Counted from the stretch's first letter, positions 1 through 64,000 are shown. The stretch: 64,000 nucleotides of DNA from Prorocentrum cordatum (GCA_963575745.1 CAUYUJ010000002.1:1-64000), one strand, 5' to 3'. The notes: generated by a model from the letters alone, not told the origin. Numbers and translations are program-made.

Positions 1-24
1 AAGAGGGAGGAGGGAGGAGGGAGC

Positions 25-75
<51 letters not shown>

Positions 76-95
76 GCTCCAGGAGCATGAGCAGG

Positions 96-127
<32 letters not shown>

Positions 128-208
128 CAGTAGCAGGAGCAGGAGCAGGAGCAAGAGAAGCAGGAGGAGGAGGAGGAGGAGGAGGAGGAGGAGGAGGAGG
201 AGGAGGAT
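1..208. repeat. (GCAGGA)n / (GAG)n low-complexity tract
   Basis: Directly visible hexamer and trinucleotide repeats. Similar (GAG)n/(CTC)n tracts recur throughout (e.g. 2140-2215, 10050-10410, 12105-12325, 43061-43121). Confidence 0.95.
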
Positions 209-2400
209 GAAAGCGCGAAGCGCATGATTGAATGCAAACTGGAGCGCAATGCGCTTGGTTGGAAGGGGCGCGAAGCGCATGATTGAATCTAAATTGGAGC
301 GCGAATTCAAACGTTGGAAGCAAACTGCAGCGCAACGAGCTTGATTCAAGTGAGCTGGAGCGCAAGCGCTGACAGCGCAGAACGTTGGAAAACAACCAAC
401 AGAAAACGCCATGGGGGCAGACATAACGCAAAAACAGCATAGAACAACATGTTGGAAACACTAACACATTCTATATTCGCAACGAGTTGTTGTAAATGGT
501 AACTTCCAGGAATTAGAGTGGTTGAATATAGGTTGAAGTTCGGTTTTAGAATGGTTTAAGATATTTTGACTATACTTTTCTAAAACGCATGGGGAACATG
601 AAAAGCTATCTGCCACGATTTCAACATAACTTCCATAACTCCAACTTTACTAGCGTATCTTAAACTTGACGATATCAGGAGGAGGTATGCGAACGCAGTG
701 CTCTGGATTGGGAACGAAAATAACGTCACGGCCGCCCCCGGGGGGCACCTCAAGGACGAGGACGGCGACGACCCCTGAGATCCTGGCGACTCCATTTTTT
801 CGAGCCAGGCGTTTTTGTATAATTTTTGGGCCCGGGACCCTCACGGATCGACCCGGCTCAAAAAATGGCGCAGGAAGATAGAGCCTAGGGGAACAAATAT
901 CACGACGGCGGGCGGCTCTGACCAAGTTTCGGTCCATGGGGGCCTTTACCGAGCCTGGGGAACGTCAAAAACGACTCGGAGGGAGAATCCGCGATCTCCA
1001 GGGGCCAACGTTGTGCACAAAATCAACACGTTGAGGACGAGGGTGACGATGAGGGCGGCTATCGGGGGTCGAGGACGGCGATCGAGGAGGGGGAGACGGC
1101 GACGACGAGGGCGGCGATCGGGGCTCGAGGACGACACCTGGAGAGGAGGTTTCCAGAATCGAGGACGGCGAGCGAGGATCGGTGCGGAGGACGACGACGA
1201 CGACGACGACCACCACCAAAACCACCACCACACCGATCGAGAACCGGCGGCGGGCGGCACCCCTGGAGTCAGTGGGAGCCGTCTGCGTGCCCCCCTCTCT
1301 CTCCGGTGCCTGGAATCTGGTCAGGAACTTTTGAATAGCGTGCCGCAGCGGGGGCCCCGACGACACGCTGTGCCCTGCGAGAGAATAGCGTGTCGTTCCG
1401 ATCCGCGGGGCGGGAGGTCGGGAAAGGCTTGGGACGTTGACGCCTGTGGACTGGGACATGGATAGCGTTTCGCGCCGAGGCGTGGTGGGCCAGAACCTGT
1501 GGGAGCGACACGCGACCCGACAGTTCCCGCCCGTACGGCCCTACGCGAGGGGGGTTGACAACACCCAGAAGAATAGATGCATGGTGACGTGACGACGACG
1601 AAGACGAACGACGCACGACGACGGCAGCCACGACACCAGGGCCAAAGAAGAGAACGCCGTGCGCCCAGAGGGACGAAGCGGGCGCGGCAGCGCTCACCGC
1701 AGGCGCTCGCACCATCGGCGCCAAGTTCCTCGCGGCTCAGTCCCCGTCCCCGTCCCGGACGGCGTGGCCAGCAGCAGGGCACGCTCGCGCCTCCTTGCAG
1801 CGGGCCCGACTGCGCGGCCGTCGACACCAGCAGCTTCTACGAAAGCTGGCATGACCTGCTCCTCGCCCATGTCGCCGTCCGCCGAGCCGCTGTGGGCCGA
1901 GCCGATCCGGCGGCCGGAGCCCGACCGGGCACGGGAGCCAGACCCCGGGCATCACGCATCGTGGCCCGCCTCGGCCGCGCGGCATGCGGCTCGGGCATTT
2001 TTGTTTGGTCCACCGCACAGCCCCTGGGCGGGCGGAAGGTGCAGAGGCGAGCCAGGGGAGGGCGGCGCGGCAAGCGCCCGTGGCGCTGGCTGGCAACGGG
2101 GGCCGCGCCCGTGCCGAGCTGGGACGGGGAGAGGGGGGGGAGGAGGGAGGAGGAGGAGGAGGAGGAGGAGGAGGAGGAGGAGGAGGAGGAGGAGGAGGAG
2201 GAGGAGGAGGAGCGCTGAGGAGGGTGGGCCCATGGAGGAGGAGAGGAGGGGAGGAGGAGGAGGGAGGGCGGAGAACCACCAGACTGGAGGGGGGGGGGGC
2301 AGGGCGACGGCGCGCCGACGACCACCAGGTCGACGACAGCAACGGCGACGGCGAAGACGACGACGCCCACGCCGGTTCCGACGAAGACGCCGGCAATTGA

Positions 2401-2621
2401 GCAGGGATCGACCGTCTGGACACTCCTGCAGGAATTCTACAGAATGGCCTTCAAACCAAAGCATGTTCTAAATACAACAGCAATGCTCTTTCAACTAGAC
2501 CCGATGGATTGGAGCAAGACTGCCTTAGTCAGGAATGATATAATAAAATTTCGTGCAAACCACAAAAGGTTATTAGAGCATTATTAAAGGGTCTAGGCAA
2601 GTCAGGGCACTTCTCAACTGC
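2401..2621. mobile_element. AT-rich MITE-like insertion, GCAG...CTGC termini, 4-bp TSD TTGA
   Basis: TTGA(2397-2400)|GCAGGGATCGAC...CAACTGC|TTGA(2622-2625). It interrupts a (GAC)n-rich tract, and its left end matches the element at 43222. Confidence 0.6.
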
Positions 2622-2778
2622 TTGAGACAACGACGAAGACGGCGCGGATGCCGCCGACGACGACGACGACAACCACGACAACCGCGACGACGACGACGAC
2701 GAGGGCGATGACGAGGGCGACAACGGCGACTCCGACGATGCTGCCGCCGCCGACGATGACGACGACGACAACGACGAC

Positions 2779-2819
<41 letters not shown>

Positions 2820-2929
2820 CACCGACGACAAGGACGGCGACGGCGGCGACGATGGGGCCGACACGGGCCGCGACGCTGACGACGCCGACGGCGGCCAAGG
2901 GCGCCCCGAAGAGCGCTGCCACCGCCGCC

Positions 2930-2985
2930 CGCACCCACGGGTGCTCGGCCAGCAGCCACGCGGCCGGCGCCCGCCGGGCTGGGTC
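2930..2985 (-). CDS. Ser/Thr kinase exon (subdomain XI), Aurora-like; 3' end approximate
   Basis: CAG|GAC acceptor at 2985, then DPARRAPAAWLLAEHPWV (DP..R...HPW motif), in phase 0 with the exon at 6859-6939. Confidence 0.7.
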
Positions 2986-3888
2986 CTGGCCGCCGCCCGC
3001 CGCCGCCGCCGCCGGCGTCGCCGTTGCCGCCGTCGTCGCAGCCGCCGCCGGGTCTGAGGTCGAGGAGCAAGAATAAGAAGAAAGAGCCATGGTAACCTCC
3101 TCCTCCTCCTTCTCCTTCTCCTCCTTCAGCTCCTTCGCCTTCTCAGCATCCGCCCTCCCATATCGTCGTCCTCCCGCTCCCTCTCCGCCCCACTGCTCAT
3201 GCTCCTCCATCTGTCCCTTCGCGAGGGCGGAGGACGGCGGAGTAGGGATGAGGAGGAGGAGGGAGGTGGGAGCATGGAAATGCTTTAAAGGGATGTCTGT
3301 GATGTCAGCGGTTTTATGGAATTCCAGTGCCGTCTAGCGAGCGCTACGAGGAGGTGGAGGAATCCTCCTGCTCGTCGTCCTCCCCCAAGTCCCTTCTCCG
3401 CCCCCCACCCCCCCGCATGGGTCCTCAACGTCATAAGTATTGCCATCGATCCCAGGGGCTCGAAAGAGGAAAAGGCTTCAACTTTTGAGAGCTGGGTGCT
3501 TGGCGCCTTTGGGCCTCCGTAGGCCTCCGTAGGCCTCACGGGGCTAGCATGCACGTCCAGGGGTCTGGGGCAGGGCTGGACCTCAACGTTGCTTTTCGTT
3601 TTGTGTTCGGTTTGTGTTTCGTTTTGCTCTGCCTGTTTTCATGTACCTCCCTCCCGAAACGCAAAAAACAAAGCACAGCCGAAGTCCAGCAAAACAGCGT
3701 TTAGGTCTAGCCCTGGACTGGGACAACCAGGGATCTGGGGTTGTCCAGCGCGCGCGTTTGCTGCGTTGCGCTTCTCGCCTCGCCGCCAAATCCCGCGTCG
3801 TGTGACGTGCCGTCCGTCTGCCCTGCTCCCTCCGTGCGAGCTGCGCAGCATGTACGGCAGCCAGGCGGAGTGTCTCAGCCGGCTACAG

Positions 3889-4197
3889 CTACTTCTTGGA
3901 CTTGGACGCCTTCAGCATGGCTGCATCCTTCTCCTCCTGCAGCTCCTTGAGGCGCTGCTCCCGGGCCGCAGACTTCTTCTCCTCGATCTTTTTCTGCGCC
4001 TCCTTCTGGGCAGCCAGGCGCTCCTCCTTCTCCTCTGCGGTGCACTTCATGCCGCGCTTCGCGTAGGCCTGGTTGCGGACAAACTTGCAGTTCATGCCCT
4101 GCATTGACATCTTCTTTGGGCGCCTCGTCTTCTTGATGCCATTCCTGTGGTTCTTGTAGACCTGGTTGTGGCCGGTGTGGTTCTTGGACTTCGCCAT
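3889..4197 (-). CDS. RPL29: 60S ribosomal protein L29 (eL29), intronless retrocopy, intact ORF
   Basis: [23 protein letters not shown] is the eL29 signature, followed by [10 protein letters not shown] and a Lys/Glu-rich extension. Confidence 0.95.
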
Positions 4198-4235
4198 CGG
4201 CCCTGAGATAGCAGCGGTGGTCCGGAGCTCGGTGG

Positions 4236-4257
4236 CTTAACCCAAAACCGCTACGGA
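4236..4257 (-). other. Relic dinoflagellate spliced leader (DinoSL) upstream of RPL29
   Basis: The minus strand reads TCCGTAGCGGTTTTGGGTTAAG versus DCCGTAGCCATTTTGGCTCAAG (18/22), 38 nt before the ATG. Confidence 0.9.
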
Positions 4258-4459
4258 CCTTACAACGCACTGGGGGCAAATACAAAACGACATGTGTAGC
4301 CTCAGACTGGCACTCGACTAAACGAATGAAATATATCAATGACAGGCGCATCCCACCGGACAGGATACCAGATGACAACCACACGCAAAAACACAAGATG
4401 CTGGCGAAGGAACCAATGGCAGTTGAGCACCGCAGGGCAAGCGAGACGATTGAGGGGGA

Positions 4460-5180
4460 ACTCCGTAGGGGGCCGCGAGCCGCGTGAGGGGTGTGCCAAC
4501 GTGGGGCGGGTACCACGTACCACATGCGGGCTGCTGGGGAAACGTATGCGATGACGGCCGCAGGGACCTTCGGAGCAGCTCCGGATAGGGGCCACGAGAC
4601 ATGCGAGGGGCGTGCCGAGATTGGCGGGGGGAGCGCGCGTGAGGACGGCCGCAGGGACTTGTGGAGCTCCCTTGTGGGGCCGCGATCCTTGTGAGGCGTG
4701 TGTCGAAATGGGTGGGTTGGACGCATGCGGGCGGCGCTCCTGGGACCTTCGGAGGAGCTCCCTTATTGGGCCGCGATCCTTGTGAGGCGTGCGCCGAAAT
4801 GGGTGGGTTGGACGCATGCGGGCGGCGCTCCTGGGACCTTCGGTGGAGCTCCCTTTGGAGCCACGATCCTGAGGAGGGGTGTGCAGAAATATGTTGGTCG
4901 GACGCATGCGGGCGGCGCTCCTGGGACCTTCGGAGGAGCTCCCTTATGGGGCCACAATCCTCGTGAAGGGGTGCGCCGAAGTTGATGGGTCGGACGCATG
5001 CGGACGGCGCCCCTGGGACCTTCGGAGGAGCTCCCTGATGGGGCCACGATCTTGAGGAGGGGTGTGCCGAAATGGGTGGGTCGGACGCATGCGTGGGTCG
5101 GACGCATGCGGGCGGCGCCGTCGACGAAGCTCCCGAACTATGGGGCCGCGATCCTCGTGAGGGGTGTGCCGAAACAGAGA
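4460..5180. repeat. ~90-bp minisatellite
   Basis: Repeated GGACGCATGCGGGCGGCGCTCCTGGGACCTTCGGAGGAGCTCCC..GGGCCRCGATCC units. Confidence 0.9.
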
Positions 5181-5977
5181 CATGCGGACAGCAGAGGCCA
5201 GGGTGGGAGGAGGGAGGAGGGGGAGGAGGAGAGGAGAGGAAAAGAAAGGAGGAATAATCTTCAAAACGATGACCCACTGGGAAAAGCGAAGACATGTTGA
5301 ACAGGGTTGAAGTTCACGAGTGAATGCCGGCAAGACAATTAACAACACATCACACACAAGCAACCGATGTCAAAGGAAATGCAGACATCAAACACAAAGG
5401 AATGCAATGCCAAGAAATGATCTGGGAACCGCGGGTCGCCGACGCGCCCTGCAGTCAGCGAGGAGCACTGAGGGCTGCATCGTGGAAAGATCATTCGCAC
5501 CACCGTACGCGTCCGACTGTGCTGTGATGTGTTCAACTGGGGCAAGTGCAGTATACTAACTGCACGGCCGGGTCCGGCGTAACTCTGGTTTGGGCCCCCG
5601 ACGCAGGAACCAGGATCCCCGACCACCCCCAGCCCCGATGACTCGGGAGTGGTTGGGCGCCCGACCCATCGAGCATAACTCTGGTCTGAAGCAACTCCCA
5701 TGTGGGCCACCGGGGCACGAGGCAGGAGCTCCCCCGGACCACCCCGAGCCCTGATGATTCGGGGCTCCGAAGTACAGGAAGCAGGGTGGAGAAGCTGGTG
5801 GTGTAGACGCGCATGCTGCCTGGGTGCAGGCGAAGAGGCCCGCACGCCAGCAGGCGCACGAGCACACAAGCATGCGCAACCCGCGATGGCAGGCACGACC
5901 GTGAGCAATCAAGCGAGCATGAGCTGCCCGCAGGCGCAGCCGGGCAAGATCACAGACATGCGCAATCCACGTGAGCG

Positions 5978-6135
5978 ACACAAAAAACGGGTCTCACGCG
6001 AGGTGGCATGGCGTCCACCCGCGGTGGCTCATGCGGGCCGCCAGCGCGCCAGGCCACATTGGAGACGAGGGTGACTGCGCGCGACCTTACGCGGGCAGCT
6101 CAGGCGCAGCCCCCCGCTTTCTTCAGGCACTCAGA
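5978..6135 (+). repeat. Dispersed repeat, diverged copy at about 11470-11640
   Basis: AAAAAACGGGTCT...CGGTGGCTCAYGCGGG..GCCAG...ACGAGGG...CCCGCTTTCTTC is shared by both loci. Confidence 0.6.
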
Positions 6136-6858
6136 TGCGCTGACCGCACGCCGACAAGCAGGGCAAGCAAGCACATGCGCCGACCGCATGCAGCATGCAG
6201 ACACGCGGAAGAAGCAAGCAAACACGCATGCTGGACCCACATGCGCAAGCCGCGTTCGCGACCCGCGTGCGAGTGCCACACACATGGCCTTCAGAGCAGA
6301 GCATGTTTTTTTTCGGCTACGCGTACGTCGCGAGAAAGTTAGAGAGAACCATCACTTCACAGATCTCGCCCGATCGTGACGCAGACGTACTTAAACATAC
6401 CAGTGCCACTGTCGTCCACAGGCGCGCAAGCGGAAATTGCCGCTTGTCACACCATCAATCGACATAGAGCAGAACGCCACCGCCGTCATAGCGCACAGAA
6501 CTTCAAAAGCGAAGCGACGGCGGGGACAGTAATCATACAACCCAGAGTTTTAAAATCCACGGGCGACTTGGATCCCCAATAATCCCTCACGATTTCGATC
6601 CAAGCGGATCCCCTGGGCACCCTGAACATCATGGAATCAATTCTTCCCAGAGCCGATCAGTCTGACAACAAGGACGCAGTTACAGAATCAGGCTCGCACG
6701 CCATCCGCGCTCCACCGCCCCTCCATCCTGTGACTGAGCAGTTTCTTCGAATACAGAACATAATTTCGAACTGAACCGAGCAACTGAAGTCCCCTCCCCA
6801 GACCAGCAACGAACACCATGAAGGTGCAACATGTCTGCTGTCTGGCAGCCAGCCCCTC

Positions 6859-6939
6859 CCGCTGCAGAAGGCAGTGGAACAGGTGGATGGCGTCGTTCGT
6901 GAGAAGACCAGGAGGGTAGCGCAGATCGACGGAGAGCAC
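6859..6939 (-). CDS. Ser/Thr kinase exon (subdomain X-XI)
   Basis: 81-nt phase-0 exon VLSVDLRYPPGLLTNDAIHLFHCLLQR with CAG|GTG acceptor and an inferred GA donor. Confidence 0.75.
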
Positions 6940-7749
6940 CTGCTACCGGCTGGCATCCATGTCTGACTCTCACTCGCCCTCTTGTCCTAACACCCCGTCT
7001 CTCTCTCTCTCTCAACATATCAATATCTCTCTCTCCACCCTCGCTCCACTTCTATTGCCGTAGCCCTTTGCATGTACAGTTACCTCGCTCTCTCCCATTT
7101 TCTCATTATCTTTCTCCTTCGCTGTTTATGTCTTTCCTAATGTGTCTCTCTCTCTCTTTGTTTTCTCTCTCTCTCTCTCTCTCCCCACACACCGCTCCCC
7201 AGTTTGCAAGAACTCGCAACTTGACGCATCGTCCCGAACTCGCAAGGCTCACGACAGGCTCTCCGCCCGATCGCACAGGCGCAGTCGCAGAAAGGCGGCG
7301 AACGAAAGTGCCCAGCAACGGTCGCGAGCTGTTGCTGGCGGACTTGGTCGAGACTGGCAGCAAGACAACAACGGCCCCTGCGCCCAACCGGCCACTGCCC
7401 TGCCACAGTCCGCGAAGTCCTTCTATAAGGGACAACATCTGACTCACAGAGACGCCAGGCAAACCCGCAACGCCACACAAGCCGACCTGCCAGTGGCAAA
7501 CTCGCGCAGGGAACCCCAGCCTCGGGGCACAACATAGTTACACTGACAGCAAGAGCTACCCATCACAACTTTTGCCCGGGTATTTCCGTGCAGGGAAAGC
7601 GAGGGGGGAAGAATAGTAGGAGGAAGAGGAGGAGAAGGGCGAGCGTCGACAGAGCGCTCTCGCCCGCGCCCAACAGCACGCTCTCGCGCTCGACGCCTGC
7701 GGCGCTCGGAGGGGCCGGGCCGAGGCGGGGAGAACGCACGACGGCGCCC

Positions 7750-8014
7750 GGCCCACTCCAGACGTGGCGCCCGCACGGCGCGACCTGCCGAAGCCTCGCC
7801 CACGACCACCCCCCGATGCGGTGGGAGCCGGCTGGTGGTGCGGCCCGCCGCCGAGGCGTCGACCACGGCCGCCCCCATGGGACGGACGTCGGCTGGCGTT
7901 AGGGGCCATCGCCGGCGCGGCCTCGGACGATGCCGCTCCTGTGCTCGAGGCGGGGACACCGTCCAGACCCGCCGCCGGGGGACTCGACGTCCTGGGGCGC
8001 CAGCGGGCGGTGGA

Positions 8015-8050
<36 letters not shown>

Positions 8051-9200
8051 ATATTTCGACCCCAGGGGGCCCGAACACGTCCACATCCACCGCCTGCCAT
8101 GGTCCCCGAAGATCGGCCACTCGAGGCGGTGGCTCGGAGGAATACCTCCCCGCCTCGGAGCCTGGCACCGCCCGGGGCCCGCCCGAGGCCTCGCCGCATC
8201 GCAGCAGATCGCCGCACCGCTGGGCGTGGACGGGAGGAAGCGACAGGGAACGGCGCGAAGGCTCGCCCCAGCGGCGAGCCCCGGGGGGGACGCGAGCGGG
8301 GCCAGGCCCTCTCAAGGGCGGCGGAGCTCCTCGGAGGCCCTCGCCCTCCTCGGAGGCCCCTGCGCGCCAGCTCTGAAGCCGCAGGCAGCTTCTCTGAGGG
8401 CGCGCGGGCCTCCGAGGAGCCCCGCCGCCTTTCTGGTAAACAAATGTTTGAAGAAAAGGCCCGCCGCCTCTCGTTTCATTGCCCCCCGGGCTTGCCGCGA
8501 TCGCTGCCCTGGGCCTGTGCCCTGCCGTTGAGAGGGCGGAGCTGCCCCCCTGCAGGGGGGCCTGCGGGGAGTGGCGGGCTCGAGAGGCGAGCACGGGCAC
8601 GGACGAGATGGGCCCGCCAAGGCCCAGGCCCCCGAGGTCACGACGCTTCAGAGCGTCGACCCCCGGAGGTCTCGACAACTTCCCCCTGGGGGCAACGATG
8701 GGGGTGAGCCAGCTCAAGGGGGGAACCATCGAGCCTCAATCGGCGATGCATCGCCGACAGATCGGCGATAGGCCCTCGATCACGAATCCGCACGTTGCTG
8801 AGCGGGATGGGGCTACCAGAGCCCCATCGGCGATCATTGGGCGAGTTAGGGGTCGATGCACCCTCCCCCCCCCCGAGGCTCGATCGCTGCCCTCGAGGAC
8901 GGCCGGCCCGCCGTGCCTCCGACGCCTTGAGAAGAAAGACGCGCGATTGTTACTGGTCTGCGCTTACGCCTCGGAAGGCCGCCTCCGGGCTCCGAAACCG
9001 TCCGGGACAAAGTCCGGGACTGGAGGCCGTCCCTGCGGCAAGGGGGGTCGGGACCTGACCGCGGGGGTCCCGCGGCCCCCGGGGAAGAGCGCTGCGTCGG
9101 GATGCGTCGGGGCCCTGGCGCGCCTATCGGGGGCGGCCAAGAGGGGGGCGTCCAAGAGGTGGGGGCGCAAACCATGGCCGGCGGCGTGTGCGCGGCAGAA
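7750..9200 (-). pseudogene. Highly decayed Ty3/Gypsy pol (RNase H to integrase)
   Basis: Ordered degenerate motifs across frames: LLDAPLLAAPD...HPDA (RT-RNH link), RRPVTIAR, PRGKLSRPPGVDALKR (G.N..ADALSR) and GPWQAVDVDVFGP (integrase start). It is interrupted by (TA)n at 8018-8047. Confidence 0.55.
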
Positions 9201-9780
9201 GGGGAGGCCAGAGACGGAATGACATAAGAAGACGCGCCATGAAATCCGAGGAAAAATCATGGCCAACGCCATGATATCCCCCCCCCTAGTCATCGCCCCC
9301 CTCTTGGCCGCCCCCGAGCTTCTCTATGTCTCCTTCTCGCGGGCCCATGGCGCTCCCCGCGAGATGCCCCGAGCTGCCTGACCGGGGCCGTCCGCGGCGG
9401 CAGCACCGCCGACGACCGCGCGAGCGGTCAGCAGAGCCGAAGCCGACCGAGCGTGGCATGCCGCGAGCAGCCGAGAAGGACAGGGATCCTGCGCGGCAGC
9501 GAGGCAGCAGCCGACCGAGCCGACCGAACGCGACCCCCGAGCCGACGGCGCGAGCAAAACAGGGAGCCTCGCGACAAAAACCACGACGGGGTAGCCCTGG
9601 ACCCTGGGTTTCGCTCTGTGAGGATCCCGGGGCCCGAAAGAAGGCGGAGACGCCCAGCGTGCAGGAAAGGAGCAGTGCCCAAACCCCAGCCGGAACCCTG
9701 GATTTCGCTCTATGAGGATCCCAGGGCCCGAAAGAGGATGGAGGCGCCCGGCATGCCGGCAAGGAGCAGCGCCTGGATCT

Positions 9781-10014
9781 CAGCGACCGACTGCGACGCA
9801 GCTGCACCGACCGACCCGCATACACCCCTGCTGTGGCACTGGACGAGGGCCTCCGCCGCCACCGCCAGGCGACCTCCTCCTCCTGCTTCTCCTTCCTCCT
9901 CCTCCTCCTCCTCGCCCAGATGTCAGCGACCGACTGCGACGCAGCTGCACCGACCGACTCGCGTACACCCCTGCTGTGGCACTGGACGAGGGCCTCCGCC
10001 GCCACCGCCAGGCG
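9781..10014. repeat. Near-perfect ~92-bp local duplication
   Basis: CAGCGACCGACTGCGACGCAGCTGCACC...GCCAGGCGA occurs at about 9781 and 9923. Confidence 0.85.
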
Positions 10015-10617
10015 ATGACGGGCCAGCGCAGGGAGCACGGGATGGGAGGAGGGTGAGGATGAGGATGAGGAGGAGGAGGAGGAGGAGGAGGAGGAGGAGA
10101 GGAGGAGGAGGAGAAGGAGGAAGGAGGAGAAGGAGGGGAGGAGGAGGGAGGAGGAGGGGGAGGGGGAGGAGAGGAGGAGGAGGAGGAGGAGGAGGAGGAG
10201 GAGGAGGAGGAGAAGGAGGGAGGAGGAGGGAGGAGGAGGAGAGATGGAGGAGAGGAGGAGGGAGAGGAGGAGAGGAGGAGGAGGAGGAGGAGGAGGAGGG
10301 AGGAGGGAGGAGGGAGGAGGGAGGAGAGAGGAGGAGGAGGAGGAGGAGAGGAGGGAGGCGGGAGGATGGGAGGAGGGAGGAGGGAGGAGGGAGGAGGGAG
10401 GAGGGAGGATGAATCACATCTCGGCGCCCTCCTGGGGGGCGCCGTGCGCGGTGGGAGCCTGCTCACGGGGACGAGCACGGGCAGGGCAGGGGCACAGAGC
10501 TCCGAGATCCGGCGGCTCTGCCACGTGTCATCGGGCGCCGCGGCCTCCTTAGAGCGCCAGGGGACCCTCGGAGAGCGCACCAAAACGCTCTGGAACGATG
10601 CATCTCTGACCTAATTA

Positions 10618-10805
10618 CGGCAGGTTCGCGTCGTGTCGACCCCGGCGTTGGTTTCTGACACCGCGGGGATCGTTCAACCTTGAACGATCGGCCGCTGCCG
10701 CAACGTCCGATCGTTCAACATCGATCGATTCTGGGTCGCCGGCGGCGTTCAACCTTGAACGCCCGCGCTGGGGTCGCCGCTGGTCGACACGACGCAAACC
10801 TACCG
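10618..10805. mobile_element. MITE with ~25-bp TIRs and TA TSD (Tc1/mariner-like)
   Basis: TA|CGGCAGGTTCGCGTCGTGTCGACC...GGTCGACACGACGCAAACCTACCG|TA, with internal CGTTCAACCTTGAACG palindromes. Confidence 0.8.
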
Positions 10806-11084
10806 TAGTCCCGCTCGAGCCTGCTTCGGGGGAAGCAGAGCCCTGTCTTCTAAAACGCCCGTCTGGGAAAACGATCCGGGACCAGAACCAGCGGGCGCAG
10901 GCCCGCAAAAAACGCAGTCGCGACCCCCCCCCCCCCGAGAACCGAGAAAGAGCAATTCGCTGGTCGACACGTTGGCAGGGAAAGTGCTCTGTCAACCTCT
11001 GACCGTCAAGCGCGCCGCGGGGACGTGCGTCGAGATCCTCCGGCTCTTCCCGCACCCTCCCCCGTGGCCCGCACAGCCGCGCGC

Positions 11085-11147
11085 CTTCTGGCGGATCTCC
11101 TCCTGGCTGCCCCAGAACGGCGCGTGGCCCACCAGCAGCTCGTAGAC
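11085..11147 (-). CDS. Ser/Thr kinase exon (subdomain IX-X), Aurora-like
   Basis: 63-nt phase-0 exon VYELLVGHAPFWGSQEEIRQK (YELLVG.PF motif) with CAG|G acceptor and AAG|GC donor. Confidence 0.8.
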
Positions 11148-11270
11148 CTGCGCTCGGGGCGGGCAACAGAAGTCGGGGAGCTCGCACATCTACTTCACGA
11201 GGCACAGCAAGAGCGTGGGAAAAGCGGAAGAAACAATCGGGCAGACTGGATGAGGAGAGGGTAGCGCTAA

Positions 11271-11450
11271 GTCGGGCCTGTCCCCCTACATGGGGATTTT
11301 CGGCAATTTTTTTTTATACCCCAAACATGCCCCAAACAGGCAAACATACTCAAAAATAGTCCCCAAACTAATGTTTGGACTATTTATTGACTATTTTGGA
11401 GTATTTCTTATTTTTCGTCGAAAATCCCCCTGTAGAGGGACACGCCCGAC
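11271..11450. mobile_element. MITE with ~35-bp TIRs
   Basis: CTAA|GTCGGGCCTGTCCCCCTACATGGGGATTTTCG...CGAAAATCCCCCTGTAGAGGGACACGCCCGAC|TTAA around an AT-rich core. The TSD is TA or TTAA-like. Confidence 0.8.
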
Positions 11451-12445
11451 TTAAACATACACCCGCGCGAAAAAAAAACGGGTCTTATGCACGATGCCAC
11501 TGCGATCCTCCACGGTGGCTCACGCGGGTCGCCAGTGCGGCACGCTGCATGGGAAACGAGGGCGCCTATGTGCGACACTGCGCGGGAAACTCACGCGCGA
11601 ATGTCCGCGCAGTCGATCCCGCTTTCTTCCGCCACTCGCCTGGAGCAGGAGAGAAGCCAAGATGACACCTTCGGCCTCCATGAATGCACGCGGGCACGCC
11701 TGAGACTTGCACGCTCCTCCCGTATACTGTCCTGAGGAGTCCCTTCTCGAACATGGGGGGACGCCGTAGCGCTCGCTCTGCTGCACCCCACTACAGGACC
11801 CCAAACTGCCGCGCGGCGCTTGTAGCGCCTGTAGCCGGGCACTGCCAAGATCAACTCATTGGGAAGGTGCACTGGGAAGGTGGGGCACGCTTGGGTACGG
11901 GGCGGCAAGGCGCGAAAATACATGCGGATGCTCTGAATCAAGTTCTCCACGGGAGTGGGACAGAGGACAGAGAACAGACGCTGTCAGGCTGCCCCCCGCC
12001 GGGAATCGTTGGAGGCCGCGGGCATGAGCGCCTCCGAGGGGCGGTGCGAGTCGGCCAGAGGGTGCCCTTCAGACCCGTCTTGGGCGGACGGCCAGGGGAG
12101 GAAAGGGAGGAGGAGGAGGAGAAGGAGGAGGAGGAGGAGGAGGAGGAGGAGCAGCAGTAGGAGGAGGAGGAGGAGGAGGAGGAGGGGGAGGGGGAGGAGG
12201 GGGAGGAGAGGAGGGAGGGGGAGGAGGAGGAGGAGGAGGAGGAGGAGGAGGAGGAGAGGAGGAGGAGGGAGAGGAGGAGGAGGAGGGAGGAGGAGGAGGA
12301 GGAGGAAGGAGGAGGAGGAGGAGGGTCCCGGAGGACCCGCCAGAGTTCTCCGGAGGCCTCCGCAGGTCGGAGGCCCCCGCGCGGTCCCTCCGTGTCGCGA
12401 GCGCGGCGCCCGAACCGGACCGGACGGGGAGCGGGGAGCGTCCTC

Positions 12446-12764
12446 GATGTGCCCCGGGCTTAGGAGAGATCCTACGCTCTCAGCATGCGCTGTGCGCAAG
12501 TCTGCCGTGGCGTGCCTGCGCTTGCGCGCGCGCGTGCGTCCGTGGAATGATGTGCCCCGGGCTTAGGAGAGATCCTACGCCCTTAGCATGCGCTGTGCGC
12601 AAGTCTGCCGTGGCGTGCCTGTGCTTGCGCGTGCGCGTGCGTCCGTGGAATGATGTGCCCCGGGCTTAGGAGAGATCCTACGCTCTCAGCATGCGCTGTG
12701 CGCAAGTCTGCCGTGGCGTGCCTGCGCTTGCGCGCGCGCGCGCGTGCGTCCGTGGAATGATGTG
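12446..12764. repeat. ~103-bp tandem repeat x3
   Basis: GATGTGCCCCGGGCTTAGGAGAGATCCTACGC...CCGTGGAAT occurs three times. Confidence 0.95.
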
Positions 12765-12775
12765 CATGTGCTATA

Positions 12776-12972
12776 GGGGAAGGAAACAGTGGCATGAGCA
12801 TAAAAACTCGGAGGTCCGCGCGGATTTCTCGGATCGGCGCTGAACCCCCCCTCCCTGGCGCGCGGAGCGCGCCAGGGGCGGCGCCGGAGGCGCCGCCGGG
12901 GGGCCCCAGCGCCGATCCGAGAAATCCGCGCGGACCTCCGAGTTGTTATGTTTATGTCACTTTTTGTTCCCC
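12776..12972. mobile_element. Fold-back MITE, TA TSD (copy 1)
   Basis: TA|GGGGAA...ACTCGGAGGTCCGCGCGGATTTCTCGGATCGGCGCTG / CAGCGCCGATCCGAGAAATCCGCGCGGACCTCCGAGT...TTCCCC|TA. Confidence 0.9.
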
Positions 12973-14599
12973 TATGTGCGTCCGTGCGTGGTGGCAAAAA
13001 GCACCCCACAGCCTCATCCCACCGGGAGATCGGGGGCCCTCCGTGGGCACCCGGAGGCCTGCTCCTCGAGCCTCGGGCCTCGGGGCAGTGGCAGGACGAT
13101 GTTGTGAAAGGACTCAAGACGGTGCGGTGGCAGGCCGTGCGGTGGCCTCGAACCCCCCACGACCTCACCGCGCGGTCCGTCACCGCACGGCTTTGGGACC
13201 TCGGAGGCCTCGGTTGCCTGAGACATCCCTGGAGAAGGACACAAGTCCTAAAATCGTGCGGTCGCCAAGAACCTCCACTGACTCACCGTGCGGAGTGGTC
13301 ACCACACCGTTTGGGGGCCCCCGAGGCTCGGGATGGAAAGCTGCCCCCCGCCCCTCGGGGAAAGGGTTGAGAGGTCCACGTGGCCAATGTCTCAAAGAAA
13401 CGGGGAGACATGTGCAGGCGCCCAGTGTAGTCGCAGGACGGACTGGCGGGGTCTCCTGGCTAGCGCGAGTCATGAGTGGACCAGCTGTGAATCGGTTGGG
13501 GGTTGGAAACGTTGTGACAACTGTGCCGCTTCAACCGTGAACCAACTGTAGACGTCTTGCTTCCGGCGATCCCCACCCGAGAACGCAGGGCGGGGTCTCC
13601 AAGGAGCAGCGCCCCCCTCGGGGACTGGCGGCGGCGGCATGCAGGTATCACTCGTCAGAAACGCGGGGCGTGACCCCAGATGAGCACAACCCCTTTTGGG
13701 GCCTGGCGGCCGCGGTATGCCGCGTGGGCGAGGCGGGTCGATAACGTGTTCCTAAAACCCTAACAGCCCCAACATGTCGGGCGACGAGAAACTGTAAAAA
13801 ACTGGTTGTGGATCAGGCGCGGGGATTACTCACCTATGCTGAACTGGCTGTGCCAATCGTGGCAACGGCTGTGGCCCGCGCAACGCAGCGCAGCATGCGC
13901 AGCGTTTAACCAGGACGAATCGGACCAGTGTGGAAGCGGGGATGACAGGACGCAGCAGCGAAGCGTTGCAGCGGGGAGCTGCAACTGCAACGAGTTGGAC
14001 AAACTGTGCCGTTCTGCTTTCTCGTTTTGATGAAACAATGCTTCGTTGCGTTTGATTGCTTAGTGTGTGAACGCGGTTGAATTCTCATTTCTGAAAACTT
14101 GTGTTGGTCCCCCTTGCCTGGTGCACATTGAATTTCTCAATTGAAGCGTCCCCCCTGGGCCTCGCAGCCGGTAATGTATCAGGGAAAAGCTTGAGCGTCA
14201 AACTGCGCCCCTGACGCCCGAGTTACAGCAACAACAACAACGGCTCCCGCCTGATACATTCTCACAAGTTGTTGATAAGTCGAGCTTTCGCGCGATAGTC
14301 CTTGCAGTGTACTCGGGAATCGCACTCTCGCATGAAGCCTCCTCACACTTGATTCAAATGCCGCTCCTCGACGTTCAGGGATCGCGCTTTCGCTTTGGAC
14401 CTCCTCACGGTTTACTTGGGAGTCGCGCTCCCGCTGGATACTTGATGGAGATCCAGGCAGGATTCACGCTTCAACGACTCGCCCGCTCGACCCGCCCGTC
14501 GGGGCCTGCCCGCCCGACCAGCCCGTCAGGGACTGCCGTCGCCGCTCGCTGCCCTTCGCCCGCCCTCGATGCCCCCTCGTTGCCCGTACTGGTTCCGCG

Positions 14600-15130
14600 G
14601 TCGCCTTCGCTCGCTGCCCTTCGTGGCCCCGTTGCCGCCCTCAGTGTCCCCGTCGCTGCAATGTGTGGCCCCGCGTTGTACGCCCTGCGTGGCCCCTGCT
14701 CGCGCGCGCCCGTCGTGGCCCCATATGCATGCCCCTCGTGGCCCCGCCGTCGCCCTTCGTGGCCCTCTCGCTGCCCTTCGTGGCCCCTTTGCTGCCCTCC
14801 GTGGCCCCGTTGTCGCCCTACGTGGTCCCACATACGCACCCCTCGCTGTCCTACGTGGCCCCAGGGTTACCCTCAGCGGCCCCGTCGCTGCCCCTGTGCG
14901 GCCCCGCGTTATATGGCCTTCGTGGCCCCCGCTCGCTCGCGCTCGTCGTGGCCCGACATGCGTGCCCTTCGGGGCCCCGCTGTCGCCCTTCGTGGCCCCC
15001 TCGCTGCCCTTCGTGGCCCCTTTGCTGCCCTCAGTGGCCCCGCTGTCGCCCTTTCTGGCTCCGAATGTGCGCGCGTTTCGTGGCCCCCGCTCGTTTGCGC
15101 CCGTCGTGGCCCCATATGCATGCCCCAGGG
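14600..15130. repeat. Degenerate ~20-bp CGTGGCCCC..GCTGCCCTT minisatellite
   Basis: Repeated CCTTCGTGGCCCC motif. Confidence 0.8.
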
Positions 15131-15176
15131 GTCGGCCGGGCTTCGGGGGTCCGCATCCCCCTCGTCCTCTGCGTTG

Positions 15177-15211
<35 letters not shown>

Positions 15212-18200
15212 TTTTCTTTGTTTTGTGTGTTGTTTCTTTTGTTTGTTTTCTCGCTCTGTCTCTCTCCCTCTCTCTCTCTCTCGTTCTTGTTTGTTTTTGT
15301 TTGTTGTTTCTCTCTCTCTCTCTACGTATACTTCGCAGTTTTGCCCCCCTTCCCTCCCTCCATCCCTGCTCCCTCCTCGCCCTCCCTCCCTACCTCTTTC
15401 CCTCCCTCCCCGCCAGCCTGTCAGCCCTTGAGCCCCCACCCTCCACCCTCCTATCTTTTCTCCTTCCATCCTTCCCTCCTTCCCTCCTGTTTTCCTCCTG
15501 CTCCTCCTCCTCCTCCTCCTCCTCCTCCTCCTCCTCCTCCCTCCGTCCCTCCCTCCCTTCGTCGTGGTCGTCGTCGTCACGGTCGGCCCTGTCCGTCCAT
15601 CTTGGGGTCGGTATGCCGCTGGTCAGCGACTGCATGGTCAGAGTTGCCACTGGCCAAGCCGACGGTCCGCCGTTTGCCGGGGCCCGGACTTCCAGCCTCT
15701 GAGGCGCGCGTGTTCCACTGGCCCACTTCGAATGAAGCCCTCCCTCGCGGAGGCCTCCCGGGCGTTTACGCAGGTTTTCGGAGCCTCTGGAGTTGCTCGA
15801 TGGTCTTCGGGGCCCTTCCGAGGCCCCCCAGGAGGTCATCGGCGGCTCCAGGTTGCTCTCCAGGTCCCCCCTCGCTTTGTTTCAGCACCATTCCCAGCTC
15901 GTATCCACCTTCCCCCACTTTTCCCACGTTCCCTCCCAGTCTTCTCCGCTCCTTTCCATTCTCTTGACTTGCGGTTCTTCCTGGCCCCACCCTTGCCCGG
16001 CTCGGCCCCATCTCACCCCAACCATCTCCACCCTTTCCCGCTCGCGTACAGTCCTCCTCCTCCTCCTCCTTTTCCTCCTCCTCCTCCTCCTCCTCCTCCT
16101 CCTCCTCCTCCTTCCCCTCCTTATCCTCCTTCTCCTCCTCCCCCTCTCCTCCAGTTTCCTCCGTGCGCTTCCCCGCTCCTCCGCGCTCCTCCCGGCGCTC
16201 CTCGTCCCCGCTCCTTGCCGCTCCACCTCCTGGGACCCTGCTCTTGGCCGCTCCATCCCACTCCACTCCACGCCCCCGGGCCCCTGCCCACAAGGGTGCA
16301 GCTCTCGCTACCCCCCCCCGCTCCACTCTCCCAACCTCTCTCTTTGCTTCTCTTCAGGGTCCCACGGATGTTGTCTCTTTCGCCAGTTCGCTGCTGTACG
16401 TCCCCCTGTGGGGGCGTCCACGATGTGGTATGTCAAGGGGGTGGTACATGGCGCTGTTTATGGCGCGACCCATGGCGAAACCTATTGTTAACCTGCGTTG
16501 GAATGGCTGGCACAGGCCATGGCGCATGTTCAATCGCCCCTCACAGCACAAATCATCGTCCTCCCTCCTTCTTGCCCCTCCCCTCCATCCCTTTCTCCCT
16601 CCGACCCCTTCATCCTCATTCTTTCCCGTGCTCCTCTATCCTTCGCTTTCGCGTTGAAGGGCTTCCCAAACTACACGTGGCAGGGAAGGAATATATCCCC
16701 CCAGAGGGGTTACGATGGAAGGCGAAGAGGGCGGGTATCCAGGCCTTGGGATATGCATATTGAACGGCACGCGAGCAGACAAGAGCGAACAGTTCTGTAA
16801 TGATTGTTGCTGGTGTTGGTGCTGGTGTTGCTAGTACTGCTGGTGTTCTTGTTGTTGGTGCTGATGTTGTTACTGGTGTTGTTGGTTTATGTGTTGTTGT
16901 GGTTGCTGTTGCCGGTTTCGTCGGTGCTGTTTGTGCTGTTCTTGGCTGCTGCTGCTTTGTTTGCTGTGGTGCTGCGTTTGTTGATTACTGGGGGCCTGCC
17001 GCTCGCCCGAGAGGCAGGACTCAGAGGGCACGTGTGCCGAGCTGCCCTGAGCCCCGCGCGCACGGGCGCACGCGACCCAAGGCGTGCGTTCGGTGGCATC
17101 TTCAGGGCGGCTCACATATCCCATGGCGTCCCTATGCGCGTCGCATCCGCGTCGGATATGCGTCGCATCCGCAAAACCATGACGAACCTGCATTATCGAG
17201 TCCGCGTCGAATACGTGCCGAGCCCGCCTCGAACGCACGTCGAACACGCGGTGGATACAAGAACGACCGCCATTCAAAGGATGGGGAACAACAACGTGCG
17301 CGCGGTTGTGAATCCTCGACGTCGGTGGGCAGCACAAGGCTTGGGGATCCACTAGGCTTCAGGATATGACCTCAACTTGTGCCCACACCTGGAGTGTTGC
17401 ACTTGTGCACCGATCCGCCCAAATGTGTCAGTTCTCGCTCTTCTCAGTACTCTTCCATAACGCCTTCTGTGACGTTCGTTATGCATCTCTACCACAATGG
17501 CGTGTGTATATCTTACATGGCCCGATGCACATGCCAAGAGGTCTCTGGAGGTCTCTGGAGGTTCAGGGCGGACGAGCAGGGGGATAGCGAAGGGGTGGAA
17601 TGCACATGATCTGCATGCTCCCAGCGTCGGAAAAACGCCTGGGCATTACAGCGAGCAGAACGCCCGGCTACCGGCCCAAGCCAGATGCATGCAGCTGGTG
17701 CTGTGAGCCCCCCTCCCCCCTTTCGTCCGAGCGCAGGGAATGCCAACTTGAACACGTCCTCCTTTATCGGGGGCGCCGAAGATGACTGGCTAAGTTACCA
17801 GACGGCCCCAACCCAACCCGAAGGCCCGAACTCCAGGTTCGGGGGGGGGGGTACGGGTTCCACATGTGCTTTCTCAGTGTTCCCCGACATCCCCCCCCCA
17901 CTGGAAATGGAGGGCAAATCGATGCCTTCGGAGGCTCCGCATTTGCCACGCCCCCAGTGGGGTGAGGGCGAGGAGGAGGAGGATAGGAGGAGGAGGAGGA
18001 GGAGGAGGAGGAGGAGGAGGATTAGGAGGAGGAGGAGGAAGAGGAGGATGAGGAAGAGGAGGAGGAGGAGGAGGAGGAGGCGGAGGAGGAAGGGGAGGAG
18101 GAAGGAAGGGGCGGCTTCGTGGGTGGCGAGAGGAGGGGAGCCAGGAGGACAGGCGTGAGCGCACCCCCCAGCCCGAGGCGCGCGCGCGCGGGCGAGGGGA

Positions 18201-18451
18201 CGGCCGGGGAGGACGTGCCGCAGGAAGAGGGCAACGACATCGCGGAGCCGCACGGCCCCGGCAGGGATGCCCACGCCACCGTGGGCGGAGGACAAGCTAC
18301 CCCCATACCTCTACCCTTTCCTCGTGTTCCCCCTTCTTGGGCCTCCTCGGAGGCCCTCGTCGTCACCGCTGGATTCGCCTCGAAATCCTTGTCAGAACGC
18401 ACCCCTGGAGAGGTCGGGAGAGGTCAGAACGCAACTCAGGGCCACCGTGTA

Positions 18452-18649
18452 GGGGAACAAAAAGTGGAATAAACATCAAAACTCGGAGGTCCGCGCGGAT
18501 TTCTCGGATCGGCGCTGGGGCCCCCTGGCGGCGCCTCCGGCGCCGCCCCTGGCGCGCTCCGCGCGCCAGGGAGGGGGGTCCAGCGCCGATCCGAGAAATC
18601 CGCGCGGACCTCCGAAGAATTTGTCTGTTTATATCATTTCTTGTTCCCC
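18452..18649. mobile_element. Fold-back MITE, TA TSD (copy 2, opposite orientation)
   Basis: Same long TIRs as 12776-12972, with the central segment reverse-complemented; TA|GGGGAACAA...TTGTTCCCC|TA. Confidence 0.9.
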
Positions 18650-20589
18650 TAACCGTGGGCCCTCGCCCCGCTCGTCGGCGCCCCCGACTGCAGCTTCTGG
18701 TGCATGCGGTGGGCACCGACGAGGAGCACAATTGCTGCAAGGCGCCCGAGGGCACCTGTCTCGTCCACCTTTGCCTCCCCACGGTGTCCCAGTCGCTCTG
18801 CGGGATCCCGGGGCGTCTTGGGGGTAAGAGATCGAGAGCGGGGCACCTGCCGGCCGGCGTGCCCTTATTTGACGCGCCTGCTGCAGCATCATGTAATCCG
18901 GGCCCCTCAGGCGGGGCAGAGGCGAAGACAAACGGTGGCGGCGGCGGGACCAGGTTGCCCAGCGACCAGATGTCAGAGCCGTAGCTCTGCGGCAAGCCTC
19001 CGTGTGCGCGGGCCCCCGGATCGCAGGCGGGAAAGAGAGCGGGGAAACAGGGGGAGGGGCAGGAGTGCGAGGCAGGGACTTCTACTTCAACACGTGGGGA
19101 CGATCTCAAAGGACCACAGGGGGCGGTGGCTTGGGATACATCTTGCGGCCCATGCTGCCCCGAAAATATCGATGTACCTATCTGTATACATATACACAAC
19201 ATGCACGTGCGTGCCCCTGCTCGTACAAAAAGGATTGCAGCACGCAAGCATCGCAGAACATGGACAATAAGACGAATATGAAGCCGGATCCGAGGGGGAG
19301 GAGGCAGGAGATGGAGAAGCAAAAGATCAGGCTGTTGGGAAGGAGGTGCAACGGCAGGATCGCAGTCGAACGCAGGTGGGATTGCCACATATTGCGATGC
19401 GCGTGTGGCGCAGGAGGGTTGTCAACACCTTGCGATAGAAATTGAGAAGAAGATCCCCCGACGCAAATTGTTGGAGGATGTCTCAAGCTCAAGCGAAACT
19501 GGCGTTCTGCAATGAGGAATGTGAGGACAACTTCGATTACGTCGGATTTCAATGCTGGGGGAGGCTTTTTGCGAAATGGCTGTGTTTCAGAGAACGACGT
19601 CTAAAACCAGTGAGACCCATGGTGCTTGTTTGAGGTCTCATGTTGAAATGCATGCTTGGGCAGTGACGTCGTGATCTGCGTGAGGAGTGCGTCCGGTCTT
19701 CTCTATGGATGCTGAAGATGTCCCTGCCGAAGCGGCCAGCAACAAGGCGGATGGATTCGAAATGAATCGCCTCTGAGCTCCACTCCCTCGGAGAGATGCT
19801 TTTGAGACTACAGTGTAAAGCGTGCACGCGTGCGCATGTAGACATGCGTCAACACATGCCTGCGAACATGTTAGCCGATGTGAAGCACACGCAATACGTT
19901 ATTGCACTGCGGCAGTGTCAATCATGCGGTGAAGCCATGTGGTGCAACCGATGTGGCGTAAGCAATCTGTCACACGCTGTGTGGTGCAAACTACGTGGTG
20001 CTGTTACCCTATGCTCGCCAATGAATGGCGAACACCACTAATCGTGCAAACATCCGAACCTCCCACCCACAACTTGTTCCGCAAAACCCGTGCAGCCGCG
20101 AATGCAGGTATGCTTGGCGCTGGATTGCGCGCATCTTGCGGCCGCGCTTGCGAGCGCAAGCCCGTGCGCACAGCGGCCAGCTGGTTTGGCACAGCTGCTG
20201 CGGCCGCGATGGCGCTTGCCGATCGGAACTTCCCAACGCGTCTCAGAAGCCGCGTTGGCGCGGTGGCACTTCAATGTTGGTCGGTGATTCGGGCAGGCGC
20301 GATATCATCATGACATCGACGATGACGGCAACGAAAATGATAGTAGCGATGGTGGTGGCGATGATGACGAAGACGGCCGCAGGGCTAGTGACGGCGCCGA
20401 TGCTGTGACGACGACAATGATGATGTCAACGTGTTGGTGATAAAAAGGTGGTTGGCTGATGATGACAACAATGGCGGCGATTGCGGACGACGATAACGGC
20501 GGTGATGCGATGGCACTGATGAGGGTGATGGTGACGACTATGTGGTGCAAGCTATGCGGCGCAATTAATCGAACCAATGTTGAATTGTA

Positions 20590-21286
20590 AACTCCACCGT
20601 TGGATATGCTCTTGGCCATTATTACAGAAGGTAAGAAATACGGCTTGGAACTGAACTGGGACAAAACTTTACAAATGCAAATCTCAACACACAGCGTAAT
20701 ATCACGACCAGACGGGGGTGCAATCAAGTCCGTCCGCGAAGCTGTTTACCTAGGAGGACTGATTACCTGCGACGGGAAAGTTGCCACGGAACTGACGCGG
20801 AGACTAGGAGAATGTACAAAGATGTTCAAGCAGTTGGATAAGCTCTGGAGCCACGCCTCGATTGGAAAACGGCGAAAGCACAGTATTTACACAAGTTGTG
20901 TGGTGAGCAAGCTGCTCTACTCATTGGACTCAGTTTGGTTACTGAAAGCAGACAGGGCGCGCCTTGATGCTTTCCACTGCAGGTGTCTACGACGCATTGT
21001 CGGCGTACCTCCTTCGTTCATGTCGAGAGTTAGCAACGCAGACATTCTGAAGAGAGCTGGCGCGAAACCTCTGTCGGATGTTCTTCTGGACAGGCAGGAG
21101 AAGGCGTACCTCAAGATTTCCAGAAGTGGGCATCCCTCCTTGGTGCGACAAGTTGTATGCGAGCCAGATGGGTCACCAAAGTGTTGGGCGCTACATCGAC
21201 GACGAGGCCGGTCTCGACAGCAATGGGCTTCTTCAGTGTACGGTCTGAGGCAATCTCGCCTTCCTCCCTCCCCTCCCCCTTCTTAG
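20590..21286 (+). mobile_element. 5'-truncated non-LTR (LINE, RTE-like) reverse transcriptase C-terminal part
   Basis: YGLELNWDKT, VYLGGLI, ELTRRLG, SKLLYSLDS and LDAFHCRCLRRIVG are the RT thumb and downstream motifs of RTE-type LINEs. Confidence 0.85.
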
Positions 21287-22159
21287 TTTTGCAGCACTCA
21301 TTGTACACTTGCAGTTCATGTTTTCTGTTCGGTTGCCAACGTCGCAACCTGAGTTTGCCAACGCGTCCCACCGGATGCACGGCCGAGCGAGCGAGCGAGC
21401 CGTTGGCACATACATCCCGCCCACCCGCAACTTGTTCGGCAACATCCATTCGGCCACGATTGCGGTTTTCGGTTAGATTGATTGTTACGAGCAGCGCATC
21501 TATACGGCCGCACTGGCACGCGCACGATCTCCAGCATATCGACAAATCGTTTGGCACAACTGACGCGACCGCGATGGCGCTTCTCGGTGTGCAGGCTATG
21601 TATTGCAAGCTACGAAGTGTAATATGCAACTGGCATGGTGCAATCCACGCGGCGCAAGCAATGCAAGCTATGCGGTGCAAGCTAGGTGGTGCAGGCCCGG
21701 TGGCGCAATCTGCGTGGTGCAAGCTCTCGGGGCGCCCATGAGGCGTCTACGGGCGGGGTTCCAGGCGAACTTCGGCAGACCAGCCTCAGAAGTCGATCTC
21801 TCTCTTTCAGCTTCCTTTTCTTCACGGGCGCTCGAATTAGAAAATGTTGCACCTGGTCGTTTTCGAAGGCGTCTGATACGAGGCCGATGTGGCATCACAG
21901 CAGCAATTCGGCCCCTGATTTTCGCCCTGGGTTCGGTTCAATGAAGTGATGAGTTTCGGGGTCCTTACGTGGGATAAAGCATCACTTCACTAATCTGGGG
22001 CCCCTGGGGCCTCAGTGGGCCCTGGGGCCCACAATTAATGAAGTGATGGTGTTCGGGCCTCGGATCGGAGGCCTCTGAGAATACGAACACACAGCCGAGC
22101 CGACACAACACAATATCAGTTTTTGCAATCTGGTAATCTGGGTTCGGGTGGGAGGGTCA

Positions 22160-25100
22160 TACCAGCAACTTTGACATATTCTTGGGCTACAGCGAAGCAT
22201 TGCTGGCACCCACAGCTGCTGACATACGGGAACATAGCCTCCAGGGACAGGGTTCCGCGATTTTGGCTCAAATAATCCCAAACTCACTCTTGCCTTCCAG
22301 GGTTTGATGGGCTCGATGGGTGCGGCCGCATATTCCATTACACGAAGTGCACTGACGAATCACACGAGAGAGATCGATGTGGGTAGTCATCACACGGGTC
22401 CTTTTTTCTCCACGGTTTACCATCCATGCAAAAGTCGGTGAAGTCTGTTCGAAAGTCCTTCGCAAACTCAGGAAGGTACCACAAGATAGACGTATGCGGG
22501 TTCGCCAATGAGCATGGAACTCGGCGGAAGCGACAACGCTCACAAGCACGAGCTGACAGATCGGTCCACGTATTGGCGATCCGAACCGCTGCTCAAGCCC
22601 TCGAGGATGGTCCGAGCTTCGAAGGGCTCCAGGTTCATTTCTAAGGCCTCGAGCTCTCGAAAAGGGCTTCCCACGATACACTGCCCAGATCACTCCCGAG
22701 TCGAGGAGCTGAAAGAAAACCAGTGGACAATATGTGGATTCATGGCGCCACTCTGGGGCCCATGAATCACACCAGCTTCATTCGCTACGTAGCCTGTATT
22801 ACGCATAGCTTAAGCCTACTTCCCTGACCCCGAGAACAACTCCACTGCCACGCGAGGGAGGCGATGCTGTCGAACACTCACGGCAACTCTAAAAGATCCG
22901 GACGCTTCAAGGGGACATCTCCGCTACTGTTCCAAGCGGCGTCGGAGGAAGTCCGCACAGCGGGCGGCAGCGCCGCGATCTGCTCGTTGACGCGGTTCTG
23001 CTTGCCGCGGCGCCGAACGGAAGAGTCCGCCGACCAGCAGCCGCGAGCCTTGACCTCGGCTAGCCGGCGGACCCGCTGGGCCAGGTCGTAGCTGGGGCCG
23101 GCGCGGCGGAGCTGCCGGGCGACTGGGGCCTTCGGGGGCCCGAGCCGCTCGCCCGCCCTCTTGAAGACCGCGGGGAAGAAGCGGCCGCCGAGGTCGCTGA
23201 CCACTTGGTCGTCGAGCCGCCCCTCCCGCTTCGCCGCTGCATGCACCAACGACATCACTGCGTTCAGGAGGCTGCGATGTCCGTCTGCGTCGATCGACGC
23301 GTTCTCGTCAAACTAGTTTGCTTTGCGCTGGACTCTGTCCTTTCTCGGGCGCAGCGCCAGGCACCAGCCTTCGGCCCCGCCGCTGCCTGCCCCGCGCGGC
23401 GGGGGCCAGCGGCGCCACCTCGTGCGCATCAGCTCGGACGGCCCGAGGTAGAGGCGGAATGCCACGAGGCCCCCGAGGGCGGCGTCCATGAAGCCGATGG
23501 AGCACAGCACCATCGCCAGGCCGAAGACCACCGTTGCTGGAATCGGCAGCCGAGAGGCCGCCGGCGAGAGCTTGTCGAAGCCCTGCAGCGCCCTGGCCGC
23601 GCACGGGAGCTGCTGGCCCCCTTGACATCCATGCTGCGGGAACTTCCGCCGAATGGCTGCCGCTGATGTGTTCCCGACGGCGCTCAATCCCCCCTCGAAG
23701 TAGAACTCGTCGAGATGGTACTTCAGGCTCTGGTCCAGAACATTGCTCGACCCGGCCAGCGCTTTGAGGCCCCTGATCCCCTGATCCTTCACGAAACGGC
23801 CCAGCGCTGCCTTGCGTTGCTGCTGCGCTGGCCGAGAGACGCTGCCCTGCTCGAGGAAGGAAAAGCTGCTCGCCAGCAAGGGCCTCCTCTCGGCCTCGTG
23901 AACACTGCGCCTTGTCTTCTTCCTCTCGGCCACGTCTGGGTGTGATTTGCTGGTCTCGGCGATCGAGCTGCCGGGGCGAGCCGCCGCTGGCCGCTTTCGC
24001 ACCTGCCCGCGGCAGCGCCCCACAGGCGTGGCCTGCTCCCGCGACAAGATCGGGCTGTCGACGACCCCCCGGGTCCTTGCCGTCTCTGGAGCGCTGCCAG
24101 GCCGCCGCAAGGGCGTCGAGCGCGCTGGACCAAGGCTCGAGCTCTGTCCTGTTCCTCGAAGGAGGGTCGCCAAGATTGAGCTCGGAAGCCACCCAGCGCA
24201 AGTCCATCGCAACCTCCGCTCTGGGGGCCACCGCGCAGAACTGGCGGACCGGTCGCGCGAGACCGTGAGCCGAGGTGCGGCTTTTCAGGAGAGCAAGAAT
24301 AGAAACCATACTGTCGCTGACGATCAAGAATCAATGAGACTTGCTTAAAACAGAGGTTGTAAGATGACGCATGCACCAAACCAACGCGCGACACTCCAGG
24401 GTTGTGATGTCCCCCCTGCGGTCCCACTTGTCCCGATGCAGGATTTTCCATGACGCGCCCAGGGGCCCGCTGCTTTCACCTCCCCCATAGACGGGCAAGT
24501 TAGGGGCAAGGCCTTCCTCCGCGAAGCTCTGCTCCGAGAACTCGCCCGACAGCAGCGCCCCGCCGAGAGCTTCCTCGAGCGCGCCAGTCCTGGGCAAGCC
24601 CGCGGCCCCATCATAACGCCAACGCTCCGAGAGCCCCCGAATCATCTCCGAAGGGGCGTCTTGCGAGCTACCCCCCTGCTCCGCGTAGACGCGCCGCAGG
24701 CGCGGGCCCGGGCACTGAAAGGTTTAGCGAGATCATGACCAAGAGGAGGTTGGAGGGATTGCATCCAGCGAAGCTCCCGGATCACCGAGGGCCAGAATGG
24801 TGCCGAGTCCTCGGGGTCCTCCTTAGCCACGAACGCATAGACGGCGTCGAGACAGCACAGGGTTTTTCTTTTCACAAGCGCCATCGAGACGAAGTGCCCA
24901 GACAGCCGCGACAGCTGACGTCCACTCCCTTGCCAGCGCTCCAGCGCATGAAAGAGTGCAAGCCAGAGGCGCAAGACCCGGCGTCGCTCGGGCACAATCC
25001 ACACATCTTCTCGCCGGAACTCCCATCCCAAAGCTTCTAGAACATCTGGATCGCTCCGTGAAACATGAACGATGAGACCCCTCTCCTCCATGATGGCACT

Positions 25101-27700
25101 GTTTTTGCTTGTGAGGCCCTCCCCTCCTCCACCGTAGTACATATCGTAATGATGCTGTCCACGTAAGGTATAGCAGCCCCCTCTTCCAACTTCGGAACCG
25201 CCTCCCGATCTGTGACCAAGAAGCGGCCCTTGCCCGGGTTCGCCTCAAGGATCAACGGCTTGACGACATGCTGACAGACGTTGACCGCGCGCGGCCAACC
25301 CATTGGCACAGCCCTGAAACGAGGATAGACCAGGGTGTTCGGCTCCACTGGGACCCCATGCGCCTCCGAGATCAGCAGGTCCTTGGCACTCAGGGGCTCC
25401 ATGGTGAAATACCTCCTAAGGGGGTCGGGGAGTTCCGCGGCTAAAAAAAACGCATCCTTCAACCCGAAGAAAACGCGCGCAGCAAATTTTCGCCCTGGAG
25501 TCGACCCAACCTCCAAAAAAAAGCGTTAGCCGTGGGGAGGTCAGGCGACACTGGAATTTCAAAACTACACTTGAAAGTCCGCGCGTCGAGGATCGGTCGT
25601 TGCTTCGCCCCGTCGGAGTTACAGACCGCAGAAATCCCCGTCCGAACTCGATCCGAAAGACTGCACTCGATGCAAACTTTAGAGCGCAGACGTGGGTCGC
25701 TGCACGGTTTGACCAGTCCAGCTTCCCCCCGATCTCTTCGCTGCTGCTCCGTGGGCAAAACAACGCCGTATCAGCCCCTAAAAGATCGCCCAGGGGCCGC
25801 GGCTGGAAACCAGGCTGCGGGATTGACAACTTGCCCACTTCAAGAGGCGCCAGTTGGCGCGGGATCCCGCCATAGTCTTCAAACCCGTGGAGCTCGGCGA
25901 ATGTCCCCCCAGGGTCCAGCCCCTCAGGCGGGCGCCGGGCGCGCCTCACCCGAGAGTTCAAAAAAAACGTTCAGAGGGGAGAAGCGAGGCGCGGCGCGGC
26001 CTTCCGCCGGCCCGGGAGCGCCCCTCACCTCGCTCGAGCTCTGACGGCGCCCGGCTCACTGCAGCGACCTTCTCCTTGATGCGCCCCCTCCTCCTGGAGC
26101 GTCGTAGCACCGCCCGGCGCCCTCGTGGCTGAGGCCTGTCGACCGACTCCGCCGCCTTCGCTGCCGCGTCCTCGGCCGATGGGGCGCAGCCCCCCTCCCG
26201 CGAGGCCGGCCGGGCGCGGGGGCGAGCCGGGCTAATTTTCATCATCGTGATTTACGCCGCACGGCCCGCTCCTCACGCACCTTGCGGAATTGTTTGTCGA
26301 TGGCACTCTAACGCTCGAGTTCCTTAGAGGTGTGGGCGATGAGGTCTGGCGCGATCATGGGGTTGCCCTGGTTCTGGTGAGCCCCGAGCACGACCGTCTG
26401 CTCCTCAAGGCCCGCGCCCGTCTTGGAGCTGGACGGCCCCTCCTGGCGGAAGCGCTCGCGATGGCACTGCTCGACCAGCTGGGCGAAGCGCAGCAGGTGC
26501 TGCATGCTGGCCGGTATGGTTGACTAGGTCAAGCTGGTCGTATTCGGCCCCTGCCTGCATGGAAAGAAACTCCATAGTCCTGATCTGTGAGCCTGGCCGT
26601 CGATCTCCACCACTCATGGTGGGCCAGCGGGCCGTTCCTGCGCTTCAGGAAGTCGACGCGCCACTGGGTCGCGCGCGGGCCTGCCGCGTTCTGCCCCCAG
26701 TCTGCAAACTTCGCCACCTCCATCTCGGACGCAGCATCTGCGAAGTCCCGCTTGCACCGACCTCCCGCCATCTGGATTGGCAGCGCCCTCGCGTCAGTGC
26801 CATCGTTAATATCGATTTGGCTCTTGCGCGTGAACTCATCCAGCTCGCCGAACGGCACCCGGACGCAGAAACCGCGCTTCTCCGCGCCATTGTCCAGGAA
26901 GGCGTGGATCCCGCGATCCTCTTTTTTATGACAGCCTGGTTGTTCAGCTGGACGGGGTGCCCCTTCGCGATGCTGGGAGCGTTCTCGATGGCGTGCCAGA
27001 CATCGCGGTTGGGCGCGGGCCCACCACCGCGGGCCGCCTCCGACTGGGCCAACAGGCGGGCCGCTTCTCGAAGCTCCTGAAAGCAAGCTTCCTCCCCTCT
27101 AGCTCGGCACGCAAGCGATGGGCGTCCTGCGGGTCGACTCCGCGCGGAGGGCCTCCGCGACGATCGCCCAGCCGGAAGCCATCGATATCATCATTCTGAT
27201 GGCCGAAGCCCTCGAGATACACATCGTCGTCTGGGGTGGCAATGATCCACTCAATTGCCGAACCACCCACCCTCTCCAGTAAAAGTCTTCCGCGCCAGAT
27301 GAGGTCGCGGTCGCACTTCGCGAGAGCCATCGCGTTTCTCTCCGCGGTGCTCCATGGGCTTCGCGACCGCCCGCGCTTCAGGAATAAGAACTCGAATCGG
27401 AACTGAGACGCGTTCGGCTCTCCGAGCAAGTCGCGCTTCGAGAAGTCGAGGCAGCTGGCCCCAAGCTATCTGGACTAGGGCAAACGAACGCTGATGAAGA
27501 TCACGGCCGCCGCCAAGCAGCAGGTGACGATGGCCAGGATGGCCTCCGCTGCGTGCGACCCGTTCAACCAAGCAGTCCAGCCAAAGCAATATAATGAAGC
27601 CTCAAAGGGCCTCGCGCTGGCAGGACCCTGTTGCGGTGAGAGCGGGAAACCAAGAATGCATGAATTTGCCTCTGAAGCCACGCAGCTACGGCGAGAGAAG
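22160..27700 (-). mobile_element. Decayed DIRS-like retrotransposon A: gag, RT, RNase H, tyrosine recombinase, C5-cytosine methyltransferase
   Basis: RT: QRPILDAR, LKDAFF, VPMGW, YVDS. RNH: ITTLECRA, SDSMV, RWVASELN..D.PSR. YR: RALQGFDKLSP..SRLP, QLRRAGPSYD, EVKARGCW..SV. MTase: VELFSGSG (~22830), ANPHTSILWYLP, DFC..GKPWRK, AEPCPWRLC. There are many frameshifts and stops. Confidence 0.85.
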
Positions 27701-27899
27701 GCGACCGCGACGTTCTATCAAATCCAAAAGAAAGACGCGCTGGCACTGTTTTTCTGAAAATTCCCACCGCCCCCCGAGGCCCGGGAACATCGGCCCCCCG
27801 GGCGCCGGATACGCATGGATCTAGGTCGCGGGGGAACATGGATTCTCGACGCCCAAATCGTCGTAAGTTTTGCTTGAAACATGTCCCACTCACTTGTCA

Positions 27900-29250
27900 G
27901 CACGGGAGGCGCGGGAGATTTCGGGCCCCCCCGGGGCGCGCTCCCTGAACGAGGACTCCGGCAGTTCGAAAGCGATGGGCCATTGACCAGGAGCTCCCTC
28001 GCACTGGGCCCGGCGACCCCAATTCCCGCATCTTTTCGTTTGCGCAGCGGCCCGTCGATCAAATGACAATCTTGCGAGGTTGACATAATGGACCGCGGCA
28101 GGGCCGCGCTGGAAAGGGGCCCCGCGGCGACGCGGCCAATGCGCGGGCAATCGTGGGGCAGCCGTGGAGTATCGCAGCTTGCTACCGCCATGAACAAGCT
28201 CATGTCTTCGGCATTCCTGCGCCGAGCCCTCGACTCATGACGCCGCCGCAGCACGGCCTCGCATGGATACTTATGTCGGATGGCGCGATGCTGCAGGCAA
28301 CGCGCGAAATAATGTCTCAACACAGCCCTAACGGGCGTCCGCGGCGGAGCTGGGGGAGGACAATAATATGCCTGGCGGACAACGCGGACTACTTGCATGG
28401 CAAAACACAGCAAAGCGCGCATGAGTCCTCGACGTGTGCATCGAACTGCTGGGTTATAATTGATCGCTCAGTACACGGTGAAATGAGTTGCGCAAGGGCC
28501 AGCGCTGAAACCTGGAAATCTGGTTGACAGATCCGGCGAACATCTGCCGTCTTGTCAGCCTGGTCTGCAGGGAGACCCCGGCGGCGCTGCCGTGACGATG
28601 CAGTTCGCCAAGCCAACCATGACAGCACCCATCGCCGTCAACGTCTGGGCGCGCGCAGTCTGTCTGCGCCATGCCCGCGCTTCGCTGCGGAAGCCTTCAG
28701 CTTCTTGAGCCGCCGCGCAAGCAGCGGCAACACAGAGGCCCGCGCCTCGCTGAGCCTGTCCGAAGACGACCGAGTTCGCGTCGCAATCTCCTCTGAACGC
28801 TGCCATGTGCAGACCCGCCAGTGCGCGCAGATTGCGCGCCCAGGCGAGGGGCCGCATGGGTTCCGCATTGCCTCCTGCGCGCAGACTCTTCGCCTCTCTC
28901 AAGGTGTGCGCGCGCGCCTTGAAGTCAGTCGCCAGCAGCCCACAGATCAGCCAGGCCAATGCGCGACGCGCGCGCGAGGCCTCCGCCTTTCCACCACGGG
29001 CCAGACTTGCCCGGCATGCGCCCTTGAACCTGCTTTCCGAAACTCATCGACCTCGGCAGCCTCCGTCTCGTCTTCATCCCGTTCAGCTTACTCCCAGAAC
29101 GAGGCTTTTGCAAAGTTTCCAACATGTTATGAGAGCCGCCCAGCTGGTCGCGGCCCTCGCATTCGCTGGCTAGGCAGGCATCGCAGCTAATCTGGCCCCT
29201 CTCGGCCTCCATAGCAACGCGCGCCCAGGGGGCAGAGCGTTCGGGGTTCA
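27900..29250 (-). pseudogene. Possible decayed Copia-like gag/protease region
   Basis: Weak ordered motifs: RFKGACRASLARG (knuckle-like), GGNAEPMRP..WA and LRALAG, QTLTAMGAVM (protease-like). Confidence 0.3.
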
Positions 29251-29779
29251 ACTCTTCTTGTGTACCCCCCAGGAACGCACGGACATCCCACCCACAAACA
29301 CGTTGGCAACACAAGTTCACGAATCTGCTTGAGGACCCGTACTCATAATGGATCTGGCTGGCAGCTGCAGACAAAACCCACAACGCCCCCAAAACTAAAC
29401 AGTTACACTCGTCGTATAAGTTGGCACATGCTGGGAAAGCAGAAAAGACTGCCACGCGTCAGACCTTCTCTGCGCATGCAAGACTGCATCCAAGACGTAT
29501 GCGTAGTTGCGCGGGTTATGGAACTGGGGAACGATCGTCTTTGCGCCAGCATCGCTATTGCGATCCTGATAGCTGTTGCTGACATTCGCAATAAAGGAGG
29601 ACGCATGATGTTTGATGGTGGTGGCAGGTGGTCACGGACCAAATCCCCCCTGCGATTTCGTCACTCCATTTTTCCCTATCATCCTGCGGTGGTAGGTCCT
29701 CGCTCTGAAAAGACAGCGCCACGCGTTTTCTCTCCTCTCCTTCCCCCGACCCTCCCCCCTTCCCCCATCCTCCCATCCC

Positions 29780-30710
29780 TGCCTCTGCCCTCCGCGCCCA
29801 GCGCAGCGTTCCGTCGCCCCTCGCAGGCCTCAGTTGCGGTGTTCGCACGCGCCCCCCCCCCCCCCCTCCCCCCCCCCCGCCCGATATAATGCTTCGTGGC
29901 TCCAGGGGGGGGGGGGTCCACCGAAGGCCCAATGGCGGCTTTAGCATGCGCCCCCACCACACAATACAACGCTTCGTTGCCCCAGTCGGAGCTCCACCGA
30001 AATCCCTAGTGGCGGCGTTCGCATGCGTCTCCCCCCACCCCCAAGACAGCGCTCCGTGGCCCCATACGGAGGTCCACCGAAGGCCTCAGTTGCGATGTTC
30101 CCATGCGTCCCCTTCCATCCAATACAGCGCTTCGTGGCCCCAGAAGGAGATCCGCCGAAGGCCCCAGTGGCGCTGTTCGCATGCGTCTCCTCCACCCAAT
30201 ACACCGCGCAGGGGCCCGACGGGGGGCTCTACCGAAGGCTCCAGTGGCCGAGTGAGCACGCGCTCCCCGCGCCCAGTACAACGCTTCGTAGCCCCATAGG
30301 GAGTTCCACCGACGGTCCCAGTGGCGGTGTTCGGATGCGTCTCCCCCGTCCAAATGCAGCGTTCCGTAAACCCATAGGGAGCTCCACAAAAAATCTCAGT
30401 GGCGGTGCTCGCATGCGTCCCCGCCACCCAATACATCGCGCCGTGGCCCCATACGGAGCTCCACCGAAGGCCCAATGGCGGTGTTCGCATGCGTCTCCCC
30501 CACCCAATACGGCGCTCCGTGGCCCCATACGGAGCTCCACCGAAATCCCCAGTGGCGGTGTTCGCATGCGTCTCCCCCACCCAATACAGCGCTCCGTGGC
30601 CCAATAAGGAGCTCCACCGAAGGTCTCAGTTGCGATGTTCCCATGCGTCCCCTTCCATCCAATACAGCGCTTCGTGGCCCCCTGAGGAAATCCTCCGAAG
30701 GCGATGCCCG
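29780..30710. repeat. ~77-bp minisatellite sharing a core with 4460-5180, inverted
   Basis: CGTGGCCCCATACGGAGCTCCACCGAAGG...CGCATGCGTC is the reverse complement of the core of the 4.5-5.2 kb array. Confidence 0.9.
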
Positions 30711-31096
30711 CAACGACAGTTCTCACAACTGCAGATGTGCGGGTCCTTCGCCAGGAGAGTTAATGCTCGTTCTGGGTGCTCGTGTGTGATGTTTGTTGGT
30801 TGGTGTGTCTGTTGCCTCTAGAAAAACCTGATACCTCCATATCCGCGCGTTTCGCCTTCCGCGACGATGAGATAACCACGCTCTGCTTTGCCTTGCCACC
30901 TCCTGGATAAGAGATCCCGAACCCGCATTCCTGACTTTGAAATACGAACGATGGAAGCCTTATCAAGGAACCCTTCTCACGGATCCAATAGTAAGGGGTC
31001 GCCCTGCTGCCTACAACACTGCTCCAAGCTGCGCCTGCTTCTGCTCCAGGCTCTGCTGCTGCTGCTGCTGCTGCCGCTGCCGCTGCTGCCGCTGCT

Positions 31097-34000
31097 GCTG
31101 TTTCCGCGATCGCAGCCATTGTAGGTCGAATTCCGTGCAGCTGAGCCAATTGTAAGGCGGACTCGTGCCTCGCAACCGGCACGGCAGGTTACGATGCGTA
31201 CAAAATTGCTTTGACCCCCCTCGCACACATCAGAGTTTGACACATGGTGCTCCGAGGGGGTGCGGCAACCGATGCCACGCCGGGAGCTGCGGGGCATGCG
31301 GACGATCGCCCGTCGTTCGCGGCGGCTGTCGCGGAAGCATCCCGCGAGCGGAGCCCCCGCCGCAGCCAAGGTGACAAGAAAGGCCTTGCTCAGGAGAGCG
31401 CTTTCGTCGACGACGGTGGATCTCCTGACCAGGCAGAGCTGAAGACACTCGTCAAGGAATTAGCCCGATCGAGCGTACAGATGCAGCAGTCCATAGCGCA
31501 GAGTACCACCCAGGTGCAGAACAACACGAACTCCTTCATGAACCAAATGGACCTGGGCGCTCCAGACCACCACCCACGCGGGACGGACAGCCGCTCTCCG
31601 GGACGCGGAGGCAGCCCACGCTGTTGCCGCCCAGGCAGCCCGCACAAGCAGCCGCCGCAGCAGCCACCGCGGCCGTGGCAGCGCGCCCAGGGCAGCAGGA
31701 GGGCAGCGCAGACAGCACCAACATTGGCAAGGCGAAGACCCTCAAGGAGCTCCAGGGCGCCCTGGACAAGCTTCGCTCCACCGTCGAGGGCGACCTTCGG
31801 AAGTGGATCCACGCTGAGCGGCGGCAGGAGAAGACCTCCCGGGACGCGGCCGCGTACCAGGAGGGACCTGGTAGATATCCTGCCGGAGTCCGCCCTTTCA
31901 ATTCTTTGTCCACGATGCAGGAGTTGGATGAGAACTGGTCCGAAACTACTGACCACGTGCTCACCATCACCATCCCCAAGGGGTCCACCCACCGGGCAGC
32001 GATGGCACAGATGCCAAAGACAAGGACCATGCGGCCGCCCAAGGGCTCAACGAGCCGCTGTAGGAAACCATCCCAGAAAGTGCAGTGCAGCAGAAGGCGG
32101 AGGAACTCCACAAGCCCGCCGTGGACACGGCGGCAAAGGAAGCCACCAAGCAAGACGAGGAGGTACAGAACCAGAAGGCCAAGGAGCAGGAGAAGGAGGA
32201 ACTCGCTGTGAGGGCGGACCCGGGAAACCCCCTGGAGATCATCATCGGCGACCGCATCGACGGTGAGCTCTCGCGCAGGACGGGAGCCACGCCCCCCATG
32301 GAAGCCGAACCCACGGAGCCAGGACCTTCAGCCGCGGCAGCCGCCCCAGATGCCACCAGCCTCCGCGAGAGGGCCACGGCAAAAGGTGGGGGCGCCCCGG
32401 CCGCGGGGCCGGGGGCGTCCGAGCCGAGCCTGCGCCGTGGCAGCGCGCAGCCTGGCGGAGGCCAGGGCCACGCCCAGAGGAGCCCCACCCGGGGAGGGCA
32501 GGGGGCAAAGGCAGCGGCAAGGGCAGGGGCAAGACGAAAGGCAGGGACGGCAAAAAAACGAGAAGGCTTCGGCAAAAAGAGCGGCGGCAAGCACAGAGAG
32601 CTCGGGAAAGGGCCACTTCGCAAGTGAGATAGATGGCCCGCCTTGCCCAGGGACTGCAAGCAGGGGATCTGCTCACGCTTCTCGGACGGACTGGCGCCCA
32701 ACACCTCGTCCAACGATACGACCCTTACACAAAGTCAATGGTTGATGACCCCAGGATTCCATGGCCAGTGAAGTGGCTGATTTTAAGACGGCATCGCAAG
32801 CATCTGTTATCACGTAGTCTGCTTTCCATGGAACGCGCGCGGTCAAACATCACTAAATTTGTAAATAAGATCAAGTGGCCATGGTATTTCAAGTTGTCCC
32901 CGTCCGACGACGAAGACGTATCCTTCCCTCTTCCTCGCTCCTCTCGGGTTACCCGCTTCTCCCCTCAGGCTACTATTGGCACGAGCCTTGAATGGGGACT
33001 GCTGGAGCGATGGCTTGCCTCCGTGACGGGGAGGCTCCTAGGTGCAGTCAGGAAGGCCCAGTCGTCCCACCAATACAGCGATCGCAGTTTTTCGAACACC
33101 TGTGCTTTGGAAAGGCTTGGTTTGAAGGTCCTTCGTACTAGCGCTTACGTCTGCTTGCCTGATGATAAAAACGGTCGCTTTTCACCCGTTCTTAGATCTG
33201 TCCTACCCATGATGTCGACCAGGATCATCAGCTCCTCTATCTACATACCCTGCGGTCCCCACGGGCTACTGGCTAACCTGGTGCAATCATACAGGAGGCT
33301 GTGTACCAGGGTCGCGGAAAAGATCGGTCAGCCACATGCCGCCCGAATGATGCTTAAGATGAAATGTGATCCCTCTCATGCACGTTGTTCAGCCACCTGC
33401 AGCTTCTTATCAAGGATCACAAACTAGCAGGGAACGTAGTTTGCCGCCCAATGCACGCTACGCCCTCCTTCATGGTTGGAGGTTTGAGCTCCTGGCTGAT
33501 TGTTGTCCTCAGGAATAAACTCAGCGAGCGCGCTCCCCACCATCTCCGTGACACCTCTGATTTAGTTGGCAGGCTACGCGATCTGCGCCCAGGCGCATCT
33601 TGGCATTTTTGCAAGGTCGATGCGAAAGATTTCTATTTGAATGGCACCGCTGACGAAATCACATCGTATGTCTTGTTATTGTTCGACACGCGCGATGCTA
33701 TTTACAATGTGTTAGAAGCAATAACTCGTGTCTTGCTCCAATGGCCAATTCGTGCGGGACCCCTGGGACGACCCGGAAGATCTTGTGTATCAAGTGGTCT
33801 CCAGCTCAGGGATGGGCCTCCCACGCAGCGGGGAGCTGGCAGATTGCGCATTCTTAGGCCTGGTTGAACAACGCCTCCTCCGTCCCCAAACCTTGAACGA
33901 TCACTGGATCAGGGGGTATTTCAGATTTCGTGATGACACTCTATTGCTCGGCCAGGGCCTCGCGTCCGTGGCAGAGCGACTTGTAAATCAACTGCGAACT

Positions 34001-34778
34001 TCAGCTTTCTTTTACCCTCTGACCGTGGAGTGGGGGCGTAGCACCACTGGCTACCTCGAAGTATCTATCTGCATCGGGAGTGGCAGATTTGATGCTTCTC
34101 ATTTTCCCAAGCCTGCGTCCCTATCCCCCCCCCGCTGGGCGCCAACAGTTCGCATCACTATCCTATACATGCGTCCTGGCCTCGGGCGTATGTAAGCCGA
34201 GTGTTTAAGCTCTGTAGCAGCCCATGCCTGTTCCAGGCTTCTATCGACAATATTGTAGATCATCTGACAAACAGTTTTGCAAGTACGGTCACGCTTCACG
34301 CAGTCCTCCGCGCTGCACTGCAGAACCAGGGTCGTCGTCACAACGTCGGCTCCCTGGTTAAGCAAACCAATGTTTGCTGGCTTTCGCCGGGCTACCACCC
34401 AACATTAGGTTTCCCAATTAAACAAGCGCTTCGTGGCATCAATACGCATGCCGTGCTCAACGAAGGGTTTGCGACGGCCTTCCGTGAACGGATTGGGGAT
34501 GGCCAGCAAGCCATGAATGTCAGTTGGGCTAATGCAGCGCCCTCTCTTCTTCGATACTTGCAACAATTAGCTTACACAGTGACAGTGTAGCCTACGAATG
34601 GACTAGTGGTTGGGGTAGGTGGTGAAACGCTGTTGCTGCGACCGCAGCCATTCTAGGTCGAATCCCGTGCAGCTGAGCCAATTGTATAGGGCGGACTCGT
34701 GCCACGCCACAGGCACGGCGGCTCACGACACGTGCAAAAGCACGTGGACCTCCCCCCCCCCCCTCGCACACGTCGGAG
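31097..34778 (+). mobile_element. Penelope-like retroelement (frameshifted) with ~140-bp direct terminal repeats
   Basis: RT motifs KFVNKIKW, PDDKNG, LIKDHK..VCRP, KVDAKDFY, SGMGLPRSGELAD, YFRFRDD, GYHP (32633-34590). An upstream ORF-like region runs from 31244. Direct repeats lie at 31097-31235 and 34629-34778. Confidence 0.8.
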
Positions 34779-36129
34779 CCCCTGCTCGGGATCCCCTGGC
34801 CAGCCCCTCCGCTCCAAGTCCGCGAGCAACTGCTCCTCTCCCCTCCGCCCTGCCCTGCCCTGCCCCGGGCCCTGCTACCGCACGCCGCGGCTCCAATCAG
34901 CCGCCGCGCTGCTCCGGGCCCTGCGCTGCCCTGCTGGGCCTCCCGAGCACGAGGCTTCCGCACCCAGCACTCCGCACTCGGAGGTGCCCACTAAGGAAGC
35001 CCGTATCGAGGACTCCTTGTTTCCACCCAAGAGGCCATGAAGAAGGATTCCCCAGGAATCATTTCTGTTTGGAGATTCCCTATGACGGAGCCCGTTCGTA
35101 TGAGGATTCCCCGCTCCAGCTTCAGTCCTCCGGATTCCCCGGCCAGTTCATCAGCTCGAAGCTCACGAACCCACTGCTCGATTCTGCTCTGCCTTGCCCT
35201 GCTCTGCCCTAGGCCCTGCTGCCTACAGCTCTGCTCCAAGCTGTGCCTGGCTCTGCTCTGCTCCAGGCTCCGCTCTGCCCTGCCAAGCTTCCTGACTAAG
35301 GAAACCCCTGCTCTGCCCTGCCAAGCACCCTGAATAAGAACGCATGTAAGAACACCACTCCTTACTAGGAGTTACGTACTTCGGAACCCGTATTTAGACG
35401 TATTTAGAAGTCCTCACTCAGAAACCATGTGGAAATATTCGGGACAACTATTCCAAATTACGCGTTCTGTGTGAGGGAACCCTCTAGCAAGGATTCCCCA
35501 CTACATATCCCGTAACAAGGATCCCCTGGCCAGTTTACAAACTCCAAGCCAACGAACCGAATGCTCCATTATGCTTTGCCTTGCCCTGTTACGTACTGTC
35601 TTGCCAAGCATCCTGGATAAGGCATCTTTGCTGAGTATTCTTCACCCGAATTAAATATATAGGAGTCCTTCATATGAGCCATTCAAAAGAGGGTTGCCAA
35701 CTAAACACCACAGGGGACCACTGGACGAGGAGGAGGAAGCGGAGGAGGAGGAGGAGGAGGAGAAGGAGGAGGAGGAGAAGGAGCAGGAGGAGGCGGAGGG
35801 TGACGGTGGTCGACTGGTGTGCGTGGGGGTCGGAGTAAAACAAACAAACAACACATTCGTATTTATCATGCTATGTGTTATCTATGTTTGTCCCCCCCAC
35901 CCCACCACCACCAACTCTGGACTGGGAGGGGGCCCCCGCTGAAGGAAAGACACCGCCGTGCGACGCGGAAGACAGAGAGAGGGAGGGATAGAGAGAGAGG
36001 GGGGGAACAGAGGAAGGAGAGACAGAAAGAGAGAGAGAGAGGAAGGGGGAGAGAAAGAGAGAGAGAGAGAGAGAGAAACAACAACAAAAAACAAATAGGA
36101 AGGAAGAGGGCGCGAGCGGAGAGAGGGCC

Positions 36130-37500
36130 GAGGAATGACATGACGAAATCACAGGGAGGGGATTCGGCCACGAACCCGGTGGCAGGAACCCGAGTACCAG
36201 AATCCAGGCGGCATCCTAGTATATCCTGGTGCGAAACTGCCGAAGCCGCCAGACTCCAGTTTAACATCAATCTAGAACCAATCAGCCGATGTCAGCCGAA
36301 TGGCTTGAGCCACGACTTGACCCCAATCCCCGACTTTGTTCGGCATTTCGGCAGGACCCACAATTCTGGGCCCCGCTCGGAGGATATAACTACGATGGGG
36401 GGCGTCCATCCTCGATATGGGTGCGTCCAAATAGCCCCGTGGGGGTGCATCTCCCAGTTTCCCTTCTTTTCTGAGCGGCCAGGCCGCTGGGGGAGGGACT
36501 CGGGGATAGTGGGAGAGAAATCGCCTGCGACCTGACGCTATCCCAGGGACAAGATTTTCGTCGCAGGTCGTGTTCGCGTTCTCCTCTGGTGGCCCGAGGG
36601 TCGGCCTTGACCTGGTCGTCGTGGTTGTGTCGCGACACCTAAAAGTCTATAGCACGATCACAAGAGCAGACCCACCCGCCCTCAACCATTGGGGGACTCA
36701 GGAATCAGGAACACCGCAGGGAAACTCACTTTGTACTACCATCTATCGTTATCAAGTCCTGCTGCTGACTAAGCTCGGCCTTCCCGCGGACTTCAACGCC
36801 AGGAGGTTTCACCGGCGCTACCTCCCTATTGAGAGAGAGCGGGAAGACGTGATTAAAACAAGTGTGAGACAAATCTGAAGTGCTTTCTTGCCCGCCCGTC
36901 TGCCCACCCGACCGCATCTGCTGTCGTCTCCGTGCCTCTCGGGGTTCGCCTGCCTCTGTCGCGGGGGCTCAGGGCCTGGGTAGAAACTCCGCCGCGAGAC
37001 TCCGCCGCCACTCGGGGAAAAACTGCACACTGGCGGCGCTGCTGGGCTGCGCCAACCTCTGGCAGACGCCAAGGCACCGTGACGAACGGCCGTCGGCATT
37101 GAAATGAATGTGAGACTGGAGGCGTGACAGGGCAACGTCGAGGAACACAGGATCCCACATGCCGATCGTGGAAATCCCCAGACGTGCAATCGTAGTAAGT
37201 AGTGCCACCAGGGCTGACGGGTACAGAAGAAATGCACGCCGAACCAATATCAGACAGGATGCTGGGGACTCGAAACTAGCAGAATGCTGGCTCACACTTT
37301 TGGCAGCTGCACCTGAGTGAAAATCATCAAAATACAAAAAAAAGAGATGGGGGCAAATCGTTCGGCTCGCGTGGGAGGAAGAGAGACAGAAGACCATCAG
37401 AATATGGTGATCAAAGGTTGCTCGATAGCTGCAAGATCGGTAGTAGAAGGTTCTGTTCTCTCTCTCCAACCGGAGCTGGCTGAGGAGACCCCCACGTGAG
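36130..37500 (+). pseudogene. Possible decayed LINE RT
   Basis: VVSRHLKVYSTITR (D..KAFD.V-like) followed by QESGTPQGNSLCT (G.PQG..LS-like). No YADD motif is recoverable. Confidence 0.35.
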
Positions 37501-38224
37501 ACGCACACGGAAACACTAGTATTACGCGACCCCCCTGGGAGGCGACCGTCCGAACCCGAACATGCAGTACAAAAACCTATTCCAGCATGCCGTTGCCCGA
37601 GCGGTGCGGACAGAAAGCGTCCGCCGTCGAGACGATACCACAAAAAAAAGTTCTGAGCGAACGAATCGTATACATATGCTGAGGTGGTGCCGATCACGCG
37701 CTGACGTTCGACTCGGCACCCACGGAGATCGCCACGCTGCTCCCGCTGGACCCCTGTCGTTGAAACGCGCCCAGCTCCTTGAGATAGGGGTGCTGGTCTG
37801 GAAGCCACTGCAGAAGGCCAGTGTGGCCGAACTGCTCCTCGGTCACCCAGGCACCCAAGTGGCCAGAGGGCAGCTCGAACACGTCCACGGGCAAGTGGAC
37901 CTTGGTGCCGCCGGCGCCCTTCGGTGATGCCCGCTGGAACGACACGGCGTGGTTCTTCGGCGGCGACATCGCGGGCCCAGCAAGAAGCGAGAGACGTCTT
38001 GCTCTGGCCTTCGGGACTACCTTCGCAACAATTGGCGCGACGAAGTCCAGAAGGCTCTGCCCGTCATCCGAAAGATGAGGCCACTCGGCGCGGAAAACAC
38101 GGTAAAAGGTCCTGGTGGTGATGCCCAGCAGATGGCAGTCGGAGTGCTCCTCCTGCACCGTGCTCTCTGTCAGGATCCTCCACCGCGCCTGTAGCGCGGC
38201 AAATGCGCCTTGCACTCAGCACGC

Positions 38225-39000
38225 AAATCGGTGTATGCATGTATACGTATGTATACGTGCATGTATGTAGGTATGTGCATGACATGTATGATGTATGTAT
38301 GTGCGTACGTACGTATGTACTATGTATATACGTACGTACGTATGTATGGATGTCTGTATGCATGCATGTTTGTACATACGTATATGTGTATGTGTATGTG
38401 ACTGTATGCATGTGTGTACTTATGCATGTAAGTCTGCATGCATGTATGTACGTATGTATGGCTGTATAGATGTATGTAAGTGTGCGTAGTGATGCCGTTA
38501 CGTGTGCATGCATGCGTGTGTGCTTGTATGTGTGCATAGATGGACAAGTGCATGCATGCGCGCATGTATGCTTATGTGTACAACTGTATGTAGTTGTGCA
38601 TGTGTGCATGTCTGTATGTATGTGTGCATGCATGTGTATGTATGTATGCATGCATGCATGCATGTATGTATGTATGTATGCATGTATGTATGGATGTATG
38701 TATGCATGTATGGATGTATGGATGTATGTATGTATGTACGTACGCATTTGTGCATTTATATACGTATGCATGTGTGGATGTATGTTCGTATGTGTATATA
38801 CGTGTATGTGTGCATTTGTGTATGTCTGTGTGTATGTATTTAGGTCGGAACGTAGGTCGGTAGAACGGGTAGGTAGGTAGGTACGCATGTAGGTATGTAC
38901 GCATGCATGTATGTATGGATGCCTGACGTTATGTATGGTTGCATGTATGCATTTCTGTATGTACGCATGTGTATGATTGTGTAAAGTTGTACGCATATAT
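38225..39000. repeat. (TATG/TGCA)n purine-pyrimidine microsatellite
   Basis: Directly visible. Confidence 0.95.
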
Positions 39001-39439
39001 CTCTTTCTGTATTCTACAATCCAGGGGGGTGCGACCCCCAGGGGGTCCTCGTGGGGGCTTCTGGCGCCTCTTTGGGCTGTCCGGGCGTGTCTTAGAGTTC
39101 TTTGGGAGCTCTCTTGGGCCATCTTGGGTTGTCCAGGGGTCTCTTTGGGCGCTCTTGGGAGCCCATTGGGGCCATGCTAAGGCGATCGTGGGAGCTCTCG
39201 GGTTCCTCTGGGGAGCCTGCTGGACCTCGTCTGTGCAATTGGGGAGCCAATCGTGAGCGAGTCCAAGACGATGTTGGTGCGGAGTCCCTTCCGAAGCCAA
39301 TTGTTTCCGGACGTCTCTAGCGACACTGCAACTTTTGAGAAACCCGCCTGCGAGCTTCGGGGTGCAACCGAGACCCCTCAGCTAGGGAAAATTGCTCCTT
39401 CATGTTAGCCAGCGTGGGCCCCGAATAATGACTTATTGC

Positions 39440-39815
39440 GCAGTGGTGTAGTCCATGCGCCGTGAGCCACGTGGTGTAAGCTATGTTGCGTGGCCTATGC
39501 TGTGTAAGATATGTTGTGTGAGCTAGGCTGTGTGAGCCATGTGGCATGAGCAATCTTTTGCGACTTGTACGAAGTAAGCTATGTGGTGTCCGCTGTGTTG
39601 TGCAAGCTGTGCGGTGTGAGCCATACGGTGTGAACCGTGCGGTGCAAGCTACGTGAGGTTAGCCATGCCGTGCAAGTCATGTGGTCTGCGCTGCGTGCGT
39701 GGTCGGAGCCAGGCGGTGCAAGCCATGTGGTGCGTGCAGAGTGGTGCAAACCGGGCGGTGCAGGCTGTGTGCTGTGAGCCATCTGGTGGAAGCTGTGCGG
39801 TGCAAGCTGTGCGGC
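39440..39815. repeat. ~15-bp TGYGGTGCAAGCYA degenerate array
   Basis: The same motif also occurs at about 19930-20000, 20540 and 21590-21725. Confidence 0.7.
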
Positions 39816-40005
39816 ACCCGCGCGGGGGCCGCGAGGCGCCGACGGGCGGGCACCCGCCGGACGCCCGACACGCACCCCAGGCGCGGGGCGCCCACGAGGC
39901 GCCCACGGGCCGGCGCCAGCCGAGCACCCGACGTGCCCCCCAAGGCTCGCGGCGCCCACGGGGCGCCCAGGGAGCGCCCACGGGCGGGCGCCCAGGAAGC
40001 GCCCG

Positions 40006-40046
<41 letters not shown>

Positions 40047-40108
40047 CACACACACGCACACACAACACACACACAACACACACACACAACACACACACAC
40101 TTTTTGAT

Positions 40109-40185
40109 CCGCGGGTCGAGGGCGCGCCTCTTCCGGTCGAAGCTAAGCGGGCCGCGCGGAGCCTGAATTAGGCGGAGGGAGGGAA
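40109..40185 (+). pseudogene. Possible degenerate 5S rRNA-derived fragment
   Basis: CTCTTCCGG..CGAAGCTAAGCGG...GCCTGAATTAG..GGAGGGAGGGA resembles the 5S box A/IE/box C region, judged from memory only. It is embedded in (CA)n. Confidence 0.3.
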
Positions 40186-40695
40186 GGATCACACACCCAC
40201 ACACACACACACACACACACACCCTGAGCGCGAGGCGCCCACGAGGTGCCCACGCCTGCCCGCCCACGGGCGGGCACCAGCCGAAGCCTCGACACACTCA
40301 CCCACTGCCGTCAGGGAGCAGAATGAGGACCCCTGCGGCTTCAGGCACTGCTTGGGGATAAAAAGCTGTCTGCACGTCTCGTTCCTCGAGGGCGTTTCCC
40401 GTCATCCGCCACCGTGCTCCCTGGCACGTTGAGGCGTGCTAGAATGCCAAGTGCTGCCTGACAGGGTTTCTGTAATCTTCTATACCCCATCCCTCTACCA
40501 GCGCTTCCCTGCGTGCCCCCCCTGGAGGCCATCTAGGCTGCCAGACGCATCCCTGGCACTCTCCAAGGCGTCCACTTCAAGACGGCCCAGGCAAGCCGCC
40601 AAGGCCACCGAGATGGCCGACTTCGCCCCAAGGCTGCCTAAGACAATTTCAATACTGCCCAAGAGGCTCTCAAAAACAAGTACGGCATCAGCCTT

Positions 40696-43049
40696 CTAAG
40701 CATGCATCTCCGTCGCCGTGTTACGCTGCAGCGCAACTGCGCAGCTTCCCCATACGTGATGGCGGATGTGCGCGGCAGCGCAGTGGACAATGCGTTCTCC
40801 CAGCTTGCCAAAAGACTCTTCCAGGAGACGCTCCCTGGCTGCTGCCATGTCCTCCCCGTCCCTTGGCAGCACCTGGGGCAGCTGAAAGGCAGCCTTCGCA
40901 GATCCGCCGCCTGCACTCTCCACGACGGAGACAAGCAGCATCCCGTCCTCGCGGTACAAGCGCAGAGCCGCCTTCGTCACGACGCGGTGCACCTTGACTT
41001 TCGTCCCCGTCATCATGAACAAGCTCTGCCCACTGTCCACCTCCCGCGACAATGAGGCCAGCTGCTCGCTCGTGAGCCGGGCCGGCTTCTCGTGGTCCAG
41101 GGCCTTCATGGCCAGGAGCCCGCTGATGACCCTGGCCTCGCGCGGCATCGCGGACAGGACCTCCGCGTGCTCGAAATGCAGATGGAGGTCCGTGGCGTAC
41201 CTGCTGTTGGCCAGGCACGTGCAGAAGCTCTGCGCGTACGCCCACGACATGGGATGGTTCGGACCGCCCCATCGACGGAGGAGCCCCATCAGCTTGACGG
41301 CCAGGACAGTCATCACCTCGCACGACACCGCCGAGTCCAGCTCGGCGAGGCCGACGTGCCGCCACTGGCACCAGAGCGATGCTTCTGCAAGCCACCTCCC
41401 CTCGCCAACTTCCTCCGCCAGCACCTCGTCCTCGCGAGAATCCCCCCAGGAATAGCACAGGCTGCCGCTCTTGATGAAGTGCATGCCGGCGCCCTCGGTG
41501 CCCGCAAGGAACAAGGTGTCGCCCCTGGTGTGCACGTGGGAATCCGTGCAACTCCGGCACATTTCCTCTGTCATCAGGTCGTCCATCTCGAACATGATGC
41601 GGAAATACACGTGAGGCAGCAAGTAGGGGCGGCAGAGCTCCGTCTGCACCGAGCTCCTCAGAGAGAGAGACAGCAGGTCGAGCGCGCTCACGTCCTTCCA
41701 CTTCAGGGGCTTCTTCCATTTCAGCTTCTCGGTCACCTGCCTCTCCACCTGCATGCAAAGTTCAGGACGGATCTTCTGCGTCTTAAGGAACTGGCGCAGT
41801 GTGACCAGTTGGCTGTTGTTGTGATGCATGTGCATCTTGAACTGCGACACGGTGGAAGAAATCGAAGAGATGAGCGTGGAAAACACCAACATCCCGAATA
41901 TCAATGCAGAGCAATTGTAGATGCGCTCCGAACTGTTCACCGGGAAAACCTGCATCGAACCTGGAGTCATCTGCGTCATCGCCCAATGTAGGCTAGTGGT
42001 GTAGAGGTAGGAGTTGTCAGAGTCACCATACATTTCTCCTTGGTGCCCTCCTGTGGGCTCGTCGAGCCACGTCCTGCCAGTGTCGCTACTATCTCTCATC
42101 ATTCCAATACTGTACCAGCCACAAGCTATCGCGTGGTTAAGCCACAATATTACCACGGCAAACTTCAGGGTGTCCATCAAAACCACCGACGCGGCGTGCA
42201 ATAAGCTCCTTCCCATGGTCAACCGCTCCATGATGCCCGGGATGCTCTTCACCCGTACAACGTTCATACACCTGACAAGCCTGGACAGCTTGACGATGCG
42301 ACCCAATCTGAATGCGTCGGGCTTTGCGCTCGTCGACGTCTGCCAGTGGTAGAAGCCCAAGGAAACGATGTCCATTTTAACGATCAGCAGGTCAAGGAAG
42401 AAGTACCCGAAGAAATAATGTCGGGCGATCTTAACGGGATCCATGAGCAAGGTGCCGTCCTTGTACACTCCGGTGCGGAATGTGAACCCCATGTCGGCGA
42501 TCCAGAAAAGAAGGCTGGCATATGTGAGGTATAGGACCGCCCCTTCCTGCGGCACGTCGAACGCAAGGAGGTACGGCAGCGAGAAGAGGTCGTAGCTGAG
42601 CGCCACCAGGCTGGCCAGGTCGATCGCCAAGCGCAGTGGTGAGATCGGGGCTATCATGCAGCTGCAGCAGCAGGGGGCGTAGAGCATGCTGGCTCTCCGT
42701 ATGCTTGGCAGGTCGAGGCTCATGGCCTCCTCGGCCGACAGGACCCCGCTCCTCTGCGGCACGTCGGCCGCCAGGGCGTCGCACGCCTCCGCCAGCTGCT
42801 CCTGGCTGCTCGCCAGCTCCTCCCGAGGCGTGCACACGCCGAAGTTGAGCATCGAGACCGACCTCGAGGAGATCGCAGCGTTGACGTCGGTGTTGCCGTC
42901 GGGGGTGAACAGGGGCTGCGGGCGGCCCGCGCTCGCCACGCGCGGTGGGCTCGTGGAGGACGTGGGCTCGCTCTTGACGCGCCTGCTGGCGGACCGCCCC
43001 CAGCGCGGAGGCTGCTGCGCCTCGGCGGCCTCCCCGTCGGGCGGCGTGC
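40696..43049 (-). CDS. Cyclic nucleotide-gated / HCN-EAG-like cation channel, exon 2
   Basis: Ion-transport domain (ISPLRLAIDL, FRTGVY, IARHYFFGYFFLDL, S4 RLGRIVKLSRLVR, NHAIACGWY, pore YTTSLHWAMTQMT), C-linker and cNMP-binding fold (GDTLF..G..MHFIKSG). The CCCGAG|G acceptor follows a (CTC)n tract. Confidence 0.9.
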
Positions 43050-43221
43050 CTCGGGGGGACAGGAGGAGGAGGAGGAGGAGGAGGAGGAGGAGGAGGAGGA
43101 GGAGGAGGAGGAGGAGGAGGAGTCCTGACCACAATTTAGATGCGAATCCGGCAGCGGCGGCGAGGGCCTCCCGGGCCCAGAGAGAGACGGCAGCGAGGCA
43201 CCCATTTTCCCCCCTCGTCGA

Positions 43222-43473
43222 GCAGGGGATCGACTGCAGGGTTGGTTTGCCCCAAACTTGACCAGCCCCGTCGAATCCGCAAGAAGTGCGCAGAATGCTC
43301 TCTAGCTTTGGCTTCTTGCTCAGACTACCCCGAAGTTCATGTTCTCCCCCGTCGAATCTACGAAGACTACGCGGAGTGTTCCAGAGGCCTACGTAGCACT
43401 CTGAGCATTCCCTGCAGGCTCTACGGAACGAACCAAGCTTGGGCTTCAGTCAAACCTGTCGTCGACCCCCTGC
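43222..43473. mobile_element. MITE with GCAG...CTGC termini and 4-bp TSD TCGA, in the channel intron
   Basis: TCGA|GCAGGGGATCGACTGCAGGGTTG...CAAACCTGTCGTCGACCCCCTGC|TCGA. Confidence 0.75.
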
Positions 43474-43478
43474 TCGAC

Positions 43479-43689
43479 CTCCCGAGTGGCCCGGCCCCCG
43501 CTCGCCCGCCGCGATCTGGCCGAGCAGCTCCAGCACCCGCCGCTGCCCCGCCATCAGCTCCCGCACGCCGCCGAGCAGCTCCTCCTCGGCCGCCCCGCCG
43601 CCGTCGTGGCCTGGCGCCGCCCCCGCGCCGAGGACGGCCGAGCGGAGCGAGCCGGCGCCGGATGCGGCCTCGCGGCCTGCGCCCGACAT
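43479..43689 (-). CDS. Channel gene, predicted exon 1
   Basis: MSGAG...EELLGGVRELMAGQRRVLELL. The AG|GT donor at 43478 is phase 1, matching the phase-1 acceptor at 43050. Confidence 0.6.
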
Positions 43690-44757
43690 CGACGGCCCGC
43701 CCGGCGTGGGGCCAGCGACCCGTGCGCCGACTCTCCTGTGGGCGGCGCCCAGGCGCCGACTCTCCTCAGGGCGCCGACTCTCCTCAGGGCGCCGACTCTC
43801 CTCAGGGGTGGAGAAACGTGCAGCTGCCGTGCCCCTTTTGGGCCCCTTCTGGGCCCCTATAGGGCCCCTTTGGGGAACGTGTCGCCCTTTCGCCCCTGAG
43901 TTCGGAAGGGCACCTTCCGAACTTATCGCCCCTCCGTTACGCAACGCGCGACCTCAGGGCGGCGCCAGCTCTTTCATCCCAGACATGCTCGCGCCGTAGA
44001 ACAAAAGTCGCGACGGGAGGGCGTTTGGCCGCTGCTGGCCCCCAGGGCCCCGGGCCCTCGCTGGGCCCCAGGGGGACGGCACGAGAAGCCGGTCCTGGCG
44101 AAGGAGTCGGGACTTCCAAGGGCACCGCATTGAAAAAAACAAGGCGCCGCGTGTCTGGGATCGGCACCGGCTCTGGCCGGGCCAGCCCCGGACCCAGGGC
44201 GGCATATATTAGGGGGCAAACAAACCTACCTCGCCTTTGACCACCCTCGCTTCCAAGAGATACCAAGCGATGCCAAACTGCGGCCTGTACTGGTCAGGCC
44301 GCTTGACGAGGAGGCGCGTGGTATGAATTGGTTTTGCCTGGAAGCGAAAGCGGGGTAGGTAATTCACGCTCTGATATATGCACCGACCCAGGGCCCAGGA
44401 CGGGCCTGGCCGGGACGGTTGCCGGTGCATGTAGTTGTCTTCGCCCGGCTCCTGGCCAGCAGGGGGAGGACCGCGGCAGCTCGAGCCAGGAGCCGTTCGC
44501 CGGTGGCCGCAAGCGTGCGTTTCCTTCTAGCTCCTCGGTGCCGCTCCCGCTGCTGCCAGTCCACTGCATGGCCCATCCTCCTCGCCCTGCTCCCTCCCGC
44601 TCCCGTTGGTGCCTGTGCTCGTGCTGGTGAGGGTGGTGGTGGTGCTGCTGCTGCTGCTGTTCCGGCAGCTCCTCCTCCTCCTCCTCCTCCTCCTCCTCCT
44701 CCTCCTCCTCCTCCTTCTCTCCTCCTCCTTCTCTTCTCCTCCTGCTCCGCCTCCGTA

Positions 44758-44803
44758 TTATCATCATCATCACCATCACCATCAGCATCAGCATCAGCAT
44801 CAG

Positions 44804-44858
<55 letters not shown>

Positions 44859-45299
44859 GTCATCACCATCATTAACAATACCCTCCTCATCGTTATCGCC
44901 ATCACCATCATCATCATCACCACCATCATCGTCATCATCATCATCATCAGCATCAACACCATCGCCATCGCCATCATCAACGTCATCAGCATCAGCATCA
45001 TCACCACTGCCACCATCACCACCACCATCATCATCATCAGCATCAGCATCAGCATCAGCATCATCATCAGCACCATCATAATCATCATCAGCATCACCAT
45101 CATCATCGTCATCATCACCATCAGCATCATCACCCTCACCACCACCCTCACCCCCATGATGGTTTTCCATCATCACCACCATGATCCACCCCTTTATCAT
45201 CACCATCGTTATCATCACCACCAGCATCATCACCAGCAGCATGATCACCATCATCATCGGCAACGTCACCATCATCAGCATCGTCATCATGATCACCAC

Positions 45300-45352
<53 letters not shown>

Positions 45353-45500
45353 GCACCACCAGCAGCATCAGCATCGTCGTCGTCAGTTTTATCATTATCA
45401 CCATCGCCATCCCCATCACCATCATCACCATCACAATCATCATCATCACAATCATCATCATCATCATCACCATCACGATCGTAGTCGTAACCATCATCAT

Positions 45501-45566
<66 letters not shown>

Positions 45567-45590
45567 AATCATAATCATCATCATCATCGT
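44758..45590. repeat. (CAT)n microsatellite
   Basis: Directly visible. Confidence 0.97.
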
Positions 45591-46360
45591 CCTACGCTCC
45601 ACCCAAGCCAGAGAACGACTTTGTGCTCGCAGGCCAAGCAACAGTACCAACGATGGACCGGCTCGTGCCCAGGAGACGCCGGCAGCGGAGGAGGAAAGGG
45701 ACCAGGCAGGAGGACACCACCACCGGCCAGGAGCGGAGGGAAGGAAGAAAAGGGAAGAGAGGGAGGGCGAGAGAAAAGGCTTCGGAGCAGATACATGCAG
45801 ATTGCCAACTGTTGTAGGACACGACACTGGGAATCAAGCGAACGCATCTGGCGGCTCTCATTCTGCTTCAGGATTAGAGTTCGGAGAACGACCATCCTAC
45901 GCTCCACCCAAGCCAGAGAACGATTTTGTGTTCGCAGGCCAGGCAACTGTACCAACGATGGACCGGCTCGTGCCCAGGAGACGCCGGCAGCGGAGGAGGA
46001 AAGGGACCAGGCAGGAGGACACCACCACCGACCAGGAGCGGAGGGAAGGAAGAAAAGGGAAGAGAGGGAGGGCGAGAGAAAAGGCTTCGGAGCAGATACA
46101 TGCAGATTGCCAACTGTTGTAGGACACGACACTGGGAATCATGCGAACGCATCTGGCGGCTCTCATTCTGCTTCAGGATTAGAGTTCGGAGAACGACCAT
46201 CCTACGCTCCACCCAAGCCAGAGAACGATTTTGTGTTCGCAGGCCAGGCAACTGTACCAACGATGGACCGGCTCGTGCCCAGGAGACGCCGGCAGCGGAG
46301 GAGGAAAGGGACCAGGCAGGAGGACACCACCACCGACCAGGATCGGAGGGAAGGAAGGGA
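45590..46360. repeat. 305-bp tandem repeat, ~2.5 near-identical copies
   Basis: TCCTACGCTCCACCCAAGCCAGAGAACGA occurs at about 45590, 45895 and 46200. Confidence 0.95.
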
Positions 46361-46479
46361 CCCAAGTCCCAGGATGGCTTCTGGCCAAAATGGCCGACAC
46401 GCTTGTTCCCCAAACAGCTTGCTGAACGGGGTGCTGTTGTGATAGAAACTAACTCCGGCCGAGGGAAGTCGGAGCAGAG

Positions 46480-49075
46480 ACATCCTCACAAAAATTTGAT
46501 GGTCCAGGCCGTTTCGCTTGAGACATCCTCACAACTCTCGTTTCTGAGTTGGCCGGGATTGGCCGTTTCGCCTGAGACATCCTCGAAAAGTTGCGCTCCG
46601 GGACGCCGCGCGAGAGGTGGTCCGGGCCGTTTCGCTTGAGACATCCTCTGAGCCCCGAGGTGCCGTGCGAGAGGTGGTCTGGGCCGTTTCGCCTGAGACA
46701 TCCTCGAAACTCTGAGCTCTGAGATGCCTTGCGCGAGGTGGTCCGGCCCGTTTCGCCTGAGACATCCTCGAAACTCTAACCTCGGAGATGCCGCGCGAGA
46801 GGTGGTCTGGCCCGTTTCGCCTGAGACATCCGCAAACTTCTGAGCTCTGAGATGCCTTGCGCGAGGTGGTCCGGCCCGTCTCGCCTGAGACATCCTCGCA
46901 ACTCTGAGCTCTGAGATGCCGTGCGCAAGGTGGTCCGGCCTGTGTCGCACAAGACATTCTCGCAACTCTCAGCTCCCAGATGCCGCGCAAGAGGTGGTCC
47001 AGCCTGGGGGCCCAGAAGACCACATGTTACATATCCTCCTTGGGACCCTGGGAGCCCCAGGAGGCCCCAGAGAGCTCCAGGAGGCCGCAGGACGCCCAGG
47101 ACAGGCCCCAGGGGTCTGCAGGAGATTCCCAGGAGGCTCCCAGGAGGCCCCCTATCAGAACGTGTCAAGTTAATCCACATCCGGTGTCGATTCGTTGATT
47201 TTTCCTGCTCTTGTGGCCCCCCCCTTTAATTTGAGGGGCCCAAGCGGCCACAGGTTAGATATCCCCCCTTGGAGACCCAAGAGGCTTCAGGAAGCCCCAG
47301 GTGGGGTCCAGGAGGCCACAGGAGGCCCAGGAGGAAGCCCCAGGAGGTCACCAGGAGGTCCCAGGAGGCACCAGGAGGCCCCCGCAACTCGGAGCTCTGA
47401 GACGCCGCGCTCGAGGTGGTCCGGCCCGTTTCGCCTGAGACTTCCTCGCAGCACGTTTCGCCCAAGACACCGGCCCGTCTCGCCTGAGACATCCTTGCAA
47501 CTCTGAGATGCCCTGCGCGAGGTGGTCCGGCCCGTTTCGCACAAGACATTCTCGCAAATCTGAGCTCCCAGATGCCGCGCAAGAGGTGGTCCAGCCTGGG
47601 GGGCCAGAAGACTACATGTTACACATCCCCCCTGGGACCCTGGGAGCCCCAGGAGGCCCCAGAGAGCTTCAGGAAGCCGCATGACGCCCAGGACAGGCCC
47701 CAGGGGTCCGCAGGAGATTCCCAGGAGGCTCCCAGGAGGCCCCAGGAGGCCCCCTATCAGAAAGTGTCAAGTTAATACAAATCCGGTGTCGATTCGTTGA
47801 TTTTTCCTGCTCTTGTGGCCCTCCCCATTTGGGGGGGCGACGGCCACATGTTAGATATCCCCCTGGGAGCCCCAAGAGGCTTCAGGAAGCCCCAGGTGGG
47901 GTCCAGGAGGCCACAGGGGGCCCAGGAGGAAGCCCCAGGAGGTCACCAGGAGGCCCCAGGAGGCCCCAGGAGGCCCCCGCAACTCGGAGCTCTGAGACGC
48001 CGCGCTCGAGATGGTCCGGCCCGTTTCGCCTGAGACTTCCTCGCAGCACGTTTCGCCCGAGACATCGTCGCAACTCTGGGGTCCGAGATGCCGCGCGCGA
48101 GGTGGTCCAGCCCGTTACGCTGGAGACATCCTCGCAACTCTGGGCTCCGAGATGCCCTGCGCGAGGTGGTCCGGCCCATCTCGCCTGAGACATCCTCGCA
48201 ATTCTGAGCTCTGAGATGCCTTGCGCGAGGTGGTCCGGCCCGTTTCGCCGGAGACTTCCTCGCAGCACATTTCGCCCAACACATCGTCGCAACTCTGGGG
48301 TCCGAGATGCCGCGCGCGAGGTGGTCCAGCCCGTTACGCTGGAGACATCCTCGCAACTCTGGGCTCCGAGATGCCCTGCGCGAGGTGGTCCGGCCCATCT
48401 CGCCTGAGACATCCTCGCAACTCTGAGCTTTGAGATGATGTGCGCAAGGTGGTCCGGCCCGTTTCGCACAAGACATTCTCGCAACTCTGAGCTCTCAGAT
48501 GCTGCGCAAGAGGTGGTCCAGCCTGGAGCCCAGAAGACCACCATGTTACATATCCCCCCTGGGACCCTGGGAGCCCCAGAGAGCTCCAGGAGGCCACAGG
48601 ACGCCCAGGACAGGCCCCAGGGGTCCGCAGGAGATTCCCAGGAGGCCCCAGGAGGCCCCAGGAGGCCCTATCAGAACGTGTCAAGTTAATACAAATCCAG
48701 TGTCGATTCGTTGATTTTTCCTGCTCTTGTGGCCCCCCCATTTGGGGGGGCCCCGACGGCCACATGTTAGATATCCCCCTGGGAGCCCCAAGAGGCTTCA
48801 GGAAGCCCCAGGTGGGGTCCAGGAGGCCACAGGAGGCCCAGGAGGAAGCCCCAGGAGGTCACCAGGAGGTCCCAGGAGGCAGGAGGCCCCCGCAACTCGG
48901 AGCTCTGAGACGCCGCGCTCGAGGTGGTCCGGCCCGTTTCGCCTGAGACTTCCTCGCAGCACGTTTCGCCCGACACATCGTCGCAACTCTGGGGTCCGAA
49001 ATGCCGCGCGCGAGGTGGTCCAGCCCGTTACGCTGGAGACATCCTCGCAACTCTGGGCTCCGAGATGCCGTACGG
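46480..49075. repeat. Composite higher-order satellite
   Basis: ~62-bp GAGGTGGTCCGGCCCGTTTCGCCTGAGACATCCTCGCAACTCTG units alternate with CCAGGAGGCC-rich blocks, each carrying GTGTCAAGTTAAT..TCGATTCGTTGATTTTTCCTGCTCTTGTGGCC (about 47162, 47764, 48678). Confidence 0.95.
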
Positions 49076-49269
49076 GATGAAGAGGAAGTGGAGGAGGAGG
49101 AGGAGGAGGAGGAGGAGACATGTTTTAACATGCCATGCCAGCCCGCACTGGACGGGCACACGATCGACCTTGGAAACCGCAGTGGGTCTAAAAACCCTGT
49201 TTGGGGATACTGCACTGCGGCTATAATTACCTATATAAGCTGCTGAAGGCGGGCCATGTGGAGGCCTTG

Positions 49270-52215
49270 GACGGAGTTCATAATGGCCGCGGCAAAGGTC
49301 GAGGTCATACGCCGGGGTAAATTTGGGCAACCTGGGCCCAAAGCTTACCAGAGGCGGGATCGCGGTCACTGAGGACTATGTGATGTTTGCCCGAATGCAC
49401 ACAAAACCCCCCACGGGCGTTGCACAACTTCGGCAGCGAGATATAAAAACCGCACCCCCTGACCTGGACCCTGGTCCGCTTTCTCGACCTGGCCCCAAAT
49501 CCACACAAAACAAAAACGAGGCTCTGCGACGAGGGGAGAAAGGAGAGTCCCACGAGGGGGGGAGGGACCAAAGAAACGAGGAGGCAGGGTTCTCGAGAAA
49601 GGCGGGAATCCCTTGGCGCTCGCAGGCCCGAGTGACTTTCAAAGAGAAGAGCAGCTGGCTATTCCCTCTAGCGACGGCAGAGGCAGCGCGGCCTTCCAGA
49701 CCCGGAAGACCCCAGAGCGCATATGGCGCTTGGATCCTGCTCCACCTGCTGCCTGGGGGACCGCGCCGGGCCTGGGACCAACTGTTGCAAGGCGTGCCTA
49801 GCCATGCAGCTAACACAACTCCCGAAGAGACCCAGCCGAGAAGGGTTCGCCTGATCACAAGCCGATCCAAATCGAACCAGGGACGAGAAACGAAGACAGC
49901 CGCGATCTCGCCGTAACCCAGATTTTCGACTCCTGGGCTGGGTCCCTTGGATCCAGCAAAAAGTTCAAAGAAAACATGCTCGCGATTTCGGCCGGCACTG
50001 GCCATGGCCGCTCGAAGGAGCGAGCGGAGGCGAGCGGTCACGACGCGGTCGCTCAACAACCACGGGCCTGGGCATCGGGCGCCGGCGGCAGCGCTGGAGG
50101 CGGCGAGATCGCGGCCTCTTCGACGAAGGCGGCGCCGAGCCTCACCGAAACGCGGTTGCCGTAGTCCTCCGCCAACGCGGGGGCACGGGCCAGCTCTGTG
50201 ATTACCATCGTCTGCTTCGCGTGGCGCTTCAGGGTCGAGATTGAGGCCCGGCGCCCGCGGAGCTTCACCTCCCGCGGTGTTCGCAAACGGTGAAGGAGGT
50301 CGAAAGACGCCCGTCCGTGGCGCCATCTGTACGCCGTGATCACCAGGTTCCGAGACAGGACTGACAGGTCGGTCGGCGGAACATGCCAGATGCGGTCCGT
50401 TGTCCTGCGGGCTTGCGCCATCGAGACCTGGAGGCAGAGGCGCAGGAAAGTCAGCGAGCCCAGGGCGACCAGCGCCAGCAGCAGGTCCCGGACGTCGGCG
50501 GCCTCTCCTGCCGCCTCGGCGGGGGCGACCAGCTGGAGCGACATGAGCGAGTCGCACGCGTCGGGCTGACGGTGCGCCGCGAAGAACAGCAGAGCGGCCA
50601 TGGCGACCCCCACGATCGCGGCCAGCAGGACCCACGGCATGGGCACGCGGGCCCTCCGAGGCACCACCCGGCCGCAGCCCAGCAGCGCCTGCGACGTCCA
50701 CGGCGTCGCGCCCGCTCTCCAGCAGCCCGGCTCTGGGTAGAAGAATCCGATGGCGGCGACCAGCTTGCCGGCGACGTCGTTCGCGCACCCCCCGAAGAGC
50801 CGCTTGTCCGGGAAGAGCGCCACGCGGGCGCCCAGCCGCTCGTAACTGCCCCCTGCCAGGCGTGCCGAGGTGACCCAGTGGAGGAAGGTCAACGCCAGGT
50901 GGAGGTCGGCCCTGTCGGTTGCCGGCGCCACCGACCGCCCCGCCAAGGACAGCGCGGCCAAGGTCGAGGGGGCAAAGGGGGGCGGCGGCAGCGGCAGCGC
51001 TGGCGAGCCGCCACTCGCACAGTATATGGGAGCTCGGGTCCGCCCACGTCATGCACGGCCCCTTCCTCGACAAAGGTTGGGAACGGCGGGGCGGCCGGCA
51101 ATGCGTCGGCGACAGCGACGGGAACCGCCGCATCAGCAGGAGGGCCCAGGGCGCCCGCCTTGACCGCGCGATCGATGCACGGGCGACCTCTAGAAGGATA
51201 ATCGGATGGGTTGCGCTCCGAAGGGGCCCATCGCACCGAGAGCCGTGCACCGCGAGCCAACGATAAGGCGCAAATTTCACGAAGCACGTCTCGAATCTGG
51301 AAAGCTCACAAACGCCCCTTGCCGACCGCGAGAGCCAGCCCTAGGTCGTCGACAAAGATGAACAGCCGTCGGTCAAACGCAGACCGGCCTCGCAGCAGAT
51401 GACGAGGCGCCGAAGACAGAGCCAGACCTTCGAGCCGGAGGATGTCGGCATCCGCCCCCCATTGAAAGCTCCGGATCACCTGCCGGCGGCCGGGGCGCAT
51501 GAAGTCGGCGCCCACCGGGTCGAAGGAGCTAGCCTCCGCGCGCGCCTGGAGCAGCCCCGCGGCGAAACCCACCGCGTCGTCCTGCGCGGCGGAGGCGGAT
51601 TCCGAGCGCGCGCCCATGACCGAGACATCTGCCGCCTCTGCCAAGAACGCGCGGTCGCGCGCGGCAGCGGCTCCAGCAGCGCGGCACCTCCTGCGCTCAG
51701 CCACGCGGCCGAAGGCGGCGGCCTCCGCGGGCGCGCAGTGCCTGCGACAGACCCCGACCCCGCAGCCCCAGTGGGAGGCGTCGCTGGCGGCCGCCGCGCA
51801 GTGCCAGCGGGCCCCCGTGTTCGCGACCAGCAGCGGCGACGAACCCATGACGGTGGACAGCTCCTGCCTGACCGACGGCCGCAGAACCGCAGGGCGCCCG
51901 CGGCAGAGCCGCGCGAAGGCGTGGACGGAGGACAGCGCGGACAGGGAGCAGCGCTGGATCAGCATGACCAGCGCCAGGTGGCCGATGAGGATCTCCATGA
52001 CATCGCAACTGCACCGCCCTTTGGCTAAGAGCTCGGCCAGGGCAGCCTTCAGTCGCCAGATGCGCTTGCTCGAGACGCGAACGGTATGGTTGGTGCCGTC
52101 CAGCTCGAGTCCAACGAACTGCACCTGCGTCGAGACGCCCGCCCCCTCGTGCACGACGAATCCCGAGTCAGTGAAAGCGCCGGCCAAGCGCTGGCCTGTG
52201 GAAGCAACTGCCTGA
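49270..52215 (-). mobile_element. Decayed, 5'-truncated DIRS-like retrotransposon B: RT end, RNase H, YR, C5-MTase
   Basis: QFVGLELDG, ASDASHWGCGV, ILRLEGLA, VRWAPSERNPSDYPSR. YR: AYRWRHGRASFD, EVKLRGR. MTase: FELFAG, LGTPCNSWS, FLENPASSFLW, CGFG..RKRT, AQIYP. Confidence 0.9.
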
Positions 52216-52453
52216 AGGCCCTGCGTAGTTAGTAACAGTTAGCGGAACTTCTAATTGTTATGAACGGAGTTATAACTAGTTAGGTTTGGCAAGTTTGAAG
52301 CTGTTTTTTAATGTTTATGTTATGTTTTTGCATCTCATGTAGTTGGAAATTGGGGCATCATGATTGGGCGCTTCGTCGATTTGGATCTGCTCAGGGGCCT
52401 TCAGATGTTTTTTATCGTCCTGGGGCAAACGCGACGGTCCGCAGCGCATCATG

Positions 52454-54536
52454 TTAGCAACATCGCGATTTGTATTCTACTGGCCAAATGCACGTGATGT
52501 CGTTCTCTATTTTCCTGTAAATCACAGGAGCTTTCAGCGAGGTCAGAGGCATCAGAACAGGGTCTGTATCATCTAAAAAGATGTGTCTGGAAAAACCTTC
52601 AGCGGCGTTCACATGCTTAGTTGCAAGCTGCTGGACAAGCACCTGCGACTCGCCATCGTCGCATTTCACGTGAAACCACACTTGCATTGCTGCATGCATC
52701 CCGCCCGACCCCAGAAGTACGATATCACCGCGCTTGATGCGGCCGAAATCTGTCATGGCTTCGATGCTGGAGACGGCTGTCTGCGTCCCAGGGCACATGC
52801 GTTTCAACGCATTCAGCAGCTTCTGTGTTGCTTTCGTTGGGTCGACTAAGCCAGGTGAAACACGCATGGTCTTTAAATCGTGCGCGTGCTGCGCAGTGAG
52901 TTGGACCATGAGAGCCTTCTCTGGCCCCTTCTTGCACATGTGGTCTTTGGCGAAACGTTTTACGTTTTTGTGCTTGCGTTCCTGGACAAAGCAACTGAGC
53001 GACCCATGTTTTTCAAACATTTCTGGCAAATGTGTTGCCATATGGTGCTTATACACCCAATAGCTTTCACCATATGCGTCCTGATGGCACCGAAGATGTT
53101 TCACTATCGCTGACTCTATCTGCGCGGTCGTGACTGGAAGCCGCCGCGCCGCCGTGATGATTATGTCAACGGCATCTTGCAATGCCAGCATACTTGCGAT
53201 CTGGGGGGCCACTTGATCCGATGAAGGATGCATGGCAATTACTTGCCGAATATACCTGCACAAAACAGGCAACGCAGAGATCTCTTCTGAGGCACTTGCT
53301 TGGAGCTCACCAGTCTCCCATACAGTTGCGGCTGAGTGGTGTTTACTCGGCCACGTCCACTTCATGAAATACTCATGCAACTCCATTGCATCACACAAAC
53401 ACTTGAACTGCGCATGCCCTAAAAGTGCTTTTACTTCTCTGTCGAATATACCAGACACAAAATAAATATGCATCCAGTCAAAGCAAATGAATGACGCAGG
53501 GAGATATCGCAAACCTGGGTCCAGCGCTATGTGTTCGGGGTGGAAGTTCCATCCTTTGTGCTGTGTGATGGTCGTGTACTGCCCCTCTGAAAACTCCCCC
53601 CGCTGATATTTATCCCAATCGGGCCGAAGTCGTTCCAGGATCGCGATGATTGTCGCGTCATCGTTTCTGCGTATCTTTGACGCATCCAAGCACGCGTCTG
53701 TCACAAAGAAACCAGATACATCATATGTCAAATAATCAAACTTTCTATTCAAGACGTTGCGACATAACGCACAGGGTTTGGAACCAGCGTGCCCTTTGTT
53801 CATGTGTAGTTCCCGCAATGCCTCTTCGTCCCCTATGACGCACGACAGCTTCGCGACGATCGTCGCGTGCGACGTTGCGTCGCCGTTCTCTGACACGTCT
53901 AATGTAACACCGCTCGTCTCAAAATTGAAACCACCAGCAGAATTAAAAAAAAACTTCTTTGAGGGTCATCTTGATGCACTGCCCGATGCCACCTGGGATG
54001 CTTTTTATTTTTGCGCACCGCGCAGTGCTAAGCGTGAACCACGCATCTTCGTTACCCAAGGACTCGTCGAACTCAGCGAACGACCAGTAAACAGCATCAA
54101 CCCCCCGATAATCTTTCCCCTTCGCCAGGGGGTCTCGCGGTGAAATACCATCGAAATATAAAATGATGTGCCACGGCGACGCCAAGCTGCATGGGTGCTC
54201 CTGAAGTGAGCGGCGAAACATCTCCCTGACTGGAGCGCTAGCCTTGCAGCAGGAATACAAAAATGGCCCAGGACAGCACACCCAGTTCTCGAAAGTTCTA
54301 CCACTGACTAAAGGCGTGTCTATGCAACGCAAGACGTTCCCATATGCGTTCGACTCTTTGGCAATGATGTTTTCGTTTGCCCTGTATTGTGAGCTCCGTG
54401 AAATATTGTCGGGCAACCCATGGTCTCGCACATATTTTAGGACACCCGACAGAGCACGCTGTGACAGGTATGAGCCCCTGTGGAGCTCCACCAGCGCCTC
54501 ATCCGCCTTGCGTTTCCTGGCGGCGGACGCGGCCAT
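52454..54536 (-). CDS. CACTA/CMC (EnSpm/Plavaka-like) DDE transposase, ~693 aa with one frameshift at a T9 run (53945-53953)
   Basis: YFDGISP, VIGDEEAL...HAGSKPCALC, FDWMH...G, YKHHMATHL and SCFVQERKH appear in the order typical of CMC transposases. Removing one T joins ORFs 53943-54536 and 52454-53896 with no stops. Confidence 0.8.
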
Positions 54537-54538
54537 GG

Positions 54539-54560
54539 TTTCAGCCCAAATGGCTACAGA
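54539..54560 (-). promoter_or_regulatory. DinoSL-like motif 2 nt before the transposase ATG
   Basis: AG|TCTGTAGCCATTTGGGCTGAAA CC ATG; 18/22 to DinoSL. Confidence 0.8.
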
Positions 54561-54977
54561 CTCGATAACGATGCCAATGCGCATCATAGGATGCATGCGT
54601 CGCGTTATGGTAGGGGCACGCTGCATGATGCATCTGAATGCAGCGAGGCGATAGATCACAACAGAAGTGCACGTTGCATAACGATGCATATGGCATGATA
54701 CGACGTCGCATCAGAAGGACATGTAGGTGCATAGTGATGCATACGAAGTGCGACGGTAGCTCGCGAGAGAAAGGAGTGTTGCATATTGATGCATGCGACT
54801 TGCGATGAAAAGATCGCAACAGACTTGTGTTTTAGACATCATGGTGCAACGTCATACAAGCAAGAGGGAGTTCGTCGATGTGGCGCCGCCCACCGCCGCG
54901 CTGCAGCTGCGATGCGAGCTCCCAGCCCTGCTGGTCCTCAACAACCCCCTGGTCCTCCCCCTCCCCGCGTCGAGCAC

Positions 54978-56384
54978 CTAACACTTGGCGTCGATCCACG
55001 CCAGCGCCGCGCTCCAAGCCTCAATGCGATTCATCGTCGCATTGCGGTCGAAGCGGACGCGGCGATCTGCCCTCCCCACAACGGCCCTGAACACCTTCTG
55101 TGAAGGCTTGTAGATCACGTAGCCGCACCTGTACGGCGCGTTGCACTCGCACGTCGGCGGCTTGGGCAGCACGGCGGGCTTTGGCACGGCAGCCGCGGGT
55201 CGCCGCATGGCAGGGGGCCGCGCCTTCTTCATTGGCACAGCCCCCTCGGCGTCTTCGACGCCTGCCCCGCCCTCGGCGTCACCGACGCCTTCGCCAGCCG
55301 CGGAGGGGCGCTTCCTCGCCTTGGCGGTCTTGGCCTTCTTGGCGAGGAGCGCCCTGAGCTTCTCCTCCTCGTCGGTCAGGTCTGGCTCGGGCTCAGCATC
55401 GCGCGGCTCATCGCGCGGCTCCTCGCGCGGCGGAAGCTTCGGCTCCTGCTGCGGCTCCTCGCGCGGCGGGAGCTTTGGCTTCGGGGGCTCCAGCTCCACG
55501 CGCGGCTGCGCAGGCGGCTCGGGCGGCCTGAGAGCCGCGGCCGCCGAGTTGGCGAAGAGCGCCGCGCACAGCGGTGCACCGAACAGGGCCTGCATGACTT
55601 GCAACTGCCCGCCAGCCGTAGGGTCTGGGGCTGTCATTGGGGGCGCTGCAGCTGCAGGCGAGGTCTTCGCCGCGCAACGCCTGCTCGACTTCCTCACGTA
55701 GTCTGGCGCGTCCGTCTGGATCTCCTCCAAGGCGGGCCCATCGTCCTTGTAAGCTGATTTCCACCACGGCTCAGCCGACATGTCCTCGATGCGGTCGAAG
55801 TTCCACACCGTGGCGTACCCAAGCGTGGACCAACCCTTGCACGTGATGGCCTTGGAGATGGCACCCTTCACCTCTCCGAGGAGCCTGAGCCAATCGCCCC
55901 CATGCCCCTTGCCGCTGCCCCACGCCACGAGCGCGGCCATCTTGCCCTTGGAGCTCTCGGAGAGCGTGTGGGCGCCGATCAGCTTGCACCGAGCGGCGAC
56001 CAGGCGTATGCACGCCTTCTCACTCAGGTCGCCGCTCTTCAGCGATTTGATCTCGCTCGCCGTGAAGACCCTCGATGCAATGCTAATCTCTTGCCATTGC
56101 TTGGATCCGCCTGGCATTGACAACATGCCTGTCTTGGTCCCGACGCTCTGGCACAAGCGTGCGATGTTCTCTTGAGTCCAAGTGTTCAGCGAGTGCTCCC
56201 TGATTGTTTTCACCAAGGCTGTCGCCTCGTCAGTACTGATCTGTGACAGGTTGTTGATCTTCATGAGGAGGCTGTCGTACTGGTGCTGGGCCACGGCTGA
56301 TGGGCACAGGCCACATGCGATTTGTGTCGATACCCACTCTGACATGTGCTGCAGTTCCGCGCGGAGGTTCGGAACCGTCGTCAT
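54978..56384 (-). CDS. Transposon accessory protein, 468 aa, intact
   Basis: Long non-repetitive ORF with a globular N-half, a Pro/Glu linker, KRPSAA/MRRPAA motifs and a compact C-terminal domain; co-oriented with the transposase. Confidence 0.8.
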   Translation of the reverse strand: MTTVPNLRAELQHMSEWVSTQIACGLCPSAVAQHQYDSLLMKINNLSQISTDEATALVKTIREHSLNTWTQENIARLCQSVGTKTGMLSMPGGSKQWQEISIASRVFTASEIKSLKSGDLSEKACIRLVAARCKLIGAHTLSESSKGKMAALVAWGSGKGHGGDWLRLLGEVKGAISKAITCKGWSTLGYATVWNFDRIEDMSAEPWWKSAYKDDGPALEEIQTDAPDYVRKSSRRCAAKTSPAAAAPPMTAPDPTAGGQLQVMQALFGAPLCAALFANSAAAALRPPEPPAQPRVELEPPKPKLPPREEPQQEPKLPPREEPRDEPRDAEPEPDLTDEEEKLRALLAKKAKTAKARKRPSAAGEGVGDAEGGAGVEDAEGAVPMKKARPPAMRRPAAAVPKPAVLPKPPTCECNAPYRCGYVIYKPSQKVFRAVVGRADRRVRFDRNATMNRIEAWSAALAWIDAKC

Positions 56385-56478
56385 AAGACGACAGTTCCGA
56401 ACCTTCGCGCCTCGCGCCTCGCGATAGGTCGCGCCTCGCGAAAGATCGCGCCTCGCGATAGATCGCGATCGATCGCGA

Positions 56479-56499
56479 TCGAGCCCAAATGGCTATGCG
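56479..56499 (-). promoter_or_regulatory. DinoSL-like motif upstream of the accessory ORF
   Basis: CGCATAGCCATTTGGGCTCGA, about 16/22 to DinoSL, ~95 nt before the ATG. Confidence 0.65.
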
Positions 56500-57422
56500 A
56501 CGCGGGCCTGTGTGATCTATATTCGAAACGGGAACCCGACACCAACTGATGCCAACTTGCAATGCCCCACGCATCGAAGATTGGTTTCGGATGGCAGTGC
56601 GAGTCTACCACCTGCAACGGGTTGCATGCATCTTGGCATACATAGAACCGACGCGTATATGGCGATGTAAGTGTTGCCGCGTCGCGTATCCCCGCCAGCC
56701 CATCCGACTCGAACGAAGAGCGCAGACCACCTGCAGTTGTTATCATCATATGTCTCATCATCATTTTCGTTAAGTGCGCGCGCGCTGATGCCGAGGGGAC
56801 GGTCCAAGACATCACTCACAGAACTGGCGTTCTGGATTTAACCTCACCAGTCGGGAGCATCCCAAAGTCGCGATCCTCCGTATCCTCCTCCTCTTCCGCC
56901 TTATCCTCCTCGTCTTCCCCTCCTCATCCCCCTCCTCCTCCCCGTTGCGGCCTTGGGGCTCTATATGTGGTTCCTATTGGGGTTTTGGTGCTGCGTCATC
57001 CTACAGATATCGTGAGGCGTCGGATGATCCTATGACGCGAAAAAGCGGAAACGCACAGCACCAATGCCATTCAGAGTGCGAAGCAGTTGTGAGGGAGCGA
57101 TGGGGGGGGGGGGCACGGCTTAGTAGCGTAGTAGGATGGGCAAGAGCATCAGCACCAGCAGCAACAGGAGGACAACGACGAGGAGGGACGAAGAGGGAAT
57201 GATGTGATGGGGAGGACGAGGATGGGGATGAGGATGAGGATTGGGAGGGAGGGGGGAGGAGGAGGCGGAGGAGGAAGGAGGAGGAGGAGAAGGGGGAAGA
57301 TGAGGAGGGGGGCGAGGCACCTGCGCTATCATGCCGACATTATCATCCCAGACTCATCTTGCATTGATGCATGCAGGTTTTTTCTCTGACCCCTCCACCC
57401 GTCGTCCGTCGCCCCCGCGCCC

Positions 57423-57859
57423 CTAGCGGGCATCGCGCTCGGCGCGCGCCAGCTCAGTCTCGGCCCGAACGTGGGCCGCGCTCGCATCATCTGCGTCGAG
57501 CAGCGCGTTCATCCACGCGTCCTTGCTCTTCAAAAACGCATTGAACCTCTTCTCTGCCTATCGGGGGGGGAGGGAGGGGGGCGATCGCACGGAGGCGGGT
57601 GGGACTGGCGACACCGATGGGGCCATTGACTAAGGGGGTGGGCTCGAGAGCCCATCCCCTCCCCCCTGGCCTCGAGGGGCCCTTGTGTTGTTGTTAGTTA
57701 ACAACCGCCTGCCTTCTTCTCAGCCTGCGTCTTCGCTGCTTTGGCATGCTTCAATGCCGCCTTGGCAGTCTTCACTGACCGCTGGCGTTCCTGCTTTTCA
57801 TCCTGCAGCTCAAAGCGCACCTGCGCTTCCATCGCGATCGTCTTCGCTGATTTTCCCAT
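57423..57859 (-). CDS. Two-exon 93-aa helical protein of unknown function (exons 57859-57713, 57557-57423)
   Basis: MGKSAK...TQAEKK|AEKRFNAFLKSKDAWMNALLDADD...ERDAR*, with AAG|GC donor and TAG|G acceptor in phase 0. Confidence 0.6.
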
Positions 57860-58096
57860 GGACACGTGAACCACAAATGGGGACGCGTAAGCCACGCGTG
57901 AACTGGTTCGCAAAGGTGGGCGAATGAACCACAAATGCTGCTGACGGTTTGCCAAACGTTCAGCCCCGCCATCGTTGGCGACATGTAGTAAGCTGGGGGG
58001 GGGGGGGGCGCGAGAGGTGTGAACAGGAGAGGGGTCGAGATGAGGAGGCGGCTGGGGGTGGACATGCAACGGGAGTGCCCGATCACGGCGTCGATG

Positions 58097-58137
<41 letters not shown>

Positions 58138-58300
58138 GGGGGGGGGGGGTATGAGTAGGGCAGTGATGTGTGGTCACATGGTTGGCACTCATGCCATGCG
58201 ACCGCGTCGCAGACTACATGCGTTTTCACGCAGCCGAGTTGGTTGAGGGCTGAGAGAACGCAGCTTGTAAGCTGCGGCGCGCGCGCGTGTGTACGCGACT

Positions 58301-59056
58301 ATGCCTGCCATGTCAGCCGACTTGAAGGCGCTGCGTGCCAAGCACCGCAAGGAGGACACGGAGCACTTCAATGAACGGTTGGGTACCCTGATCAGGCACA
58401 AGCAGCATTGCCCGAAGATGTCCAAAACGGCGGACCGCAAGGCAGCCAGTATCTCATGCATGACATGTTGCAAGTGGTTGCAATCCATTCACGTCGAACT
58501 ATACTTGCTGATTAGAGCATAAACGGTTGGGCATCACCCGATGCAGTTGTATGCATGTTCGGTTGTGTTGAAACGCATTGCAATCGGCTGCGAGTAGTTC
58601 GCGTCGAAGGGCGCACTTGTGACACTAGGGGGGGGGGGGGGGGGCGTTGAGGCAGCGCCCAATGCAGTCGTATGCATGCGCGTTCGGTTGCGTTGACACG
58701 CAGGTATGTACTATCATGATGTCAGGGTGTGAAATTGGTTGTGTAATGGCTTGGCGTTGCGACTGTGGTCGCATGGTCTCAAGCGGCTGGGCGAACGGTC
58801 GCACTTAGCAACGGCGTGTCAACGCCACGTCTGAACCCCGTCCATGCCCACTCGAAAGGCAGACGCTGCATACAAGAAGATGGAGAAGCTCGTGAAGAAG
58901 GCGGAGCAGGCCGCGGATTCGTTCACGTTGCTCTTGGACAACGCCAAGATGTGTAAGGGTGCGGTTGATCGGGCGAATAATCGCCTTGTGGAGGCAGGTG
59001 CTGCCGATCGTGCGCGGGGGCGCAAAGCCTTGGGTATCGGTGAATACGCCGCCTGA
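58301..59056 (+). CDS. Two-exon 112-aa helical protein of unknown function (exons 58301-58441, 58859-59056)
   Basis: MPAMSADLKALR...KTADRK|ADAAYKKMEKLVKKAEQ...GEYAA*, with AAG|GC donor and AAG|G acceptor in phase 0. Confidence 0.55.
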
Positions 59057-60215
59057 GTGTGGGTGTCGGGGCGTACTTAGATGGGGGCTCGTTGGGGTTG
59101 TGCGTGCAAACGCATGTATGCGAGCCTTCAGGTTCTCGTTGCAGCTTTTCGCGCGATAAAGCACCCTGCGGAGAGACCGATGATACGAATACGAATGAGG
59201 ACGAGGAGAAATAAGAATAGGATGAGGAGGGTTAGGCGGTGGAGGTGAATGAGACGGAGAAGGAGGATGATGGGGGTGAGAATGGTGAGGAGGGATAGGG
59301 AGGAGGAGAAGGAGGACGAGGATGAGGAGAAGGGGGAGGGCGAGCAGGAGAGGAGGAGCAGGATGAGACGCCCCCGCCGTCGTCTCCGCCGCCGTCGAAC
59401 TCGTCGCAGCCAACTCGTCGCCACCAACTCTTCGCCGTCGCCGTCGCTATCGCAGCCGCCATGGCAATTACTCCTCCTCATCTTCTTCCCCCTCCTCCTT
59501 CTCCTTCTCCTCCTCCCCATCGTCCCCCTCTTCCTCCGCGTGCTCCTTGTCCTGCTCCTCCTCATGCTCCTCCTCCTACTCCTCCTCATCCTCGTTGTCG
59601 TTCAATCGTGGTCGTCACGGTGGCCGCCGCCCTCCCCTGCACCGCGCGCGCAGATGACGGCGCAGGCGACGGCTTCGACGGCGACGGCGGGAACGAGGAG
59701 GAGACATGCTGAGAATGAAGAGGGCGAGAATGAGACGGAGTAAGAATGAGGAGAATGAGGATGATGAGGAGGAGAATGAGGATAAGGAAGAGGAGGCAGA
59801 GGAGGAGGAGGAGGTGGGGGAAGATGAGGAGGGTGATGAGGCGGAGGAGAAGGAGGAGGAGGAGGAGGCGGCGGCGGCGGAGGAGGAGGCGGAGGAGGAT
59901 AAAGGTAGGAGGGGGAGGGTGAGGATGAGGGGGAGGATGGGCCTTCCCCTCCTCCTCCTCCTCCTCACCCCCCACCTCCTCCTCAGAATCTTCCCCCCTC
60001 TCCTTCTCCTTGTCATCCTTCTCCCGCGCATCCTCCTCTCATCCCACTTCCCCTTATTCTCGCTCACGCCACGCTCATACACCTCTTATCAACATGATCC
60101 AGCGCAGCCGCGGGCAGCGCAGCCAAGCAGACGAGCCCATTCTAGGCACAACGTCGACCACGAGCGAGATGGAGACCCTCGAAGTTTACTCTAAACATGA
60201 GCCCAAACCCTTGGT

Positions 60216-60475
60216 GTCGTATGTCAGAATCTCACATGCGACAAATCTGTCGTATGTCAGAATCTTACATACGACAACGTTGTCGTATGTAAGAATCGTA
60301 CATACGACATCTCGCTCTTATATATCATAAGGATTATATTAACACATCCGTCGTATGTTAGAATCTTACATACGACAACGGTGTCGTATGTAAGAATCTT
60401 ACATACGACAACTTTGTCGCATGTTAGAATCTTACATACGACAACTGCGTCGTATGTTAGAATCTTACATACGAC
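60216..60475. repeat. Array of seven 27-bp palindromes, 33-bp period
   Basis: GTCGTATGTAAG-AAT-CTTACATACGAC at 60216, 60249, 60282, 60350, 60383, 60416 and 60449. Confidence 0.95.
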
Positions 60476-60697
60476 GACCCCCACCATAATAGATCATCCC
60501 CGACGGAGGAGAGGCAGCGCGCGGTCTAGAATGGACTCCACGCCTGCTGCCGCGCTGGTGGCGGCACATTAATGCAGCAGCGGCGGCTTCGGCGCCGCTT
60601 TGGTAGTGATTCTGGCGCTACTGCAGATCAGCGGCGAACAGCCGCCTCCGCCCAGATGTCGGGAGGAGGAACACATTACATATCCAGTTCTTGGCCC

Positions 60698-61984
60698 TCA
60701 TCCTCCCCCCTCGTCCGTGGTAAGAACCGTTGAAGGAGGAGGGATGAGGGGGCCCGATAGAACTAGATCTGTATTGTTTTCCTCCACCCAGATGCGCCAG
60801 TGCGTCCGCTTGCTCCACCTGACGTAGTCGGCCTTGCCGCGGTCCGACATCAGGTCCTGCAGCCCGTCCAGCTGCTCCTTGGTGGCAAGGGCCTTCGCCA
60901 GCCTGATGTGGCGCCCGCCGCGGGACTTCTCCTCGCGCCAGCCCTTGCCGCCGTCGTAGCCTTTATCGCCCTTGCCGCCGTCGTGGCCCTTGCCACTGTC
61001 GATGCCCTTGCCACTGTCGTAGCCTGTATCGCCACGGTCGTAGCTTGGATCACCGCCGTAGCCCGTGTCACCGTCGTAGCCCTTGCCGACGTCGTAGCCC
61101 TTGCGATCATAGCCCTTGTCGCCCTTGCGATCGTAGCCCTTGTCGCCCTTGCGGTCGTAGTCACGGCTGTCGTAGCCACAGTTGCCGTAGTTGTCGTAGC
61201 CACGGTTGTCGTCGCCACTGCTGTCGTATCCGCGGTTGTCGTAGCCACGGTTGTTGTAACCACGGTTGTCGTAGCCACGCTGGTAGTTGCCACTCTTGTC
61301 GTAGCCCTTGCTGTCGTAGCCTCTGTTGTCGTAGCCCTTGCTGTCGTAGCCCTTGCTCGAGCCCTTGTCGTAGTCGCCCCAGCGCCTGCGGTCGTACCAC
61401 CTGTTGTCGTAGTCATCGTTGTCGCGGTCGTACCACGAGCTGGGGTGGTCATACCACTTGGAGCTGTACGGGTCGTAGCGGCGGTCGTAGCCCTTGTCGC
61501 CCTTGCCACCGTCGTAGCCCACGTCGCCCCTGTCACCGTGGTAGCCTTTGTCGCGGCCCTTGTCGATGTCGTAGCCTTCGCCGCTGCCCTTGCCATCGTC
61601 GTGGCCCTTGTCGAAGCCCTTGCTCGAGCTGCCTTTGCCACCGCCGTAGCCCTTGCCACCGTCGATGATGCCCTTGCCACCGTCGTAGCTGGCGTAGTCG
61701 TAGCCCGTGTCGTCGCCATCGCCGTCGTCCATGAACTCCTGCAGGCCCTGGAACGAGTTCAACTCGGGATCCAGCGCGGGCGCCAACTCGAGATCATCGA
61801 GCAAGCCGTCGGCCACGCGCGAGCGATCGTACTTCGCCAAGACCTTCGCCGTCGGCGGCGTGCTTGGCGGCCGAGGGGCCACCTTGCTGGTGGGCTGCAA
61901 GACCTTGGCGGCCGCGGCGCGCCGCCGCTGGCTGAGATCCTCCGCCGCCTCCAGGAGCAGCGTCACCGCGGTCTCGTCCGCCAT
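60698..61984 (-). CDS. Gly/Tyr/Asp/Lys-repeat protein 1 (~428 aa)
   Basis: Open frame from MADETAV with many KGYD/RGYD/GGKG repeats and non-repetitive ends. A DinoSL-like motif lies at 62190-62210. Confidence 0.65.
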   Translation of the reverse strand: MADETAVTLLLEAAEDLSQRRRAAAAKVLQPTSKVAPRPPSTPPTAKVLAKYDRSRVADGLLDDLELAPALDPELNSFQGLQEFMDDGDGDDTGYDYASYDGGKGIIDGGKGYGGGKGSSSKGFDKGHDDGKGSGEGYDIDKGRDKGYHGDRGDVGYDGGKGDKGYDRRYDPYSSKWYDHPSSWYDRDNDDYDNRWYDRRRWGDYDKGSSKGYDSKGYDNRGYDSKGYDKSGNYQRGYDNRGYNNRGYDNRGYDSSGDDNRGYDNYGNCGYDSRDYDRKGDKGYDRKGDKGYDRKGYDVGKGYDGDTGYGGDPSYDRGDTGYDSGKGIDSGKGHDGGKGDKGYDGGKGWREEKSRGGRHIRLAKALATKEQLDGLQDLMSDRGKADYVRWSKRTHWRIWVEENNTDLVLSGPLIPPPSTVLTTDEGGG

Positions 61985-62632
61985 GGTGCTGCTGGTTGCA
62001 CTGGTGATGCTGCTGCGGGTGGTGCTGCTGGTTGCACTGGTGGCGATGCTGCAGCTGGTGCTGCTGCGCGTGGAGCTGCTGGATGCACTGGTGGTGCTGA
62101 TGCAGCTGGTGCTGCTGCGCGCGGAGCGCTGGTAGCTGCTGCGCGTGGGGCGCTGCAGCTGGTCGCGCACTGTCGCGACCCGAGCAACGCTCGGGCCTAA
62201 ACGGCGGTGGCAACGGAGGATGATGAGGTCGGGAAGGGATATTCACATCATAGCGTAGCATTGCATGGCATACCATAACCAACATCATGGTTCGCGGTAC
62301 TGAGTTCATTGTGAGGTCGTGTGATGCTGAGTTAATTGTGAGGCTGTCTCGAGCGAACGCAGACGACGATGCTAACGCATCTCATTTTCAAGTTCACATC
62401 CCCAAGTAAACTCTGACACAACGCATGCATTGCTGCATGCACCCATGAGTGCACAGCGCGAAACGATTCGCGACGCAGCCACGCCCCCTCACCCGAATCG
62501 CCCCCTCACCTGAATCGCACCCCCCCCCCCCTCCCCCCATTTGCGCGCGCTGCTGTTTCTGGACCGAGGCCCCCTGGAGGACCCCTTTCTCCTCCCAGGG
62601 GGGCGTGGCCGCGCGCGGTGGCGCGCGCGGCC

Positions 62633-62802
62633 ATGGCGTGCAGCGCCGAGGCGCTGAGCCGCGAGGCGCGCCTACACGAGGACTGCTGGGGTGAGAGCCA
62701 CAGGAGAAGGATGAAGGGGGATGAGGAGGACGAGGAGGAATACGAGGATGATGAGGAGGAAGAGGAGGAGGAGAAGGAATAGGAGGAGGAGGAGGATGAG
62801 GA

Positions 62803-62833
<31 letters not shown>

Positions 62834-63884
62834 GAGGAGGGAGGTCGGCGGATTTTCGCCCTCCATACAGGAGCTCCAGCGGGAGCGGCGGATCACAGAC
62901 AGGCTCCTCGACATCACAGACATCCTGCTTGGCTACGACAACAATGGCTACGACAACAGTGGCTACGACAACGGCTACGACAAGGGCTACGACAGAGGCC
63001 ACGACAAGGGCTACGACAAAGGCTACGACAAGGGCTACGACACGGGCTACGACAGTGATGGCAAGGGCTACGACGACGGTGGCAAGGGTTACGACGATGG
63101 CAAGGGCAAGGGCTACGACGGTGGCAAGGGCAAGGGCTACGACAGTGGCAAGGGCCGCGAGAATGACGGCAGCGGCAAGGGCCGCGACAAAGACGGCGAC
63201 AGCGGCAAGGGCCACATCAGGCTGGCGAAGGAGCAGCGTGACGGGCTGCAGGACATGATGTCGGACAGCGGCAAAGGCTACGACGGCGGCAAGGGCAGCG
63301 ACGGCGGCAAAGGCTACGACGGCAGCAAGGGCTTCGACAAAGGCTACGACGGCGGCAAGGGCAGCGACAAAGGCTACGACCCGTACGGCAGCTCGAGCAA
63401 GGGCTACGACGCGGTCTACGACACGGGCTACGTCAATGGCTACGACAAGGGCTACGACAAGGGCTACGAAAAGGGCTACGACGATGGCAAGGGTGCTGAT
63501 GGCATCGGTCGCGGCTGTACAAGCTACGACGGTGGCACGGGCATCGACGACGAGGCCATGGGCTACTACGACGGTGGCAAGGGCTACGATGGTAGCAAGG
63601 GCAGCACCGACGGTGACAAGGTCTACGACGGTGGCCAGGGCTACGACGATGGCGAGGGCTACAACGGTGGCAAGAGCATTAACGACGGTGGTAAGGGCAA
63701 GGCGACGGCCCTCGACAGCGGCGGGGGCTACGATGACGGCAAGGGCCCCGACGAGGGCAAGGGCATGAGCATGGGCAGGGACGCCGATGTGCCGAACAGC
63801 GGCATGCGCGACGATGGCCCTCCGCATCTTGAGCTGAGTTCTGTTACTGAGTCCCCGCCGCCAGCGGGGCCAGATTCGGACTGA
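62633..63884 (+). CDS. Gly/Tyr/Asp/Lys-repeat protein 2 (predicted exons 62633-62665, 62871-63884)
   Basis: MACSAEALSRE|ELQRERRITDRLLD.. with GAG|GC donor and CAG|G acceptor, then KGYD repeats. It shares HIRLAK..EQ.DGLQD.MSD.GK with protein 1. Confidence 0.6.
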
Positions 63885-64000
63885 GCACGCGAGGCAACAA
63901 TAGAATAGAGATTGGAGGGAGAGGGAAGGGGAGGTGGGAAGGCGAAGAGGGAGTGGAGCTACTGGAAGCTAAGCGTCGTCTGGCGCATCTCCCGTCGGCG

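Follow-up and report, generated by a model that had tools for sequence, protein, structure and literature searches.

The window analysed here, a 64,000-nucleotide stretch of Prorocentrum cordatum DNA, very probably contains a cut-and-paste DNA transposon that belongs to the CMCT clade (taken here as EnSpm/CACTA-Mirage-Chapaev-Transib-Plavaka-ESTA): a single young copy with two genes, reaching from its left end at about 52209 to at least 56384. This assessment concerns the two core genes, the clade they belong to and the position of the left end; the rightward extent is judged separately. Both core genes, a transposase and a companion, are on the minus strand (span 52209-56384), and the element has landed within an older retroelement of this GC-rich marine protist genome. 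An earlier note on this DNA had proposed that the transposase and an accessory ORF mark a CMC-related DNA transposon, and this is supported by the CMCT signature, by a RAG1/Transib-like predicted fold and by a conserved partner with an AP2-like domain. We consider the core copy young because it shows only one frameshift and because a companion protein differing at 1 of 468 residues is present elsewhere.

The interrupted retroelement

To the left of the transposon lies a 5'-truncated retroelement-like coding region (49379..52208, minus strand), in which motif reading recognises, in this order, an RT thumb, RNase H and another frame of 654 aa; the labels RT, RNase H, methylase-like and DIRS all denote motifs read by eye. 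Its coding sequence breaks off at about 52215, as had been noted before: within the frame 51309-52238 (minus strand) homology ends at about 52209-52215, some 10 residues past the expected position of the YxDD box, while the other copy of the retroelement continues upstream. Residues 22-137 of this frame align to that second copy at 24645-25244 (BLASTP, E 1e-7, 26% identity), and the flank is collinear by tblastx with 21.7-24.4 kb. The missing 5' half does not reappear, again as previously stated, since tblastx with the other copy over 52200-64000 returned only non-collinear low-complexity matches. The assignment of the retroelement to DIRS, a type defined by RT/RNase H together with a tyrosine recombinase, found no support from any tool (no Pfam family for the flank ORFs at E up to 10), and a PDB sequence search with the flank returned nothing relevant. 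The GC content is 0.68 in the flank, 0.445 in the terminus (52209-52453) and 0.51 in the transposase.

A near-intact transposase from a large family

The transposase, with a product of about 693 aa, is read in two minus-strand frames. The N-terminal 197 codons (MAASAARKRK...; 53946..54536) include the first catalytic D within YFDGISPRD, and in the C-terminal 503-codon frame (52454..53965) lie the second D, the motifs C(2)C, DxxH and H(3)H, the catalytic E and a BAH-like domain. By three-frame reading, the two are separated by a one-base shift in a T9 homopolymer (53945..53953, minus strand), a site covered without differences or gaps by a 672-nt contig from run X1 that spans 53839-54510. The earlier description of the gene as near-intact is correct, as both frames are collinear at 91% identity with P0001, an intact 693-aa protein that is the best of 15 homologues, and the sole frame change falls in the T9 run: residues 12-195 of P0001 correspond to 54503-53952 and residues 193-693 to 53959-52457. 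BLASTP of the N-terminal frame against P0001 gives 169 of 186 identical positions.

A profile search with the transposase retrieved 8507 cluster representatives (clusters at 50% identity) at E<=1e-3, of which 1978 pass E<=1e-30. Several paralogous clusters are near-identical or 70-91% identical and have up to 73 members. In P0001 numbering, D129, D236, C255, H356, H498, H502 and E519 are invariant in all 55 members compared at 24-69% identity; in the same set, conservation reaches at least 90% at C258 and D353. The spacing is D-107-D-19-CxxC...HxxxH-17-E, with C255/C258 and H498/H502 all between D236 and E519. The gene carries the D..D..C(2)C..H(3)H..E signature of the CMCT clade, and D129, D236 and E519 would form its DDE/DDD triad on an RNase H-like fold.

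Membership of a Pfam CMC family, by contrast with the signature, could not be substantiated. The two core ORFs of the window matched no Pfam family, CMC ones included, and hmmscan found no TE family in 10 A1 members (E up to 5) or in 69 further relatives (E up to 0.05), 79 family members altogether. The nearest named ESM-Atlas clusters (0.91-0.93) carry Plavaka, Transposase_21 and DUF1258; being language-model neighbours, they serve as a lead only.

Predicted structure of the transposase

A Foldseek search of the PDB with the transposase model (mean pLDDT 70.9, with low confidence around E519) gave 45 matches at E<=0.001, the best being 6oeo_C (E 3.3e-7), and RAG1, BbRAGL and HzTransib are among the matches listed. 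VIA-align gave Z 12.3 for RAG1 (6oem_A; rmsd 5.7, 443 residues aligned), 10.9 for BbRAGL and 8.9 for HzTransib. The core of the model also resembles those of RAG1, Transib, Hermes, P element and retroviral integrases, which are RNase H-like. A profile search of PDB sequences found no RAG1 or Transib chain. Since no CMC-type transposase structure is among the matches, the resemblance to RAG1 may be common to the whole clade.

Residues 560-684 are modelled as a BAH beta-barrel. The match to 7lmk_A has Z 9.0 (rmsd 2.6, 97 aligned), and more than 10 further BAH entries were retrieved; the BAH matches include DNMT1 BAH1 (Z 9.0), ZMET2 (9.0), ORC1 (8.1), TNRC18 (7.9) and more than eight others. Pfam has no match to this region, for which the fold suggests a role in chromatin reading. 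As modelled, the transposase shows the RAG1/Transib architecture of an RNase H-like core, here followed by a BAH-like domain.

The companion gene

The companion (54978..56384, minus strand) encodes 468 aa. Residues 1-190 form a helical N-domain and residues 411-468 an AP2-like domain at the C-terminus; the linker is disordered, rich in Pro, Ala and Lys, and contains RPAA motifs. It had been described as an intact accessory ORF, and so it is: the frame is open throughout, and its homologue P0016 is the protein that differs at 1 of 468 residues. Another, P0017, has 76% identity and 43 members. In 8 of 26 related loci a companion-family ORF is the same-strand neighbour just upstream of the transposase, and the hhalign comparison of the companion family with the partner ORFs of these 8 loci gave a probability of 98.5% (E 3.6e-15, 209 columns). 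The 18 loci in which it was not found include the two closest ones fetched (L001 and L002) and L005, whose upstream sequence is 1.4 kb long; of the loci that extend more than 2 kb upstream, 5 of 5 have it.

In the companion model (mean pLDDT 64.0 overall), strands at 415-418, 421-426, 431-436 and 439-444 and a helix at 453-467 are predicted with pLDDT 76-90. This region aligns to the AP2 domain of PfSIP2 (6sy0_A) with Z 6.8 and rmsd 2.2 over 55 of 58 residues. The modelled C-terminus has the AP2/integrase-type fold, a three-stranded sheet with a C-terminal helix in about 60 residues, and we regard it as AP2-like and probably DNA-binding. The ORF is not matched by Pfam AP2, and no similarity of the companion to anything named was detectable.

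The left end

The transposase-side terminus and subterminal region (52209..52453; TGCCTGAAGGCCCTGCGTAGTTAGTAACAGTTAG...) begins with TGCCTGAAGGCCC... at about 52209, a position supported by similar termini in three distant relatives. L013 is the only complete relative with both terminal inverted repeats (TIRs), which are 53 bp long and flank the gene pair. The best match of its right arm in the whole window, on either strand, is the 52209 site (score 34, the next being 28), a score matched or exceeded in 1 of 2000 shuffles. A similar sequence lies about 405-455 nt past the transposase stop in L001 (13 of 2000 shuffles), and L021 and L023 lose similarity at ...CCATCCAAGTA, with the same terminal CCAAGTA as L013. 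Matches of the left arm of L013 (1091 of 2000 shuffles) and of the L021 terminus (220 of 2000) to the window are not significant. A contig from run X3 begins close to this site, at 52211 with 2 loose letters.

The earlier note placed an AT-rich end beginning CCC at 52219. The region is indeed AT-rich (GC 0.445 over 52209-52453 against 0.68), but the CCC at 52219-52221 is internal, and a terminus of the CAC/CCC type has to be dropped, as the window's end reads otherwise: it starts TGCCTG, where L013 and L021 have TACTTG. The window contains one end only, so that no target duplication can be read from it. For L013 the flanks permit CC (2 bp), or TA if TA is outside the TIR, and there is no 5-bp target duplication at this sole relative with both ends. 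The motif AGTTAG occurs 7 times on the plus strand of the window, three of the copies being at 52227, 52237 and 52278.

These edges bear on whether the block is mobile at all. That the transposase-like gene and its partner have been domesticated, or that the block belongs to a segmental or tandem duplication, would fit the BAH-like and AP2-like domains, which are typical of chromatin and transcription proteins, and the frameshift in this copy. We consider this highly improbable, given the 8507 clusters and the near-identical paralogues, the invariance of the catalytic residues, the TIRs around the pair in L013, the loss of similarity in L021 and L023 exactly at the common terminal motif, and a left edge of the block that is itself the terminal motif and breaks a coding frame.

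A transposon copy in the retroelement remains the reading that we favour. In such an element the transposase would bring both ends together, cut and rejoin DNA in the manner of RAG1/Transib, the AP2-like domain of the companion would contact the subterminal AGTTAG/TTAGTA repeats, and the BAH-like domain may direct the enzyme to chromatin. The copy would be mobile only with the enzyme of intact relatives (91% identity), because its own transposase is frameshifted, and would then be moved in trans.

Rightward extent of the element

The region between the companion and a palindromic array (56385..60214), which is either transposon interior or host DNA, contains short ORFs (57703-57861, minus strand; 58301-58522 and 58844-59056, plus strand) interspersed with arrays of (GGA/CCT)n, with G/C homopolymers and with (GT)18. 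Beyond it follow the array, in which a 33-bp palindromic unit is repeated about 8 times (60215..60475, GC 0.375), and two genes that are candidate cargo and have no Pfam match: GYD1 (60698..61984, minus strand), a 428-aa ORF with many (K/R)GYD repeats, and GYD2 (62721..63884, plus strand), a 387-aa ORF divergent from GYD1 and similar to it. Two head-to-head gene pairs had been proposed here. The GYD pair holds, being open, divergent and mutually similar; the small pair is not confirmed, consisting of ORFs of 52-73 aa that have no homology or expression evidence. GYD1 has 17 homologues, the best at 41% identity and none near-identical.

At a right end, the inverted form of the terminus is expected to read ...GGGCCTTCAGGCA. 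In 56385-64000 no inverted copy of the terminus was found, the signals from blastn-short, Smith-Waterman, pattern and ungapped scans being no higher than background, nor was there a mirror cluster of the subterminal motif; within 56385-60214 nothing resembles the terminus beyond the 9-mer GCCTTCAGG at 59124-59132. A right TIR before 57.4 kb, which the earlier note would have taken as evidence against an element carrying all six genes, was encountered neither there nor anywhere up to 64000. The companion-side end is absent from the window in recognisable form, which leaves two main explanations of the rightward extent.

One explanation is that the element begins at 52209 and ends past 64000 (>11.8 kb), the small ORFs and the divergent GYD pair being captured cargo and the unit moved in trans; we take this seriously while putting its chances somewhat below even. 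It accounts for the missing inverted terminus and motif cluster, and a far right end would leave the retroelement's 5' part missing up to 64000, as is seen. Young DNA transposon copies mostly retain both ends, which points the same way. Contigs of all 4 aligned runs cover the core and the GYD part with few differences per piece, and 7 of the 20 runs with any of the stretch contain 67-78% of the sampled words of 52100-62000, of which the core genes make up only about 43%. Gene capture by transposons of the CMCT clade is also known, from TET/JBP genes in fungi (PMC12730594). Against this, both chief arguments are absences, the sole complete relative, L013, is only 8.3 kb long with 3.5 kb upstream of the companion, and homologues of the GYD genes or small ORFs are absent from all 26 related loci, of which, however, just two (L013 and L021) extend beyond 3 kb upstream of the partner gene. 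Moreover, the GYD genes and 56.9-60.1 kb are genome-like in composition (GC 0.60-0.65 with (GGA/CCT)n arrays, against 0.45-0.51 in the terminus and transposase), and among the contigs listed none bridges the core and the GYD genes. Unlike both core genes, GYD1 lacks a near-identical database protein, a point weakened by the breaking of short-read contigs in its repeats. Of the earlier claim that six genes form one element of >11.6 kb, the two absences that were its sole basis, those of the right end and of the other RT half, are confirmed, while the related loci and the size of the complete relative speak against it; the small ORFs and GYD genes are putative cargo.

The other explanation, to which we give nearly an even chance, is that a later deletion or rearrangement took away both the companion-side end and the remainder of the retroelement, and that the DNA to the right of about 56.9-60.5 kb, GYD genes included, belongs to the host. 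A single event would then account for both absences. With the size of about 8 kb seen in L013, the end that was lost would fall at about 57-60.5 kb, an interval full of unstable simple repeats and homopolymers, and host-like composition begins to the right of 56.9 kb. In the older relative L021, too, no upstream TIR can be recognised within 5 kb, and homologues of the GYD genes (up to 41% identity) occur on other contigs of up to 35.7 kb. This explanation does require an extra event in an otherwise almost undecayed copy, no breakpoint can be identified, and the runs that contain the core also contain the right-hand part. Our expectation is divided mainly between an end beyond 64000 and a lost or rearranged end with host GYD genes, at the strengths given, and the remainder falls to other readings.

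Comparison with known systems

As set out in PMC12730594, the CMCT clade comprises EnSpm/CACTA, Mirage, Chapaev, Transib, Plavaka and ESTA, as well as Lanisha, has the signature D..D..C(2)C..H(3)H..E, and shows 5'-CA..TG-3' termini in most elements and target duplications of 2-5 bp. The likeness to this clade extends to the ESM-Atlas neighbours Plavaka and Transposase_21 and to multi-kb elements able to carry extra genes. The differences are the lack of HMMER-level similarity to Pfam CMC families, the C-terminal BAH-like domain of the window's transposase and the AP2-like domain of its partner, and the termini, which read TRCYTG... and not 5'-CA..TG-3' (TGCCTGAAGG in the window, TACTTGGAG in both arms of L013, TACTTGGATGG in L021 and L023). 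No description of a BAH-like transposase domain or an AP2-like partner in CMCT lineages was found in the literature searched.

RAG1, Transib and ProtoRAG (BbRAGL) are the closest known systems by structure, with the Z scores and Foldseek E value given above, but are not matched at the sequence level. Transib and RAG1 are characterised by RSS-like CACWRTG termini and a 5-bp target duplication. Neither the window's end nor L013 shows these features: there is no CACAGTG-like terminus, and the 5-bp duplication is lacking in L013. A RAG2-like partner is also lacking, the AP2-like companion standing in its place. In mouse RAG1 the corresponding residues are D600, D708, C727, C730, H937, H942 and E962 (PMC4914335), which gives D-108-D-19-CxxC against D-107-D-19-CxxC here, followed in both by HxxxH and E.

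ESTA elements are described in PMC12730594 as EnSpm-like fungal transposons with TA target duplications, whose transposase is linked to RAG1 only by sensitive profile comparison. The likeness is one of description: the link to RAG1 is made here by fold search only, and the ends of L013, L021 and L023 can be read as TA + CTTGG...CCAAG + TA, where the TA may equally belong to the inverted repeat. In contrast to ESTA, the window has TG at the TA position, and the host is a marine protist and not a fungus.

The two-gene arrangement is also reminiscent of En/Spm (CACTA). That system has two proteins, TnpA and TnpD, made as alternative splice products, and its accessory protein binds subterminal repeated motifs. 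Shared with it are a transposase with a second element-encoded protein and short subterminal repeats (the AGTTAG cluster, which the companion may bind). The two proteins are here encoded by separate genes, however, and the companion resembles nothing named.

Significance

The widest interpretation would be that of an undescribed and very large lineage of RAG1-fold CMCT transposons of marine protists, with a BAH-type enzyme and an AP2-type partner, the present copy exceeding 11.8 kb, having captured the GYD pair and the small genes and being moved in trans. Taken as a whole, this is doubtful.

Antibody genes are assembled by RAG1, an enzyme of Transib-like transposase descent. Only 35 Transib transposases were recovered in one survey (10.1101/2021.09.26.461848). 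A family with the RAG1 fold and a near-identical spacing of catalytic and zinc-site residues, abundant in marine sequence data and missed by Pfam, would widen the known range of this architecture, and intact natural enzymes of the family are available for study. Among transcription-factor domains, AP2 is the chief one in apicomplexans and plants, and it has long been associated with mobile elements; a transposon with an AP2-like gene beside its transposase would be a concrete vehicle for the spread of this domain. If the GYD and small genes are host DNA, the locus is an ordinary nested insertion; if they are cargo, it would be a case of a CMCT element capturing several genes in a host other than plants and fungi.

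A transposase with the RAG1 signature

The minus strand right of 52.2 kb has three long frames, of 503, 255 and 504 codons between stops, the first two of which form a single transposase gene that starts at 54536 and ends at 52454. Its homologues in the protein database number 15, mostly of about 660–730 aa. The best is the intact 693-aa protein P0001, the residue numbering of which is used here; its residues 12–195 align with 54503–53952 and its residues 193–693 with 53959–52457, at 91% identity. There is only one change of frame, within a run of nine T (53945–53953). The earlier note had described the transposase as near-intact, and this is confirmed. As a contig of sequencing run X1 spans 53839–54510 with no differences and no gaps, the assembly does not stand alone in having the frameshift, unless it derives from the sample of X1 itself.

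At E≤1e-3, a profile built from ten members retrieved the representatives of 8507 clusters (50% identity), of which 1978 passed E≤1e-30. None of the 79 members scanned matched a Pfam transposase family, and a PDB sequence search with the transposase profile returned neither RAG1 nor Transib nor anything else of relevance. When the AlphaFold model of P0001 (mean pLDDT 70.9) was compared with the PDB by Foldseek, 45 matches had E≤0.001; the top one was 6oeo_C (E 3.3e-7), and RAG1, the amphioxus RAG-like transposase (BbRAGL) and Helicoverpa Transib were among the matches listed. VIA-align placed model residues 40–565 on residues 483–1008 of RAG1 (6oem_A; Z 12.3, 443 residues aligned), with Z 10.9 for BbRAGL and 8.9 for HzTransib. 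Transib proper was considered as the group of the element and rejected.

Across 55 members sharing 24–69% identity, D129, D236, C255, H356, H498, H502 and E519 are invariant, while conservation of C258 and D353 is 90% or higher. The motifs are spaced D-107-D-19-CxxC...HxxxH-17-E, as compared with D-108-D-19-CxxC...HxxxxH-20-E in mouse RAG1, where D600, D708 and E962 are catalytic and C727, C730, H937 and H942 form the zinc site, according to the accessible part of PMC4914335. The protein also carries the signature of the CMCT clade (EnSpm/CACTA, Mirage, Chapaev, Transib, Plavaka and ESTA transposons) as given in the accessible part of PMC12730594, and its named neighbours in the ESM Atlas at 0.91–0.93, which we treat as a lead only, carry Plavaka, Transposase_21 and DUF1258. 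Since signature and neighbours agree, the original assignment to the CMC superfamily is correct at the level of this wider clade, although HMMER gave no match to a CMC profile. We conclude that the transposase combines the CMCT signature with the catalytic and zinc signature of RAG1 and, in its predicted structure, the RAG1 fold. In the model, residues 560–684 match more than ten BAH domains, such as DNMT1 BAH1 (Z 9.0, rmsd 2.6, 97 aligned).

The companion gene

The 468-aa accessory ORF upstream of the transposase (54978–56384, minus strand) is intact, as had been claimed. A near-identical copy elsewhere (P0016) differs from it at one of the 468 residues, and a cluster of 43 members is found at 76% identity (P0017). 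We compared 26 metagenome loci with related transposases (25–43% identical). In eight of them a companion-related ORF lies directly upstream on the same strand, and these include all five loci whose sequence extends more than 2 kb upstream; no such ORF was found in the other 18, among them L001, L002 and L005 (1.4 kb of upstream sequence). An hhalign comparison of the window companion and P0017 with the ORFs of the eight loci gave a probability of 98.5% (E 3.6e-15, 209 columns). Judged by these alignments, companion and transposase are a conserved pair.

In its structural model (pLDDT 64) the companion has a helical N-domain, which a disordered linker connects to a sheet-plus-helix C-domain (residues 411–468, pLDDT 76–90). 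The modelled C-domain matches an AP2 DNA-binding domain, that of SIP2 from P. falciparum (Z 6.8, rmsd 2.2, 55 aligned), and the N-domain gave only unspecific helical-bundle matches. A Foldseek search of the PDB with the companion model had no match at E≤0.001, the ESM Atlas contained no usable match, and a complex prediction for transposase residues 40–693 and the companion N-domain (1–225) returned a score of 0.00 and no verdict. In three of the ten companion proteins of alignment A4 (those of loci L007, L013 and L019) a Cys-rich end, GC.xCR[YF]...GC..C, replaces the AP2-like domain, which suggests that the DNA-binding module has been exchanged within the companion family.

The transposase-side end and the interrupted retroelement

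One of the related loci, L013, contains a complete element (1057–9385), with a transposase 25% identical to that of the window. Its 53-bp inverted repeats (1057–1109 and 9333–9385) are 90.6% alike and enclose 8.3 kb, in which 3.5 kb of other sequence is followed by the companion and then the transposase. These 3.5 kb are unexplained and include ORFs of 175 and 118 aa; at 7415–7554 the L013 transposase probably has an intron or a frame break.

The best match of the transposase-side arm of L013 on either strand of the window is 52209–52260 (score 34, next 28), and only one of 2000 shuffles scored as high. A similar terminus is found in L001 about 405–455 nt past the transposase stop (13 of 2000 shuffles). 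In L021 and L023, two copies of one relative, the likeness stops at ...CCATCCAAGTA, with a terminal CCAAGTA as in L013; the shuffle counts were 4 of 2000 for L021 against the L013 terminus and 35 of 2000 for L023 against that of the window. Comparison of the window terminus with L021 (220 of 2000) and with the other arm of L013 (1091 of 2000) was not significant. A contig of run X3 starts at 52211 with two loose letters, a weak hint of an end, and three of the seven window copies of AGTTAG are clustered within 52227–52283. On the basis of the L013 arm, L001, L021/L023, the X3 contig and the AGTTAG cluster, we put the transposase-side end of the element at about 52209 (TGCCTGAAGGCCC...). The CCC or CAC terminus originally proposed at 52219 is rejected, as the termini of the relatives align ten bases to its left, at about 52209, and the end there is not of the CAC type. 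At the level of these sequence comparisons the family has a conserved terminal motif, and inverted ends in one complete relative, L013. The GC content is 0.445 at 52209–52453 and 0.51 in the transposase gene, whereas it is 0.68 in the left flank.

The left flank contains a minus-strand frame (51309–52238) in which motifs recognised by eye point to the part of a reverse transcriptase following the YxDD box, and then RNase H. Residues 22–137 of this frame align with a diverged second copy (24645–25244, E 1e-7), to which collinear tblastx matches extend down to 21.7 kb. The second copy (21700–25525, minus strand) shows about 26–30% protein identity and has decayed further, its frame being broken several times. 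Its coding sequence runs on upstream, while the 51309–52238 frame ends at the transposon end, and the 5′ part absent from the interrupted retroelement does not reappear in 52200–64000, in agreement with the initial observation. The name DIRS given to this retroelement is unconfirmed, because Pfam searches of it at E values up to 10 yielded no reverse transcriptase, RNase H or methylase match; a PDB sequence search with the flank ORF returned nothing relevant. Downstream of the RNase H-like part, a 654-codon frame (49379–51340, minus strand) has the strings FELFAGSKG, GTPCNSWS and LENPAS, which look like cytosine-5 DNA methyltransferase motifs but have no Pfam match.

The right end and the question of cargo

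Searches for the opposite terminus within the window were uniformly negative. With 52151–52460 as query, blastn-short found nothing beyond 10–12-mers, and the reverse-complemented end reached a Smith-Waterman score of 20 against a background of 26. The pattern GCCCN{3,8}GTTRGTA has the left end itself as its single window site, TACYAAC is absent right of 52.2 kb, and an ungapped scan with the terminal 20-mer had a maximum of 12/20, equal to background. The sole echo of the terminus is a 9-mer fitting the terminal motif (GCCTTCAGG, 59124–59132), which we dismiss as a chance occurrence, since its surroundings do not fit and no reverse transcriptase resumes behind it. Neither the terminus nor its subterminal motifs were found in inverted form within 56385–64000, and a right terminus before about 57.4 kb, which would have told against the earlier note, was not seen. 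In L021, no upstream terminal inverted repeat is recognisable within 5 kb. One explanation is that the window copy has no companion-side end, which was lost in a single rearrangement that also removed the remainder of the retroelement; we consider that this falls just short of being probable.

The other explanation, following the earlier note, is that the element exceeds 11.8 kb and carries cargo, which we regard as slightly less likely. The proposed cargo includes two divergent GYD-repeat genes, GYD1 (60698–61984, minus strand) and GYD2 (62721–63884, plus strand), an inverted, diverged duplicate pair with a host-like GC content of 0.63–0.65; a protein search with GYD1 found 17 homologues, all at 41% identity or less. 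The pair of “small genes” dissolved into unsupported ORFs of 52–73 aa with no homologue in the 26 loci. A tblastn search of these loci with the companion, the small ORFs and the GYD proteins gave no match, and tblastx of the upstream regions of related loci produced noise alone. No related locus has a GYD or small-ORF homologue, L013 and L021 being the only ones to reach informatively far upstream. Between core and GYD genes, 56.9–60.1 kb is crowded with arrays of (GGA/CCT)n, with G/C homopolymers and with (GT)18, and 60215–60475 is an array in which a palindrome of 33 bp (GTCGTATGT..ACATACGAC) is repeated about eight times in tandem, with a GC content of 0.375, compared with 0.6 in the neighbourhood.

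Sequencing runs containing the stretch, most of which are marine metagenomes and none of those listed an RNA run, also bear on the proposed cargo. Seven of 20 such runs contain 67–78% of the words of 52100–62000, beyond what the two core genes alone could give. In four runs, contigs with few differences cover both the core and the GYD genes, and no contig among those listed bridges the two. In the same four runs, chosen for containing 52100–62000, the flank 49268–52102 is nearly uncovered (bin means 0–7) and 52103–64000 is covered. Contig depths in the core are similar to those in the GYD part, e.g. 25.4, 26.9 and 25.2 vs 26.1, 27.1 and 24.4 in X3. This pattern would fit a unit that is commoner than its left flank, but we set it aside, given how the runs were chosen and because contig depth cannot stand for copy number and an uncovered stretch is no proof. 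The contig joints 56945/59569 and 58645/62518 were disregarded because they lie in simple repeats and homopolymers.

Other features of the window

The window as a whole is eukaryotic and rich in repeats, with a GC content of 0.61. Pfam matched none of the six proposed genes and returned no relevant family among the 88 long window ORFs; Rfam and tRNA scans of 47000–64000 found nothing. Searches for relatives gave 15 pattern matches in viral contigs and two in prokaryote genome contigs, none of them confirmed, and a viral origin of the element is rejected.

Inverted copies of a GC-rich, internally palindromic 129-nt sequence lie 5.5 kb apart at 12846–12974 and 18450–18578 (96% complementary), and may delimit another mobile element; no ORF lying between the two copies has a Pfam match. 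A satellite with a 64-bp period (46559–49077) is matched by very many contigs in all four of these sequencing runs. A 917-codon open frame (40699–43449, minus strand) may be a host gene, with a weak match to the cyclic-nucleotide-binding family PF00027 (E 6.5e-4, 20.1 bits, under the 27.5-bit cut-off).

Proposed mechanism and novelty

We envisage a DDE enzyme that would perform cut-and-paste transposition, and a companion whose AP2-like domain might bind the subterminal AGTTAG/TTAGTA repeats. TnpA of En/Spm provides a parallel for binding of this kind. The BAH-like domain could target the transposase to chromatin, and the frameshifted window copy would be expected to move in trans only.

As a DNA transposon of the CMCT clade sitting within a retroelement, the element is of a known kind. 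We found no description of the lineage in the accessible part of the published literature; related families may be present in Repbase or in the supplementary files of PMC12730594. What looks new is the combination: a large lineage outside Pfam, with a BAH-like domain in the transposase, an AP2-like partner and termini that do not begin with CA.
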